Virus record (IMG/VR): IMGVR_UViG_3300002063_000002
Location: 1-46,820 of that record
Origin: a virus
Direction: 5' to 3' (one strand)
DNA: 46,820 nt
The position numbers were made by a program, and so were the translations under genes. The notes beneath the pieces were generated by a model. That model made no database searches. It saw only the letters and a program-made list of their open reading frames with translations, and had not been told where the DNA came from. This document shows positions 1 to 46,820 of this stretch, piece after piece. Every line of letters starts with the position of its first letter. Positions within the stretch are counted from its first letter, which is position 1.

Positions 1-79
1 GTATTTAGTTAGTTGCTATATGGTATTTAGTTAGTTGCTATATGGTATTGAGTTAGTTGCTATATGGTATTTAGTTAAT
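1..79. repeat. 22-bp tandem direct repeat array, left part (unit GGTATTTAGTTAGTTGCTATAT); nt 1-46 duplicate nt 46775-46820
   Basis: Units read directly at 1-21 (first G missing), 22-43, 44-65 (one T>G change) and 66-79 (partial, then an A-run). Confidence 0.95.
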
Positions 80-80
80 T

Positions 81-103
81 AAAAAAAACCCACAAAGGGT
101 TTA
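81..103 (-). terminator. Rho-independent terminator-like hairpin for gene 101-592
   Basis: On the minus strand, stem 97-102/86-91 (AAACCC/GGGTTT) has a 5-nt loop and is followed by a T-run (complement of the A-run at 81-85). The gene's stop codon lies in the stem. Confidence 0.5.
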
Positions 104-592
104 ATATAAGTTTTTTAATATAAAATCAGGTGTAACATATCTCATTCTCATTTTTGTTGCATGAGAGAAATGATTGTATTTTTTTCTTTTTATCTCTACG
201 CACTTATTGATGTGTTTAGTATTCTCAGAATTGATACAGTCAATCCATAAATCTTCATCCCAGAGATAGAAGTCACATCGATGCTCTTCATCCCATAAAT
301 ATGGTCTCTGGGGGTGTATACCCTTTGGATCATATTTGGTACATAGTAAATCGTAGAATTCTTTTTCAAACATGAGTGATTGTTTCCTGATATCTTTCCA
401 TACTTCACCTCGGTAGTTCTGTCGGTACTCTATTCCTAGATCTTTATACATGTTCGCAATACCACCCCATCGTCTTTGAATAGTCTTTACACTAAAACTC
501 ATCTGGTCAAGCTCAGTAGTTTTTGGGTACCGGCCATGTTGTTTAAAAAAATCTTGTATTTCTGTTTTAATTTGTTTGTTTTGTATTGTCAT
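101..592 (-). CDS. Free-standing endonuclease-like protein (homing-endonuclease-associated N-terminal repeat plus Vsr/DUF559-type PD-(D/E)xK-like C-terminal core)
   Basis: 163 aa. The N-terminus FFKQHGRYPKTTEL...TIQRRWGGIANMYKDLG looks like the repeat found on HNH/homing endonucleases. The C-terminus EKEFYDLL...HPQRPY...CDFYLWDEDLWIDC fits the E..F..L...Q...DF...I(D/E) nuclease core. Motif match by eye only. Confidence 0.5.
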   Translation of the reverse strand: MTIQNKQIKTEIQDFFKQHGRYPKTTELDQMSFSVKTIQRRWGGIANMYKDLGIEYRQNYRGEVWKDIRKQSLMFEKEFYDLLCTKYDPKGIHPQRPYLWDEEHRCDFYLWDEDLWIDCINSENTKHINKCVEIKRKKYNHFSHATKMRMRYVTPDFILKNLY

Positions 593-594
593 GA

Positions 595-613
595 CGCAAG
601 TATACTACTTGCG
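595..613. promoter_or_regulatory. 19-bp perfect palindrome CGCAAGTA-TAC-TACTTGCG in the divergent promoter region
   Basis: Read directly. It lies 3 nt from the start of the minus-strand gene and 66 nt upstream of the 679 gene. A third GCAAGT half-site follows at about 625, and TCAACTA occurs twice at about 645-660. Confidence 0.4.
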
Positions 614-678
614 ACATTTTAATGCAAGTGGTGGATAGTATATTGTCAACTATCAACTATGCATGATAGAATCGAGAA

Positions 679-1278
679 ATGAAGAAAAAGCTAGATGATC
701 ATGTAACCACAGAAAAAGCAGCTAGAGCTGTAGATGCTGCTGCGCCTATATCTCGAGAGCAAAAGATAATGAAACAGATGGAGTATGAGCTCAAAGATAA
801 ATTGTCAGCTTTTACGAAGGAATATGGTTTGGCGGATGAGCCTAAGGTTGTGTCGGCTATTTTGAGAATATATGATCATGTGGTGACGGAGGGGATGAAC
901 TTGGCGGAGGCTATTGAATATCAGACCTTGCGTTCTGCGGAGCCGGTGAAGGTTGATAAATATGTGAACGATCCCGATAAGTATCCTATGATTGCTGAGC
1001 TTTTTCGTTTAGGTGAGCTTGATTACAAGAGATCTTTGATGAGGCGTACGGGGGTGAGTGAGAAGACTGCTCACTCTATCCTTGAGGCACGATATCCTGA
1101 GGAGTATGGGACTAATAAGAAGAATTCTGGTTCAAGTGACGTTGGAGAAGCTATGGGTGCTCTCAAGGGTATTTTTGAGCTTATTCAAGGTCAGCAAGAA
1201 CCTATGCATTTGACGGCCAAGAAGGTGAAGGTGATAGATGTTGATCCTAATCTCGCATTAATAGATAAGGCCTTATAA
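679..1278 (+). CDS. Putative terminase small subunit
   Basis: 199 aa, immediately upstream of the large terminase (4-nt gap). HTH-like segment MRRTGVSEKTAHSIL. The call rests on position. Confidence 0.5.
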   Translation: MKKKLDDHVTTEKAARAVDAAAPISREQKIMKQMEYELKDKLSAFTKEYGLADEPKVVSAILRIYDHVVTEGMNLAEAIEYQTLRSAEPVKVDKYVNDPDKYPMIAELFRLGELDYKRSLMRRTGVSEKTAHSILEARYPEEYGTNKKNSGSSDVGEAMGALKGIFELIQGQQEPMHLTAKKVKVIDVDPNLALIDKAL

Positions 1279-1282
1279 AATT

Positions 1283-2818
1283 ATGTCTGAAGAATTTACA
1301 AAACAGCAACTCGAGGACCTACAGGTTAAGTTGCAGGATAAATGGTGGCGACTAAATAACCTATATAAGATTCGTGATAAGTTTGGTAACTTGGTGCGGT
1401 TTCAGCCGAACAAATATCAGACGCATTTCTACCAGAACCTGCACACGAAGAATGTGATTGTGAAAGCTCGTCAGTTGGGATTTTCGACAATGACTTGTGC
1501 TGTATTTTTGGATGAGGTTTTATTTAATAACAACAAAGCGGCGGTGATCATTACTCACAAGGCAGAGAGTGCTCGTGAGTTGTTTCGTGACAAGGTGAAG
1601 GTGATGTATAACTCTATCGATCCTCAGATCCAGCAACTTATTGGTAAGTTGGAATCGGAGACGACTGAGCAGATTCTTTTTGATAATGGTAGCTCTATTA
1701 TGGTGTCGGCCAGTGCGCGTTCTGCGACAGCGAACTTGCTGATGGTGTCCGAGCTTGGGTATACATCTAAGTATTACCCTGGTAAGGCAGCAGAGATTGT
1801 TTCTGGAGCCATGAATGCCATTCACTTTGAAGAGGACCAGGGAAACATGTTGATCATTGAATCGACAGCTGCGGGATCCGGAGAAGGGAATCACTTCTTC
1901 CGAATTGCCAAGACAGCACAGCAGTTAAAACTTGCATTGAAAAAATTGTCAGTGAACCAGTACAAGCTACACTTCTATCCGTGGTGGGTGGTGGATGAAT
2001 ACAAAGACGATAGTGATGTTGTCATAAACTCAACGACCATGAAATATTTTGATGCTTTATCATCGAAGTTGGGGGTCGTTCTCAGTGATGCACAGAAACG
2101 GTGGTATCAGAATAAAAAAGAAGAAGGTGGTGAGAGTATGTTTGAAGAGTTCCCTAGTACTATGCAAGAGGCCTTCAATGCCCCAGTTCAGGGTGGGTGG
2201 TATACCAATGAGATGAACCGAGTGTTTACTGAGCAGCGAGTGAAGACTCTGCACTACAACGACCAGTACTATGTAGATACATGGTGGGACATCGGTTACA
2301 ACGATGAGAATACGATTGTATTTACTCAAACCATTAACGGGGTGATTAAGGTGATCGACTATTATGAAAACTCACAGCATGGGTTTGAGCACTATGCCAA
2401 AGTTTTAGAAGAAAAAGAATATCGATATAATGCTCATCACTTACCTTGGGATGTTGAGAAACACGAGATTGGATCTGGGCGTACCTTGAAGCACCGCCTT
2501 ATTGAATTGGGGTTACGGAATATCCGTGTGGCACCTCAGATTAAAGTTACTGCGGGTATTGAGATGGTGCGTAAATTATTTAGAAGGTTTGAGTTTGATG
2601 AAGAGAAATGTAACTTACTGGTTGAGTCGCTAGTTGCTTATCGTAAGGCCTATAACAAAAAAACAGGTATGTTCATGGATGCTCCTGTCCATGATATTCA
2701 CTCCCACCGATGTGATGCGATTCGTGTGCTTGGGGCGCTGTGGCGAGAAGGGGATGGACACGTAACTGTGGGTGAGGACAAGCGTAAGAAAATGAAGGTT
2801 GAAAGTGTTTACGGTTAA
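1283..2818 (+). CDS. terL: Terminase large subunit (ATPase plus RNaseH-like nuclease)
   Basis: 511 aa. Walker A-like VKARQLGFSTM, Walker B-like LLMVSELG, coupling motif IIESTAAG. Nuclease acidic motifs are WWDIGYND, HHLPWD and HSHRCDAIR. Lies directly upstream of the portal gene. Confidence 0.85.
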   Translation: MSEEFTKQQLEDLQVKLQDKWWRLNNLYKIRDKFGNLVRFQPNKYQTHFYQNLHTKNVIVKARQLGFSTMTCAVFLDEVLFNNNKAAVIITHKAESARELFRDKVKVMYNSIDPQIQQLIGKLESETTEQILFDNGSSIMVSASARSATANLLMVSELGYTSKYYPGKAAEIVSGAMNAIHFEEDQGNMLIIESTAAGSGEGNHFFRIAKTAQQLKLALKKLSVNQYKLHFYPWWVVDEYKDDSDVVINSTTMKYFDALSSKLGVVLSDAQKRWYQNKKEEGGESMFEEFPSTMQEAFNAPVQGGWYTNEMNRVFTEQRVKTLHYNDQYYVDTWWDIGYNDENTIVFTQTINGVIKVIDYYENSQHGFEHYAKVLEEKEYRYNAHHLPWDVEKHEIGSGRTLKHRLIELGLRNIRVAPQIKVTAGIEMVRKLFRRFEFDEEKCNLLVESLVAYRKAYNKKTGMFMDAPVHDIHSHRCDAIRVLGALWREGDGHVTVGEDKRKKMKVESVYG

Positions 2819-2833
2819 GTGTAATATAGGGGT

Positions 2834-4870
2834 ATGAAACAAACTGGTTATTCTGATATTGCAGCTATCGCGCACGACAATCCTAAGATTGATAATGACG
2901 GCCTGCAGAAGTACGTAGGGTCCATGTATAAAATGTTAGTAGATGCGAGAACTGAGCGTGAGCAAGCACGGCCTCTGTTTGGTAACCTATCATTTTCTGA
3001 ATATGTACAGCGTAATGAAGAATTGGCTAACACTATTATTTACGGGTACAAGGACAAGGATGGAAAGATGACTAAGGACAAGACTGCTCGTGAATTTGCG
3101 ATGGGTACTCTTGAAAATAAAATGGAAGCGGTACTTGCTAATGTGGATAAACTAGGTCTTGGTATTGACGTGGAGTCTTTTGACGAAGATAATAATCGTG
3201 ATGCAAGATTGGAGAAAGTGTTTGAGGATTCGATTTTTGAATCGAGACGTCAGGAGCCTTCTGACAATATGGGTTATGATTTTAAAAGACGTATGCACCA
3301 ACTTGAAATGCTCAAGCAGGGTATTGTTATTGTGTATGATGAATGGACTAAAAAATATCAAACTCAAAAAGAAACAAAGGAAGGAGATTCTCGATATACT
3401 TTTTCATTAGAACCTGAGATGGTGGTTAAACAAAGTAAGGCATACGAGTGTGCTAAAACTACAATGCTTAATCCTCGTGCAGTTTACTTTATGAATATTA
3501 ATACTATGTATGTTCACGAACAGCCTGGTATTTTCTTTGCTGTAAAATTGAACTACAAAACTGCTCGATCAAAGTACGGTAAATTTGATAACTGGAAGTA
3601 TGTGAAAAAAGGTCAGTCGTCTGGAATGAATGCTGAACACACAGGTGACTTAGCATCTTTATATGAACACACTGGATTCCGATTTTCGGATGATCTTGGT
3701 GAAGACGAAGTGGAAGTAGTGACATATATGTCAGATAAATTCCATGACAATGAATATCAGATGTTTATTAACGGTATCCCGATGTACGCAAAAGGATTCC
3801 CAATGACGAACATTATTCCTGATGGTGAGTACCCAATTGCTGTAGGTCGACTTGGTTCTACTACCAACTTTATGTATGGTAAATCTTTTGTGACTCGTGG
3901 TTCCGTTCAGGCGTTGTCGGAAGTGTCTGATGTGTTCATTAACTTGATGGTTAGAAAAGGGCGGCGATCAATTGACCGACCGTATGCTAATTTATCGAAT
4001 CAATATGTCACACCTGATGTTCTTGATCCTGGGTCACTAGTGCATGGATTTGATCCATCAGTTCTAGTACCTATTGGAGAGGTTGGAAATGGTGTTACTT
4101 CGGGAGAATTTGCATTGTGGGACCGAATGCAAAATCTTATTGAGAACAACACGGTGTCTTCTGTATTCCAAGGGCAAGAAGGTCAGACTGAAAAGACAGC
4201 GACTGAGGTTGCTGAGTTGCGAGAAAAAGCAGGGCTTGCTTTGCGTTTGATTATTGCTTCATGTTGTGATTTTGAGGTTCAACTGGGTTACTTGCGATTG
4301 CGATTAATTTCTGAGCATTGGTTTAAGCCTGTTCGTGACAAACCTGTTGGGGGAACGATTGGATCACGATATCGAAATACATCACGTAAAGGAGCGTTGT
4401 CTGGAGAAAAAGGATATGGAATTAGACGTGTTGTGGTTGCTGATGAATTACCGGATCCAGATTCAGTAGCGAAACTAGAAGCTTTGATGGGTGAAGATAC
4501 TCAAGAAGAGGTTGAGGTAATTGTGGTGAAAGCATCTGAGTTAAAAAATATTAAGCGGCGATGGTACATTGTGTGTAACCCTCAAGCTAAAAAAGGAGAC
4601 GCATTTGATAAAGCAGAATTTAGAGAGGAACTTGCTGACTTGCAAGCTTTGGCTGGGCTTGGACTACCTATTAATATGGAAGGAATTATGGCGAAAGCTT
4701 CTCGGGCGTACGAAACATCTACTAAAAAGTTATTTAAACAACAGTCGGGCGCAGCACCTACTTTACCTGGACCAGAACAATTAGCAGAACCAGGTCCTAG
4801 TCCTGGAGGTCGCTCAAATACACCAGGTGCACCGAGTGCGTCTACTGGTGGAGCAGCATTACAAGCTTAA
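2834..4870 (+). CDS. Portal protein
   Basis: 678 aa, directly downstream of terL. Size and position are typical. Low-complexity Pro/Gly/Ser C-terminal tail. Confidence 0.7.
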   Translation: MKQTGYSDIAAIAHDNPKIDNDGLQKYVGSMYKMLVDARTEREQARPLFGNLSFSEYVQRNEELANTIIYGYKDKDGKMTKDKTAREFAMGTLENKMEAVLANVDKLGLGIDVESFDEDNNRDARLEKVFEDSIFESRRQEPSDNMGYDFKRRMHQLEMLKQGIVIVYDEWTKKYQTQKETKEGDSRYTFSLEPEMVVKQSKAYECAKTTMLNPRAVYFMNINTMYVHEQPGIFFAVKLNYKTARSKYGKFDNWKYVKKGQSSGMNAEHTGDLASLYEHTGFRFSDDLGEDEVEVVTYMSDKFHDNEYQMFINGIPMYAKGFPMTNIIPDGEYPIAVGRLGSTTNFMYGKSFVTRGSVQALSEVSDVFINLMVRKGRRSIDRPYANLSNQYVTPDVLDPGSLVHGFDPSVLVPIGEVGNGVTSGEFALWDRMQNLIENNTVSSVFQGQEGQTEKTATEVAELREKAGLALRLIIASCCDFEVQLGYLRLRLISEHWFKPVRDKPVGGTIGSRYRNTSRKGALSGEKGYGIRRVVVADELPDPDSVAKLEALMGEDTQEEVEVIVVKASELKNIKRRWYIVCNPQAKKGDAFDKAEFREELADLQALAGLGLPINMEGIMAKASRAYETSTKKLFKQQSGAAPTLPGPEQLAEPGPSPGGRSNTPGAPSASTGGAALQA

Positions 4871-4880
4871 GCAATAATTT

Positions 4881-5333
4881 ATGCTAGATAAAATTAAACA
4901 GTTGTTGAATGTAAGAATTTATATTCGAATGGATGGTCCACCTGCTGACGGTGACCAAAGTTCAGAAAGAGTAACTCTTGATTCTTTTGATAAGATGGAG
5001 TTAAATAATCGCAGAAAGCAAGCTAATATAACTCGTACTGCGTTTATGGTTATGGAAACATCAACCTCAGACATTACACCTAAAGACCAGGATGAGCGCA
5101 TAGAATATGTTGGTCGTGTGGCAGACTACTATCGAGATATTGGTCAACAGCAAATAAAGCAGGTATACAACAATATAATGTTCCAGTTAGAGAAGCCAGA
5201 CAATTCTTCTCAAATGGATGCAACATTAAAAGGTTGTCTTATGGGCCTTAGAGCAATGGACAAAAATTATAAAATCCTTGTGGCCGAAAATAATGGTTAC
5301 AAATTTAATCAAACACAAAATGCACAAAATTAA
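4881..5333 (+). CDS. Hypothetical protein (head module)
   Basis: 150-aa ORF starting 11 nt after the portal stop. Confidence 0.6.
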   Translation: MLDKIKQLLNVRIYIRMDGPPADGDQSSERVTLDSFDKMELNNRRKQANITRTAFMVMETSTSDITPKDQDERIEYVGRVADYYRDIGQQQIKQVYNNIMFQLEKPDNSSQMDATLKGCLMGLRAMDKNYKILVAENNGYKFNQTQNAQN

Positions 5334-5928
5334 AGTTCCAGGAGAAAATGGTGAATTGACAGAAATTGAAATTCCAACAGCAGAAGACTTTGCTCCTATT
5401 TTAGCGGCAGCTGATTCTATGAAAGCAGTCACTGAATCTGTAAAAGCGTTAGAAGAAAAATCTAAGGCTCAAGAAGAAGAAAAGGAAAAGGAAAAGGAGG
5501 GAGCAGATAAGGAAAAGGAAGGGGTAGATAAGGAAAAGGAAGGGGTAGATAAGGATAAGGTAGAAAAAACTCCAGACGAAATTTTTGATGAACGAAGAGC
5601 AGCTGAAAAAAAAGAAGCTGTGGACAAGAAAGTGGAAAAGTTAATAACTGAAAAAACAGGTGGAAATGCTGAGCTTGCTGAAATGATGAAGATCAAAATT
5701 GCAGGATTTAAAGACCCTGCAGATATTGATGATGTTGATGGTCTTATTGAAAATGCGTACCAATTACTAGAAAAAGATGAAGATGCTGCAGAGCATATTG
5801 CTGCGTTAGATACTGATGGTCAAGACAAAGCACCTGATGCTGGAGCACCTAATTCTTACGGGCTAAATGATGTCGACTCGATGAAACAGTTTGGGTTAAC
5901 TCCGGAAGATTTTAAAAATCACGGATAA
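5320..5928 (+). CDS. Scaffolding-like acidic coiled-coil protein
   Basis: Very charged (KEKEGVDKEKEGVDKDK, EE/KK runs) and lies between portal and capsid genes. Start chosen at ATG 5320 (MHKIKVPGENG), overlapping the previous stop by 14 nt. In-frame ATGs at 5278 and 5293 are alternatives. Confidence 0.5.
   Translation: MHKIKVPGENGELTEIEIPTAEDFAPILAAADSMKAVTESVKALEEKSKAQEEEKEKEKEGADKEKEGVDKEKEGVDKDKVEKTPDEIFDERRAAEKKEAVDKKVEKLITEKTGGNAELAEMMKIKIAGFKDPADIDDVDGLIENAYQLLEKDEDAAEHIAALDTDGQDKAPDAGAPNSYGLNDVDSMKQFGLTPEDFKNHG
5506..5562 (+). repeat. 21-bp in-frame tandem repeat GATAAGGAAAAGGAAGGGGTA (2 copies plus a partial) inside the scaffolding-like gene
   Basis: Copies at 5506-5526 and 5527-5547, then a degenerate third. 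They encode DKEKEGV repeats. Confidence 0.85.
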
Positions 5929-5940
5929 TAATAAATAACT

Positions 5941-6513
5941 ATGAATGATACAACAAATTTAATGGGTGGTAACCGAGTAGATGAACTTGGAAACCCAATT
6001 AGTATTCAACTACCTTCTGATGATATTTTGCAAGAAGATGTGTTAGAAGAAACTACTCAACCTGCGCCAGCGGGAATGGAGGGTTGGCCCCAAGCTGCAA
6101 TTGATGCTGTTATGGGTCTTTCTGAAAAAATGGAAGTTTTGTCTTCTGCTGTAGACCCAGATCGTTTAGCTAAAGCAAGTCGAGACAAACAAGCAGAAAA
6201 TGGAATCTTAGCTACTGTAGGTCTTTCTCTTTTTGATAATCGAGTATTGGTATCTGGTGTATTTAAGGGAAACGAATCTTTTGTAGATGATCTTGGTGTA
6301 AACCGAGTTCGTCAAATTCGTACTTACCAAGCTGCTAAAGACATGAAAGATGTAGTAGCTATGGATATTGCAAGTGACGTATTTCGAGAAACTCGAGAGG
6401 TGGTTCAAGCGGAAGTTATTGAAGAAGCAAATGGTGTCCATGGTAAGTTCCTTGTTGTAAAACTACCAGACGGTCGGGAAATTAAAATTGATCCAGAAAT
6501 GGTTAACATCTAA
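5941..6513 (+). CDS. Hypothetical protein (head module)
   Basis: 190-aa ORF with a tight junction to its neighbours. Confidence 0.65.
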   Translation: MNDTTNLMGGNRVDELGNPISIQLPSDDILQEDVLEETTQPAPAGMEGWPQAAIDAVMGLSEKMEVLSSAVDPDRLAKASRDKQAENGILATVGLSLFDNRVLVSGVFKGNESFVDDLGVNRVRQIRTYQAAKDMKDVVAMDIASDVFRETREVVQAEVIEEANGVHGKFLVVKLPDGREIKIDPEMVNI

Positions 6514-6517
6514 TAAT

Positions 6518-7012
6518 ATGAATCCAACACAATTATATTACGGGCTTAATCCTGTAACTGAAACTAAAGATACTGGTCGTACAACAATGACTGGTGAAAA
6601 AATATTTGTAATTACACACGTTGATGAACACAAAAACGTAGACAAGAAATTAATGTCTGAAACATCAAAGTCTATTCTACTTTCTGAATCACCTCGAGAA
6701 TATGGAGAGATGGCACGGGCTCGTAATGAACTTATTGAAAAAGATATCTTAATGGTTCTTTCTCGTTACGGAGTTACTGTGCATGAAATGTCTGCTGTAG
6801 TTGAAGGTGTAAAAGATGCTGTGGCTGCACAAAAAAATCATGCTGATTTCCTAAAATGGGATAAAGATGATCTTGTGTATGTTCCAGGGATTACACACGA
6901 AATGGATGTAATGATTGATGATGTAATTGCAATTAATAATGCTTATGAAAAAGACAAAGCTGACCAAGGAGTTAAAGACACCGTTGACGAGTCACGAGAA
7001 GCAACTGCTTAA
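6518..7012 (+). CDS. Hypothetical protein (head module)
   Basis: Start taken at ATG 6518 (MNPTQLYYG), giving the genome-typical TAA-TAAT-ATG junction after the 6513 stop. The ORF-track start at 6488 would overlap the previous gene. Confidence 0.65.
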   Translation: MNPTQLYYGLNPVTETKDTGRTTMTGEKIFVITHVDEHKNVDKKLMSETSKSILLSESPREYGEMARARNELIEKDILMVLSRYGVTVHEMSAVVEGVKDAVAAQKNHADFLKWDKDDLVYVPGITHEMDVMIDDVIAINNAYEKDKADQGVKDTVDESREATA

Positions 7013-7235
7013 TCTGATTGATAACGAAGTCCCTTACGGGGAAATTGAGTTATGCATGAAAGAAGGGACTCCTATGCGTGTTGTTCAAAAAACTCGTATA
7101 CATGATGTAAAAAATCATGATGACCTCATTGATGTATTGCGAAATAGATTGCGTTACGGAAATATTACTATTAAAACTCATGACGGTAGTGCTCGTAGAA
7201 TTGTCGAGACCACTACGTACTTGCGCAGTAAATAG
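6927..7235 (+). CDS. Small protein with two tandem YezD/DUF2292-like motifs (start uncertain)
   Basis: LIDNEVPYGEIELCMKEGTPMRVVQKTRI and LRNRLRYGNITIKTHDGSARRIVETTTYL both fit the YG.I.I..H.G....IE.T pattern. All upstream ATGs (6927, 6939, 6945) lie inside the previous gene in the +1 frame. Confidence 0.45.
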   Translation: MQLIMLMKKTKLTKELKTPLTSHEKQLLNLIDNEVPYGEIELCMKEGTPMRVVQKTRIHDVKNHDDLIDVLRNRLRYGNITIKTHDGSARRIVETTTYLRSK

Positions 7236-7271
7236 TTCTGGTATATACTGAAGGGGTAAAGTACTCCTACC

Positions 7272-7339
7272 AAAAACAGGCGGAGGAATTACAAAGTAAA
7301 CACTATGTGTTTTCTGAGTAGTTCCCCGCCTGTTTTTTG
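7272..7339 (+). terminator. Long GC-rich hairpin followed by a T-run (terminator or attenuator-like)
   Basis: AAAAACAGGCGG (7272-7283) pairs perfectly with CCGCCTGTTTTT (7326-7337) and extends with GG/CC and AA/TT. An inner hairpin is AAACAC/GTGTTT. The T-run ends at 7338. Confidence 0.5.
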
Positions 7340-7342
7340 TTA

Positions 7343-7396
7343 GTTTCAGAGGGGAGTGGTTATGTATCTAGCGCATGACCTCTCCTCCCCTGAAAC
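7343..7396 (+). other. Second long imperfect hairpin upstream of the decoration/capsid genes
   Basis: GTTTCAG(A)GGG...CCCCTGAAAC is the outer stem and GGTTATG/CATGACC the inner stem, with loop TATCTAGCG. No T-run follows. Confidence 0.45.
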
Positions 7397-7437
7397 CTAA
7401 CAAGGGTGCAGGTAATTATTAATTAATCACAAATTCT

Positions 7438-7809
7438 ATGTTTTTAAAACGAGATGTGACTTCAAAAGCTCTTGAGTTCCCAGTGAAAGCAGGAGAAACC
7501 ATTAATCATGGTGATGTAGTTGTGGTAGATGGTGCAGAAATTGCAGCAGCTACTAACGCAACTACATCAGCTGAAACCCTTGGTGTTGCTATGGCCGATG
7601 TTGAAACTGCGGTTGCAGGAGACAAAATCATGGTTGAACTGCCTATTGAAAAGTTTACTCTTTTCAAGGCAGATACCAATGGTGCAACTACAATGTTTGC
7701 AAAACTAGCACTAGTTGATGCAAAAACTGTAGATGCTGGAACAGCTGGAACAGCTGTGATGGTTGTACGACCTCTTGACGATGAGTCAGCTGAGGTAGTA
7801 TTTATTTAA
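7438..7809 (+). CDS. Putative head decoration / DUF2190-like protein
   Basis: 123 aa, Ala/Val/Gly/Thr-rich, immediately upstream of the major capsid gene. GDVVVVDG...LGVAM pattern. Confidence 0.5.
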   Translation: MFLKRDVTSKALEFPVKAGETINHGDVVVVDGAEIAAATNATTSAETLGVAMADVETAVAGDKIMVELPIEKFTLFKADTNGATTMFAKLALVDAKTVDAGTAGTAVMVVRPLDDESAEVVFI

Positions 7810-7827
7810 TAACTTAACGAAAATACT

Positions 7828-8838
7828 ATGAGTAAATTTACTGTATTCTCAACGGGCGCAATGAAAGACATTGTTCGAAACGCGGAAGTGCTTTTCAACA
7901 AATCTAAAGCTTCTATTGCTCCTGTAATCCGTAACTCAGGACTTGTGCGTGTAATGGATATTCCAGACATGTCAGGTCGTGAACGAGAGTTCTCTGAAGT
8001 AGACGGTCAGCTGTACGCTCCGAAAAAACGAGAGCATGAAGCTGCTAAGAAACGTGAAAACGTTCAAGGATTTACTAAAATTGGTTACCTTAACCGATTT
8101 GGTGATGAAACTGATATCACGTTTGAGGCCCGAAAATGGGGAAAATATCCTGAAATTATGAACGGGATTAAATCTCTAGGTAAAACTATTGTTAATCGAC
8201 TTGAGCTTGATGGTCAACACCGAATTGGATTTGGTCACGAAACATCTTATGTTGATTACGATGGTGACACAGTTGACGTAACTGTTGGAGATGGTTTGTC
8301 ATTGTTTAATACTCTTCACCGATTGAAAGGTACTACAAAAACTTACCGAAATACTCTTAACGGTAACGCACCACTTTCTATTTCTTCACTTGAAGCAATG
8401 GAAAAAATGCGTAAAGAAAATGCTGTTAACCAGTTTGGAGAAAAAATTACTCAAGGTGATGATATTCTTTGGACAACTGATGATCCAGCAACTACTAATG
8501 AAGCTCGGAACATTCTACGTTCTACAGCTCGACCAGAAGTTGATTTCTCAGCAGGTGTTTACAACTCTTATCAAGGGAAATACAAACACGTTGAACTTCC
8601 ATTAATTGCGACTGATGCCAAAGGTACTCATGACACAACTAAAGCGAAGTACTGGGGTGTTGCGAATTCTGACATGACTACTCTTTACTTGGGTATCAAC
8701 GAAGAACCGCACATGAAGAAACCAGAGAAAGAGGAGGACTTCCACACAGATACTATTACACTTGGTGCTCGAGGAGCATGGATGTATGTAACTGTTGGAG
8801 CCAACTGGATCGCTGCTTCAAAAGGAGACAACTCATAA
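7828..8838 (+). CDS. Major capsid protein (HK97-fold size class)
   Basis: 336 aa in the expected position after the scaffold and decoration genes. Preceded by a structured leader and followed by a hairpin. Confidence 0.7.
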   Translation: MSKFTVFSTGAMKDIVRNAEVLFNKSKASIAPVIRNSGLVRVMDIPDMSGREREFSEVDGQLYAPKKREHEAAKKRENVQGFTKIGYLNRFGDETDITFEARKWGKYPEIMNGIKSLGKTIVNRLELDGQHRIGFGHETSYVDYDGDTVDVTVGDGLSLFNTLHRLKGTTKTYRNTLNGNAPLSISSLEAMEKMRKENAVNQFGEKITQGDDILWTTDDPATTNEARNILRSTARPEVDFSAGVYNSYQGKYKHVELPLIATDAKGTHDTTKAKYWGVANSDMTTLYLGINEEPHMKKPEKEEDFHTDTITLGARGAWMYVTVGANWIAASKGDNS

Positions 8839-8842
8839 TTTG

Positions 8843-8888
8843 TCATCTCACTCTGCTCACCAACCGTTTGGTTGGGAGGCAGAGATGA
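8843..8888 (+). terminator. Imperfect stem-loop just after the capsid gene (partial terminator or RNA-stability element)
   Basis: TCATCTC...CCAACC-GTTT-GGTTGG...GAGATGA. No clear T-run follows. Confidence 0.35.
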
Positions 8889-8927
8889 TATTGCAAAATA
8901 TCTTATTACCAATATCCATTCATCTTT

Positions 8928-9215
8928 ATGAAATTAGTTATTCCAGACACACCGGAACGAATCAACAAATTAATTCAGCTTGCTGGGTTAAATGAACAAT
9001 TAAATGTTGGTCGTAAAACCGGAGATAAAAATGACCTACTGATTTTTAATTCAGGAGGGACACTGCTTTACGTTGAGACGGGAGCAGATGCGACAGACAC
9101 AGATGGTCTACCTTTTGCAGACGGAGCATTCTTTACGATGCCCGCTGATCACTTAACGGAATACAGCTTTGTTTCTGTAGGTGGACCAGGAGAGGTAAGA
9201 TTATTAGCACACTAA
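8928..9215 (+). CDS. Hypothetical protein (connector/head-completion size)
   Basis: 95-aa ORF in the late operon. Confidence 0.6.
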   Translation: MKLVIPDTPERINKLIQLAGLNEQLNVGRKTGDKNDLLIFNSGGTLLYVETGADATDTDGLPFADGAFFTMPADHLTEYSFVSVGGPGEVRLLAH

Positions 9216-9224
9216 ACCAAATAT

Positions 9225-9557
9225 ATGTCATCACCAAACATGAGCGTTCCTAGCGGAACAGCAGCTTCAGGGCCTGTGGCTACAGAAGCAAAACAAGATT
9301 TGATTATTGCACAGCAAGAAGCACTCTTGAAAGATACAAAGCTCCAAGACTACAAATTTGTAGACGGAGATGAATCAGGGGTCCCTGCATATTACGGTTT
9401 CCAAGACGTAGACGGTAATTTCTATATTTTGCGGTACGATGAAACTGGACCCTTAGTCGGTCGATATTTCTATGGTGCAGCAGGAGGTTACGCAGCTGCT
9501 TGGGCAGGTCGTGCGGGTCTCGCATATGATACGCCTGAAAACGTAACAGAATTATAA
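9225..9557 (+). CDS. Hypothetical protein (connector/head-completion size)
   Basis: 110-aa ORF in the late operon. Confidence 0.6.
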   Translation: MSSPNMSVPSGTAASGPVATEAKQDLIIAQQEALLKDTKLQDYKFVDGDESGVPAYYGFQDVDGNFYILRYDETGPLVGRYFYGAAGGYAAAWAGRAGLAYDTPENVTEL

Positions 9558-9573
9558 AATAACTAAGTAATCT

Positions 9574-9993
9574 ATGACCACTAAATTTCGACAAAAATTC
9601 AATCCAATTGAGGGACGATTCAACTTAGTAACTGAAAGTTCTTTAAACTTTCGAGTGGCTAATACGTTCGTTGCGGGAGATATAGTGCGTCAATCAGCGC
9701 CAGGCTCTTTTGTCTTGGCTCTTGCTGATGCTAATACGAACATTAGCTCTTATGTTATTGAATCTGCTTCAGGTACTGAGTTTGCTCTTGCAGAGCGAGC
9801 ATCAGTTCTTCCGTTACGGAACGAAACAACAATTACTTTTGCAGCAGACGATCCGGTTTATTTGTCGGCATCTGAACCTGGAAAGGTTACTAACGTACAG
9901 CCTGCGCTGGGCGACTTTGTTGTACCTATCGGGCGTGCATTATCAGCAACAGAATTTGACTACACAGGTGTAGTTGGATTTAACACTATTTAA
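9574..9993 (+). CDS. Hypothetical structural protein
   Basis: 139-aa ORF in the late operon. Confidence 0.6.
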   Translation: MTTKFRQKFNPIEGRFNLVTESSLNFRVANTFVAGDIVRQSAPGSFVLALADANTNISSYVIESASGTEFALAERASVLPLRNETTITFAADDPVYLSASEPGKVTNVQPALGDFVVPIGRALSATEFDYTGVVGFNTI

Positions 9994-9997
9994 TAAT

Positions 9998-11833
9998 ATG
10001 TCATTTGTAACAATTTTTAGAAAAGATGAATACGAAGCGTATACCAATTTCGCATCTTTCCCAACAACTGGTAAAACAGACACAACATATCTTAACCAAG
10101 CTACTGGTGAGGTATACGAATGGAATGGTACTGCGTATGAAAAAATTGGTTCTTCAATCATCGATGTAGATGACTTGGTAACTTTAACGGGTCTAGCTGC
10201 AAACGCTAAAGACTTCGGTACTTTTACTGGAACCTTAATTGGAGACAATCTTACGTTAAAACCTATTCTGCAAGCGCTAGAATTATCAACTCAATCAAAC
10301 ATTAATTCAACACTTGCATCAGGAGGTATCTTGGTGGGTAATGCTTCCAATGTAGCTACTGCTGTAACTCCATCGGGAGATGTGACTATGACAAATGGTG
10401 GTGTGTTTACGCTGGGTAATACTGGGGTAACTGCTGGTACATACGGAGACGCAAACACTTTGGTGCAATTTACTGTTGACGCTAAGGGGCGAATAACTGG
10501 TACTACAGAGGTAGATATTGATCATGATGCTTTAACTAATTTTGTTGCTAATGAGCATATTGATCACTCTTCTGTGAGTGTGGGTACGGCTAATGATTCT
10601 GGTTTGGCTGGTGGTGGTGATCTTACTGCTACTCGAAATCTTAGCGTAGATATTGATGGTACAACTGATCTTGGAGCTACACCAGATGGGGCAGACTTTA
10701 TTATGTTATGGGATTCTTCAGCTGGGGTACTACGCAAGGTGTCAATTACTAATTTTAACTCTTCTAATGTAGGTAAATTAGATTACCAAGGTACATGGGA
10801 TGCAACTGCAAACACCCCTGCACTAGCAGATGGTGTTGGTACTAAAGGACACTACTATGTAGTAGGAACAGCAGGAGCCACAAATATTGACGGTATTACT
10901 GACTGGAAAGTTGGAGACTGGATTGTATTTAATGGAACTGTCTGGGAAAAAGCGGACCACACTGACCAAGTATCAAGTGTATTTGGACGAACAGGGGCTG
11001 TAGTAGCTGTGGCTGGAGATTACAATGCTTTGCAAATTACTTATGATAACACTACTTCTGGTCTTGTAGCTGTTACTACTCAGGCTGCTATTGATGAACT
11101 ACAAGCAATTTTTGATCAAATTAATCCTCAAGTAACAGTAACTGGTCATGGATTTGTTGCAGGGCAAGCGATCTATTTTGATGGTACAGATTGGTTATCA
11201 GGATTGGCGGACGATGGTGCTACTGTAGCGACTGCTGTAGTGGGATCTGTTGTTGATGCTAATACATTTACATTGGCGAAAAATGGTCAAATCGTGACTG
11301 TTGTTCCTGCTCCATTGCAGGGTACTGCTGTGACTTTAGCATCTGGAGACTTTATGTATGTTTCAGATACTGAAGCAGGTAAGTATGTAACTACACGACC
11401 AACAATATCAAACTTGATGGGTCAAATGGTTTCTGCTACACAAATGATGGTTCAAGGTGTTACTGCATTCTCTGGAGGTTCTGGCTCAGGGGGTGGAGGT
11501 GGAGGTGGGGTTGCTGCAACTACATTTGCAGCTCTTACAGATACACCAGCATCACTAGCAGGGCAAGGAGGAAAGGTTGTTGTGGTTAACGCAGCAGGAA
11601 ATGCATTAGAGTTTTTGACTGAAGTCAGAGACAGACAAACAGGTATTACTGGATCAGTGGTTACCTTACCTTCTGTTCCTACTGTTGGTCAACCTGTGGA
11701 CGTTATGCTAAATGGTCAAGTTATGGATTTGACTGGTGATTACACAATCTCAGGAGATACCATTACATTTTTAGCGCCATTTGCTCCTTTAATAGCAAGT
11801 GATATTATTAAAACTAATTACAGAACTTCTTAG
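9998..11833 (+). CDS. Tail-fibre-like protein 1
   Basis: Start at ATG 9998 (TAA-TAAT-ATG junction). Fibre-type motifs include GDVTMTNGGVFTLGNTGVTAGTYGDANTLVQFTVDAKGRITG and YQGTWDATANTPAL...GHYYVV...WKVGDWIVFNGTVWEK. It also has a G-run linker and a ~55-aa C-terminal module shared with gene 13963. Confidence 0.7.
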   Translation: MSFVTIFRKDEYEAYTNFASFPTTGKTDTTYLNQATGEVYEWNGTAYEKIGSSIIDVDDLVTLTGLAANAKDFGTFTGTLIGDNLTLKPILQALELSTQSNINSTLASGGILVGNASNVATAVTPSGDVTMTNGGVFTLGNTGVTAGTYGDANTLVQFTVDAKGRITGTTEVDIDHDALTNFVANEHIDHSSVSVGTANDSGLAGGGDLTATRNLSVDIDGTTDLGATPDGADFIMLWDSSAGVLRKVSITNFNSSNVGKLDYQGTWDATANTPALADGVGTKGHYYVVGTAGATNIDGITDWKVGDWIVFNGTVWEKADHTDQVSSVFGRTGAVVAVAGDYNALQITYDNTTSGLVAVTTQAAIDELQAIFDQINPQVTVTGHGFVAGQAIYFDGTDWLSGLADDGATVATAVVGSVVDANTFTLAKNGQIVTVVPAPLQGTAVTLASGDFMYVSDTEAGKYVTTRPTISNLMGQMVSATQMMVQGVTAFSGGSGSGGGGGGGVAATTFAALTDTPASLAGQGGKVVVVNAAGNALEFLTEVRDRQTGITGSVVTLPSVPTVGQPVDVMLNGQVMDLTGDYTISGDTITFLAPFAPLIASDIIKTNYRTS

Positions 11834-11837
11834 GCTT

Positions 11838-13085
11838 ATGACATCAGAATTACGACAACAACAATATGCACCACGGAATAATTTTAATGGTGCAGCAGCG
11901 CCAGGGCTTACTAATGACTCTGCTGAGGGGTACGTAAAAGGATCTTACTGGTTTGATCAGTCTGTATCTCCTGTGGCTATTTATATTTGTACAGATCCTA
12001 CGGCTGGCGCAGCTGTGTGGGAGATTTATGGATCTGGATTTGCCAGTGCGCCCATTACTCAAACACGAGCTCCCTTGCCTACAGATGATTTAGGTCAAGG
12101 TTACTCAGTGAATTCACTTTGGCAATTTGGTGATGAATTATATAAATCATTTGTAGATGCAGACGATAGCGCAGTTTGGTACCGAGTCGCTCCAGACGGA
12201 GTTACTGTTATTTTTGATCGAGATCCTACTGTTGATGATGACGTTACTTTTGGGTTTACGGTTCCGTACACTCCATGGCTTAACTCTGTTTCAGGTCAAA
12301 CATTTACACTAAACAACAACGGCCCAGATGGAGCGGCTGATTGGTTGGGAGCAACAGCGGGAGAAGTACCTCAGGGAATTGTAAATATTGACTTAGCGGC
12401 AGCTACTCAAGTAGCGACTGTGGCATTTACAAACCCTGAAGCCTTAATGATCGCAGACACAGGGGATACTTTTTATTCTGTAGTTCCGAATATTTATCGA
12501 CAGTACCCTATGTCTAATCCTGGTGACATTACAACTGTAGCAGGATTTACAACAGGTTCCGGATCTGGTTCAAATATTTTTGGTATGGATCTTATTTCAG
12601 GGGGAACAAGAATGTATCACTGTCAAGGAACTAACATAAGACGTTCAACATTGGCAACACCTTATGACATTGATACTATTCCTACCTTTAATGACTCAGG
12701 TCAGTCATTTAATACAGGAGTTTCAGGTATTGATGATTGTTCTGTGGTTGATGATGAGTCATATGTTTATACAGCTGACGGAGCTAATGTGAGAGCTTAC
12801 AACCTTGTTACCGCAGGTGATGTAACAACTGCCGTTTTGACAGCCACTTTCCCAAGTTCGGCTCGAGGAGTAGATGCATCTCCTGATGGTAAAGAAATTT
12901 ACTTCATGAAAGCAGATGCTGTATTAGAACGATGGTCAATGGCTACGCCAAATGATTTAGCTAATGCAACACTCCACTCTTCTCTTGATACAGGTCTTGT
13001 GAGCTTTAGCGAAGATTTAACAATTAACTTTACTTTGGGTCAACTTTACTTTACTCGAGGTACAACACTATATCAATATGCTTAA
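11838..13085 (+). CDS. Structural protein with a beta-propeller-like C-terminal repeat domain
   Basis: Start at ATG 11838, 4 nt after the previous stop. The C-terminal half has 4-5 blades of ~45 aa (..Y.....G..I.RS/AY.L.TP.D..T). Confidence 0.6.
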   Translation: MTSELRQQQYAPRNNFNGAAAPGLTNDSAEGYVKGSYWFDQSVSPVAIYICTDPTAGAAVWEIYGSGFASAPITQTRAPLPTDDLGQGYSVNSLWQFGDELYKSFVDADDSAVWYRVAPDGVTVIFDRDPTVDDDVTFGFTVPYTPWLNSVSGQTFTLNNNGPDGAADWLGATAGEVPQGIVNIDLAAATQVATVAFTNPEALMIADTGDTFYSVVPNIYRQYPMSNPGDITTVAGFTTGSGSGSNIFGMDLISGGTRMYHCQGTNIRRSTLATPYDIDTIPTFNDSGQSFNTGVSGIDDCSVVDDESYVYTADGANVRAYNLVTAGDVTTAVLTATFPSSARGVDASPDGKEIYFMKADAVLERWSMATPNDLANATLHSSLDTGLVSFSEDLTINFTLGQLYFTRGTTLYQYA

Positions 13086-13479
13086 AACACCAATACAAAA
13101 AAAAGAATTTAACTCAAGAGAGGAAGCTTCAGAATTTATGCAAAGTGGTTTTTTTGCTCTATGTATTATAAATGAAGATAATTCTGTTTATTATCAAGAA
13201 TTTACGAATAAAGAAGGAGTTGTGTTGAGTATGGAGTCTTATAACAATCTTTCTAAGATTGCGGAAGTAAAAACAGAAAAACGAGAAGAGATATTTTCCC
13301 AGCTTTCAGACTCAGATCAAAAAAATATCACAGCCGACCTATTGATGGCGGTTGTTGATGCGCTTCCAATTGAAATTCGTGACAACATTGACCAAGTAAA
13401 ACTGCAGCGAGCAATAGCAGCTTACTCATTTGTGAGGGAAGTAATTGCTAGGCCATTACCAGAAGAAACTAACGAATAA
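13078..13479 (+). CDS. Hypothetical protein
   Basis: 133-aa ORF with an 8-nt overlap on the previous gene. Confidence 0.6.
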   Translation: MLKTPIQKKEFNSREEASEFMQSGFFALCIINEDNSVYYQEFTNKEGVVLSMESYNNLSKIAEVKTEKREEIFSQLSDSDQKNITADLLMAVVDALPIEIRDNIDQVKLQRAIAAYSFVREVIARPLPEETNE

Positions 13480-13483
13480 TATT

Positions 13484-13957
13484 ATGTCATTTTTAGAAAC
13501 ATTCCCAGACAATCCAACAAAGACAATCGTAAAAACAGCGACTGAATCTCGTGTGAATACGGTTACTTCTGCGATTGACTCTGAATTAAAAGCGGACCTC
13601 GAGGCATCAACCAGTTACAGTTTCACTGCATTTCTTGCAGTGCGAGCATCTGGTGCTGCACCGTTGAACAATCCAGACTTCCGAGTACAGATTGTGGCCC
13701 CAGTAGGGACTACACTGTTGGCGGAAATCGCTCGAGAAGATAACTCGTCAAATATCGGAACAATGACTGCAGTAAATACAGACCTGTCAGGGCTAGCCCA
13801 GAACGGAGGACTAAAAAACTATGTTATTACTGGGACCATTACTATGGGGGCTACCGCCGGAGAGGTTGGTATTGGTTGGGCACAGGATATTCTTGATGCG
13901 GACACCAACACTGACTTACAAGCAAACAGTCACCTAACCTTTATCAAAGTAATCTAA
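13484..13957 (+). CDS. Hypothetical structural protein
   Basis: Start at ATG 13484 (TAA-TATT-ATG junction), 157 aa. Confidence 0.6.
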   Translation: MSFLETFPDNPTKTIVKTATESRVNTVTSAIDSELKADLEASTSYSFTAFLAVRASGAAPLNNPDFRVQIVAPVGTTLLAEIAREDNSSNIGTMTAVNTDLSGLAQNGGLKNYVITGTITMGATAGEVGIGWAQDILDADTNTDLQANSHLTFIKVI

Positions 13958-13962
13958 TTATT

Positions 13963-14913
13963 ATGTTTGTAACCTTTAAAACACCAAGGCAAGCAGAAAC
14001 AATTGACTATCCTTTATTGGGAGAGTTCGTTAATTTTTCTGATTATGTAGCCTCACCTTCAGGGGAGGCTATTGCCGTTGATGGGCAGAAGGTTGTACTA
14101 CTCAATGACGAGACATCTTTTAACCCGTTTGGTTTCTTCAAGAACAGGAACTTCACGGCAGGTACGTACATCGTAATGGATGGACGGCTACAATCTGTGG
14201 ATTTGTTCCACAAAGAAAACCTCATTGTAGAGGGATTCGATACTGACCTAGTGAATAAAGCACTGGTACCAAACTACCGGTATACATTCATGGCAGAAAA
14301 CCCACTGAACCTAACAGCGACAGGTAAAACTATCACTGACCAAGCAGGGGCACTGGTAGCACAGCCGTTTGTCCCAGAGATAAACGAGCGATACTTCCTA
14401 CGGTTACTCGAAAGCGGAGACTATGTTCTTGAACTAGAGACTGATGCAGTCACTGGTCCAGAGATGGGCGAAGAAGTATTTGAGGCATTTGCGGGAGGAG
14501 AGACGTCTGTGACACTCACGCAGTCTATCCCATCTAACGCCGTAGTAACGGTAGAACGACAAGGAGTAGAAATCTATGAGGGTCTTGCAAACGACTACAC
14601 AATAACTGGCCAGGTACTGACACCAGCAGCACCGTTTGTTGCCGGAGACAAGTTAGTTGTTCGATGGATTGTCTCATTCAACAAGGCCTACGAACAAGTA
14701 TGGTCTGTAGCAGATGGAGACATCGCAATAGGAGATACCTCATTCCTAGTTACTATTCCTATTACAGGGGACACCGTGAACCAGATATGGAAACGGCAAG
14801 GGGTGTCTATCTACGAAGGAGCGGCGAACGACTACACCCAGGCGGGTAATGCGTTCACACCGTTGCCTCCAGTAGTGGCAGGAGACAAGTTTAGTTTAAT
14901 AAGTTACACATAA
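13963..14913 (+). CDS. Structural protein with an internally duplicated ~55-aa module
   Basis: Residues about 175-235 and 255-315 repeat each other (RQGVEIYEGLANDYTITGQVLTPAAPFVAGDKL and RQGVSIYEGAANDYTQAGNAFTPLPPVVAGDKF). Both resemble the C-terminus of gene 9998. Confidence 0.65.
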   Translation: MFVTFKTPRQAETIDYPLLGEFVNFSDYVASPSGEAIAVDGQKVVLLNDETSFNPFGFFKNRNFTAGTYIVMDGRLQSVDLFHKENLIVEGFDTDLVNKALVPNYRYTFMAENPLNLTATGKTITDQAGALVAQPFVPEINERYFLRLLESGDYVLELETDAVTGPEMGEEVFEAFAGGETSVTLTQSIPSNAVVTVERQGVEIYEGLANDYTITGQVLTPAAPFVAGDKLVVRWIVSFNKAYEQVWSVADGDIAIGDTSFLVTIPITGDTVNQIWKRQGVSIYEGAANDYTQAGNAFTPLPPVVAGDKFSLISYT

Positions 14914-14926
14914 TAATCACATCACC

Positions 14927-17900
14927 ATGGCACAAATACGAAAAAATTGGAACCTAGAGAAAGACAATGACCGAGTACCATTCGGGCTAACCAACTCTCT
15001 AACAGACCCGCTAGCAATCGCACTAGCAGACATAGAAAAGCAAAACAGTTTGCTTATCACTACTACCGGAGCACCGGCTGGGGAATACACACTACCTGAT
15101 TTAACAGGGGTGACTACAGCAGGTCAATTCCTCACAGTAGTAAACAATGACACATCTACAGATGCGTTTGTTGTCAATGAGAAAGAAATTGAAATCGGAC
15201 AGTCGTTCCGATTTGAGTGGGACGGTGATGCGTGGACCAATGGTGGTGGAGGTGCTGAGGACACATCTGACTTATTCAAGCAGATAAACGCTGGATGGGA
15301 GGCATCTGGTAGTGGCCCTAATGTTGCGGAACTAATTGATGGTGCAGACGATAAAGGAACATTTGTTCGTGTTGAATCTAATTCAGCATCACAGTGGGGA
15401 TTCCTAATAAACGACGCACCTGTTGCTCAAGGAGAACTTATCCGTATTGATTTTGACCTGGACCCGACAGCAACACAAACTGCTGCTATTCGTGGTGTAA
15501 TTGCTGGAGCAACAATCCGAGACATTGTAATAGACCCTACAGGAACAGACTTTGCGAGTATCTTTACTGAGAAGAATCCAGGTTCCCTTGTTATGCGAGA
15601 AGACCTATCATCTATTCATGACGAAACAGTAACGCTTGTTGCAGAGGCTCTTGTTGCTCTCCCACAAGGGTGGCAGTTCTACGCAGACTATGGGTTTGCG
15701 GGAGCAATAACTTCTGGTGCAGGTGCAACAGGAGGAATCAATCTACGAAGACTAGATTCAAACTATGATGCCGAGGAAGAAATTACTGGTCTTGCAACAT
15801 ACTACGAAGGGCACCGACAGCAAATGGCTGGTGTTCTACAGTCACGAATATCTGTTGGAACATCAGACGTTGATGGCTTTGAGGCTGCAACTATTTCAGA
15901 TGTGAGTACCACAGAACTTGGAATCATGCAGGTTGCGGTACCGACAGAAGGGACAACTCAAACATACAGCATAGAGTTAGAACTAGACCCTACAAAGGCT
16001 ATTACTATGGGTATTTATGTTACAGCGATGTCTGGTCCAACTGACCAAATCAGATTCTTGCTGGAAAACTCAAACCAACAAATCTCAAATGCGAATCCGT
16101 CTCCTCTTGTAGGTAACGGTATTGTTTCTGGTTCTGCGACTCTTACAAATCTATATGGAAACGTATTCCGATTTGATGCTGAGATTGAGTTCGTAAATGA
16201 TACATCAGACCGTCTTGTAGAGATTTTGCCTGTAGTTGGGCCAGTTCCATACCCAGGAGGAGACTTCTCTAACCTAACTGACTCTGTGAAACTAGTTTCA
16301 AAAATTACAACTGACTCAGATAAAAACGTTGAGTTTAATAATCTTGTTGGAGACTCTGAAATTGCAATCGGTGAATACAATGTAGATGTTGCCGTTCCAG
16401 GTGCAGCATTTGTACCAATTGATACAGGGATTGACCTAACTGATGCCTATAGAATTGAGGTGACTGTAGCAAACTCTTTAGGAGAAAACTCAAGTGCGGA
16501 CAGCGTGCTGATGTCTGAAATCATACTAGATGATGATGACGGAGGTATCTTGAAATGGGCTGGTAGTGCTTTCTTGAAGTTGCGAATAAACTCTGCCGAT
16601 ATTACATCGGGGATTATCCAAATATCATCACCTAATATTGTTAACCGACTGGTAACAAAAGTTAAGGTGACAAAGATTGTGGCCGTAACTGACACTGAAC
16701 CAAGCACACGTATTGGTGAAATGTTCTACGCTAAATCAGGTAGCACAGTAACAGGGTATCTACCTGTTACACCTGGAACTGTAGTTAGTGGAGCAACCAT
16801 GTACCCTATCTGGGCAGCAATGTACCCAGAGTTTGTATCAGGAGACGATATTGTATTCCCAGCAGATGTAGACGGGATGTTCCTACGTAACCTGGGTGGA
16901 GGTGCTGGAGCCGAAGGAGTATTCCAGGCAGAAGAAGTTGGACCACACACTCACGCATACACAGATAGACGAGGTACAGGATTTGTAGCACGAGGTAACA
17001 ACGGGAACACTGCTCGTAGTGGAAACTTTGCTACAGACTCAAAGACTTCATCGGCAAACGCTGGAACAGAAACACGACCAGACAACCGTGCATACCAACT
17101 CTACACAATCGTAGATTCATACCGAGAAATGTCTCAGGTAAACCTAGTGCCTGTAGAGGACTTGGTTAAATACGCAGCATACGGAGGAACAGACGATGAT
17201 AATGTATCAAGTGGAGAATACTTGCAGTTAGATGATATTTTTGCACCAGTTACTCCACACATTGATACTAATGGGCTTACATTTAACACAGCATCTCCGT
17301 ATAACCCGATTATTCCTAGAGATGGTATCTACTCTGTAGTAATCGGAATCACTTGTAGTTACGAAGATGGAGACCGAGAGTTCGGGTACAACCTAAAACT
17401 AGACGGTACAACAGTGGACCGACAGTTTACAGGTTTACACTCAACAACTGCATCTAATCACCTGACACTTCGATACACAGGACCATTGACCACAACATCA
17501 GAACTTGGCGCAGAGGCAACAGGACTTGGGAGTGATATTCGTATCACAAACACAGGTATCGAGATTATCGAATTGCCTTCAAAAACAGTAGTCAGCGCTA
17601 ATGATGTCGAAGTGGTAGGCGCACAGGGATCAGGACAAATCTTAGAACTAAATGGAGATGGAACTGCAAGTCCAGTGAACAAACGAACATTGCCAGCAGG
17701 ACAACTTATCGTTGGGACAATCAATGGAGACACTCTATTGGCTAACTACGGTGTTGGTGTACCATTCCACTTCCAAACAAGTGATGCTCCAGCAGGAGTG
17801 ACTATCACATCAGCGACAGACATCGGAACCATTATTGATGGAGATGCCATCTCTGGTCCTGGTCCGAAAGTAATCCCTGCATCAACACAGGGGTATATGA

Positions 17901-18391
17901 CCAAAGGTCTTTTGGGAAATGTGACTATCTTCTATACAACATCAGGATTTAATGGAGACCTGGTAGGTAATCAGGCTAATAATGCCATTCTAAGGCTAGA
18001 AGAAACTCTTGGTAACAAAGAGTTTTGGCTAAGCCGATTTTCTAACCGAACAGTTCTGGCAACATCAGATACATTTGAGTTTAGAGAAAACTCAACAGAC
18101 GGTGTTGATGGAGACGTTGTAGATTTCAGTAAAAAAGAGCAAAGAGGTGAAGTTCCTACACAAAACAACGTAGGTAACGGGGCTGATGTTAAAACAACTA
18201 CGTTCCCAACTCCGTTTCTAACTGTGCCTGTCGTAACCGCCACTGGTTTCAACAGCACTGGTAACGGGCAGGGAATTGTAATTACAATTGTAGGTATAAC
18301 TACCACAGGATTTACTTGGGTTGCTCACCGAAATGATGGTATTCCGTTTAGTAACTACGCAGGTCTACAATGGACTGCTAAAGAAATCTAA
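14927..18391 (+). CDS. Large tail fibre/spike protein with a phage tail-collar-like domain and an H-type-lectin-like C-terminus
   Basis: 1154 aa. IGEMFYA...GYLPV...MYPIWAAMYPEF...FPADVDGMFLRNLGGG...VGPHTHAY matches the tail-collar (MdpB-like) pattern. The last ~70 aa, TFPTPFLTVPVVTATGF...ITTTGFTWVAH...LQWTAKE, match the H-type lectin pattern. Confidence 0.7.
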   Translation: MAQIRKNWNLEKDNDRVPFGLTNSLTDPLAIALADIEKQNSLLITTTGAPAGEYTLPDLTGVTTAGQFLTVVNNDTSTDAFVVNEKEIEIGQSFRFEWDGDAWTNGGGGAEDTSDLFKQINAGWEASGSGPNVAELIDGADDKGTFVRVESNSASQWGFLINDAPVAQGELIRIDFDLDPTATQTAAIRGVIAGATIRDIVIDPTGTDFASIFTEKNPGSLVMREDLSSIHDETVTLVAEALVALPQGWQFYADYGFAGAITSGAGATGGINLRRLDSNYDAEEEITGLATYYEGHRQQMAGVLQSRISVGTSDVDGFEAATISDVSTTELGIMQVAVPTEGTTQTYSIELELDPTKAITMGIYVTAMSGPTDQIRFLLENSNQQISNANPSPLVGNGIVSGSATLTNLYGNVFRFDAEIEFVNDTSDRLVEILPVVGPVPYPGGDFSNLTDSVKLVSKITTDSDKNVEFNNLVGDSEIAIGEYNVDVAVPGAAFVPIDTGIDLTDAYRIEVTVANSLGENSSADSVLMSEIILDDDDGGILKWAGSAFLKLRINSADITSGIIQISSPNIVNRLVTKVKVTKIVAVTDTEPSTRIGEMFYAKSGSTVTGYLPVTPGTVVSGATMYPIWAAMYPEFVSGDDIVFPADVDGMFLRNLGGGAGAEGVFQAEEVGPHTHAYTDRRGTGFVARGNNGNTARSGNFATDSKTSSANAGTETRPDNRAYQLYTIVDSYREMSQVNLVPVEDLVKYAAYGGTDDDNVSSGEYLQLDDIFAPVTPHIDTNGLTFNTASPYNPIIPRDGIYSVVIGITCSYEDGDREFGYNLKLDGTTVDRQFTGLHSTTASNHLTLRYTGPLTTTSELGAEATGLGSDIRITNTGIEIIELPSKTVVSANDVEVVGAQGSGQILELNGDGTASPVNKRTLPAGQLIVGTINGDTLLANYGVGVPFHFQTSDAPAGVTITSATDIGTIIDGDAISGPGPKVIPASTQGYMTKGLLGNVTIFYTTSGFNGDLVGNQANNAILRLEETLGNKEFWLSRFSNRTVLATSDTFEFRENSTDGVDGDVVDFSKKEQRGEVPTQNNVGNGADVKTTTFPTPFLTVPVVTATGFNSTGNGQGIVITIVGITTTGFTWVAHRNDGIPFSNYAGLQWTAKEI

Positions 18392-18396
18392 TAATT

Positions 18397-19386
18397 ATGA
18401 ACTTCATTCAAACAGCAAAAACAAATATCGAGGATAACGGGGGAGACTGGACAGACTTCTTCGTGACCTACAAAGACCACATCGAGGTGCAAGCCAACGG
18501 TGGTACTTTGGTTCCTCGAGAACTAGGGGAGTTCAATCAAGGTTTGGCAGATGCTATGCCAGATGCCTCACCGGCAGTCATTGCTGCCACTCAGGCACAA
18601 GTTTCTACCGAAGTAGATAGTGTAGACGTTTCTGTTAATGTCGATGCTCTACAGGCAGAAATTGATGCAGCAGAGGCCGTTAATGACACTCAACAGACTC
18701 AAATCAACCAAAATATCTCCGATATTGAAAGTATTGAGACTGTCAATGATGATCAGGGTACAAGTATTTTGGCAAACACTGAATCAATTACAGACAATGC
18801 TACCGCAGATGCAGCGTCAGATGCAGCACAACAAGCAGAAGACGACCAACAACAGTTAGAGATTGACGAGAATTTAGTTCGAGCTAACAAAATTATATTT
18901 CAAGTATCAGGTCAGTGGCTATTAGACCCCAACGAGCAAAATGGTTGGGGAGTCATTGGTGTGTATGACAATACTAACTCGCAAGATCTTGGAAACGTAG
19001 GAGCAGAAATCAATAGACTAGCAGGAGGTATTTCATTCCCATTTGATGTACGAATTGATCGCCTGCAACTATGGCATCAAAACTCAAACAACTCTGCTCA
19101 GGCTTGGGGGTGGGTTATGACAAGGCAACAAAAAGTTGCAGGTTCAAACACACGAACTAACACTGTAGTGTTCGATGAAGTTGCAGATAATGCTGGAGTT
19201 GCCCCACGGAACTATCTGAGTACAGCAAATCAATTAACAGATATTGATACTTCGGAATTACCAAACAATGTGCTACCCGCAGGACACATATTAAACCTTG
19301 CGATAGCAGCACCCACAGCAGTAACAACAAACTACTACGCTCGTGTAATGAGTGGGTTCTTAGAATTAACAAGAGTAAACAACTAA
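18397..19386 (+). CDS. Fibre-associated coiled-coil protein
   Basis: 329 aa. Acidic Q/D/I-rich heptad-like N-terminal half and a globular C-terminal half. Confidence 0.55.
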   Translation: MNFIQTAKTNIEDNGGDWTDFFVTYKDHIEVQANGGTLVPRELGEFNQGLADAMPDASPAVIAATQAQVSTEVDSVDVSVNVDALQAEIDAAEAVNDTQQTQINQNISDIESIETVNDDQGTSILANTESITDNATADAASDAAQQAEDDQQQLEIDENLVRANKIIFQVSGQWLLDPNEQNGWGVIGVYDNTNSQDLGNVGAEINRLAGGISFPFDVRIDRLQLWHQNSNNSAQAWGWVMTRQQKVAGSNTRTNTVVFDEVADNAGVAPRNYLSTANQLTDIDTSELPNNVLPAGHILNLAIAAPTAVTTNYYARVMSGFLELTRVNN

Positions 19387-19391
19387 CGCTT

Positions 19392-19961
19392 ATGTCAATA
19401 CAATCAGTACAAAATCTAAAAACACAACTTGAAGAAAACGGAACAACTTTGTCTGACTTCATGTTGGAATCTACAGAAAACCTTATCACTGTGGTGTTGA
19501 TGTTCGCCAGCATTCAAGACGCAAACGTAGCAGCAGGACTAGAGGAAGTTTTACCAGAAGAAGAGCTGCAGGAAATTCAAGAAGAGTTATCAGAAGAAGT
19601 TGAGACTTCAAGTAGCACACAGACATACGAACTAGTTACCACAAGCAGTACTCCACAGCTAGTAGCCGAATTTGACCTATTAAAAGACGGAGAAGTTGGT
19701 ATTATGAAAGTGACAGGGGCAATTAAGTATACACAGTACAATCGGCTGTATCATTCAGTTGCAGAAAGAACAAGAGGAATCCAAAAGCAAGGAAGCACAC
19801 TGTCTCTAGGTCGCGCACGTTGGGGATTCCTGACGTGGAACAGGTACGCATTTTATCCGTATTACCAGATAAGAAACAACAAAGTTCAAATTTGGGTACG
19901 AGGTAGGAACGGTATAAAAGCCGAGTGCAAAATTATTCACAAATTACTATTAAAATATTAA
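19392..19961 (+). CDS. Hypothetical protein
   Basis: 189-aa ORF with a tight junction. Confidence 0.6.
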   Translation: MSIQSVQNLKTQLEENGTTLSDFMLESTENLITVVLMFASIQDANVAAGLEEVLPEEELQEIQEELSEEVETSSSTQTYELVTTSSTPQLVAEFDLLKDGEVGIMKVTGAIKYTQYNRLYHSVAERTRGIQKQGSTLSLGRARWGFLTWNRYAFYPYYQIRNNKVQIWVRGRNGIKAECKIIHKLLLKY

Positions 19962-19963
19962 CT

Positions 19964-20308
19964 ATGACACCAGAACAAATTTTAGCGAAAGTATTTGCAG
20001 ATATTGAGCAAGTAAAACAGGAAATTCAAGAGAACCCACAGACAGCAAGCATGTTTTTGCCTGCGTTGATGGAGATGTTCACTAAGTTTGGTTTCTTTGC
20101 GCAAATGGAAACAGGAGAACCTAACACAATTAAATGGTTGATCCCGACTCTTATTGAGATCCAAAACCAAGTAGGAGAACAAAAAGTCTTCGGAGACTCT
20201 GCAAAACACGTACAGTCAGTACTTGCTGAGTACCAAGGATACCAACAAGAAATGACAGAAACAGGATCAGTACCAGAAGAATTACTAGCTAAAGTTAACC
20301 CTGAGTAA
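19964..20308 (+). CDS. Hypothetical protein
   Basis: Start at ATG 19964 (MTPEQIL), 2 nt after the previous stop. 114 aa. Confidence 0.6.
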   Translation: MTPEQILAKVFADIEQVKQEIQENPQTASMFLPALMEMFTKFGFFAQMETGEPNTIKWLIPTLIEIQNQVGEQKVFGDSAKHVQSVLAEYQGYQQEMTETGSVPEELLAKVNPE

Positions 20309-20309
20309 T

Positions 20310-20537
20310 ATGAATCTTGAAACAATCATCGACAATTTTGGAATTATCTTATCTCTTGTGGGGATTGTTTCGGTGTGGGCAGTAAATAATTACAAGATAA
20401 AAGAGCAAGGAATAGATATTGAAAAGCTAGAAGAGAAAGTGGAAAAACTTGAAGAAAAAGTTGATCCAGTATTGCTGGATATTCGAGAAAGGCTAGCTGG
20501 AATTGAAGCGATTCTGAGGCTTGGTAAAAACGACTAA
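20310..20537 (+). CDS. Small membrane protein (holin- or spanin-like candidate)
   Basis: 75 aa. One N-terminal TM helix (FGIILSLVGIVSVWAV), then a coiled coil (EKLEEKVEKLEEKV). Lies next to the endolysin. Confidence 0.45.
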   Translation: MNLETIIDNFGIILSLVGIVSVWAVNNYKIKEQGIDIEKLEEKVEKLEEKVDPVLLDIRERLAGIEAILRLGKND

Positions 20538-20538
20538 T

Positions 20539-21129
20539 ATGAAAATAGAAAACCCATTAATTTATGTAGTACTGTTCGTTGCAGCATGTATTGCTTTTCC
20601 GCCAGTCATTGTATTGGGTTTTTTCTATCCCATATGGAAGCATTTTGTTTTACCTTTACTTAAATTACAAAGGCCAGACTACTCTCTTAAAAAACATTTC
20701 TTTCCTATATTTAAAGTGTTCGCTTTAATATTAGATCAAGCAGCGAACGCTGTTGCAGGTGAACTAGGAAACGATTTGAATATCATTATGAAAGATGGTG
20801 ATTATCATCCAGAAGCATATAAGTACGGTAAGCCATACGACACGATATCTGAGGTTACTGGTGTTAACGAGCAAAGAGGCGTGTTAACTAAATTTGGATT
20901 ATTCTTTACTAAGATGCTTGGTATCGTATTGAATGATAATCATTCTATTTTGGCTGTCTCTTATACACATCCACAAGAGTATAACTATGGGGCACCAATC
21001 TTAATGTGGGTAAACTTCAGGGGGATGTTTGGCGTTGACAATTTAATATATATACAGTGTGCAATGTCGTTGAAGAACGGTAACTACTTAAATACGTGTA
21101 GAAACACAAAATTCAGACAGTGTGGCTAG
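20539..21129 (+). CDS. Membrane protein of the lysis region; its 3' end overlaps the tmRNA gene
   Basis: Start at ATG 20539 (TAA-T-ATG junction). N-terminal TM helix (LIYVVLFVAACIAFPPVIVLGFF). The last 36 codons (21021-21129) coincide with the tmRNA 5' region. Confidence 0.55.
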   Translation: MKIENPLIYVVLFVAACIAFPPVIVLGFFYPIWKHFVLPLLKLQRPDYSLKKHFFPIFKVFALILDQAANAVAGELGNDLNIIMKDGDYHPEAYKYGKPYDTISEVTGVNEQRGVLTKFGLFFTKMLGIVLNDNHSILAVSYTHPQEYNYGAPILMWVNFRGMFGVDNLIYIQCAMSLKNGNYLNTCRNTKFRQCG

Positions 21130-21356
21130 CCCATTTATGTCTCTGTTGGTAGGAAACACAGTTTCAGTCTAACAGCAGCACGCACACGATCCTGTCGGAG
21201 TTGGTGCGTCCTGAGTGATATCCGACAATCTTTTTTTCTGTAGAGAATTGAAACATGTTTGGTAGAACTTTAAACTACCTGGTGGAAGCACTCCTTATCA
21301 TTGTCGAGCATTGTATATAGTTATTTTGGACGGGGGTTCGATTCCCCCCATCTCCA
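21021..21356 (+). ncRNA. ssrA: tmRNA (transfer-messenger RNA), one-piece, 336 nt, CCA not encoded
   Basis: The 7-bp acceptor stem is GGGGATG (21021-27) with CATCTCC (21349-55), including a G3:U70 wobble and discriminator A. T-arm GGGGG-TTCGATT-CCCCC (21332-48). 5' GGCGTTGAC D-analogue. P2 helix is 21049-56 with 21312-19. An H-type pseudoknot is formed by 21176-85/21204-13 and 21193-99/21221-27. Confidence 0.85.
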
Positions 21357-21370
21357 CAAAATATGATAAT

Positions 21371-21398
21371 ATGTGTATATATTAATTAACACATTTTT
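21371..21398 (+). terminator. AT-rich hairpin plus T-run after the tmRNA
   Basis: ATGTGT-(12-nt loop)-ACACAT followed by TTTT, immediately before ATG 21401. Confidence 0.35.
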
Positions 21399-21400
21399 AT

Positions 21401-22816
21401 ATGGATAAAAACAGTAATAAAATTGTGAACGCCATTGTTTGGCTTCATAGAAAGATTCATTCAGAAAAGGGGCGTGCTTTGATTGCACGATATTACCCAT
21501 CTATTGAGTCTTATTTTAACGGGTCTAAGATTGCCAATTACCTTGATGTCGCTGAATGGTTTTATGGTGTATCCAAAAACCTTGGTGTAGCTGAAGATGC
21601 TCTTGCAGAAGATATTGCGGAAATGGAAGCAGCTGGTTCTCAGGAATTACCTGCAATGTCTACGCGACTACCAAAAAGAGATTTTGATGATTATGCTGAA
21701 ATTATTCGTAGTCGAATGCATAAGATTCAACATCAGGGTCGTATTGGTACTTGTGCTGCACATACGCATGAAAATATGCTACAAGGTGTGCAACGTAATC
21801 AGGTAGCAGTAGGTGATGGAAATATTAATCGTGAATCTTTTCATATTGATATCAATTTCTTGTATCGAAACTACCGTTTTGCTGGACAACGACCAGGGCA
21901 AGATACTGGTACATATGTGGGGCGACAAATACAAGCGATTATTAATGAGGGATTACTTGTACGTGTAACTGAGCCAATCCTGAACCGAAAATATTTAAAA
22001 GAACTTGACGAGTCTAAGGTGTTTGATGGTTCAAATGAGATGATGAGAATCTTCCCATACGAGTCTGTAGAAATGATTACGAATAACTTAGATGCGTTTG
22101 AACGAAAGATGGCTTCTATTGATGTAAGTCAATATGCAGTACAGCTATCTACTGATGTATTCCGACCAGGTTACTGGGGAGTAGATTTAATTACTAGGAT
22201 ATTTGGTAAACTATCAGGTCGACACTCTGTCGGTATTGTTGCTGAAAAAATAGATGGGGAAAGCGTATGTGTACTTTATAGTAAAGATAAACGACTAACT
22301 GATCCTCGAGTTTGTTACATGATGGACTCTGGTGATGGTAAGTTAAAACCGGTATCGTTTGATTTCTTGAAGAAAGCTAACGTGTTCTTGCGGGTAGTTA
22401 AACTACGAGCTAACGCTACTGATGTTGTTGCACCTAGTGAAAAGCGAAATGTTGTTGCACCTAAAAAACAGGTGATCGTAAACCCTAACGTGGTTGCACG
22501 AATTGAACCATTTGCTGCTACACGAAATAACCAAGGTGGTCCAGCAGTGGTTGAAGTTCAACGATTCTTGAATTGGTGGCGTGATGAATATGCTGATTCT
22601 ATTATTCGAGAAACAGGTTCAAACATGCTACCACTAGAGGTCAATGGTAAATACAACGCCTATGTAACGGTTGGAGTAGATAAATTCTCTAAGTGGTCTA
22701 AGGCAAGAAACTTGGGAACTTTCGGTTCTGTAAGTGAGTCCCAACTAATGCAATGGAACGGTAAGTACTGGGGTCAACGATGTATTGCGGTTGCAAAAAT
22801 GCTTTTAAACAAGTAA
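21401..22816 (+). CDS. Putative endolysin: papain-like cysteine peptidase plus C-terminal peptidoglycan-binding-like domain
   Basis: 471 aa. HQGRIGTCAAHTH resembles the Q-x5-C catalytic segment of C1-type peptidases, and GRHSVGIV is the candidate catalytic His. The C-terminus VVEVQRFLNWW...LEVNGKYNAYVTVGVDKFSKW fits the PG_binding_1 pattern. Confidence 0.55.
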   Translation: MDKNSNKIVNAIVWLHRKIHSEKGRALIARYYPSIESYFNGSKIANYLDVAEWFYGVSKNLGVAEDALAEDIAEMEAAGSQELPAMSTRLPKRDFDDYAEIIRSRMHKIQHQGRIGTCAAHTHENMLQGVQRNQVAVGDGNINRESFHIDINFLYRNYRFAGQRPGQDTGTYVGRQIQAIINEGLLVRVTEPILNRKYLKELDESKVFDGSNEMMRIFPYESVEMITNNLDAFERKMASIDVSQYAVQLSTDVFRPGYWGVDLITRIFGKLSGRHSVGIVAEKIDGESVCVLYSKDKRLTDPRVCYMMDSGDGKLKPVSFDFLKKANVFLRVVKLRANATDVVAPSEKRNVVAPKKQVIVNPNVVARIEPFAATRNNQGGPAVVEVQRFLNWWRDEYADSIIRETGSNMLPLEVNGKYNAYVTVGVDKFSKWSKARNLGTFGSVSESQLMQWNGKYWGQRCIAVAKMLLNK

Positions 22817-22848
22817 GATTAGTTCATTAATAGCTAGTAAAAAATATT

Positions 22849-23022
22849 ATGGTAGATGACACACAAGCAGTAACTGCTCAGACTCCAGAGCAAACACCTG
22901 AACAGACTCCAGAGGTAAATACTGAAGTTCAAGGACCAGCTCTTGATGCGGTTCAAACTGATGCAGTTAACACTGAGGATCAAGTTCAAACAGTTGATAC
23001 AACTGTAGAAAACGCAGGATAA
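22849..23022 (+). CDS. Small acidic T/Q/E/P-rich protein (57 aa, below the ORF-track cutoff)
   Basis: ATG 22849 to TAA 23020-22 translates to MVDDTQAVTAQTPEQTPEQTPEVNTEVQGPALDAVQTDAVNTEDQVQTVDTTVENAG. It is followed directly by a strong terminator. Confidence 0.45.
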   Translation: MVDDTQAVTAQTPEQTPEQTPEVNTEVQGPALDAVQTDAVNTEDQVQTVDTTVENAG

Positions 23023-23045
23023 TAATCCTATTTTTCTGCAACATT

Positions 23046-23073
23046 AAAGCCACACTTAGGCGTGGCTTTTTTG
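23046..23073 (+). terminator. Rho-independent terminator ending late block 1
   Basis: AAAGCCACAC-TTAG-GCGTGGC followed by TTTTTT. Confidence 0.7.
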
Positions 23074-23097
23074 TCGTTTTTCTAATATAATCAGTAT

Positions 23098-24258
23098 ATG
23101 AAAAAACAGTACACAATGGGCTTTATCAAGGAGCGAGTTAACTCACATATTAAAAACAAAGGTGCAATGCTTACCAGTTTCACGGAAACTGTAGCGCAAG
23201 GGGTGCGAGATGTAACAATGGACTTTGATATGCCAAGTACAAAGAAAGAGAGAATGATAGTGCCTGTCATTAAAGACGTGTATGGTTATAATTTCTTGTG
23301 TCCACCTGATATTAAAGGTTCAAAAGTAGTTGGGACTAGGTACACAGGGCAGCAATGCGCTTATTCTCCTCAGTTTGTTATACCTGACCGATTTAACCGA
23401 GAGCATCAAATTCGTGCAGACGATCTTTTTACTGTTGATCGTACTGATGACGTTCGTATTTTGAGAACTACTATGAATTATGGAGACCCAAGTATGTATA
23501 TAGCTGACCTCTCAGGAACACTGGGCTGGACTGCTACAGGAGACACTACCGGCATTACACATGAAGACTACAGGTACATTATTGGAGATGGTAGTTTGCG
23601 GTTTGATTTAAATCAAGGAGATACCAATGCGGGATTAACTAACTTAAACATTGGTACAGACGTAGATATTTCTGAATTTGTTACAGGTAGGGATTCTGGT
23701 TCTTTTTACCTTTTCTTGTTCATGCCTCAAGTTGCAGGTATTGATTCTATTAACGCTGAGTTTGGTAACGATCCAGCTAATCATTATTCAATAACTATTA
23801 ACGGACAAGCAGACCGACAACCTTTTGTTAAGGGTTGGAATGTTCTCAAATTTGATATTAGAAACTCTACAGAGGTAGGTACTGTGGTTAATACACAAAT
23901 TTCATACTTATCATTAAATATTAATAAGTCAGCATCTACGCAGGCAATCTCAGGGTTTTTACTTAATGGAGTAAGTATTGTGCCTAATAAATATTTTTAC
24001 TTAGAGTATTACAGTGAGTCTGTGTGGTATAACGACCAACAAGAAGAAATGGCTGAACCTGAACTAGATACGGATTACATTGAAGCCACTTCATCTGAGA
24101 TTAATGCATACATTTATAAGGTTGCGCACAATGCTGCTTTTGATGTAAAACTACCAGCTTACGAAATTGACCGGCTTGAAACAAAGGCAAAGAACGCTTT
24201 AGTGCAAGTGGGTCAAATGAACCCAGGTGAGGCTCGAATAATTGTTGATAAATATTAG
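23098..24258 (+). CDS. Virion structural protein (tail adaptor/tubular-A-like candidate)
   Basis: 386-aa ORF, first gene of the second late block, followed by a 690-aa partner. The function is guessed from position. Confidence 0.5.
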   Translation: MKKQYTMGFIKERVNSHIKNKGAMLTSFTETVAQGVRDVTMDFDMPSTKKERMIVPVIKDVYGYNFLCPPDIKGSKVVGTRYTGQQCAYSPQFVIPDRFNREHQIRADDLFTVDRTDDVRILRTTMNYGDPSMYIADLSGTLGWTATGDTTGITHEDYRYIIGDGSLRFDLNQGDTNAGLTNLNIGTDVDISEFVTGRDSGSFYLFLFMPQVAGIDSINAEFGNDPANHYSITINGQADRQPFVKGWNVLKFDIRNSTEVGTVVNTQISYLSLNINKSASTQAISGFLLNGVSIVPNKYFYLEYYSESVWYNDQQEEMAEPELDTDYIEATSSEINAYIYKVAHNAAFDVKLPAYEIDRLETKAKNALVQVGQMNPGEARIIVDKY

Positions 24259-24259
24259 T

Positions 24260-26332
24260 ATGCCGTATGTACCTCAAAACAAAGATGTATTCGTTGATAT
24301 AGAACTTTTTAAAAAGGGACTTCGGGTACAGGAAGATACAACCAGTGCTCCCGTTGGTAGTTTTCGTATCATGAAAAATGTACAGCTAACTGAGCGTGGA
24401 GGTATTGCTCCACGTCCAGGTGTATCTATATTAGGAGAACGAGATACTAATCCAGATAATCGTTGTCATGGTTTTTATAACTTTGTTCGATCATTTGCAT
24501 CTGATGAATTATTACTTAAAAACGTAGGAGACCAGACTCTGGCATACAGTTTAAAGAACCCAAATCTGGGATGGTTTGAAGTGCGTAAAAACAAATTTGC
24601 AGATCGTGAATGGGGTTACACTACAGCTTTAGTCAATCAAGAAAATCAAGATTATGTTATTGGTGGTAACAGGTATGACCCCTTTACGTATTGGACGGGA
24701 GATTTCGTTGTGACTGATGGCGCAACAGCAATTGGATCGACCACATTAATTATTGGTAGCTCTCTCTCTAATGAAATACTGGACACGGGCACAGTAGATA
24801 CGGCAACGACTACTACTGTGACCATCAACAGTGATGAGTGGGCTACTGATATGTGGTCAGATTTATATATTGAATTTGCTACAGGAGATGTGCGAAAAAT
24901 TGTGTCTAATACACTCAACACGTTAACATTCGTTGCGTTAGGTACCGCGCCAGCTAACGGTACCACTTTTGTAATTAAGCAAGCAGTTATTGCAGAAGGT
25001 CAATTAATTAGCTGGGGAGGAGAAGATAGGCTAGTACAATCTATCGACACAAATACAAGTATTACTTTGGCTAGTGGATTTACCACAGCTATACCTGCTG
25101 GCACAGGAGTCACTACAGCGTGGACCAACAAACCTTTAAACCCTCGAGGTAACAGATTTACTAATTATCTAGCACGAGTTATTTCAGGTAATGTGAGACT
25201 GGCAACGGCACTAGACAACGGAGGTACACAGCAAGGCTACACCGCTGGTGCTTCTGCTTTTGTATCTACTGCAGCTGATCCAATTAATTTTAATTACAGT
25301 GCCGCACGTATTGCTGGAGAAGGAGATATTATTTCTACACCATACGGAGGTGGTGATATTACTGACGTAAATCATTTTGAAGATCAATTCTATATTTTTA
25401 AGAAAAATTATATTGAAGCGTGTGAGTACAGCCAAGACTCGTTAGATGTTGTAAAACGAGAACCATTAAAAGAGCGAATTGGTTCTATAGGTAAGACAAT
25501 CTCGGGTTCTGATGAGGTGTATTTTGTTACAGCAGATAATGTGTTTACGTCAATTAGCCGTGTCGCCGACAAAGACCTGAAACCTCAGACATCTAATATA
25601 GGTTATGTTATTCAAAGATTGTTAAATCAGTATGATTTCCGAGATGTTGCAGGTATTGAGTACAAAGACAAAATCTACGTTGCTTGTCGATCTAACTCAG
25701 AAGAGTTGTATAATGATTTGGTAATTATTTACAACAAAGAACACGACTCGTTTGAAGGGGAATGGAATATAAATGTATTTGGATTTGAGATTTGGAATAA
25801 TGAGCTGTACTACGCTGAATCTAGTTCAGGAAATACATATAAATTATTTGATAAATTGGCAGATGATTTTGGAGATAGTATTATTCCTATTGAAACAGAG
25901 GTTGCTACCAACTTCTACAATTTCACTAGCACTCACAACAATCAAAACGCAGCGAACGGAATATATGTTGAAGGTTATACTAACCAACAGAGTGTTATTC
26001 GGTTTAAGGTATGGAAAGACTTTGAAGATGATGCGTTCCTAGAGTTTGAATTTAAGCCTGGTGACGAGAATCAATACTTGAGTGGGAACATTCAAGGTAC
26101 GTTCTTAGGGCAAAACTCAATGGGTCTGAACCCTATGGGTAGCATTACTAATGACTTTGATGAGCGTGGACGTAGACGATTCTATTTCCGGCTCTATCAT
26201 CCATTTACATATGGTCGTCACTTTTCTATGGGCTGGAGTAGTAAAGGTATAGACGAAGACTTTGAACTTATCCGATTTGGTGTATCTGTATCAGATTCAT
26301 ACAATGTGGATGCAGGCACAGTCAAAACATAG
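24260..26332 (+). CDS. Large virion structural protein (tail tube/nozzle-like candidate)
   Basis: Start at ATG 24260 (MPYVPQNKD), 1 nt after the previous stop. 690 aa with beta-rich composition. Confidence 0.5.
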   Translation: MPYVPQNKDVFVDIELFKKGLRVQEDTTSAPVGSFRIMKNVQLTERGGIAPRPGVSILGERDTNPDNRCHGFYNFVRSFASDELLLKNVGDQTLAYSLKNPNLGWFEVRKNKFADREWGYTTALVNQENQDYVIGGNRYDPFTYWTGDFVVTDGATAIGSTTLIIGSSLSNEILDTGTVDTATTTTVTINSDEWATDMWSDLYIEFATGDVRKIVSNTLNTLTFVALGTAPANGTTFVIKQAVIAEGQLISWGGEDRLVQSIDTNTSITLASGFTTAIPAGTGVTTAWTNKPLNPRGNRFTNYLARVISGNVRLATALDNGGTQQGYTAGASAFVSTAADPINFNYSAARIAGEGDIISTPYGGGDITDVNHFEDQFYIFKKNYIEACEYSQDSLDVVKREPLKERIGSIGKTISGSDEVYFVTADNVFTSISRVADKDLKPQTSNIGYVIQRLLNQYDFRDVAGIEYKDKIYVACRSNSEELYNDLVIIYNKEHDSFEGEWNINVFGFEIWNNELYYAESSSGNTYKLFDKLADDFGDSIIPIETEVATNFYNFTSTHNNQNAANGIYVEGYTNQQSVIRFKVWKDFEDDAFLEFEFKPGDENQYLSGNIQGTFLGQNSMGLNPMGSITNDFDERGRRRFYFRLYHPFTYGRHFSMGWSSKGIDEDFELIRFGVSVSDSYNVDAGTVKT

Positions 26333-26356
26333 TATTATAAAAATAACAATAAAATC

Positions 26357-28321
26357 ATGGCACAAAATAAATTTGCAACAATTCCACCTAAGTCACTTGC
26401 TGAAGCTATCGATGCTTCGTCAGTGTCTTTCAAATTAAAAAACATTAATGGATTTGATGGCCAGCCATTACAGAATCGCCCAGTAGGTGAAGTGATCTAT
26501 GCAACGTTTCAAAGTAATGATGGTACAGAATTAGAGCTTGTACAAATTGACGCAAGCACTATTGCTGATCCTGTTATTTTATTTACTAAACGTGGTATTC
26601 AGTTTGAAGAAGATGGTACAGAGTTAGAAGTTGCAGCTAATAAAAAAACGTGGACTACAGGATTTACTATCGTTAACTTAGGTTCTAACCCACCAGCTCT
26701 ATTCAATAGCTTTGCTCAAGTTGGTACAGATCAATCTATTCAAGCTGTTTGGACTTTTGTAAACGGTATAAAAATTCAAAACGCCCCAGTAGATGGTGAT
26801 GATGCAGTAAATAAAGCATACGTTGATGGAGTTATTGCAGCAGGAGCTCCTGATTCTTCTGTGACTCAAAAAGGTATCGTGAAAACATCTGTCGCTCCTG
26901 CATTAAATACAGAACCTATTGTTGTAGGTGATAATGATCCTCGAGTCCCTACACAAGATGAAAACGATGCGATGGTTGCAGCTTCTGGTCAACCTGTAAG
27001 TTCTACTAATAAGTTCTTAGATGAAGCTTCTTTAGCTGCAAATGGTGGACCTGTAGCTCAAGTACAGCAAGACCCAGGTGTTGAGTTTCAAAACAAATAC
27101 CGACTAGTTGATTTTAACGGTACAGATACAATCATTGTAGAGGGAGACGCTACCCCCGATTTAGTTGTGGGAGGAGATCTTCAGTTGAACTCAACTGGTT
27201 TATCTCCAAGTAATTCGATTAAATACCAAGACACGTTAAACTTCCGACCAGATACAGATAGTAATTCTGTAACAAATACTTATTATGATTTTGTTGCTCC
27301 AGCTAATGGGGGGATTAGAATATTCTTTGAGTCAGACGGAAGCACTGGATATACCCGATTCCGAACAGTGGTTAACGGAGTAATACAGTCTGATGCCGCG
27401 GTAAACCTTCCAGATAATAATCAGTACAACCAAAAACAATTTGACGTAACTTTTAACAAAGGAGACTTGGTTGAATTACAGTGGGGACGAGATGGATTTG
27501 GATCTGATATTCAAAATGTTGCCTTTGCTTATGATTGGCAAATTAACACTTACACTATTCAGTCTGTATCTTTTGCTGCAGGACAAACTACCATTGTAAC
27601 TACAAACAACATGACTGGGGTTGATAATGACTTTGTAGATCCTGTTGAAGTAAACTTGACCGCTGCAAATAACGAAGTAACAATTAATTCAGCTGAATTG
27701 GTTATGGCTACTTATACAATACCTGCTGGATACAACGGTAAAGTTATCGTACGTAGTACAGTGAGAGGTTTTTCTTCTAATGGGGTATACCGAGTTCGAA
27801 TTAATGGAATTGTTGCCGAAACAGAAGCTTTAACTGGGTCTACCTCTAACCCATCTCCCCAGACACCAAGTCATATTATCGATGTGACTGCAGGTCAAGT
27901 GATTACAGTTACTGGAGAAGCTGATACTTCATACACTGGTAGTTCTGAAAGATTTGATTTTTACAACATGGTATTAAAAAATGCTACAGATAATGTAGAG
28001 CCAGATGTTTCTAAATCAGGAGCTGTAACTATTGCCAACTTACCAGCTATCTCCTACCTAGTTCGTGATACTAATAACGTAAACTCAGCTACGATGACTG
28101 TACCTGTAGGTACTCAGCGTATATTAATTGATGCAGGGTATGCTGCCAACGGTAGTTCGCAAGGAGCAGATACTCGTAGGTTTGAATTGCTTCAAGGGTT
28201 ACCTACTCAAAGCATTACTATAGACTCAGCTCGATCTACTGTGTATACATGGAATGTTGGAGCTGGTACAGTCACACGGTCTGGTTCAGCTCCAGTTACA
28301 CAGACCGCTAACTTCTTTTAA
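26357..28321 (+). CDS. Tail-fibre/spike-like protein
   Basis: 654 aa, Thr/Val/Asn/Gly-rich beta-type composition. Contains DDAVNKAYVDGVIA, a motif common in fibre shafts. Confidence 0.55.
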   Translation: MAQNKFATIPPKSLAEAIDASSVSFKLKNINGFDGQPLQNRPVGEVIYATFQSNDGTELELVQIDASTIADPVILFTKRGIQFEEDGTELEVAANKKTWTTGFTIVNLGSNPPALFNSFAQVGTDQSIQAVWTFVNGIKIQNAPVDGDDAVNKAYVDGVIAAGAPDSSVTQKGIVKTSVAPALNTEPIVVGDNDPRVPTQDENDAMVAASGQPVSSTNKFLDEASLAANGGPVAQVQQDPGVEFQNKYRLVDFNGTDTIIVEGDATPDLVVGGDLQLNSTGLSPSNSIKYQDTLNFRPDTDSNSVTNTYYDFVAPANGGIRIFFESDGSTGYTRFRTVVNGVIQSDAAVNLPDNNQYNQKQFDVTFNKGDLVELQWGRDGFGSDIQNVAFAYDWQINTYTIQSVSFAAGQTTIVTTNNMTGVDNDFVDPVEVNLTAANNEVTINSAELVMATYTIPAGYNGKVIVRSTVRGFSSNGVYRVRINGIVAETEALTGSTSNPSPQTPSHIIDVTAGQVITVTGEADTSYTGSSERFDFYNMVLKNATDNVEPDVSKSGAVTIANLPAISYLVRDTNNVNSATMTVPVGTQRILIDAGYAANGSSQGADTRRFELLQGLPTQSITIDSARSTVYTWNVGAGTVTRSGSAPVTQTANFF

Positions 28322-28326
28322 TTACT

Positions 28327-30372
28327 ATGAATAATATACCTAACGCAAATCCAAATGACCCAACATCAAATGTAAATGGCGCTCAAGAAGCACTAGATAA
28401 TTTTGATATAAATACAGTTCCTGATCAAGATAAACAAGGAGCCGTAAGTTTGTTTGGAGCACTATCTTCTCGTTTAACTGAGCTAAAAAACAAAACATCA
28501 GATGATGAAGTGGGTACATCTGCAAACAATCTAGTTGGGCAAAACTCTACAGTAGAAAATCAGGCCACGGTAACCTCAGCTGGATCTGCACGAGACCAAG
28601 TCGCGAAACGATTTCAGGACATCCCGCTCCCTGCTCCATTAACGGGAGCAGAGAGAACGCAGATTCTTGATGGTGACCCAGTACTCGGGTTATTGGATGA
28701 GCGCCAGCAAACACTGAGGGAACGCTTTCTTGAGGACAAGCAAGGTATTGAAGAAGACTTTGACCGTAAAGAAGATGAACTTAAAACAGACCAAGCAGGA
28801 GAGCAAGGGACTTTTCGAAATTCTCTTTTACGTATTGGTGGATTCTTGGGTGGATCAGCATCGCATGTTACATCAATGAATAAACTGGCGGAAACTCACC
28901 GTAAGGAAGTTCTTGAGTTGCAATCAATTGAGCAAGATGCAATATCTGCAGCACGAAGGTCTTACGAAGACGGTAACTTTAATATTGCACTGAAAGAAAT
29001 CGAAGTGGCGGATGAAGCAATTAAAGGTGCTGAGCAAGCACGAGTAGATAACTATGAACGAGCGCAAGAGTTACTTGAAAAAGAACAAGCATCTCGAGAG
29101 GGGGTAGAGAATATTATGTTGTCAGCAGCTAAGAACGGAGCAAGTGAAGAACTACTACGTTCTATTCAAGGTGCATCTAATACCGGAGAAGCTATTGCTT
29201 TAGCATTTGATAAACTTGCTGACCCAGCAGAGACTACCATCGTAGACTTAGGTACATCAAAAGCACTGATTAATTCTCAAACAGGTCAGACTATCCAAAC
29301 GTTTTCTAAGTCACAATTCGCCTCTAGCTCTACTGGTTCAGGTGGTACTTATAGTTACAACGGTATTACTGTTCCTATTTCTAATGATTCTAATGACCCA
29401 ATTGACGTGCCGACTTTTGAAGAGTTCGTTCAAACACAAGAGGTAAAACGAGAAGCAAACAAAGCAACGATACCAGAAGGTTTGTCATTTGAAGAATCAC
29501 TAGAATGGGCAGCTAATAACCGTGGAGGTAATTCATTATTACCAGAAACAGCTGAGCGACTATACCGAGCAGAGTACGAAAACTTTGTTGGTGACCTATT
29601 CCAAACAGCAGAAGAAGAACAAATTAATTCCACATCTGATATTCTTGCCCCAGCTAAAGGAGACAGTTTTGTTACAGCTCAAGCCAAAGCTATTTTGGAC
29701 CCAACAAGTCAATTGAAATTGACAGACATCTCAACTAAAGATAACCTGCGTGGAAACGTAGCAATAGAGTTAAATAGAATTAAGGGGGAGTTAGGTAAGT
29801 CTGGAGACTTCCACTCAATTATGGCTTCATCTGCAGGAGGTAAAGTGGTATCAGATACATTCATTCAATCTTTCTCTAAGGGGGTAAGTGTGATTGATCA
29901 GGTGCAAGATTTAGCCCTTACAGTTGATGCCAATACCGGACCAATTGCCGGTATTGTGCGAGGTAACAACCCATACGATGTAAAGGCTCAAGAGATTTCA
30001 GCTAGGCTACAAGCTCTTGTACCTAACCTTGCTCGTGGTGTGTACGGTGAAGTTGGTGTATTGACGGACAATGATATTCGTTTGTACTCAAAAACTTTAC
30101 CTAACTTAAAAAATACAGATGCAGTTAACCAAGCTGTTCTCTCTATGACTATTCGTTCTGTGCAGCGAGCGCTGGAAAATCAGATCAAGGTAGCTGCCGC
30201 ATCTGGTCGAGACATGTCTGGTTACCTAGGTATTTATGAAGAAGTAAAGGGTAAGGCAGATTCATTACTAGAACAAGCTAAGAGTACTCAGGGGAACTTT
30301 GATGAATCATCAAATACAGGATCAGGTGATACACTAAGTAACGATGAACTAGAGGCATTACTAGCAAGCTAA
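28327..30372 (+). CDS. Alpha-helical internal virion / ejection or tape-measure-like protein
   Basis: 681 aa, long charged helical segments, no TM helix seen. Confidence 0.45.
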   Translation: MNNIPNANPNDPTSNVNGAQEALDNFDINTVPDQDKQGAVSLFGALSSRLTELKNKTSDDEVGTSANNLVGQNSTVENQATVTSAGSARDQVAKRFQDIPLPAPLTGAERTQILDGDPVLGLLDERQQTLRERFLEDKQGIEEDFDRKEDELKTDQAGEQGTFRNSLLRIGGFLGGSASHVTSMNKLAETHRKEVLELQSIEQDAISAARRSYEDGNFNIALKEIEVADEAIKGAEQARVDNYERAQELLEKEQASREGVENIMLSAAKNGASEELLRSIQGASNTGEAIALAFDKLADPAETTIVDLGTSKALINSQTGQTIQTFSKSQFASSSTGSGGTYSYNGITVPISNDSNDPIDVPTFEEFVQTQEVKREANKATIPEGLSFEESLEWAANNRGGNSLLPETAERLYRAEYENFVGDLFQTAEEEQINSTSDILAPAKGDSFVTAQAKAILDPTSQLKLTDISTKDNLRGNVAIELNRIKGELGKSGDFHSIMASSAGGKVVSDTFIQSFSKGVSVIDQVQDLALTVDANTGPIAGIVRGNNPYDVKAQEISARLQALVPNLARGVYGEVGVLTDNDIRLYSKTLPNLKNTDAVNQAVLSMTIRSVQRALENQIKVAAASGRDMSGYLGIYEEVKGKADSLLEQAKSTQGNFDESSNTGSGDTLSNDELEALLAS

Positions 30373-30381
30373 TTAAATATT

Positions 30382-30924
30382 ATGGGACTAACTAAACAAG
30401 AAGTACTAAAACTACAACAGCAAGGTGTATCCAACGAACGAATTCGTGCGTTTGCCAAAGAGCGATCTGCGGAATCTGAAAAAGGATTCTTTGGTAAAGC
30501 TGCTGATTTTAATAAATCAGTAAGTGAAGGGATAGGAGAGTTCAGCGAAGGATTTGTGAAAGGAGGAATAGATCTAGGAAGACAAACACTTGGAGCACTA
30601 GATAAAATAGGTGAGTTCGGATTAGACAATACTGTGGGGAGAATAACAGGTAAGTCTGTAAAAGAAACACGAGATGACTTTGGCGGAGAAGGTAAATTCA
30701 TTCAAAACATAAGACAAAGCGAAACACCTGAATCACTACAACGTGAAGGAGGTCTTCAGAAATTCGGAGGATTCGCTGCGGAAATTGGAGGACTAGCTGC
30801 TCCTATCACGAAAATAAGTAAGGCTACAACTGCGATACAAGGACTCAAGGCTTTCCAGAACGAGTCTACTGATGCAAACCAACAAGAACTTACTCAAAGG
30901 AGTAGCTGGTGTCCTTTCTGGTAA
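30382..30924 (+). CDS. Internal virion protein, N-terminal part (possibly fused to the next ORF)
   Basis: 180 aa, Gly-rich helical. Overlaps the next ORF by 53 nt, with that ORF in the +1 frame. Confidence 0.5.
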   Translation: MGLTKQEVLKLQQQGVSNERIRAFAKERSAESEKGFFGKAADFNKSVSEGIGEFSEGFVKGGIDLGRQTLGALDKIGEFGLDNTVGRITGKSVKETRDDFGGEGKFIQNIRQSETPESLQREGGLQKFGGFAAEIGGLAAPITKISKATTAIQGLKAFQNESTDANQQELTQRSSWCPFW

Positions 30925-31885
30925 AGGTACTCGAGCTATTGATGCTATATTAGAAAACCCAGTAGAGGCTATGCGTGGTTTGCGAGACGATGGATCAGAT
31001 ATTCTTACTCAAAGCGTAAAAGAAATATCTGATGGCGCTGAGTTGTTACGAGAAAAAGCAGCACGAGAATTCCGAGTCGCCGCTGATGCATTGCCAAAAA
31101 CAGCTATCCCAATTAAGAATGTAATTGCAGACACAGATGCGCTACTAGAAGACTTTGGGTTACTATTTAAAAAAGGAGAAAACGGAAAGTCACTTGATGC
31201 TGATCTATCACTATTTGATAAAAACGAAGCAGGGCGACTACAAGAAGCATACGATGTAATGAAGTCATGGTCAGATACATCAGCTCAAGGCCTACACACG
31301 TTAAGTCGTAAGCTACAGAATTTCACTAAACCAGGTGAGCAGTCACCAGAACTTAATGCTGTTATTGGTAACATGTCTCGAAATGTGCTGGACACGCTTG
31401 GAAATGCTGTGCCTGACGCTCGAGTTATGCTTGATAAGTACAAAGCTGCCCATGAAACCTTAGACGCTCTCATGCAAGAATTTCGTGTCTCAGGGTACAA
31501 GGGAGGTCAAACAGCTGCAGAAGAGATTAAAACAGGTACTAAAGTAAACAACTTGTTTACCGGTGAAAAAACATTAGCTACTGAAGCGTTAGACAAAGTA
31601 GCTGACGCAACAGCAATTCAAGCGCGAGAAGCTGGTCGTCAAATGAATGAACTAGTATCTCGAGCGAATGCCTCTATCGGAGAAACTGTTGGAGGATTAC
31701 TTAAATCAGTGATCAGCCCACGAATGATTGGAGAAATAACTGCCAAAACTGGGATTGCCAAAAACCAGATTGATGAAATTATATCTGCATTCGAAAATGA
31801 GTTCCTCAAAGCAGGAGCCACAACTGAGCCGTTAGTGCGTGAGTTCTTGGAATCAATGAACATCATCGAAGGAGATTCAGAATAA
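30872..31885 (+). CDS. Internal virion protein, C-terminal part (possibly fused to the previous ORF)
   Basis: 337 aa with the same compositional style as 30382-30924. This frame is open from 30815. Confidence 0.5.
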   Translation: MQTNKNLLKGVAGVLSGKGTRAIDAILENPVEAMRGLRDDGSDILTQSVKEISDGAELLREKAAREFRVAADALPKTAIPIKNVIADTDALLEDFGLLFKKGENGKSLDADLSLFDKNEAGRLQEAYDVMKSWSDTSAQGLHTLSRKLQNFTKPGEQSPELNAVIGNMSRNVLDTLGNAVPDARVMLDKYKAAHETLDALMQEFRVSGYKGGQTAAEEIKTGTKVNNLFTGEKTLATEALDKVADATAIQAREAGRQMNELVSRANASIGETVGGLLKSVISPRMIGEITAKTGIAKNQIDEIISAFENEFLKAGATTEPLVREFLESMNIIEGDSE

Positions 31886-31887
31886 AT

Positions 31888-31917
31888 AAAAACACCCAGA
31901 GTCACTGGGTGTTTTTA
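31888..31917. terminator. Bidirectional Rho-independent terminator between convergent blocks
   Basis: AAAAACACCCAG-AGTCA-CTGGGTGTTTTT. The 8-bp stem (31892-99/31905-12) has an A-run on one side and a T-run on the other. Confidence 0.8.
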
Positions 31918-31930
31918 TTAATGTAAATTA

Positions 31931-32230
31931 TTACACTTTTTTTGCAGTGAACTTTACCGACTCACTCACAAGTGGAGTAGCAGTACCCATTTGCTTAGCT
32001 TCTTCCTGAGCAGCTTTGTGCTGTTCTCCGATAGCATTAACTTCTGCTGGGTATTCGTACCGTGTAGATTTGTGAACAGAGAACTTACCTAAGTCTGTAT
32101 TCACCTCTCCAGCGTCTTGCACTATTGGTAGAATCTCTCCCATCAATAATGTAATCTGCGCTTTGATTTCTTTTTCTTTGATCTTCAATGCCTGGTAAGA
32201 CATGAATTTATCTTTCATTGCGTCATTCAT
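31931..32230 (-). CDS. Hypothetical protein (recombination module)
   Basis: 99-aa ORF downstream of the exonuclease gene. Confidence 0.6.
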   Translation of the reverse strand: MNDAMKDKFMSYQALKIKEKEIKAQITLLMGEILPIVQDAGEVNTDLGKFSVHKSTRYEYPAEVNAIGEQHKAAQEEAKQMGTATPLVSESVKFTAKKV

Positions 32231-32240
32231 AATTCTAGCT

Positions 32241-33107
32241 TTATATAGTAATCGCTTTTTCTGCCGCTTTTTTAATTAACACCTTACCACTACTGTCGGT
32301 TAACCAACGAGAAAGTGCTAATGTTTTTCTGTAGCCAGCAAATGCCTTGGTCACACTTGGGATAACACGAAGTTCATACGCCGCCTTCGTTTTATCTAAC
32401 CTAAGAATCCAGTGTATTTTTGGCTTCATTCCAGTAAGGCTAGTGAACCCTTTACTGTAAGCTGCCACCTGCATTGCGTAAGTATCCTTATCAATTGAAT
32501 TACTTGTTTTGAAATCAATAACTGCCAATTTGTTATCTATCAAACATAAGAAGTCCAGAGTACCACCAACCTTAACCGATGGTACAGCCACCAATAGCTC
32601 ACTCCAGATAGGAGTAATCTCAGGATGTTCTGCAAAGAAACGTTGAGCACTGTATGCAATTGCATAGAGTCTCGGATCAGATTCAATGTCTTTCTTTTTT
32701 ATGTACGCCTCAATGAATGGAGTGATATCTAACGGCCTTTCTCGTTTTTCAATCCACTCATTCAAGTAATCCTCAATAACCTCGTGACCTTTGGTACCTA
32801 TATCCCCAGCATCTTTAAACGTTTCATCGTGAACTAACGTTGCACGTTTCAAGACTTCGGGGGTGATAGGTGCACCCCTGTCTACAAATTTAGCAATATA
32901 TTCAGTAGCTTGATTAGCCGCCCACTTTTTTAAGTGAGGAGAACTGATTATATTGAGCGGTTGTGTTACGGATATGTAGAGTTCATCTCTCGGTTTGTAC
33001 CGGTAGAAGTGAGCCCACTTAGTGTGCTCGGCTACTATCATATCTTTTGGAATCAGCTCTCGAATTTTTTTACGAATTGCCAGAGCTGATTGGTCCGCCA
33101 CCTGCAT
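32241..33107 (-). CDS. PD-(D/E)xK (RecB/Cas4-like, DUF2800-type) exonuclease
   Basis: 288 aa. GTKGHEVIEDY, then GGTLDFLCLIDNKLAVIDFKTS (D...D-x-K) and YAMQVAAYSKG (QxxxY). Confidence 0.7.
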   Translation of the reverse strand: MQVADQSALAIRKKIRELIPKDMIVAEHTKWAHFYRYKPRDELYISVTQPLNIISSPHLKKWAANQATEYIAKFVDRGAPITPEVLKRATLVHDETFKDAGDIGTKGHEVIEDYLNEWIEKRERPLDITPFIEAYIKKKDIESDPRLYAIAYSAQRFFAEHPEITPIWSELLVAVPSVKVGGTLDFLCLIDNKLAVIDFKTSNSIDKDTYAMQVAAYSKGFTSLTGMKPKIHWILRLDKTKAAYELRVIPSVTKAFAGYRKTLALSRWLTDSSGKVLIKKAAEKAITI

Positions 33108-33703
33108 TAGAATGGTTTGTTACGATTCTCTTCTGCGGCTGCCGCATCTGCCGGAGTGGTATCCGTTGATTGAATTGCAGTAAGCGCTTCAACTGCAGCA
33201 GCTTTCACTTCCTCGTTGATCATTACCCCCTTACCATCAGCTGATGGGTACGCTAGAGCTTCAACAATTTTTGCATCATTACCGTAGTCTGATGGTTTTG
33301 TTTCTTTGAAGTTAACTTTACATACTCCATACAATGGAACTTTTTTAAGTTGCTGTAGCAAGATAGAATCTTTAGTAGTACCGTCAGCGTTGTGAGCGAT
33401 GTTTGCATACACTCGCCAATCTTCTTCAGCACCAATAGATGTCTCAACTAATTCACTTGCTTCGTAACCCTTAACCACTTTACCTTCTGCGTCTCGAGGA
33501 GGTAGGTGTGTAAGACCTGCTGAACCGTCAGCGTTTGCTGGCATAGTCCGAATAGTAAAAATCATTTTTGATTTCTGGTATCGGTCAATGTTTTCATCGT
33601 GTTCAATTGAAACAATTGCTCCACTAATACAGTCCCCAGGTTTACCTGCGTTCCATGTAGGAGTACGCATTACTTGGGGATTTAAATCTGCTAAGTTTGT
33701 CAT
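33107..33703 (-). CDS. Putative ssDNA-binding protein (DUF2815-like)
   Basis: 198 aa, paired with the exonuclease by a 1-nt overlap. The Ala/Glu-rich C-terminal tail ends ...EENRNKPF, reminiscent of SSB tips ending in PF. Confidence 0.4.
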   Translation of the reverse strand: MTNLADLNPQVMRTPTWNAGKPGDCISGAIVSIEHDENIDRYQKSKMIFTIRTMPANADGSAGLTHLPPRDAEGKVVKGYEASELVETSIGAEEDWRVYANIAHNADGTTKDSILLQQLKKVPLYGVCKVNFKETKPSDYGNDAKIVEALAYPSADGKGVMINEEVKAAAVEALTAIQSTDTTPADAAAAEENRNKPF

Positions 33704-33870
33704 ATAGATAATTTATTATAATGACTGATAATTACTGCTGTTAGATAATTAAAATAATTTTTCTAGCTAACAGTGCGTCTTAACCCAGATAAAAAGTGAT
33801 TTGGGAAAGATTGTGCGTTCTTGAGGTCGATTTCAAGAATGCAGTATCTGAGTTAAAACACACTGTCAAC

Positions 33871-33899
33871 GAGAAATTGATAATTTAATAACGATCGAG
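33871..33899. repeat. Left arm of a 29-bp inverted repeat (GAGAAATTGATAATTTAATAACGATCGAG)
   Basis: Its reverse complement matches 34097-34125 at 28 of 29 positions, plus 2 more flanking bp. The arms are 197 bp apart. Confidence 0.9.
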
Positions 33900-34096
33900 G
33901 CAAGGATTTGACGAGGTCGGAACACCTTCACTAAAACCGACTTGTTATTGGGTGTTTTTGTTTAACTCGTATAGTCACCTTGCTCTTTCCTGAATGACTG
34001 CGTTTTTTATATACAGGATTTTTCAACAGACAGGATGTTCAGCGTCTCAATGTGCTTTTTTTGCATCCTCTGAATGTCATTTGCTTTCTAATCGCA

Positions 34097-34125
34097 CTCG
34101 ATCGTTATTAAATTATCAATTGCTC
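34097..34125. repeat. Right arm of the 29-bp inverted repeat (CTCGATCGTTATTAAATTATCAATTGCTC)
   Basis: See the left arm. Read directly. Confidence 0.9.
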
Positions 34126-34176
34126 GTGAAAATAATACTATCATTAATTTATAGTTTAGCAAGTGTATAACTTAAT

Positions 34177-34206
34177 TTGTAAAAAGTACAGTTGTCGTGA
34201 TATAGT
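34177..34206 (+). promoter_or_regulatory. Sigma70-like promoter candidate for the primase operon
   Basis: TTGTAA (34177-82), an 18-nt spacer, then TATAGT (34201-06), 65 nt upstream of ATG 34271. Pattern match only. Confidence 0.3.
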
Positions 34207-34270
34207 AAATGGAGTTACGGAAATGATTGTGACATTAAGTGATAATCAATAACACCTAGCTGGCAAACAA

Positions 34271-35245
34271 ATGAATACATTCAACCTACAAGAGTACTTG
34301 ATCTCTCGACACATTACCAAAGACTTCGGAATTACTATGGATGGCAATCGTATTGCTATACCTGTACACGATGTTGAAGGTAATTTTTTATTTAACAAAT
34401 ATCGTAAGCATCCTGATGATACATCAGATGCCCCTAAATACACTTATGAAAAAGGAACAACAGCACAATTATTTAATGCACATCGTCTCGACCCCAAAAA
34501 CGAAAGTGTTTATATCTACGAGGGGGAGTTCGATTGCCTTTTGGCAGCATCTCAAGGATATAATGCCGTCTCATCTACAGGAGGAGCTGCTACTTTCAAA
34601 GAAGAATGGGCACAATGGTTAGTAAAACAAGGGTACAAAGAATTTAATTTTTACTTTGATAATGACGAAGCAGGATTAACTGCTATGTCGCGACACGCAT
34701 GGAAACTCCGAGAAATTTTACCTACTATTACAATAAACACTATCGCTCGTAGATCATCTGAGGGGAAAAAAGTAAAAGATGTATCTGATGCAGAAGGTTG
34801 TAAGAGTGTAACGGTAATTCAATCAGTGCTAAAGTGGGAAGGTAGTTATAAAAAATACTTAGATGATGTAATTTACCACATAGCACAACATAACCATATC
34901 GGATTACCAGATATGGGAATGGAGAAGTTACGAGAACTTTGTTACGCAGAATACCAGCAATCAAAGAAACCAAAAACAACACAGGGCTATGATGGGCCGG
35001 ATCTTATTAGTGCAATGAAACAGGTACCCATTGAAGAGTATCTAACAGGTTGGAATCACGAGTTAAAAATGAATTGTATATGGCACAACGAAAAGACTCC
35101 ATCAATGCGTTTATATAAAGAGAACAATAAAGTGTACTGCTTTGGTTGTCAAAAGTCAGGAGATGTAATTGATGTGGTCGCTCAATTACAATGTAATGGA
35201 GATACAAGTGAGGCCTTAAAATTTATGAAGTCGAAACATAAATAA
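34271..35245 (+). CDS. DnaG-type DNA primase with TOPRIM first and the CHC2 zinc finger at the C-terminus
   Basis: 324 aa. PKYTYEKGTTAQLF (DnaG KY motif), YIYEGEFDCLL (TOPRIM Glu), FYFDNDEAG (DxD). The C-terminus VPIEEYL...CIWHNEKTPSMRLYKENNKVYCFGCQKSGDVIDV is a zf-CHC2 with C269, H272, C290 and C293. Confidence 0.8.
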   Translation: MNTFNLQEYLISRHITKDFGITMDGNRIAIPVHDVEGNFLFNKYRKHPDDTSDAPKYTYEKGTTAQLFNAHRLDPKNESVYIYEGEFDCLLAASQGYNAVSSTGGAATFKEEWAQWLVKQGYKEFNFYFDNDEAGLTAMSRHAWKLREILPTITINTIARRSSEGKKVKDVSDAEGCKSVTVIQSVLKWEGSYKKYLDDVIYHIAQHNHIGLPDMGMEKLRELCYAEYQQSKKPKTTQGYDGPDLISAMKQVPIEEYLTGWNHELKMNCIWHNEKTPSMRLYKENNKVYCFGCQKSGDVIDVVAQLQCNGDTSEALKFMKSKHK

Positions 35246-35258
35246 TTATTAGTCTTTT

Positions 35259-35329
35259 GTGTTCACCACTTCCCCGATACGCTAGGCGACTGCATGCCAG
35301 CCAGTCGGTGTCGGGGAAGTGGTGAACAC
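35259..35329 (+). other. 71-nt GC-rich hairpin with a perfect 19-bp stem between primase and helicase genes
   Basis: GTGTTCACCACTTCCCCGA (35259-77) pairs perfectly with TCGGGGAAGTGGTGAACAC (35311-29). The inner stem is CGACTG/CAGTCG. Confidence 0.85.
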
Positions 35330-35347
35330 AACGTAACCACGCTAGAT

Positions 35348-36733
35348 ATGGCAAACACAGAATATACATTTAAAGATATAGACAATCACTTTAAGGAGTT
35401 ACTTCTTATGACAGATCCTCATGCAATTCGTATTGTAGCTGCTTCTGTTATCGCAAACCAAGTAAACTCTACTCCAGTATGGCTACAGCTCGTCTCAGCT
35501 TCTTCTGGTGGAAAATCTGAAATTATCACGGCATTCGCAGGCCTGATCCATGCTGAAACAAGCAAACCATTGGTTTGGCCTATATCAGATATGACCCCTA
35601 ACACTTTCGCCTCTGGTCTGAATAGTAAGGGAGGTGAAGCTTCACTACTTAAACAAATGCCAAAAGAAGGTGGTATATTGCTTTTCAAGGACTACACTAC
35701 TATCTTAAACAAACCCAAAGATGCCAAGCAGGCTATTGCAGCGCAGTTCCGAGAAGTCTTTGACGGTCAGTACTCCAAGAAAACAGGTAACAATGTAAAG
35801 ATGGATTGGGCAGGGCGTATTGGTTGTTTATCGGCTTGTACAGAAGCTATTTATATTGATACTGATAGTGACATCATGGGACAGCGTTTCTTGTATTTCA
35901 ATATGGTTCAACCAGACGCAGTACTTGCTACCAAGAAAGCTCAAGCTAACGCCATTGACCCAGACTATCCAAGAAGACGAGCTATGCTTGATATTATGAT
36001 TCAAGAATGGATGCATGAATTAATTGACTGGAAAGACGAGCATGCCGAAAAACTAGATCACGAATTCTTTGCACTAGATCCAGTACTAAACGATCGTATA
36101 ACTGACATATGCCACTTTTGCTCTATTGCTCGATCTGGTATCTCCAAAGACTTCAAGGACCGTATTGTTTTTGTGCCCTCAGTAGAAGCACCCATGCGTA
36201 TGTCAAAGCAGCTTATTGCAATGTATAAAGCTATGCGAGTAATGGATCGTTTTGACGGCATTAAACAAGATGGAATATCAGAAGAAGACCAAAAAGCTTT
36301 GTTCCGATGTGCCATGTCTTCTATCCCTAAGCAGCGATGGCTAGCTATCACTACGATCGGACAGTATGCAGAAGGTATGAATGCTACAGGTCTTGGTATG
36401 GAGTTAGGTTATCCATCATCCACAGCACTTGACTGGCTTAATGAAATTACAGCCTTAGGTATCGCCACAAAGTACACGTACAATCACAAACATGTGTTTA
36501 AAGTTAAAGCTCGATTTGTACCTCACTTAGAGCAGTTCTTCGACATCATTCAAAAGGATGCACGGTATGCTCCAGACGAGGGAGACGGTGAATATGACGA
36601 TGTACCAATGACAGAATTTACAGAAGAAGACCTAGATGAAGACCTAGAAAAAGAAGCAGTACAAAAAACTCAATCAGAACAAGGCTTTATGGGAGATATC
36701 TTAGGCACACCTGTAGATACAAATAAATTATAG
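35348..36733 (+). CDS. P-loop NTPase, primase-associated (VirE/DUF3987/D5-like) replicative helicase candidate
   Basis: Start chosen at ATG 35348 (MANTEYTF), because the ORF-track ATG at 35294 lies in the hairpin loop. Walker A is VSASSGGKSE and the Walker B-like motif is GILLFKDY. Acidic C-terminal tail. Confidence 0.55.
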   Translation: MANTEYTFKDIDNHFKELLLMTDPHAIRIVAASVIANQVNSTPVWLQLVSASSGGKSEIITAFAGLIHAETSKPLVWPISDMTPNTFASGLNSKGGEASLLKQMPKEGGILLFKDYTTILNKPKDAKQAIAAQFREVFDGQYSKKTGNNVKMDWAGRIGCLSACTEAIYIDTDSDIMGQRFLYFNMVQPDAVLATKKAQANAIDPDYPRRRAMLDIMIQEWMHELIDWKDEHAEKLDHEFFALDPVLNDRITDICHFCSIARSGISKDFKDRIVFVPSVEAPMRMSKQLIAMYKAMRVMDRFDGIKQDGISEEDQKALFRCAMSSIPKQRWLAITTIGQYAEGMNATGLGMELGYPSSTALDWLNEITALGIATKYTYNHKHVFKVKARFVPHLEQFFDIIQKDARYAPDEGDGEYDDVPMTEFTEEDLDEDLEKEAVQKTQSEQGFMGDILGTPVDTNKL

Positions 36734-36753
36734 ACACGGTATAATCAGGTGAC

Positions 36754-37098
36754 ATGCCATACATCAACCCTGACGATAAGCGAGCTTATCAAAGGCGGTG
36801 GTACGCAAACAACAAAAAGAGATTAAGAAAAGAAATAGCGCAAAGAAAAGAAGGGCGCAAAAAGAAAGCACGAATATTTGTTGACCGCTACAAGCTAGAT
36901 GTGGGGTGTCATGACTGCGGGTTCAATAGCGAACCATCAGCACTTGACTTTGACCATCTAGCCGACAAAAAACACAACATATCCAACATGGTTAATGGAG
37001 GATATGCCGTTAAAACTATCTCAGTTGAGATGCGTAAGTGTGATGTTGTATGTTCTAATTGTCACAGAGTAAGGACAAAAAAAAGACGAGAATCTTAG
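36754..37098 (+). CDS. HNH homing endonuclease
   Basis: 114 aa. CHDCG...LDFDHL...N...CSNCH is the HNH/zinc signature. Very basic N- and C-termini. Confidence 0.8.
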   Translation: MPYINPDDKRAYQRRWYANNKKRLRKEIAQRKEGRKKKARIFVDRYKLDVGCHDCGFNSEPSALDFDHLADKKHNISNMVNGGYAVKTISVEMRKCDVVCSNCHRVRTKKRRES

Positions 37099-37517
37099 TC
37101 TCGTACATTACAGGTTCCCAAGGTAAAGCGCCGTCCAATTTGGTCGGCTCTTTCTGATGTGATTGATTTTCTTTCAGAAGACTCTGCCTCTTCCAGCCAA
37201 TCATCTATTTCAATCATTACAAAATCTTTGCGGTTACCTTGGTTCCAGTTAAATATTATTACTACATACGCTGGTACACCGAACAAAGAGAAACAATCAA
37301 ACGGCTTTTGCATCCGGTCAAAATCCGATATTTTATATACAAAAGGCCTCGGTCCGTTATTGGCAACGTCCAAGGCTCTTTCTTGATGGTCAGCCACAGC
37401 ACTAAATGGAATAGAATTAGCTTCTGCAGCTTTGAGTTCATATGCAGCAGTAAATGGAAAGCAGTTTTTTACCCACTTATTGAACTCTGTTTGAAATTGC
37501 TGTTCTCGCTTTTGCAT
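37095..37517 (-). CDS. RecU-like (PD-(D/E)xK) Holliday-junction resolvase candidate
   Basis: 140 aa. YELKAAEANSIPFSAVADHQERAL resembles the RecU segment FEAKET...FPL..F.DHQ, and AYVVIIF...FVMIEIDDW...ERKSIT resembles the RecU C-terminal half. Confidence 0.45.
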   Translation of the reverse strand: MQKREQQFQTEFNKWVKNCFPFTAAYELKAAEANSIPFSAVADHQERALDVANNGPRPFVYKISDFDRMQKPFDCFSLFGVPAYVVIIFNWNQGNRKDFVMIEIDDWLEEAESSERKSITSERADQIGRRFTLGTCNVRD

Positions 37518-37524
37518 TCATATA

Positions 37525-37662
37525 TTATACCTCATCCTTAATTATTGTGACATAACATTCGTCACACAAATTGAGGGTAACTGCAAGTGCACCGTATTCA
37601 AATATAGCACTAGATACATTATTCTTGTGAGAAAGGCAATTTTGACACTGTTTACGTTTCAT
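37525..37662 (-). CDS. Small zinc-ribbon protein
   Basis: Start at ATG 37662 (MKRKQCQNC...CDEC), 45 aa, CxxC...CxxC. Overlaps the helicase stop by 11 nt. The longer ORF-track version would run deep into the helicase gene. Confidence 0.5.
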   Translation of the reverse strand: MKRKQCQNCLSHKNNVSSAIFEYGALAVTLNLCDECYVTIIKDEV

Positions 37663-38902
37663 AATCTTTATTAAATAATTCGACTTGGAAGTCTCTGTTC
37701 TTAGTAATAATATTTTCATGCACTGCCATATCTACTGACTTCGGTCCTCCGACAATTAATCTGTGGTAAGTCAGGGACTTCTGTTGCTCCACTTCCTTAC
37801 CCCTCGCCAGCCGACCTCGTAGCTGCACCCAATCCTTCAATGCATAGGTCATTGAGTAAAATAAAATGTAGGGCACTGTCTCTAGTCCGTACCCCTCCGA
37901 CACACCGCCGTTGATTAGGATGACGAACTGATCGTCAGGGTTCTGTCTAATTACCTCAACTTCCGCCGCTTTGTCTTTTGTTGCACCTGTCAACAACACA
38001 ACTTTTTTCTCTGGCATATTTGCTACAATAAAATCATGAAAACGATTTATCTCGAGAGTGTGACGACATACCACAGCAATACGACCCTCCTGTTGGATGA
38101 TATCGCAGGCCCTATCGAACTTGTCACTAGTGAATGTTGCGTGCGGGGTGTATTCGTCCCCCTTAAGAGTCCCATTTTCGATTTGGTAGCGTTTGTTTAT
38201 GACTTGAATAGGCAAGATATCATCAATGCCTCTGATTGCCTTTATTTGACTGCTGGTGAGCTGGAAGAACTCAACGGGTTCTAGTATCGGCGGCATATTT
38301 ACGTTGTCCTCTAAGAGCATTGTGCGCCCAATGGTATCAAAGCCATTTACTATTTTGTCAACTGTCTCTCTATCTTTACGCGGTTGCCATATAAATCGTG
38401 GTCCCATCTTAATTGAGACAAAAAACTCCTTACGAAACTCATACCAATTCATGTTTTTACCTAAAAGCATCTTCATCGAGAATAAATTCCATGGCGATGA
38501 CATGTATGGTGTACCGGTAAGTAACCAAATAATCTTTGGCTTGTTGTGGGTTAGATATGCAATCGTACATTTAAACAATTGTGATGTGTACATCGCCCAA
38601 TAATGAGCTTCATCTATAATCACACAGTCAGCCTCAGGTAAATCTTCTACCCCTCTTTCCTTTACGGCTTTTTTAAATTGTTCTTTAGACACCACCGTCA
38701 CCTTAATCCCTATGCGCTCCGCCCAGACCTCCCAGTTATAGACGAGGTCTTTTTTACACAGAATTAATACGTGTTTTGCACCTCGCATTTTAGCGAGCCA
38801 TAGCGCCATAATTGTTTTACCACACCCAACACCAGCCCACCACCCAAAGCGGTCTTCTACGTGCTGCAAATATTCGTGTTGCCAATCATATGGTTCAATC
38901 AT
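37652..38902 (-). CDS. SNF2/DEAD-like superfamily-2 helicase
   Basis: 416 aa. Walker A GVGCGKT, DEAH box VIIDEAH, LLTGTP...N, and motif VI QLRGRLAR. Confidence 0.85.
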   Translation of the reverse strand: MIEPYDWQHEYLQHVEDRFGWWAGVGCGKTIMALWLAKMRGAKHVLILCKKDLVYNWEVWAERIGIKVTVVSKEQFKKAVKERGVEDLPEADCVIIDEAHYWAMYTSQLFKCTIAYLTHNKPKIIWLLTGTPYMSSPWNLFSMKMLLGKNMNWYEFRKEFFVSIKMGPRFIWQPRKDRETVDKIVNGFDTIGRTMLLEDNVNMPPILEPVEFFQLTSSQIKAIRGIDDILPIQVINKRYQIENGTLKGDEYTPHATFTSDKFDRACDIIQQEGRIAVVCRHTLEINRFHDFIVANMPEKKVVLLTGATKDKAAEVEVIRQNPDDQFVILINGGVSEGYGLETVPYILFYSMTYALKDWVQLRGRLARGKEVEQQKSLTYHRLIVGGPKSVDMAVHENIITKNRDFQVELFNKDYET

Positions 38903-38904
38903 GT

Positions 38905-39147
38905 TTAATTTATTTTTTTACCTTTATGTCCAATAATATGATGGTACTTGGGATCTATTTCACAGGTATTTTTATTCCAATAATATATACCAGCTTGAAT
39001 CCACAAAAATCTAAAGTAGATACCTAAATTATTGCAATTAAAATAATTAAATTTTCTGCGACCAAATGTAATCTGAATGGTAACACCCTTGTGTTTTTGT
39101 TTCATATCTTTGATCCACTGTTCAAGTTCTTTGTTTTCTTTACTCAT
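38905..39147 (-). CDS. Hypothetical protein
   Basis: 80-aa ORF, 2 nt from the helicase start. Confidence 0.55.
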   Translation of the reverse strand: MSKENKELEQWIKDMKQKHKGVTIQITFGRRKFNYFNCNNLGIYFRFLWIQAGIYYWNKNTCEIDPKYHHIIGHKGKKIN

Positions 39148-39149
39148 AG

Positions 39150-39320
39150 TTATTTATGTGAATTTCTGTCTATGTAACCAAACCTAAGATAGAAAATAAA
39201 TCCTTCAAAGTTTGGTTCACTAAATTGTGTTGTTCTAGTTTCACGAAGTGCTTTTCTGTAATCTTCGTATAGCCAAACAATATCTTCTGATAGTGTGTCT
39301 ATCCCTTTTGGTTTATTCAT
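39150..39320 (-). CDS. Hypothetical small protein (56 aa, below the ORF-track cutoff)
   Basis: Hand translation gives MNKPKGIDTLSEDIVWLYEDYRKALRETRTTQFSEPNFEGFIFYLRFGYIDRNSHK. Its ATG overlaps the upstream stop as ATGA, and its stop is 2 nt from the next ATG. Confidence 0.5.
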   Translation of the reverse strand: MNKPKGIDTLSEDIVWLYEDYRKALRETRTTQFSEPNFEGFIFYLRFGYIDRNSHK

Positions 39321-39874
39321 AATTCTATATTCATTAACCTCGCCACCTTAGTAATTGTTTCCTCGCTTTGGTCTTTTAGATGGGGTTTTGATAGATTGAA
39401 GATGAATAATGATTTTTCTGGCTTATCTCTCCACGGGTCATCCAATTGGAATACCTTGTACTGACCTGATAGTATATTCTCAATATATAGACCATCTACC
39501 TCGATATACCTCAACACATCTGTAATCAATGCAGGTCGACCGAGGATTTCAAACTTTTCTATCCCTAAGAACTGTTCAAATATAGCTCTTCCTATTTTGA
39601 TATTTTCTATAGTCATATACGAGTATCGAGATTCAACCCCATTAGCAAAGTAGTAATTACTTCTATCTCTATCGGTGTCATTACCAATGAACTTCCAAGT
39701 AGAGTAATAGTCGTTGTTGCCCCTCCATTGCTTTTGTAAATCTTCGGGATACTTTTCTAGTCCAGTAGGAGGCAGCAGGTTTACCTCACACCCAAATCTC
39801 AACTCCAACATCTCAGGAAAAGTCTTAGTCAACTCTGATTGTATTGCGGTTAGTAGTTCTGGTTTACTTTTCAT
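39317..39874 (-). CDS. Hypothetical protein
   Basis: 185-aa ORF. Confidence 0.65.
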   Translation of the reverse strand: MKSKPELLTAIQSELTKTFPEMLELRFGCEVNLLPPTGLEKYPEDLQKQWRGNNDYYSTWKFIGNDTDRDRSNYYFANGVESRYSYMTIENIKIGRAIFEQFLGIEKFEILGRPALITDVLRYIEVDGLYIENILSGQYKVFQLDDPWRDKPEKSLFIFNLSKPHLKDQSEETITKVARLMNIEL

Positions 39875-39876
39875 AT

Positions 39877-40128
39877 TTATTGAGGTTTATTAATAATTCC
39901 AGGCTCGTATTTAGGTGCTCGGCTGATATCACCAATAACACGCATCGTTCCAGCCACATCAAGAGAAATTGTCAGTTTACCACTAGCATGTGTAAGATCT
40001 ATCCAAACTAGGTCTACCCACCATCTAGTTATACGCTTTTTAGTAAACTGCATTGAGTCCGGCCATTGCAGTCCGTTGTCTTTTATCAGGTCATCTACTA
40101 ATTTAAGTGTTACTTCTAAGTTGTTCAT
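39877..40128 (-). CDS. Hypothetical protein
   Basis: 83-aa ORF. Confidence 0.6.
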   Translation of the reverse strand: MNNLEVTLKLVDDLIKDNGLQWPDSMQFTKKRITRWWVDLVWIDLTHASGKLTISLDVAGTMRVIGDISRAPKYEPGIINKPQ

Positions 40129-40292
40129 ATATCTCCTTTGATTAGCTCACAATAGATCCAATTGACCATGTGAAAAATAAATAGCACTAAATAAAAATAA
40201 AAGTGATCAGTTGTTAACATCCGAGATAACAAGAACCCAGCCCAACAGGGCATAAATACGAAATAAAATACGTGTATAAATTTATCAAACAT
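40125..40292 (-). CDS. Small membrane protein
   Basis: Start at ATG 40292 (MFDKFIHVFYFVFMPCWAGFLL...), 1 nt after the nuclease stop. 55 aa with two hydrophobic helices. Confidence 0.5.
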   Translation of the reverse strand: MFDKFIHVFYFVFMPCWAGFLLSRMLTTDHFYFYLVLFIFHMVNWIYCELIKGDI

Positions 40293-40293
40293 A

Positions 40294-40707
40294 CTACATA
40301 TTATTAATGATGGCTTGTAATTCGTTTTTGGTCCATGGTTGTCGCTTCCCACTTTTACCAGTAGGTTTTGCAAAGCCACTCTTGATCATGTACTCGTTTA
40401 TATTTAGACCATCACCTGAATGTAATGTAACTAACAAACGTCCATACATTCCACTCTTATCTCTGTGCGTTTCCACGTACACTTTATCCAAGTTCATTTC
40501 TAAATATGCTTGGAGAAAGTCTCGTACCATGCGGCCTGCCTCTCTATGTAGTGGATCGCCCCGCTTGCGTATCTCTGGAGTATCAAGACCATACAAACGC
40601 ATCTTACGCTTGTGCCACTTTTTGTTGCACCCCATATCTAATGTTGCGGTGATAGTATCGCCATCGTACACATCTATATCTTCAATTTTGTATTGGTAGA
40701 AATTCAT
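40294..40707 (-). CDS. Staphylococcal-nuclease-like (SNase/thermonuclease) protein
   Basis: 137 aa. VYDGDTITATL...MRLYGLDTPE...MYGRLLV matches the SNase catalytic pattern. Confidence 0.8.
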   Translation of the reverse strand: MNFYQYKIEDIDVYDGDTITATLDMGCNKKWHKRKMRLYGLDTPEIRKRGDPLHREAGRMVRDFLQAYLEMNLDKVYVETHRDKSGMYGRLLVTLHSGDGLNINEYMIKSGFAKPTGKSGKRQPWTKNELQAIINNM

Positions 40708-40718
40708 ATTGTTTAAAA

Positions 40719-41159
40719 TTATAATAATTCTGGATTGTCGGTTTCATTAGCGACAACGCTCAGTTGCCACTTGTGAGCAATTAATGTATTCATGCTTGTC
40801 ACCAAACACCCCTGTGCAAGCACATACTCACCCAGTAAAAATTTAATTACGCCAGTTCTATTTTGCCAATTAGTTACCACTATATCTCCTTCAAATATTT
40901 TTACACCTAAATGGTCTTTTGCTCCTATGTACTGGCCTACTGTTTCAGGATCTACTCGATATATATCGGATATTTCAGGGCATATAGTTTTTTCACCACT
41001 TTCTAAGACACCCCTGTTGGCTGCAAAACTAGATATTATATAAGCATCATCATCACCAGCTAGCCAACCATAAACCCACTCACCTTTATCTACACTTTTA
41101 TAATCATCTGAAACCTTACCTCGAAACAAATATTTTTTTCTTCGATTAAATACATTCAT
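40719..41159 (-). CDS. YopX-family protein
   Basis: 146 aa. EWVYGWL...VDPETVGQYIGAKDHLGVKIFEGDIV fits the YopX signature. Confidence 0.6.
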   Translation of the reverse strand: MNVFNRRKKYLFRGKVSDDYKSVDKGEWVYGWLAGDDDAYIISSFAANRGVLESGEKTICPEISDIYRVDPETVGQYIGAKDHLGVKIFEGDIVVTNWQNRTGVIKFLLGEYVLAQGCLVTSMNTLIAHKWQLSVVANETDNPELL

Positions 41160-41160
41160 A

Positions 41161-41406
41161 TCAGTTATTGATTACATTATCCATCACAAAGCTATTAAAT
41201 AATCTACGCGCGTATGATGGCGTACGCGGCCGTAGAGGATTAGATCGTCCACTCTGTCTTCGTACCAACACAACCTGTTCGATGTAGTGTGGCTCTGCAA
41301 AGTATTCTTCTAAAAATTGTTCTTGGGTCAAGGTCCGACCCTGCATTTTTTCAGCTAGGTATGCAACATATGGGTTGCGGTAGCTATATAGTTCTTTTGT
41401 GTTCAT
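41161..41406 (-). CDS. Hypothetical protein
   Basis: 81-aa ORF. Confidence 0.55.
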   Translation of the reverse strand: MNTKELYSYRNPYVAYLAEKMQGRTLTQEQFLEEYFAEPHYIEQVVLVRRQSGRSNPLRPRTPSYARRLFNSFVMDNVINN

Positions 41407-41605
41407 TTTGTTTTTGTATTTTATTTCCTACCCACATCAAAATTAATGCTGGTAAAAATATTACGAATATTGGATAAAAGAATCCTACAATGTATTTAAT
41501 TAAATATTTATCACCTCTATTCCTTCCCAGCTCTATACATCCAAACACGAACGACCAAGCCAATATTGGTAACCAAGAGTAAAGTAAAATTGTTTCAAAT
41601 TCCAT
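41384..41605 (-). CDS. Small membrane protein
   Basis: Start at ATG 41605 (MEFETILLYSWLPILAW...), 1 nt after the stop of the upstream small ORF. 73 aa with two TM helices. Confidence 0.5.
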   Translation of the reverse strand: MEFETILLYSWLPILAWSFVFGCIELGRNRGDKYLIKYIVGFFYPIFVIFLPALILMWVGNKIQKQNEHKRTI

Positions 41606-41606
41606 A

Positions 41607-41759
41607 TTATTGTAATTTATTGTTTGTAAAAAATTCATGTGCATACTCTGGATCTTCTCGCATGCGCTCTGCCTCTGGGCAAGGATTATCGTAATGATTA
41701 TCAAGGCATAAAGGGCATGGCACTATATTGTTTCCGTCTTCATCGTAGTCATCCATCAT
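41607..41759 (-). CDS. Small Cys-containing acidic protein (50 aa, below cutoff)
   Basis: Hand translation gives MMDDYDEDGNNIVPCPLCLDNHYDNPCPEAERMREDPEYAHEFFTNNKLQ. Its stop-T-ATG junction leads straight into the next gene. Confidence 0.45.
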   Translation of the reverse strand: MMDDYDEDGNNIVPCPLCLDNHYDNPCPEAERMREDPEYAHEFFTNNKLQ

Positions 41760-41764
41760 AAGCT

Positions 41765-41911
41765 TTATACTACATAACCTTCAAAGTCATGCTCTCGCAT
41801 TGCCTCGTCAGTTTTTTGTTCTAATAATTGTGGATCATACTCCACCATGTCACGGGCCACTTGCGCACGCACCTCAGCACGATCTGCAAAATTAAATGTT
41901 GTTGTTTGCAT
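41765..41911 (-). CDS. Hypothetical small protein (48 aa, below cutoff)
   Basis: Hand translation gives MQTTTFNFADRAEVRAQVARDMVEYDPQLLEQKTDEAMREHDFEGYVV. It fills the gap between flanking genes. Confidence 0.4.
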   Translation of the reverse strand: MQTTTFNFADRAEVRAQVARDMVEYDPQLLEQKTDEAMREHDFEGYVV

Positions 41912-41915
41912 ATAA

Positions 41916-42173
41916 TTAGTCTTTAACTTTAATACCCAAACTCCTTAAATCTCGTTTAACGTGAGCCCATATCCACGGGTGATCATTATATATACGACAG
42001 AAGTGTGATATAAAAGCCTGCTCGTCTGGTCTTGAAAAAAAGTACTGAGGTTTTTGGTTAGGGTGTACCGTCTTAGTAGTTTTTTTAACTCGAGGCTTAG
42101 TACCGACATACCCAGTGCGCTTGCGCTTTGCCTTAGCTAATTGTTTGCGTTTTTTACTTTTAAATTGAGCCAT
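41916..42173 (-). CDS. Very basic small protein (possible nucleic-acid binder)
   Basis: 85 aa. The N-terminus is KSKKRKQLAKAKRKRTGYVGTKPRVKKTTK. Confidence 0.55.
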   Translation of the reverse strand: MAQFKSKKRKQLAKAKRKRTGYVGTKPRVKKTTKTVHPNQKPQYFFSRPDEQAFISHFCRIYNDHPWIWAHVKRDLRSLGIKVKD

Positions 42174-42183
42174 AAATAATAAT

Positions 42184-42477
42184 TTAAATAATAATTGTAT
42201 TAGGGTTAGGCCTATACCAAGACCAATCAGACCGAGTAATATATATAGCTAAGTCCTCGTCTTCAAACTTACCCATATTACTTTTATACTTTCCATTGAT
42301 CTTCTGAACCCAGTGCGTATCCATGTTCCACTCATACACTATCCAAGGACTATTGGGGCTACGCAATCGTATAGTATTGGTGCCAACCACAGCTCCCTTT
42401 AGTCCATACCCTTGCGAGAACAGCAGCACTGCATCTCGCTCATCTGGGTGTTCAAGTTGTAGTGTAGAGAGGTTCAT
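42184..42477 (-). CDS. Hypothetical protein
   Basis: 97-aa ORF. Confidence 0.6.
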   Translation of the reverse strand: MNLSTLQLEHPDERDAVLLFSQGYGLKGAVVGTNTIRLRSPNSPWIVYEWNMDTHWVQKINGKYKSNMGKFEDEDLAIYITRSDWSWYRPNPNTIII

Positions 42478-42479
42478 TT

Positions 42480-42800
42480 TTACTTTTTATTTTTATTTTC
42501 AATGTAGATAGCTAGTATCTGTGAGTAAACCGATAGGTCATCTAGTGTGTCTATGATACTTTCATCGTTTACCTGTGCCTTGCCGTCTTGGTTGAGTATC
42601 AAATTACTTGCTCGTGCCATCTTATCTGTCATCCGGACCAAAATCCCCTGTTCCACACTCGAGATCCCGAGATGCTCAACCATTAAGAAGTTACTGAATG
42701 CATCAACATCGCCACTGTAATCCTTGTTTTTTTTGGTTGTGGTCTCTAATAATATCGCCATCTTTTCTCCGAACCGTTTTAAATATTGTGCTGGTTTCAT
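42480..42800 (-). CDS. DUF1599-like (nucleotide-modification-associated, MazG-like all-alpha) protein
   Basis: 106 aa. KNKDYSG...GILVRMTDKMARASNL...DESIIDTLDDLSVYSQIL fits K.DYG...R..DK..R..N...ES..DT..DL..Y. Confidence 0.5.
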   Translation of the reverse strand: MKPAQYLKRFGEKMAILLETTTKKNKDYSGDVDAFSNFLMVEHLGISSVEQGILVRMTDKMARASNLILNQDGKAQVNDESIIDTLDDLSVYSQILAIYIENKNKK

Positions 42801-42840
42801 AAGCTGTGTTTATAGTTAGTCTCTATTTTTAATTGAGCGT

Positions 42841-43182
42841 TTATGAGCTCCCTCCCGTAACCCCCATGATATTGTCAAGAAAGGAGTCTGGACCATCATT
42901 ACAAGATACCTCTTGTTTCGCCTCCTGCATCTCGTATGTGTCTATCTTCTGTTGCATCTTCCCGATGTTGTGGACGATGTCTACTAGTAATACATCCTTA
43001 AATTCCGCTGAAGGTCCTACAGAAAATCTACCGTCTCCCTTTCTTGTTCTGATAGCCATAATGCGACCGATAGTATTAAGGTCTTCCTGCCTGCGTCTAT
43101 CTAACGAGTGAATTACTTCTCGTGATTCACGCAGTTGCTCTGCTGTAATGTCTAATTCTGTTTGTAATTGTGCTTTGTTCAT
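42841..43182 (-). CDS. Hypothetical coiled-coil protein
   Basis: 113-aa ORF. Confidence 0.6.
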   Translation of the reverse strand: MNKAQLQTELDITAEQLRESREVIHSLDRRRQEDLNTIGRIMAIRTRKGDGRFSVGPSAEFKDVLLVDIVHNIGKMQQKIDTYEMQEAKQEVSCNDGPDSFLDNIMGVTGGSS

Positions 43183-43295
43183 AATTGTTGTTGGTTAACT
43201 GTAGTCTCTATTTCTAATGGAGCGTTTTTAGGTGCATACACATATACGTACACCATCATCGATAACGCTATAAATAATATTATGTGATTAGTCAT
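43179..43295 (-). CDS. Small membrane peptide (38 aa, below cutoff)
   Basis: Hand translation gives MTNHIILFIALSMMVYVYVYAPKNAPLEIETTVNQQQL. It overlaps the upstream stop by 8 nt and the downstream start as ATGA. Confidence 0.4.
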   Translation of the reverse strand: MTNHIILFIALSMMVYVYVYAPKNAPLEIETTVNQQQL

Positions 43296-43473
43296 TTTGT
43301 TTCTTTTTATTACTAGTAAAAGATGATAACTTATCTATGACTTGCAAGAAGTCAGATACAAAAGAACCAAACGCAAACATAACTATTAACAGTATATGTA
43401 TGATCCACACACACAACACCAGTACTGCAAGCGCTTTGAGAAAGAACAATAGTATTAATAGTAATGTATTCAT
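43288..43473 (-). CDS. Small membrane protein
   Basis: 61 aa with two hydrophobic helices (LLLILLFFLKALAVLVLCVWIIHILLIVMFAF). Confidence 0.55.
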   Translation of the reverse strand: MNTLLLILLFFLKALAVLVLCVWIIHILLIVMFAFGSFVSDFLQVIDKLSSFTSNKKKQND

Positions 43474-43474
43474 A

Positions 43475-43987
43475 TTATTGCTTAGAGATTAATAAATCGT
43501 CATGCGCTTTGGACGTGGGTGTGCGGTCATATGATCCCTCAGCATTCATGGGGTACAGCGCAGTACCCGCAAGCTCATTTGCTAGCACTACATCCTCTGA
43601 CGGTGAGTACTGCTGGTCTACGTGAAATTGTGAAAGGTTCATGAGGTCCTCGGTTTCTATATATCGTTTCTTACCTTCATAGTTGAAGTACAACACTTCG
43701 TACCCGCTGACATGTGCGTTCAGGCGCTCAGCGTATACCATCTGTTTTGCTTTCTTCTTCTCTTCTGGTGTCTGTTTCTCTGTAGGTGGTAAGTTGTCTG
43801 TCGATTGCTTTGTAAGCATCGGCCCATTTTTACCAACAGCGTATACAGGGTTTTCCTTTTTGTATGTTGCATTGATACAGTAACGTGCCGCTTCTGACTT
43901 GTTAGACATACCGTTATCGTTACGGATACGCTCCAGTCGTGCGTCAAGCTCTGGGGTGATCTTAACTTGTAATGTGATTGTTTTCAT
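43475..43987 (-). CDS. Ribbon-helix-helix (CopG/Arc-like) transcriptional regulator with a C-terminal extension
   Basis: 170 aa. The N-terminus MKTITLQVKITPELDARLERIRNDNGMSNKSEAARYCINA follows the beta-alpha-alpha RHH pattern. Tandem palindromes lie immediately upstream. Confidence 0.65.
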   Translation of the reverse strand: MKTITLQVKITPELDARLERIRNDNGMSNKSEAARYCINATYKKENPVYAVGKNGPMLTKQSTDNLPPTEKQTPEEKKKAKQMVYAERLNAHVSGYEVLYFNYEGKKRYIETEDLMNLSQFHVDQQYSPSEDVVLANELAGTALYPMNAEGSYDRTPTSKAHDDLLISKQ

Positions 43988-43990
43988 AAT

Positions 43991-44050
43991 GTGATTATTT
44001 ATTACCTATATATAGGTGATTACTTATTACCTATATATAGGTGATTAATC
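43991..44050. promoter_or_regulatory. Tandem 25-bp repeats, each carrying the 14-bp perfect palindrome ACCTATATATAGGT (candidate RHH operators)
   Basis: GTGATTA(T/C)TTATTACCTATATATAG occurs at 43991-44015 and 44016-44040, then GTGATTAATC. The palindromes are at 44004-44017 and 44029-44042, starting 4 nt upstream of the RHH start codon. Confidence 0.7.
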
Positions 44051-44195
44051 AGTTCAGGCGTTAAAACTATCTGCACCAATGTATTTTTGGTTGGTGTCTT
44101 TTCTTTATCTTGTAACATAATTATGTATATATATTTATAATAGTATTATTATAGTATAAGCATAGTATTATGTAAACGACATATATCCCCTGTCT

Positions 44196-44288
44196 CTATT
44201 TCTTTTTGACCGTTTTTAGGTCACCTGCCATAATCTTGGCTATTTTTTTGCTGTTTTTTCTAGCCTTTTTTTTAAGTCTTGCTTTCAT
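44196..44288 (-). CDS. Possible 30-aa lysine-rich peptide
   Basis: Hand translation gives MKARLKKKARKNSKKIAKIMAGDLKTVKKK. It starts 14 nt after the upstream stop. It is very short and low-complexity. Confidence 0.25.
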   Translation of the reverse strand: MKARLKKKARKNSKKIAKIMAGDLKTVKKK

Positions 44289-44302
44289 ATATTATTTAAT
44301 AA

Positions 44303-44566
44303 TTATTTATTAGCATAAAAATCAAGCACGTTATAGTCATGATCATTAATATTAATAGTCTTAGTCATCCCACACTTAACGGCTGTGTGTGTCTGCGATA
44401 CAAACACATCAAACCCAGCAAGCAAACAATGCTCTTCCCCTTTAGCGTCAAGCAGTGATTGTACTGTCTCCAGCTCTGTCCGTACCATGTCTGTGTATGA
44501 CATGATTGTAATGATAATAGATAGTAGCGCTATCATTCCGGCCATTATTTTGTTTGTTGTTGTCAT
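44303..44566 (-). CDS. Small membrane-anchored protein
   Basis: 87 aa with an N-terminal TM helix (IMAGMIALLSIIITIMSY). Confidence 0.6.
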   Translation of the reverse strand: MTTTNKIMAGMIALLSIIITIMSYTDMVRTELETVQSLLDAKGEEHCLLAGFDVFVSQTHTAVKCGMTKTININDHDYNVLDFYANK

Positions 44567-44567
44567 A

Positions 44568-44765
44568 TTATTTATTTAAATGTTGTTTAATATCCTCTAC
44601 GTTGTGCGGGTGGTAGTACTCGAACAGCACAGCCGGACAGTCTTCACACATAAACACATGTGTGTTTTTGTCATCTGTTAAATGTGCTGGCTTGTTCGTA
44701 CTCTCAATCTGTGTATACACCATAGTTGATGTACACATAGGGCATGTAAGGTTTACTGGTGTCAT
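44568..44765 (-). CDS. Small zinc-ribbon protein
   Basis: 65 aa, CPMC...CEDC. Confidence 0.6.
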   Translation of the reverse strand: MTPVNLTCPMCTSTMVYTQIESTNKPAHLTDDKNTHVFMCEDCPAVLFEYYHPHNVEDIKQHLNK

Positions 44766-44770
44766 ATAAA

Positions 44771-45415
44771 TTAAATTAATGTGTAATCATCACGGTGACC
44801 ATGCACATCTAGGTAACCATCAAGGCTTATAAACTTAGTCGCCGCAATGTCTTTACTTGAAAAGAAATGAGGCACTCGAGGGTTAAAATCACGAGCAATA
44901 TTAACAATATCGTCAATAATCTCTTGTGGATCATCCTTGCTTGAAATATCACAGTCATACATTGCAATACCTGAACCAGTAAGCGTGTTTGGTTTAATTT
45001 TAGCGTTCACACTATACGAGTGATTATAATTGTTCCCCAGAGGCATGGAAACGTGCATACACTTACCATTAACGCCCACAGCAATAAAGTTATAGTCACG
45101 TACCGACCACATAGCAAGCCCATCAACATTATCAAGATCACGCAATCGCTTAATCAGGTCCTTTGTCGGCTTCTCTCGTGCAATATCAGCGTCACGTAAA
45201 TCATCAAACTGCGCTTGCGTGGCCTCACCAACAAGTGAATATACATCATCCTGCATATTGTACATGCGATAAACAGCCTCACCGTTACTGTTGTGGTCTG
45301 TCGCCTCACCAACAAGAAATGCCCCACGATACGAGTCTTGTGTAGGTACTGCGCCCATCATGTCCCAGTACTCCTCAGCTGTTACTTCTTTTATTATAGG
45401 TAGATTAGTGTTCAT
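44771..45415 (-). CDS. Hypothetical early protein
   Basis: 214-aa ORF, the largest unassigned early gene. Confidence 0.65.
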   Translation of the reverse strand: MNTNLPIIKEVTAEEYWDMMGAVPTQDSYRGAFLVGEATDHNSNGEAVYRMYNMQDDVYSLVGEATQAQFDDLRDADIAREKPTKDLIKRLRDLDNVDGLAMWSVRDYNFIAVGVNGKCMHVSMPLGNNYNHSYSVNAKIKPNTLTGSGIAMYDCDISSKDDPQEIIDDIVNIARDFNPRVPHFFSSKDIAATKFISLDGYLDVHGHRDDYTLI

Positions 45416-45422
45416 ATTGTTA

Positions 45423-45572
45423 TTATTTAAATATTATTATTAGTATTGACCGATAGTGCTGTGATAATAGATCACAGCCGCATCCTCCTGTCATGTAATC
45501 ACCCATGACCCACAGGAAACCTGCAAAGTATAGCGTGGCGATTAATGCGATTATATATAGTGTGTTGTGCAT
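45423..45572 (-). CDS. Small membrane protein (49 aa, below cutoff)
   Basis: Hand translation gives MHNTLYIIALIATLYFAGFLWVMGDYMTGGCGCDLLSQHYRSILIIIFK. It has a TAA-T-ATG junction with the upstream gene. Confidence 0.45.
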   Translation of the reverse strand: MHNTLYIIALIATLYFAGFLWVMGDYMTGGCGCDLLSQHYRSILIIIFK

Positions 45573-45573
45573 A

Positions 45574-45789
45574 TTAGTTTGCTTGGTTATTCATGTACAT
45601 TTTAGCCACTTCAATTTGTTCATCTTCTGTAAGGAATGAATGCAAATCTATGTCTTGCATGTGTTCAATAACTTGCGTTACGTTCTCTGCATATAGCTCT
45701 GTATTGAATGGATGATTCATGTAATCTGTAATGACTTCTAGTGCGTTTTGTAGCACGTCTGTATTACTATTTATAATGGGTAATGTCAT
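45574..45789 (-). CDS. First early gene: small, strongly acidic protein
   Basis: 71 aa with 12 Asp/Glu against 1 Lys and 0 Arg. It is the promoter-proximal gene of the minus-strand early block. Confidence 0.6.
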   Translation of the reverse strand: MTLPIINSNTDVLQNALEVITDYMNHPFNTELYAENVTQVIEHMQDIDLHSFLTEDEQIEVAKMYMNNQAN

Positions 45790-45991
45790 GATATTTATAT
45801 AATGAATTTATTAATAATCAAGCAGACTATATACAACATATACTAGAGTTATATAAAATGCTTTTTGCGGTGTAGTACGTCTGTACTGATATGTACTATA
45901 CACGTATTGTTTATGTAATGCAAGCGTACTACATGTGTATATCTTTTGTACTACGGTGATTTTTGATAAAACTATATGTAACATATGTGTT

Positions 45992-46029
45992 ATGTATATT
46001 GTGTTTGATTTAATATGTATATTGTGTTT
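45992..46029. repeat. Direct repeat ATGTATATTGTGTTT x2 (period 23) in the early upstream region
   Basis: Copies at 45992-46006 and 46015-46029. A related TATGCGTGTATATTTTATTGTTTG follows. Confidence 0.8.
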
Positions 46030-46223
46030 TAATTATGCGTGTATATTTTATTGTTTGTTTGTGGTGTTTTTTGTTGATAACACAACGTAAAATAGCTTTG
46101 TTTTCAACCCATATTCTCGTTATGCAGTAACGAAGCTGTGTTGCGAGGTTGTGGGGTGATAGGGTGTGTATGTATTAAAAATATTTTTTTTTTTTAGGAT
46201 GCTAGTAATCTGCCAGCTAAAAG

Positions 46224-46232
46224 TTATCCACA
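46224..46232 (+). promoter_or_regulatory. Perfect DnaA-box 9-mer TTATCCACA between a T12 and an A12 tract
   Basis: TTATCCACA read at 46224-46232. T12 is at 46184-46195 and A12 at 46264-46275. An 8/9 match on the opposite strand (TGTTGATAA) lies at 46072-46080. Confidence 0.3.
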
Positions 46233-46401
46233 GGCAAGATGACAAACAATTAAAAAATAAAATAAAAAAAAAAAATACTTAGTAAGTAAGTATATACACT
46301 CCTATATAGAAAACGACTCAGACTTTTTCAGGTTCAAAAAAGTGGGTGAAATTTGATCATTTCCTAGTAATTTATGGGTTTTGCGTGGTTTGGGTGTCTT
46401 A

Positions 46402-46434
46402 ATGTCGCATTTGTTTGTATTATGTCGCATTTGT
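46402..46434. repeat. Direct repeat ATGTCGCATTTGT x2 (period 20) plus a third GTGTCGCA
   Basis: Copies at 46402-46414 and 46422-46434. The third core TGTCGCA is at 46474-46480. Confidence 0.8.
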
Positions 46435-46773
46435 GCTTTTACAAAGCCTTATTTTAAGCCATTTTTTGCAAAGTGTCGCAGAATGTTCAGAATCAGACAC
46501 TTTTTTATATGGCAATAGCCCTTTTTGTTTGCCTGTTCGACAGTCTTTTTTGTATGTGGTGTGTTGTTTTTGTGCACACTAGCACGCTAAAAAACTCGAG
46601 ACCCACCCCTTAGCCCCCCTGACAATTTGACCCGTCCTTTTTGATCCCCATATATATACATCTGGAAATATATGTGTTTTTCCAAAAAGGTACCCTTGGG
46701 GGCTATATACAGACCCTCACCCCCTACCACCCCACAATATGGGACCCTGAATCTTAATCAGGGACCAGAGCAT

Positions 46774-46820
46774 GGTATTTAGTTAGTTGCTATATGGTAT
46801 TTAGTTAGTTGCTATATGGT
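46774..46820. repeat. 22-bp tandem direct repeat array, right part; contig-end copy of nt 1-46
   Basis: Units at 46774-46795 and 46796-46817, then GGT. 46775-46820 is letter-for-letter identical to 1-46. Confidence 0.95.

Follow-up and report, generated by a model that had tools for sequence, protein, structure and literature searches.

A highly divergent one-piece tmRNA gene encoded by a 47-kb marine phage

The tmRNA gene and its phage genome

The stretch of DNA analysed here (the window; 46,820 nt, IMG/VR record IMGVR_UViG_3300002063_000002) carries a one-piece tmRNA (ssrA) gene on the + strand at 21021-21356, measured from the 5′ G1 to the discriminator A. ARAGORN called a one-piece tmRNA at 21021-21357 (+), the sole gene that it called in the window, with no tRNAs, and Rfam RF00023 aligned over its full length (model positions 1-374) to 21021-21359 with a score of 68.9 bits (E 7e-25; gathering threshold, 47 bits), the only Rfam match in the window. 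Both results bear out an earlier sequence-only reading, which had recognized a full-length one-piece tmRNA. The gene is a very divergent example of a kind already known from ~2% of phages: bacterial tmRNAs scored 168-224 bits against the same model and that of the Cellulophaga phage Calle_3 scored 86.6, with the window lowest of those compared. As the earlier reading had said, only a minority of phages have tmRNA genes: 402 of 18,146 phage genomes (2.3%), mostly >100 kb (PMC9004378). The mid-size genome, to which that reading drew attention, is not without precedent: tmRNA calls in phages of 34-51 kb appear in Table S1 of the same study (PMC9004378).

That the window is a phage genome of ~47 kb, as proposed, is confirmed by its genes for a large terminase, tail protein, exonuclease, primase and helicase and by its overlapping ends, which show that the genome is complete and was assembled as a circle. 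The tmRNA locus is present in three further assemblies, from at least two samples; L001, L002 and L003 carry identical or 1-SNP copies of the tmRNA, and the same phage genes flank it in a JGI Botany Bay contig, a 47,399 bp ENA contig and a Logan contig. Because it lies in a complete circular phage genome and recurs in three assemblies, the tmRNA is neither a host gene nor part of a chimera, and it is genuinely phage-borne. It is encoded on the strand of the structural genes. The tmRNA shows 1 SNP in 337 nt, compared with 1.07% divergence across a 9.9-kb aligned block, and the lone SNP relative to L001 (C21130T) occupies a hairpin-loop position.

The region immediately upstream is damaged in the window. 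At 20954-20971 (+), 50 nt before the tmRNA, there is an exact 18-nt match (0.01 expected by chance) to CTGTCTCTTATACACATC, which we take to be the Nextera/Tn5 mosaic-end adapter, and which had escaped the sequence-only reading. It stands in for ~313 nt of phage DNA that is present in L001 and L002 and that contains the true 3′ end of a 156-aa membrane-protein gene, a 46-aa ORF (L001 9329-9469) and a strong 14-bp terminator (L001 9483-9517) ~100 nt upstream of the tmRNA in both assemblies. In the window the 156-aa gene is fused to an ORF reading into the tmRNA as far as 21129, and this ORF is an assembly artefact; in the undamaged assemblies the tmRNA is flanked by the strong terminator on its upstream side and by the next gene on the other. 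A misjoin through an adapter, 50 nt away, might also be taken to mean that a host gene was joined to phage DNA by misassembly. However, the two adapter-free assemblies have phage genes on both sides of the tmRNA in uninterrupted sequence, and the tmRNA resembles those of phages and not those of bacteria; such a misassembly is already contradicted and exceedingly improbable. Untrimmed sequencing adapters can create false gene/RNA overlaps of this sort in public viral contigs. A sigma-70 promoter scan upstream of the tmRNA returned nothing above chance; by eye, L001 has TTGATC-N18-TATAAC and a near-TAnnTTTG motif, which are weak leads only.

The gene had been placed inside a lysis cassette, between holin-like genes and an endolysin, with a conjectural role late in infection, and the two sides of the placement fared differently. 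Upstream, the 75-aa protein encoded at 20310..20537 (+) has a single hydrophobic segment at its N terminus, judged by hydropathy, and ends in a coiled coil, and its sole match is PHROG 1863, of unknown function. The adjacent membrane-protein gene (20539..20953, +, in the window; 156 aa in L001, 8833-9303) had no family match. Both proteins contain hydrophobic segments, but evidence for a holin was not found in either, and the 75-aa protein is a holin-like candidate only. Downstream, the 471-aa protein encoded at 21401..22816 (+) is a candidate papain-like cysteine peptidase with a probable C-terminal peptidoglycan-binding domain. The protein itself gave no Pfam, PHROG or PDB sequence match. 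Seven remote homologues share invariant Q112, C118 and H275, and PG_binding_1 was found in one of them (P0004, 25.3 bits; cut-off 23) and, below the cut-off, in three more. A medium-confidence model (pLDDT 57.6) matched papain-family peptidases weakly (E 4e-3 to 0.1), the top Foldseek matches being cathepsin B, Cwp84 and falcipain, none at ≤0.001; a single-sequence AlphaFold model (pLDDT 32) was unusable. Because the Q/C/H residues are invariant, PG_binding_1 occurs in homologues and the model weakly matches the papain family, an endolysin-like function is plausible.

We screened the phage for integration genes and for smpB by running Pfam on 51 products, among them 12 of the 18 ORFs >250 aa; the remaining six were assigned with PHROGs as terminase, tail protein, a protein of unknown function, exonuclease, primase and helicase. 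No SmpB gene was detected among the screened products by Pfam or PHROGs, and host SmpB would therefore be required. The phage encodes an SNase-like nuclease as well as the exonuclease, and it is probably lytic. A Shine-Dalgarno-like motif was seen in only 2 of 46 genes, which fits a host of the Bacteroidota type. The earlier reading had pointed to Bacteroidota, which is a reasonable host; the bacterial source of the tmRNA could not be placed. The attempt to trace it through the 3′ end failed, the last 29 nt being too widespread and no bacterial tmRNA close overall (~65% identity, a background level).

Temperate elements classically integrate at tmRNA genes, and the copy in this phage could in principle act as attP or rebuild the host ssrA once the phage has integrated. 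A tmRNA copy is present in some integrase-encoding flavobacterial phages (PMC11590407), and the last 29 nt of the tmRNA are identical to the tmRNA 3′ end in >120 bacterial species from many phyla. Yet this 29-mer is shared by bacteria of unrelated phyla, so that the match speaks for a conserved T-arm and acceptor and not for a host site. Moreover, the gene is full length where a 3′ fragment might be expected, and no integrase or recombinase domain was found by Pfam or PHROGs in any screened ORF. We regard an integration module as highly improbable.

Structure of the RNA

A tRNA-Ala-like 7-bp acceptor stem with a G3:U70 wobble and a discriminator A is a hallmark of tmRNA. Here GGGGAUG and CAUCUCC (21021..21027 / 21349-21355, +) form 7/7 pairs, with two pairs preceding the G:U and four following it, and the stem is followed by discriminator A21356. 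The 3′ trailer continues directly with CAA, so CCA is not encoded, as had been noted. In 17 phage tmRNAs pairing of the acceptor stem is complete (100%), and pairs 5 and 6 show compensatory changes. The D-loop analogue, GGCGTTGAC (= GGCGUUGAC) at 21031..21039 (+), has the variant UUGAC in place of the usual UUCGAC found at this position in the bacterial tmRNAs compared; the phage comparison lineage was chosen on UUGAC, so that all of its members carry the GGCGUUGAC variant by selection. The T-arm (GGGGG/CCCCC, T-loop UUCGAUU; 21332..21348, +) is preceded by the conserved GGAC and is invariant or covarying in alignment A1. The minimum-free-energy fold (-100 kcal/mol, z = -2.6) by itself yields the acceptor stem, the T-arm and a long P2.

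The P2 core pairs TATATACA with TGTATATA (= UAUAUACA/UGUAUAUA; 21049..21056 / 21312-21319, +) at 8/8 positions, and its extension (21057-62/21306-11) adds 2 Watson-Crick pairs, 2 G.U pairs, one mismatch and 1 more Watson-Crick pair. Acceptor stem, T-arm and P2 core thus pair as the sequence-only reading had them. Two stem-loops, with all pairs checked, occupy the mRNA-like region of the minimum-free-energy fold (+): stem-loop 1 at 21115-19/21138-42, with an inner stem at 21122-25/21131-34, and stem-loop 2 at 21143-49/21169-75, with an inner stem at 21153-57/21161-65, which is helix 5 in the Rfam alignment. An H-type pseudoknot follows in the PK2 position (21176..21227, +), and the Rfam PK2 helix is aligned on it. 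Its stems, 21176-85/21204-13 and 21193-99/21221-27, pair as had been described, the first through 9 Watson-Crick pairs and one C.C mismatch and the second at 7/7. H-type stem pairs with at least 16 Watson-Crick pairs, one mismatch being allowed, arise in 6.8% of dinucleotide shuffles, and if only perfect stems are counted 25% of shuffles equal the pseudoknot; taken by itself it is only marginally unusual relative to chance (p about 0.07).

The claim that every hallmark of a tmRNA is present went too far. PK1 is not recognizable, its place being taken only by a 5-bp hairpin (21067-71/21076-80), and no canonical tag frame can be identified. The counterparts of PK3 and PK4 are solely a tentative hairpin and the stem-loop that precedes a UGGUGGA motif. 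Pseudoknots of tmRNA can be replaced (PMC2481249). Overall, ~270 nt of structured internal sequence is kept in the RNA. Covariation specific to this RNA is confined to the acceptor stem and T-arm, because no relatives closer than a distant phage lineage were available. Counts of covariation in P2 and the UGGUGGA stem made on a MAFFT alignment were dropped: the columns were 47-49% paired and out of register because stem lengths differ, and both stems were instead read directly.

Candidate tag reading frames

To locate the tag we used a resume-codon rule, U-A-R-N-N, derived from 78 tmRNAs, which agrees with the role of A86 as a ruler that sits four nucleotides before the resume codon (PMC2481249). 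Four sites in the tmRNA follow the rule, opening ORFs of 6-22 codons, and none of the four frames ends in a hydrophobic ...AA. Candidate c (UAAAU-ACG; 21089..21129, +) encodes TCRNTKFRQCG and is the most accessible, with a mean P(unpaired) of 0.83; its stop, UAG at 21127-29, lies in the apical loop of the stem-loop at 21115-42. Candidate a (UAGAA-ACA; 21099..21173, +) encodes TQNSDSVASPFMSLLVGNTVSV and stops at UAA 21171-73; the SNP C21130T is synonymous in this frame. Candidate b (UAGCC-CAU; from 21127, +) encodes HLCLCW and stops at 21150-52. The fourth is the tag reported by ARAGORN (UAACA-GCA; 21170 to the stop at 21241-43, +), which encodes AARTRSCRSWCVLSDIRQSFFL and is the only one of the four to start with GCA, the first tag codon of tmRNAs usually being GCN.

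We rejected the ARAGORN frame as the true tag and keep it as a minor alternative. It overlaps the pseudoknot and starts inside a stem, with a P(unpaired) of 0.03 at the resume site, so that U-A-R-N-N and resume codon are ~97% base-paired; it lies, with respect to the UGGUGGA element, much as the tags of the phage lineage do. By position and accessibility, candidate c appears the most canonical, although neither the U-A-R-N-N scan nor the accessibility of the four sites identified a canonical tag reading frame. Comparisons of the frame-a peptide were uninformative: against the tags of the phage lineage (F.SLL..V.V), 1051 of 2000 shuffles scored as high, and a by-eye match of 13/30 nt to host-like GNTSYAMAA tags was not significant. 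On these readings the added peptide would not be a host-type ...YALAA degron, which would point to rescue that is probably uncoupled from proteolysis, or differently coupled to it.

The contrast between a perfect tRNA-like domain and a non-canonical, ambiguous tag region, together with the missing PK1, could also indicate a decoy or inhibitor, in which an intact tRNA-like domain binds host SmpB (with AlaRS and EF-Tu) and a degenerate mRNA-like domain is incapable of tagging; by titrating SmpB, such an RNA would shut down or redirect host trans-translation and not supplement it. There is precedent in mycobacteriophage DS6A, whose gene comprises hardly more than a tRNA-like domain; a molecule of that kind strongly inhibits tmRNA, perhaps via SmpB titration (PMC4131195). 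Nonetheless, a pure decoy would not need the ~270 nt of internal structure, comprising P2, the stem-loops, the pseudoknot and a lineage motif; relatives within the lineage encode clear long ORFs ending ...AA; and the context required of a resume codon survives at four sites. We consider a decoy unlikely.

A phage-only lineage and a proposed role

A stem-loop, GGUAG/CUACC, followed by UGGUGGA (21261..21286, +) is the signature of a phage-only tmRNA lineage. Besides the window, Calle_3 and 20 of 30 IMG/VR viral tmRNAs have both stem-loop and motif; among 112 bacterial tmRNAs, none does. A family HMM aligned to 118 nt of the window (21240-21357) at 35.2 bits, a score with a small margin; in bacterial tmRNAs it aligned over ~38 nt for most and 52 nt for the best (L099). 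The Cellulophaga phages Calle_3, phi40:1 and phi38:1, along with IMG/VR contigs, have tmRNAs of 320-350 nt with a GGNNUUGAC D-analogue, an A/U-rich loop in the stem-loop before UGGUGGA, a non-host-type tag, a low Rfam score (that of Calle_3 cited above), no encoded CCA and, in a subset and in the window, a CAAAAU 3′ trailer. They differ in having an unambiguous 18-31-codon ORF ending ...AA (e.g. ANAQIEANMNKVFSLLGEEVAVAA), whereas the window RNA has none: its ORF in the equivalent position upstream of UGGUGGA ends ...SFFL and starts in a stem. In addition, the HMM aligns only the 3′ third, and peptide similarity is not above chance. The Calle phages are 73-kb podoviruses with 20 tRNAs (PMC8776804), while the window phage has 47 kb and no tRNA, and the fetched flanks revealed no proteins shared with Calle_3-type phages.

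Searches for nearer relatives returned little. A 19-mer of the tmRNA 5′ end had no exact match in IMG/VR, protein-based locus searches with both neighbours yielded nothing, and the 471-aa and 386-aa neighbours matched only themselves in a search of 5.8 billion proteins. GenBank phages contained no similar DNA. A metagenome pattern scan produced 5 matches, of which two were loci already known, two were tRNA-Sec false positives and the fifth was a more distant family member.

A further explanation is that the gene is a decaying passenger, an ssrA copy that recombination brought in from another phage or from a host and that now drifts without function. It has the lowest Rfam score among the tmRNAs compared and no canonical tag, and it is not accompanied by the set of 20 tRNAs found with the tmRNA in Calle-type phages (PMC8776804). 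Against this, the tRNA-like domain and P2 helices are intact, with no disrupting mismatch; Australian and other samples differ by one loop SNP where neighbouring genes are ~1% apart; lineage-specific motifs have been kept; and a terminator bounds the gene upstream. We find a decaying passenger distinctly unlikely.

The account that we favour, and judge probable, is that the phage truly encodes a one-piece tmRNA, which belongs as a divergent member to a lineage circulating among marine Bacteroidota phages, and that this RNA rescues ribosomes for the phage. The gene would be transcribed as its own unit, downstream of the 14-bp terminator seen in L001 and L002. Host RNase P and 3′ exonucleases would trim the transcript, the host CCA-adding enzyme would complete its 3′ end, and host AlaRS would attach alanine by virtue of G3:U70. 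Host SmpB and EF-Tu would then deliver the RNA to ribosomes stalled on truncated mRNAs, which may be plentiful as host transcripts are degraded during infection, with the phage's own SNase-like nuclease and exonuclease as possible contributors, and the freed ribosomes would serve phage protein synthesis. Functional hypotheses of this kind on phage tmRNAs have precedent (PMC9004378).

With bacterial tmRNA (SsrA, RF00023) it shares the 7-bp acceptor with G3:U70, the discriminator A, GGAC, a 5-bp T-arm with a 7-nt T-loop, a D-loop analogue, a long P2 that would close a pseudoknot-rich ring, and U-A-R-N-N before short ORFs. It is shorter (336 nt as opposed to ~350-400 nt) and scores far lower; it has UUGAC in place of UUCGAC, only a hairpin for PK1, no ...LAA tag and no encoded CCA, and it is encoded by a virus in which no smpB was detected. 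Mycobacteriophages of the Bxz1 cluster, Wildcat and DS6A provide examples of phage-borne ssrA in lytic phages, of conjectural role, and a precedent for both rescue and inhibition (PMC4131195). They differ in their actinobacterial hosts, genomes mostly of 78-156 kb and tags nearer the canonical (...YAAVGA), and their tmRNAs have no sequence similarity to the window RNA beyond the T-arm and acceptor.

A more far-reaching reading, possible but rather unlikely in our estimate, is that the tmRNA serves this phage, and typically the whole phage-only lineage, as a translational counter-defence or takeover device, either because its tag has purposely lost the host degron or because the RNA out-competes host tmRNA for SmpB. 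If the former were true, ribosomes would be rescued from cleaved mRNAs, made for example by host abortive-infection RNases or by phage nucleases, and the tagged products would escape ClpXP-type proteolysis; the lineage itself, with its UUGAC, UGGUGGA and long or aberrant tags, would be a so far undescribed one in marine Bacteroidota phages.

Twenty years of cataloguing phage tmRNAs have, to our knowledge, not shown a role for any of them. This small phage, which is probably lytic, in which neither tRNAs nor smpB were detected, and whose tmRNA tag would clearly differ from the host degron, would make a compact test system for asking whether a phage tmRNA rescues ribosomes, retags proteins or blocks the host pathway, and what sequence rule fixes the frame when four U-A-R-N-N sites compete. 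The set of motifs common to many marine phage tmRNAs and absent from bacterial ones offers a handle with which to find and classify such genes, and this may prove more useful than the gene described here.

Identity and structure of the tmRNA gene

In the 46,820-base window ARAGORN called one gene only, a plus-strand tmRNA at 21021-21357, and an Infernal search with all Rfam models returned one above-threshold match, to RF00023 (tmRNA) at 21021-21359 (model positions 1-374, 68.9 bits against a gathering score of 47, E = 7e-25). Both searches bear out the proposal, made from the sequence alone, that the phage carries a full-length tmRNA. The parts named in that reading were also recovered. The acceptor stem GGGGATG/CATCTCC is paired at 7/7 positions with G:U as its third pair, and is followed by A21356 and then CAA, so CCA is not encoded; the T-arm has GGGGG/CCCCC enclosing TTCGATT, the D-analogue GGCGTTGAC lies at 21031-39, and the P2 core TATATACA/TGTATATA is paired throughout (8/8). 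The pseudoknot stem 21193-99/21221-27 is likewise complete (7/7), and the other stem, 21176-85/21204-13, forms 9 Watson-Crick pairs with a single C.C mismatch. The acceptor stem, the T-arm and the long P2 also emerged from unconstrained folding (-100 kcal/mol, z = -2.6). Taken alone, the pseudoknot stands out only marginally: 6.8% of dinucleotide shuffles also yield an H-type pair of stems with 16 or more Watson-Crick pairs. The tRNA-like domain is complete, AlaRS identity pair included, and P2 and internal structure are present. The covariance score is low for a tmRNA, as compared with 86.6 bits for the tmRNA of Cellulophaga phage Calle_3 and 168-224 bits for four bacterial tmRNAs.

The phage genome and the tmRNA locus

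The window is a closed circle of ~47 kb, because its ends overlap within a 22-nt tandem repeat, GTATTTAGTTAGTTGCTATATG (1-77 and 46772-46820); the opening 30 bases recur at 46774, and circularization gives about 5-6 copies. This array could be an origin/iteron array or a packaging site. Two further tandem repeats lie at 43991-44047 (25-nt unit, 2.3 copies), close to where the early-gene region starts, and at 5488-5560 (21-nt unit, 3.5 copies, within ORF 5278-5928). Phage genes include a large terminase (1283-2818, ~37% identity to siphophage terminases) and, from PHROGs, a tail protein (9974-11833), a primase (34271-35245) and, on the minus strand, a PD-(D/E)XK exonuclease (32241-33107) and a helicase (37652-38902). 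Also on the minus strand are genes for a staphylococcal-nuclease-like protein (40294-40707), a protein with a homing-endonuclease-associated repeat (101-592), and a YopX-family protein (40719-41159), a family also reported from Cellulophaga phage Nekkels. Shine-Dalgarno-like motifs (AGGA/GGAG/GAGG) precede only 2 of 46 genes and upstream regions are A/T-rich, a pattern typical of Bacteroidota and their phages. The scarcity of these motifs points to a Bacteroidota-type host, although the nearest terminases belong to siphophages of Gammaproteobacteria.

The protein encoded directly 3′ of the tmRNA was found on three more contigs: L001 (JGI, Botany Bay macroalgal surface), L002 (ENA, 47,399 bp) and L003 (Logan). 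Each of them has this tmRNA too, L001 with a single SNP; this excludes misassembly and rules out a host gene or chimera, and the gene is conserved across samples. Window and L001 share 77% identity in a variable region and 96-99% in the other aligned blocks; the variable region (window 18622-19556 and 14927-18391; L001 6911-7845 and 3576-6170) is probably a host-range (tail-fibre) cassette. A large ORF within it encodes 864 aa in one variant; in the other it specifies a 1154-aa protein that weakly matches H-type lectin.

In the window, ORF 20521-21129 seems to extend 109 nt into the tmRNA. However, ~313 nt just upstream of the tmRNA, present in L001 (9250-9562) and L002 (1-328), are absent from the window, and the junction carries CTGTCTCTTATACACATC (20954-20971), an exact 18-nt copy of the Tn5/Nextera mosaic-end adapter. 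The overlap is therefore not biological, and the ORF is a false one made by the embedded adapter. In the true locus, genes for a 75-aa membrane/coiled-coil protein and a 156-aa membrane protein, the latter closed by a stop codon of its own, precede a 46-aa ORF; next come a GC-rich terminator of 14 bp followed by a T-run (L001 9483-9517), a spacer of ~100 nt, the tmRNA, and 44 nt before the gene for a 471-aa protein. The tmRNA is bounded by the terminator, and this order suggests that it is shielded from upstream transcription. A further 143 nt at 30862/3 (L002 10232-10373), present in L001 and L002, are absent from the window alone, splitting a 549-aa ORF into 30382-30924 and 30872-31885; this is another assembly error or else a genuine deletion variant.

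The 471-aa protein (21401-22816) is an orphan with no direct match in Pfam, PHROG or PDB sequences. When 1.84 billion representatives were scanned in full with HMMER, seven remote homologues emerged (27-32% identity), in all of which Q112, C118 and H275 are invariant; PG_binding_1 lies above the Pfam cut-off in one and below it in three. An AlphaFold model from the 8-sequence alignment has a mean pLDDT of 57.6 (core 75-87), and its best 39 Foldseek PDB matches all belong to the papain family of peptidases (cathepsin B, Cwp84, falcipain; E 4e-3 to 0.1). The invariant Q/C/H, PG_binding_1 in homologues and the predicted papain-like fold make a cysteine-peptidase endolysin plausible, and the protein may represent an unclassified family of these. 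The sequence-only reading had placed the tmRNA inside a lysis cassette. A plausible endolysin downstream fits this placement; the 75-aa and 156-aa proteins upstream have hydrophobic segments but no holin assignment, and 'lysis cassette' is a reasonable but tentative label for the neighbourhood.

Pfam searches of 12 of the 18 ORFs >250 aa and the smaller ORFs scanned found no integrase, recombinase or SmpB domain; by PHROGs, the other six ORFs >250 aa were the terminase, tail protein, exonuclease, primase, helicase and a protein of unknown function. With no integrase among the ORFs screened, it is very unlikely that the tmRNA serves as an integration module.

The tag region

It is in the mRNA-like domain that the phage RNA is least convincing as a tmRNA. 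PK1 is not recognizable, and a 5-bp hairpin (21067-71/21076-80) occupies its place. The ARAGORN tag, ARTRSCRSWCVLSDIRQSFFL, falls at gene positions 158-223, within the pseudoknot. In almost all of 78 distinct resume contexts from fetched tmRNAs, U-A-(A/G)-N-N directly precedes the resume codon, in agreement with experiments identifying A86 as a ruler that places the frame four nucleotides further downstream (PMC2481249). The phage RNA has four sites that fit this motif and are followed by an ORF of at least 6 codons. We compared them by accessibility, the mean P(unpaired) over motif and resume codon, and give peptides up to the stop. Candidate c (21089, UAAAU/ACG, TCRNTKFRQCG) scores 0.83, and its stop codon lies within a hairpin's apical loop, as in E. 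coli helix 5. Candidates a (21099, UAGAA/ACA, TQNSDSVASPFMSLLVGNTVSV) and b (21127, UAGCC/CAU, HLCLCW) score 0.52 and 0.50, and the ARAGORN candidate (21170, UAACA/GCA, AARTRSCRSWCVLSDIRQSFFL), which overlaps the pseudoknot, scores 0.03. Only the last begins with an Ala codon, and none of the four has the ...AA ending typical of proteolysis tags. The L001 SNP, C21130T, lies in a loop and does not separate a from c, because it is synonymous in a and outside the ORF of c. Our tentative ranking places c first, then a and b, and ARAGORN last.

A phage-borne lineage and a proposed role for the tmRNA

The exact 3′ 29-mer of the tmRNA occurs in >120 bacterial species of many phyla, but over its full length it resembles none of their tmRNAs. 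Alignment to bacterial tmRNAs, suggested in the sequence-only reading as a way to place the gene's origin, gave only background (~65%) global identity, and therefore no donor can be named. A search pattern modelled on the structure, GGGGNNGNNNGGNNTTGAC ... GGTTCGANTCC, retrieved 37 IMG/VR contigs, 30 of which carry short ARAGORN tmRNAs (319-344 nt); the tags encoded by most of these, and by Calle_3, are long (for example ANAQIEANMNKVFSLLGEEVAVAA). In the window (21261-86), in Calle_3 and in 20/30 viral tmRNAs, UGGUGGA comes directly after a stem-loop, an arrangement present in 0/112 bacterial tmRNAs. A family HMM aligns over 118 nt of the window versus ~38 nt in most bacterial tmRNAs (best 52 nt), and the window RNA matches a subset of the viral family in lacking an encoded CCA and having the 3′ trailer CAAAAU. 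These features lie outside the search pattern. A tag-peptide likeness to the lineage (F.SLL..V.V) was at chance level, and no proteins common to the window phage and the fetched flanks of lineage contigs were found. From these sequence features, we conclude that the window gene is probably a distant member of a tmRNA lineage borne by marine Bacteroidota phages, and that the window gene has apparently lost the lineage's long ...AA tag or altered it past recognition. That it is a decaying passenger seems to us quite unlikely.

The phage-only group (Calle_3, L126-L162 and L165) has lengths of 320-350 nt, the D-analogue GGNNUUGAC, no encoded CCA and tags of 18-31 residues; we found no description of it in the literature searched. 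Separately, crAss-like phage cr50_1 carries a RAGATH-22 RNA (155.6 bits; 857-1023 of its contig) ~450 nt upstream of a permuted tmRNA and a tRNA-like element.

We propose that the phage tmRNA would be transcribed independently, trimmed by RNase P and by enzymes that process the 3′ end, supplied with CCA and alanylated by host AlaRS. Host SmpB and EF-Tu would then bring it to ribosomes stalled on truncated mRNAs, freeing them during infection, and the addition of a non-host tag would uncouple rescue from the host degron pathway. A decoy that titrates SmpB has a precedent in DS6A (PMC4131195), and is an unlikely account here.

A 2014 list of phage tmRNAs comprised eight mycobacteriophages, Bacillus phage G and DS6A (PMC4131195), and the flavobacterial phages Calle and Panino also have one (PMC8776804, PMC11590407). 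The expectation that tmRNAs occur in a minority of phages, mostly large, agrees with a 2021 survey that found them in 402/18,146 genomes (2.3%), mostly >100 kb, and its Table S1 also includes phages of 34-51 kb, e.g. Salinibacter phage SRUTV-1 at 50.7 kb (PMC9004378). The 3′ end of the window tmRNA matches 179 GenBank phage records, many of them annotated tmRNAs. Phage tmRNAs are already well documented, and the window gene is therefore a new, unusually divergent example, of interest for its aberrant tag region, its small genome without tRNAs, and its phage-specific lineage motifs.

What the first reader, a model, noticed from the sequence alone, without database searches (positions are those of the whole stretch)
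33704..34270. 29-bp inverted repeats flanking a 197-bp structured segment in the largest internal intergenic region
GAGAAATTGATAATTTAATAACGATCGAG (33871-99) and its reverse complement (34097-34125, 28/29 identical plus 2 flanking bp) bracket 197 bp. They lie in the divergent region between the recombination genes (-) and the primase/helicase genes (+). The enclosed DNA is full of nested pairings. These include GCAAGG...CCTTGC and GACGAG...CTCGT, with a crossing GTCGG...CCGAC / AACACC...GGTGTT pseudoknot-like pattern. It also has short direct repeats (ACAGGAT x2, CTGAATG x2). Three readings are possible. First, a replication origin, given its position beside the primase. Second, an invertible promoter switch: IR length and spacer size match invertons, which are common in Bacteroidota, but no recombinase is encoded here. 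Third, a structured ncRNA whose ends are clamped by the IR stem.
Basis: partly seen in the sequence, partly recalled or inferred. Interest (0 to 1): 0.7.

Follow-up and report, generated by a model that had tools for sequence, protein, structure and literature searches.

The report
Clamped tRNA-Leu-like RNA gene in phage
The inverted repeat and the folded DNA between it are a gene, read on the minus strand, for a tRNA-leucine-derived non-coding RNA whose ends are zipped into a long stem; the family is widespread in uncultured phages, is absent from Rfam, and has no known function.

Summary
A 31-nt inverted repeat (30/31) at 33869-33899 / 34097-34127 encloses 197 nt, and it is the longest inverted repeat in the window. 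It is not an origin and not an invertible switch. It is the closing, acceptor-like stem of a tRNA-Leu-derived RNA on the minus strand.

The strands GGUGACUAUACGAG and CUCGUCAAAUCC match exactly in 73 IMG/VR phage contigs and 18 MAG contigs. Those copies share one layout: a variable, co-varying closing stem of 7-31 bp, then U, a tRNA-Leu D-arm, a variable region, and the T-arm with its insertion.

A covariance model built without the window scores it 63.4 bits (E 1.4e-16). Rfam 15 and ARAGORN do not recognise it. Insertion-less relatives sit unannotated in cultured Firmicutes phages.

A relative about 99% identical in the flanks lacks exactly 243 bp here and keeps a 16-bp palindrome, so the gene is dispensable and recently gained or lost. 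The RNA identity is well supported. The function is inferred: a processed tRNA mimic acting in trans.

The parts
34097..34127 (-). 5' strand of the closing (extended acceptor-like) stem of the RNA.
   Evidence: IR 30/31. In 61 family members the 8 nt before the U + D-box pair with nt 5-12 after the T-arm motif: 8/8 in 48 members and 7/8 in 11. All 8 pairs co-vary.
34083..34096 (-). U8-equivalent (34096) followed by a degenerate D-arm, GCGAUUAGAAAGC.
   Evidence: It occupies the position of the family's U + GGCGGAAUAGGUAGACGC box. It most resembles L122's GGCGGAAUAGAAAAGC. The model R1 skipped it with a local end, so this part is only weakly matched.
33984..34082 (-). Variable region V1, in the place of the anticodon and variable arms. 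It contains the hairpins GGAUGC...CAUCC and AAUGAC...GUCAUU.
   Evidence: V1 is 23-107 nt in family members and cannot be aligned between them. ARAGORN finds no anticodon arm. Folds.
33900..33983 (-). T-arm module. P1 is GCAAGG/CCUUGC. The conserved strands are GGUGACUAUACGAG (plus-strand 33966-33979) and CUCGUCAAAUCC (33904-33915). P2 is ACGAG/CUCGU.
   Evidence: Exact match to the pattern found in 73 IMG/VR and 18 GTDB contigs. P1 co-varies: 3 of its 6 pairs change on both sides and 99.5% of cells are paired. Removing ACUAUACGAG...CUCGU leaves the T-loop UGCAAAU, which is the loop seen in insertion-less relatives.
33916..33965 (-). V2, the variable core of the T-loop insertion, with an H-type pseudoknot (AACACC/GGUGUU crossing GUCGG/CCGAC).
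   Evidence: Stems located. Crossing helices are enriched in V2 across the family: 11 of 62 against 1.8 in shuffles.
33869..33899 (-). 3' strand of the closing stem.
33892..34104 (-). Full-length match to covariance model R1, which was built from 33 other phage copies.
   Evidence: 63.4 bits, E 1.4e-16, model positions 1-167. The next best hit in the window scores 14 bits.
33874..34116 (.). The 243-bp segment present here and absent from the close relative L005. The empty site there is ACGAGCAATTGCTCGT, a perfect 16-bp palindrome.
   Evidence: Pairwise alignment with one other mismatch across the aligned intergenic region and adjoining gene ends. Flank identity is 99.4% to the left.
33765..33870 (-). 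A second, very stable hairpin immediately downstream of the RNA gene on the minus strand. It may be a terminator or a processing structure. It is also present in L005.
   Evidence: MFE -48.8 kcal/mol, z -10. All five arm mismatches are G.U on the minus strand and A.C on the plus strand, read. Conserved in L005.
34135..34162 (-). Weak candidate promoter for the RNA gene, TTGCTA-16-TAGTAT (8/12). It would start transcription at about 34128, the edge of the 5' arm.
   Evidence: Read by eye. It falls below the threshold of the scan, so it is inference only.

Best explanation
The segment 33869-34127 is a gene on the minus strand for a roughly 260-nt structured non-coding RNA derived from tRNA-Leu.

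Shown here:
- The two IR arms pair in the transcript to form a 31-bp closing helix. This helix is the extended equivalent of a tRNA acceptor stem.
- Inside it, in tRNA order, come a U8-like base, a D-arm (degenerate in this copy), a variable region replacing the anticodon and variable arms, and a 6-bp T-stem.
- The T-loop (UG|CAAAU) is interrupted between positions 55 and 56 by a conserved module: ACUAU, then helix ACGAG/CUCGU, enclosing a 50-nt pseudoknot.
- The gene is an accessory cassette, because it is missing from a relative about 99% identical in the flanks.

Inferred:
- The RNA is transcribed leftward and released from its transcript by cleavage in the long double-stranded clamp. Clamp lengths in the family cluster at 21-23 bp, about two helical turns, which is the size of an RNase III substrate. 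Copies with 7-8 bp stems inside tRNA arrays would be cut out like tRNAs.
- The RNA then acts in trans as a non-decoding tRNA mimic that presents the conserved elbow insertion to a conserved partner.

I put the RNA-gene and family identity at about 0.9. I put the tRNA-mimic/decoy role at about 0.35.
For: - An exact 26-nt two-part motif is shared with 73 IMG/VR phage contigs and 18 MAG contigs.
- All copies have the same layout at fixed offsets.
- Covariation on a 33-sequence alignment: 97.8% of cells are paired, against 38-47% when partners are slid. There are 150 double-change cells against 38.6 in shuffles, and all 8 closing-stem pairs change on both sides. The D-stem shows C-G to U-A changes.
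- Strand: G.U-type mismatches outnumber A.C-type 51 to 15 in the closing stems when both are scored alike.
- The covariance model R1, built without the window, finds only this site: 63.4 bits, E 1.4e-16, minus strand.
- tRNA ancestry: the D-box hits annotated tRNA-Leu genes in cyanophages. U8, A14, G18G19, G53-C61 and the UCAAAU part of the T-loop are kept. Copies lie inside phage tRNA arrays in the same orientation. After in-silico removal of the insertion, L160 is called tRNA-Leu(UAG).
- Insertion-less relatives with T-loop UGCAAAU score 31-58 bits with R1.
- Dispensability comes from comparison with L005.
- Clamp-length modes are 8, 12 and 21-23 bp.
Against: - There are no expression data of any kind.
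- No convincing promoter lies upstream on the minus strand in the window: only an 8/12 match found by eye. Promoter-like sites are not enriched upstream of family members: 11% against 8% in controls.
- The window's D-arm is degenerate and was not matched by the model.
- No conserved neighbouring protein points to a partner; the commonest neighbour cluster occurs in 9 of 92 loci.
- No antisense target above chance exists within the phage.
- RNase III processing, tRNA-enzyme recognition and any decoy role are untested inferences.
- The family seed was collected with an exact pattern, so P2 and the conserved strands could not vary in this sample.
Confidence: 0.85

Rival explanations
1. The segment is a miniature inverted-repeat mobile DNA element. 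The IR arms would be terminal inverted repeats (about 20-21 bp, GATAATTTAATAACGATCGAG), and the element would have inserted into the centre of a 16-bp palindrome with a 4-6-bp target duplication (CAATTG). This does not exclude the RNA-gene reading, because the cassette could be both.
For: - There is a precise 243-bp presence/absence difference against L005. The empty site is ACGAG-CAATTG-CTCGT and the filled site is flanked by AAATTG...CAATTG.
- If the outer 10 bp belong to the target, the remaining arm is 21 bp, which is the modal clamp length in the family.
- L159 and L160 share only the IR-bounded unit. The arms are 100% identical over 39-44 nt, while the flanking genomes are unrelated.
Against: - No other copy carries these arms. 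The 20-mer gives 0 hits in IMG/VR and 1 chance-like single-arm hit in JGI metagenomes. The paired-arm pattern gives 0 hits in GTDB genomes.
- No transposase is present.
- Across the family the arms differ in sequence and co-vary as an RNA helix, and some are only 7-8 bp long. A TIR family would keep its arm sequence.
- The same indel is equally well explained by slippage between the CAATTG direct repeats inside the arms. Either model needs one extra substitution (A at 33874).
- No outgroup exists: the adjacent 198-aa protein occurs only in the window and L005.
Confidence: 0.25
2. It is a true tRNA-Leu-type gene whose T-loop carries a small intron (ACUAUACGAG...CUCGU). Splicing would restore a functional tRNA or tRNA-like molecule.
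For: - Removing the insertion restores exactly the T-loop UGCAAAU of the insertion-less relatives.
- L160 becomes an ARAGORN tRNA-Leu(UAG) after the removal.
- The ends of the insertion are invariant.
Against: - After removal, only 2 of 74 copies are called by ARAGORN at the element itself: L160 as tRNA-Leu and L154 with an undetermined 4-base anticodon. The other three calls are neighbouring tRNAs. The window copy is not called.
- Insertion-less relatives are also not recognised as tRNAs.
- T-loop position 55 is G, not U.
- At 45-75 nt the insertion is too small for a group I or group II intron, and Rfam finds no ribozyme.
- No splicing enzyme is associated with it.
Confidence: 0.08
3. It is the phage replication origin, with the IR and hairpins acting as a primase or initiator loading site next to the primase gene.
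For: - It lies in the divergent region beside the primase.
- The DNA is strongly structured.
Against: - The element is absent from L005, whose flanks are about 99% identical and which keeps the same replication genes.
- Family copies lie in unrelated contexts and in tRNA arrays.
- The 7-nt direct repeats are no more than chance would give, and no other repeat array showed up in the repeat scan.
- G.U asymmetry and tRNA invariants indicate selection on an RNA.
Confidence: 0.03
4. It is an invertible promoter switch (inverton) flipped by a host recombinase acting at the IR.
Against: - No recombinase was found among 50 ORFs.
- No promoter-like site lies inside 33900-34096 on either strand.
- The ENA scaffold, the Logan contig and the window all have one orientation.
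- The interior has a fixed orientation relative to its arms in all 74 copies examined (73 IMG/VR copies and the window), because D-arm, T-arm and arms form one RNA.
- Some arms are only 7-8 bp long.
- The Bacteroidota host is unsupported.
Confidence: 0.02

Closest known systems
Unannotated tRNA-Leu-like genes of cultured Firmicutes phages: Lactobacillus phage Lenus MG252693 about 37360-37467, Enterococcus phages EG-TP1 and vB_Edu_21C1, Bacillus phage KLEB27-1, and thermophilic phage D6E
   Same: They share the D-arm box GGCGGAAUAGGUAGACGC, the U8, and the 6-bp T-stem with G at T-loop position 55 (UGCAAAU). The variable middle has no anticodon arm. They sit in tRNA arrays. R1 scores them 31-58 bits, and ARAGORN and the record annotations are silent.
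   Different: They lack the conserved T-loop insertion and have 7-8-bp acceptor stems rather than a 31-bp clamp. As far as I could find they are themselves undescribed.
Class II tRNA-Leu
   Same: The 5' half is nearly identical to tRNA-Leu, and the D-box hits annotated phage tRNA-Leu genes. U8, A14, G18G19, G53-C61 and the T-loop CAAAU are retained. Many members have a hairpin just before the T-stem, like a long variable arm.
   Different: There is no anticodon arm. Position 55 is G. The T-stem is 6 bp, so acceptor plus T-stem make 13 bp. A 45-75-nt structured insertion sits in the T-loop. The acceptor stem is extended to as much as 31 bp, and no CCA is encoded.
Bacterial and phage Y RNAs of the YrlA type (Chen et al. 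2014, PMC4201824)
   Same: Both are non-coding tRNA mimics with D- and T-arm-like modules, a stem formed by the 5' and 3' ends, and occurrence in phages.
   Different: In YrlA the order is T-arm, acceptor-like hairpin, D-arm, and the terminal stem carries a conserved Ro60/Rsr-binding site next to an rsr gene. Here the order is the native tRNA order, D then T. The terminal stem has no conserved sequence. No TROVE/Ro60 family was among the hits for the window's ORFs.
rRNA and phage-mRNA processing stalks cut by RNase III
   Same: A long-range duplex of about two helical turns, formed by sequences flanking a stable RNA, would allow excision from a longer transcript. Clamp lengths cluster at 21-23 bp.
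   Different: This is a resemblance only. No cleavage data exist, and some family members have 7-12-bp stems.
Candidate structured RNAs catalogued from IMG/VR (Fremin et al. 2023, PMC10690425)
   Same: That survey reports about 10,000 unnamed structured-RNA candidates in phages, including tRNA-like ones, so this family may be among them.
   Different: The text describes no T-loop insertion, no clamp and no tRNA-Leu origin. The supplementary models are not held here and could not be checked.

Membership tests
   Exact match on the minus strand at 33904-33979. The module aligns to the model throughout.
   The 31-bp helix sits at the same offsets as in 61 other members.
   The window has U + GCGAUUAGAAAGC, with a 2-3-bp stem and one of the two G18G19 guanines kept. 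The model bypassed it with a local end. L122 has a similar variant.
   63.4 bits, E 1.4e-16, model positions 1-167
Canonical tRNA (Rfam RF00005) | Cloverleaf with a 7-nt anticodon loop and a 7-bp acceptor stem, detectable by tRNA finders | tested here: not met
   ARAGORN and Rfam find nothing here, even at E up to 10. ARAGORN still finds nothing after the insertion is removed in silico.
YrlA / Y RNA | Permuted module order (T-arm, then acceptor-like hairpin, then D-arm), with a conserved Ro60-binding terminal stem | tested here: not met
   The order here is D-arm then T-arm, and the terminal stem varies in sequence. The definition is taken from PMC4201824.
YrlA / Y RNA | Encoded next to a Ro60/TROVE gene | tested here: not met
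   No TROVE family was among the Pfam hits for the 9 neighbouring proteins. No Ro60-like family was among the PHROG families hit by 41 further ORFs. No protein is shared across the neighbourhoods of family members.
MITE / non-autonomous TIR transposon | Terminal inverted repeats | tested here: met
   31-nt IR
MITE / non-autonomous TIR transposon | Target-site duplication flanking the element, compared with an empty site | tested here: inconclusive
   AAATTG and CAATTG flank the insert (5/6 match), and the empty site has a single CAATTG. Because the hexamer is palindromic and lies inside the IR, deletion by slippage gives the same picture.
MITE / non-autonomous TIR transposon | Several copies sharing the TIR sequence, or a parent IS | tested here: not met
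   0 in the window, 0 in IMG/VR, 1 chance-like hit in JGI metagenomes, and 0 paired arms in GTDB
Inverton (invertible promoter) | A site-specific recombinase, a promoter inside the segment, and both orientations present in the population | tested here: not met
   No recombinase was found. No internal promoter-like site is predicted. Three assemblies show one orientation. The read-level test could not be run.
Replication origin | Required in, and conserved among, close relatives that share the replication module | tested here: not met
   Absent from L005

The most novel reading that the evidence does not exclude
The IR-clamped tRNA-Leu mimic is a horizontally mobile RNA cassette. It would spread between unrelated phage genomes by hairpin- or palindrome-directed insertion. 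Its fast-changing modules (V1 and V2) on a fixed tRNA scaffold would give each copy its own specificity. Two examples: a decoy or inhibitor of tRNA-targeting immune nucleases, or a guide-like RNA presented from the tRNA elbow.
Probability: 0.15. Interest if true: 0.9.

Novelty: new variant of a known kind. Interest (0 to 1): 0.75.

Why it matters
tRNA mimics are a known kind of RNA; examples are tmRNA, Y RNAs and viral tRNA-like structures. This one has features I could not find described anywhere:
- a conserved, pseudoknotted module inserted at the outer corner of the tRNA elbow, between T-loop positions 55 and 56;
- a long double-stranded clamp in place of the acceptor stem;
- a middle region that is replaced wholesale even between copies with identical arms.

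The family is invisible to tRNA finders and to Rfam. Yet it occurs in at least 90 phage or phage-like contigs in the insertion-bearing form, and in cultured Lactobacillus, Enterococcus, Bacillus and thermophilic (D6E) phages in the simpler form.

The near-invariance of 26 unpaired or loop-adjacent nucleotides across very different phages points to a conserved cellular partner. Identifying it could reveal a new way in which phages exploit or protect the host tRNA machinery. Practically, these genes should be annotated, and long inverted repeats in phage intergenic regions should not be assumed to be origins or switches.

Tried and rejected
- **Rfam.** Gathering-threshold scan of the whole window and E-value scans of the region, L064 and ten member loci. 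Nothing was found except the unrelated phage tmRNA and true tRNAs.
- **Close DNA relatives in GenBank phages.** None in near or distant mode.
- **Exact-peptide search for close relatives in IMG/VR.** None.
- **Searching for the IR arm as a transposon end.** No further copies. The single metagenome hit, L007, is a one-arm match in unrelated GC-rich DNA, so I treated it as chance.
- **A structural analogue upstream of the primase in 80 distant primase-family loci.** None was found, although this search brought in L064, which gave the key lead.
- **A conserved neighbouring protein.** None.
- **Splicing hypothesis.** In-silico removal of the insertion makes only L160 a recognisable tRNA-Leu, with one more undetermined call at L154.
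- **Antisense targets of the RNA within the phage.** The longest match is 12 nt, which is chance level.
- **Promoter enrichment upstream of family members.** None.
- **An outgroup to polarise the indel.** The adjacent 198-aa protein exists only in the window and L005 among 5.8 billion proteins.
- **A common fold for V1.** Folds are heterogeneous, median z -1.2.
- **Literature.** Five full-text searches and two papers read found no description of this RNA.
Full report
**1. The observation**

The window carries a 31-nt inverted repeat, 33869-33899 and 34097-34127, with 30 of 31 positions complementary and 197 nt between the arms. The arm sequence occurs only at these two places at up to three mismatches. 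None of 100 shuffles gave a match. It is the longest inverted repeat within 1.5 kb in the whole window.

It lies in the 567-bp gap between a 198-aa gene of unknown family on the minus strand and a Toprim + CHC2 primase on the plus strand. A PD-(D/E)XK exonuclease gene follows the 198-aa gene. The two 7-nt direct repeats exist but are what chance would give in 197 nt.

**2. First clue: the element is dispensable**

The window's own sequence is found in an ENA scaffold and in Logan contigs, in the same orientation. The only close relative in 5.8 billion proteins is a JGI contig, L005, whose primase is 82% identical.

L005's DNA is 99.4% identical to the window to the left of the site, and 100% identical for the first 214 bp to the right. 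It lacks exactly 33874-34116, a 243-bp segment. What remains in L005 is ACGAGCAATTGCTCGT, a perfect 16-bp palindrome.

So the element is a recent gain or loss. It cannot be an essential origin.

**3. Second clue: a shared core**

I collected 80 distant primase-family loci from IMG/VR. None had a homologue of the whole element and none had a long repeat upstream of the primase.

One of them, L064, has another clamped segment (23-nt arms) next to a tRNA-Asn gene. It shares a motif with the window's minus strand: GCRAGG-UGACUAUA-CGAG ... CUCG-UCAAAU-CCYUGC, including a compensatory A-U to G-C change.

The pattern GGTGACTATACGAG-N30-60-CTCGTCAAATCC then matched 73 IMG/VR contigs. It also matched 18 GTDB contigs, all from MAGs, many of phage size and several binned with CPR bacteria.

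**4. Anatomy of the family**

Lined up on the motif, all copies have the same plan:
- a closing helix whose sequence differs from copy to copy;
- one U;
- the box GGCGGAAUAGGUAGACGC;
- a variable stretch of 23-107 nt;
- usually AUG;
- a 6-bp helix P1;
- UGACUAUA;
- a helix P2 (ACGAG/CUCGU) around a variable 30-60 nt;
- UCAAAU;
- the return strand of P1;
- one C;
- the return strand of the closing helix.

The box is the 5' part of tRNA-Leu, and blastn with it hits annotated tRNA-Leu genes of cyanophages. The U, A14, G18G19, the G53-C61 pair and the CAAAU of the T-loop are the tRNA invariants.

Related genes in cultured phages (Lenus, EG-TP1, KLEB27-1, vB_Edu_21C1, D6E) and in L069 have the same D-arm and T-stem but a plain 7-nt T-loop, UGCAAAU. 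The conserved module ACUAUACGAG...CUCGU is therefore an insertion between T-loop positions 55 and 56, at the outer corner of the tRNA elbow.

None of these genes is called by ARAGORN or annotated in the records. Where a phage has tRNA genes, the element lies among them on the same strand.

**5. Is it an RNA, and on which strand?**

I tested a 33-sequence alignment in which the columns were fixed by the conserved blocks, not by pairing. The four helices are 97.8% paired, against 38-47% when the partners are slid by one to three columns. There are 150 cells changed on both sides, against 38.6 in shuffles. All eight closing-stem pairs, three P1 pairs and one D-stem pair change on both sides.

When G.U and A.C are scored alike, the closing stems hold 51 G.U-type mismatches and 15 A.C-type mismatches on the motif strand. 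That fits selection on a transcript of that strand, which in the window is the minus strand.

A covariance model built from those 33 sequences, without the window, scores the window at 33892-34104 on the minus strand with 63.4 bits and E 1.4e-16. Nothing else in the window exceeds 14 bits. The one weak point is the window's D-arm (GCGAUUAGAAAGC), which the model skipped. L122 has a similar variant.

**6.

- The 29-31-nt IR is the closing helix.
- The "GCAAGG...CCTTGC" pair is the T-stem, P1.
- The "GACGAG...CTCGT" pair is P2.
- The crossing pairs lie in the variable core of the insertion. Crossing helices with both stems of at least 5 bp occur there in 11 of 62 members, against 1.8 +/- 1.4 in shuffles. 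A pseudoknot is therefore a recurrent feature, though not a universal one at that threshold.

**7. How it probably works (inference)**

Closing-stem lengths fall into groups of about 8, 12 and 21-23 bp. The window's 31 bp is the longest.

Eight base pairs is a tRNA acceptor stem, which suits excision by tRNA-processing enzymes within arrays. Twenty-one to twenty-three base pairs is two turns of double-stranded RNA, the classic RNase III substrate. That suits excision from a longer transcript when the gene stands alone.

In line with co-transcription, promoter-like sites are not enriched upstream of members. In the window only a weak candidate exists, TTGCTA-16-TAGTAT at 34162-34135, which would start transcription at the edge of the 5' arm (read; below the threshold).

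Downstream on the minus strand lies a second hairpin, 33765-33870, with -48.8 kcal/mol and z -10. All five of its arm mismatches are G.U on the minus strand. It may end or process the transcript, and L005 has it too.

The mature RNA keeps the acceptor/T-arm/D-arm "top half" of tRNA-Leu and has no anticodon arm. So I expect a non-decoding tRNA mimic acting in trans. The near-invariant loop nucleotides would contact a conserved partner. What that partner is remains open:
- no protein is consistently encoded nearby;
- no antisense target exists in the phage.

**8. Gain or loss?**

The filled site reads ACGAG-AAATTG-[arm...arm]-CAATTG-CTCGT and the empty site reads ACGAG-CAATTG-CTCGT. Two explanations fit equally well:
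- insertion into the centre of a palindrome with a 6-bp duplication;
- deletion by slippage between the CAATTG copies, which face each other in the stem.

Each needs one extra substitution, the A at 33874. That base is also the only mismatch in the IR.

Two points favour insertion. Without the outer 10 bp, the arm is 21 bp, the modal length. And L159 and L160 share only the clamped unit, with arms identical over 39-44 nt, unrelated flanks and a replaced interior. One point favours deletion: the palindrome needs no further explanation.

No outgroup exists. I leave this at about even odds.

The arms are not a transposon family in the usual sense, because no other copy carries them.

**9. Rejected readings**

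- *Origin.* The element is absent from L005, and family members sit in unrelated contexts.
- *Inverton.* There is no recombinase, no internal promoter and only one orientation in the assemblies. The interior and arms form one RNA with a fixed polarity. A read-level test is still worth doing.
- *Bacteroidota host.* This premise is not supported.

**10. Known or new?**

Rfam 15 has no match at permissive thresholds for the window, L064 or ten other members. GenBank phages hold the insertion-bearing form only in one uncultured genome, MW202647.

Full-text searches found no description. A 2023 catalogue of unnamed phage RNA candidates may include it, but that could not be checked.

YrlA-type Y RNAs are the nearest described concept, but they differ in module order, in having a conserved terminal stem, and in their Ro60 linkage.

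I classify this as a new variant of a known kind, a tRNA-derived mimic. The identity is solid and the function is unknown.

Noticed in passing
window 21021-21359 (+): A tmRNA gene sits inside this tailed-phage genome, among the genes for large unannotated proteins downstream of the structural genes. Rfam scores it 68.9 bits. ARAGORN reads an odd tag peptide, ARTRSCRSWCVLSDIRQSFFL*. Enterococcus phage vB_Edu_21C1 has a tmRNA gene ending one or two nt before its tRNA-Leu-like gene (L182 246-593, then 595-725).
   Followed up: partly
window 33765-33870 (-): A 106-nt hairpin with a stem of about 26 bp lies directly downstream of the RNA gene (-48.8 kcal/mol, z -10). All five arm mismatches are G.U on the minus strand. 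It is conserved in L005, which lacks the RNA gene. It may be a terminator, a processing site or a small RNA of its own. It produced the spurious miRNA-model hits in Rfam.
   Followed up: partly
window 35257-35280 / 35308-35331: A 24-nt inverted repeat (96%, 27-nt spacer) spans the gap between the primase gene and the next ORF, and covers that ORF's start. Distant primase-family loci have a repeat in the same place (L010 3936-4026, L011 3983-4060), so it may be a conserved regulatory or replication element.
   Followed up: partly
window 34271-35245 (+): The primase has its Toprim domain at the N-terminus (residues 81-150) and the CHC2 zinc ribbon at the C-terminus (264-317). This is the reverse of the DnaG order. 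All 120 listed homologues carry the same two domains, listed in that order.
   Followed up: no
window 30861/30862: The window lacks about 142-146 bp that are present in the otherwise identical ENA scaffold and in L005. This splits a 549-aa gene into overlapping ORFs of 180 and 337 aa (30382-30924 and 30872-31885). It is either a natural deletion variant or an assembly difference.
   Followed up: partly
window 33823-33827: Two Logan contigs of run SRR4188655 end here and overlap by only 5 nt. The position is the apex of the inner hairpin of the 33765-33870 structure. The ENA assembly reads straight through. The cause is unknown: it could be a coverage gap at a hairpin, or a physical DNA end.
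   Followed up: no
L159 709-928 and L160 4942-5166: Two otherwise unrelated phage contigs share only the clamped RNA unit. The arms are 100% identical over 39-44 nt. The D-loop, V1 and V2 are replaced outright. This looks like cassette exchange within a constant frame.
   Followed up: partly
L179 1195-1302, L180 1195-1287, L181 594-707, L182 595-725, L183 594-767: Cultured phages carry unannotated tRNA-Leu-like genes with T-loop UGCAAAU and no anticodon arm: Lactobacillus Lenus, Enterococcus EG-TP1 and vB_Edu_21C1, Bacillus KLEB27-1 and thermophilic D6E. They are the insertion-less relatives of the window's RNA and offer possible experimental systems.
   Followed up: partly
window 33107-33703 (-): The 198-aa protein next to the element has no family match. 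Its only relative among 5.8 billion proteins is the L005 copy. Its predicted promoter (CTAACA-18-TATAAT, 33744-33715) leaves almost no leader before the ATG at 33703.
   Followed up: partly
window 43991-44049: A cluster of overlapping AT-rich palindromes (24-25-nt arms, 80-88%) lies in another intergenic stretch.
   Followed up: no
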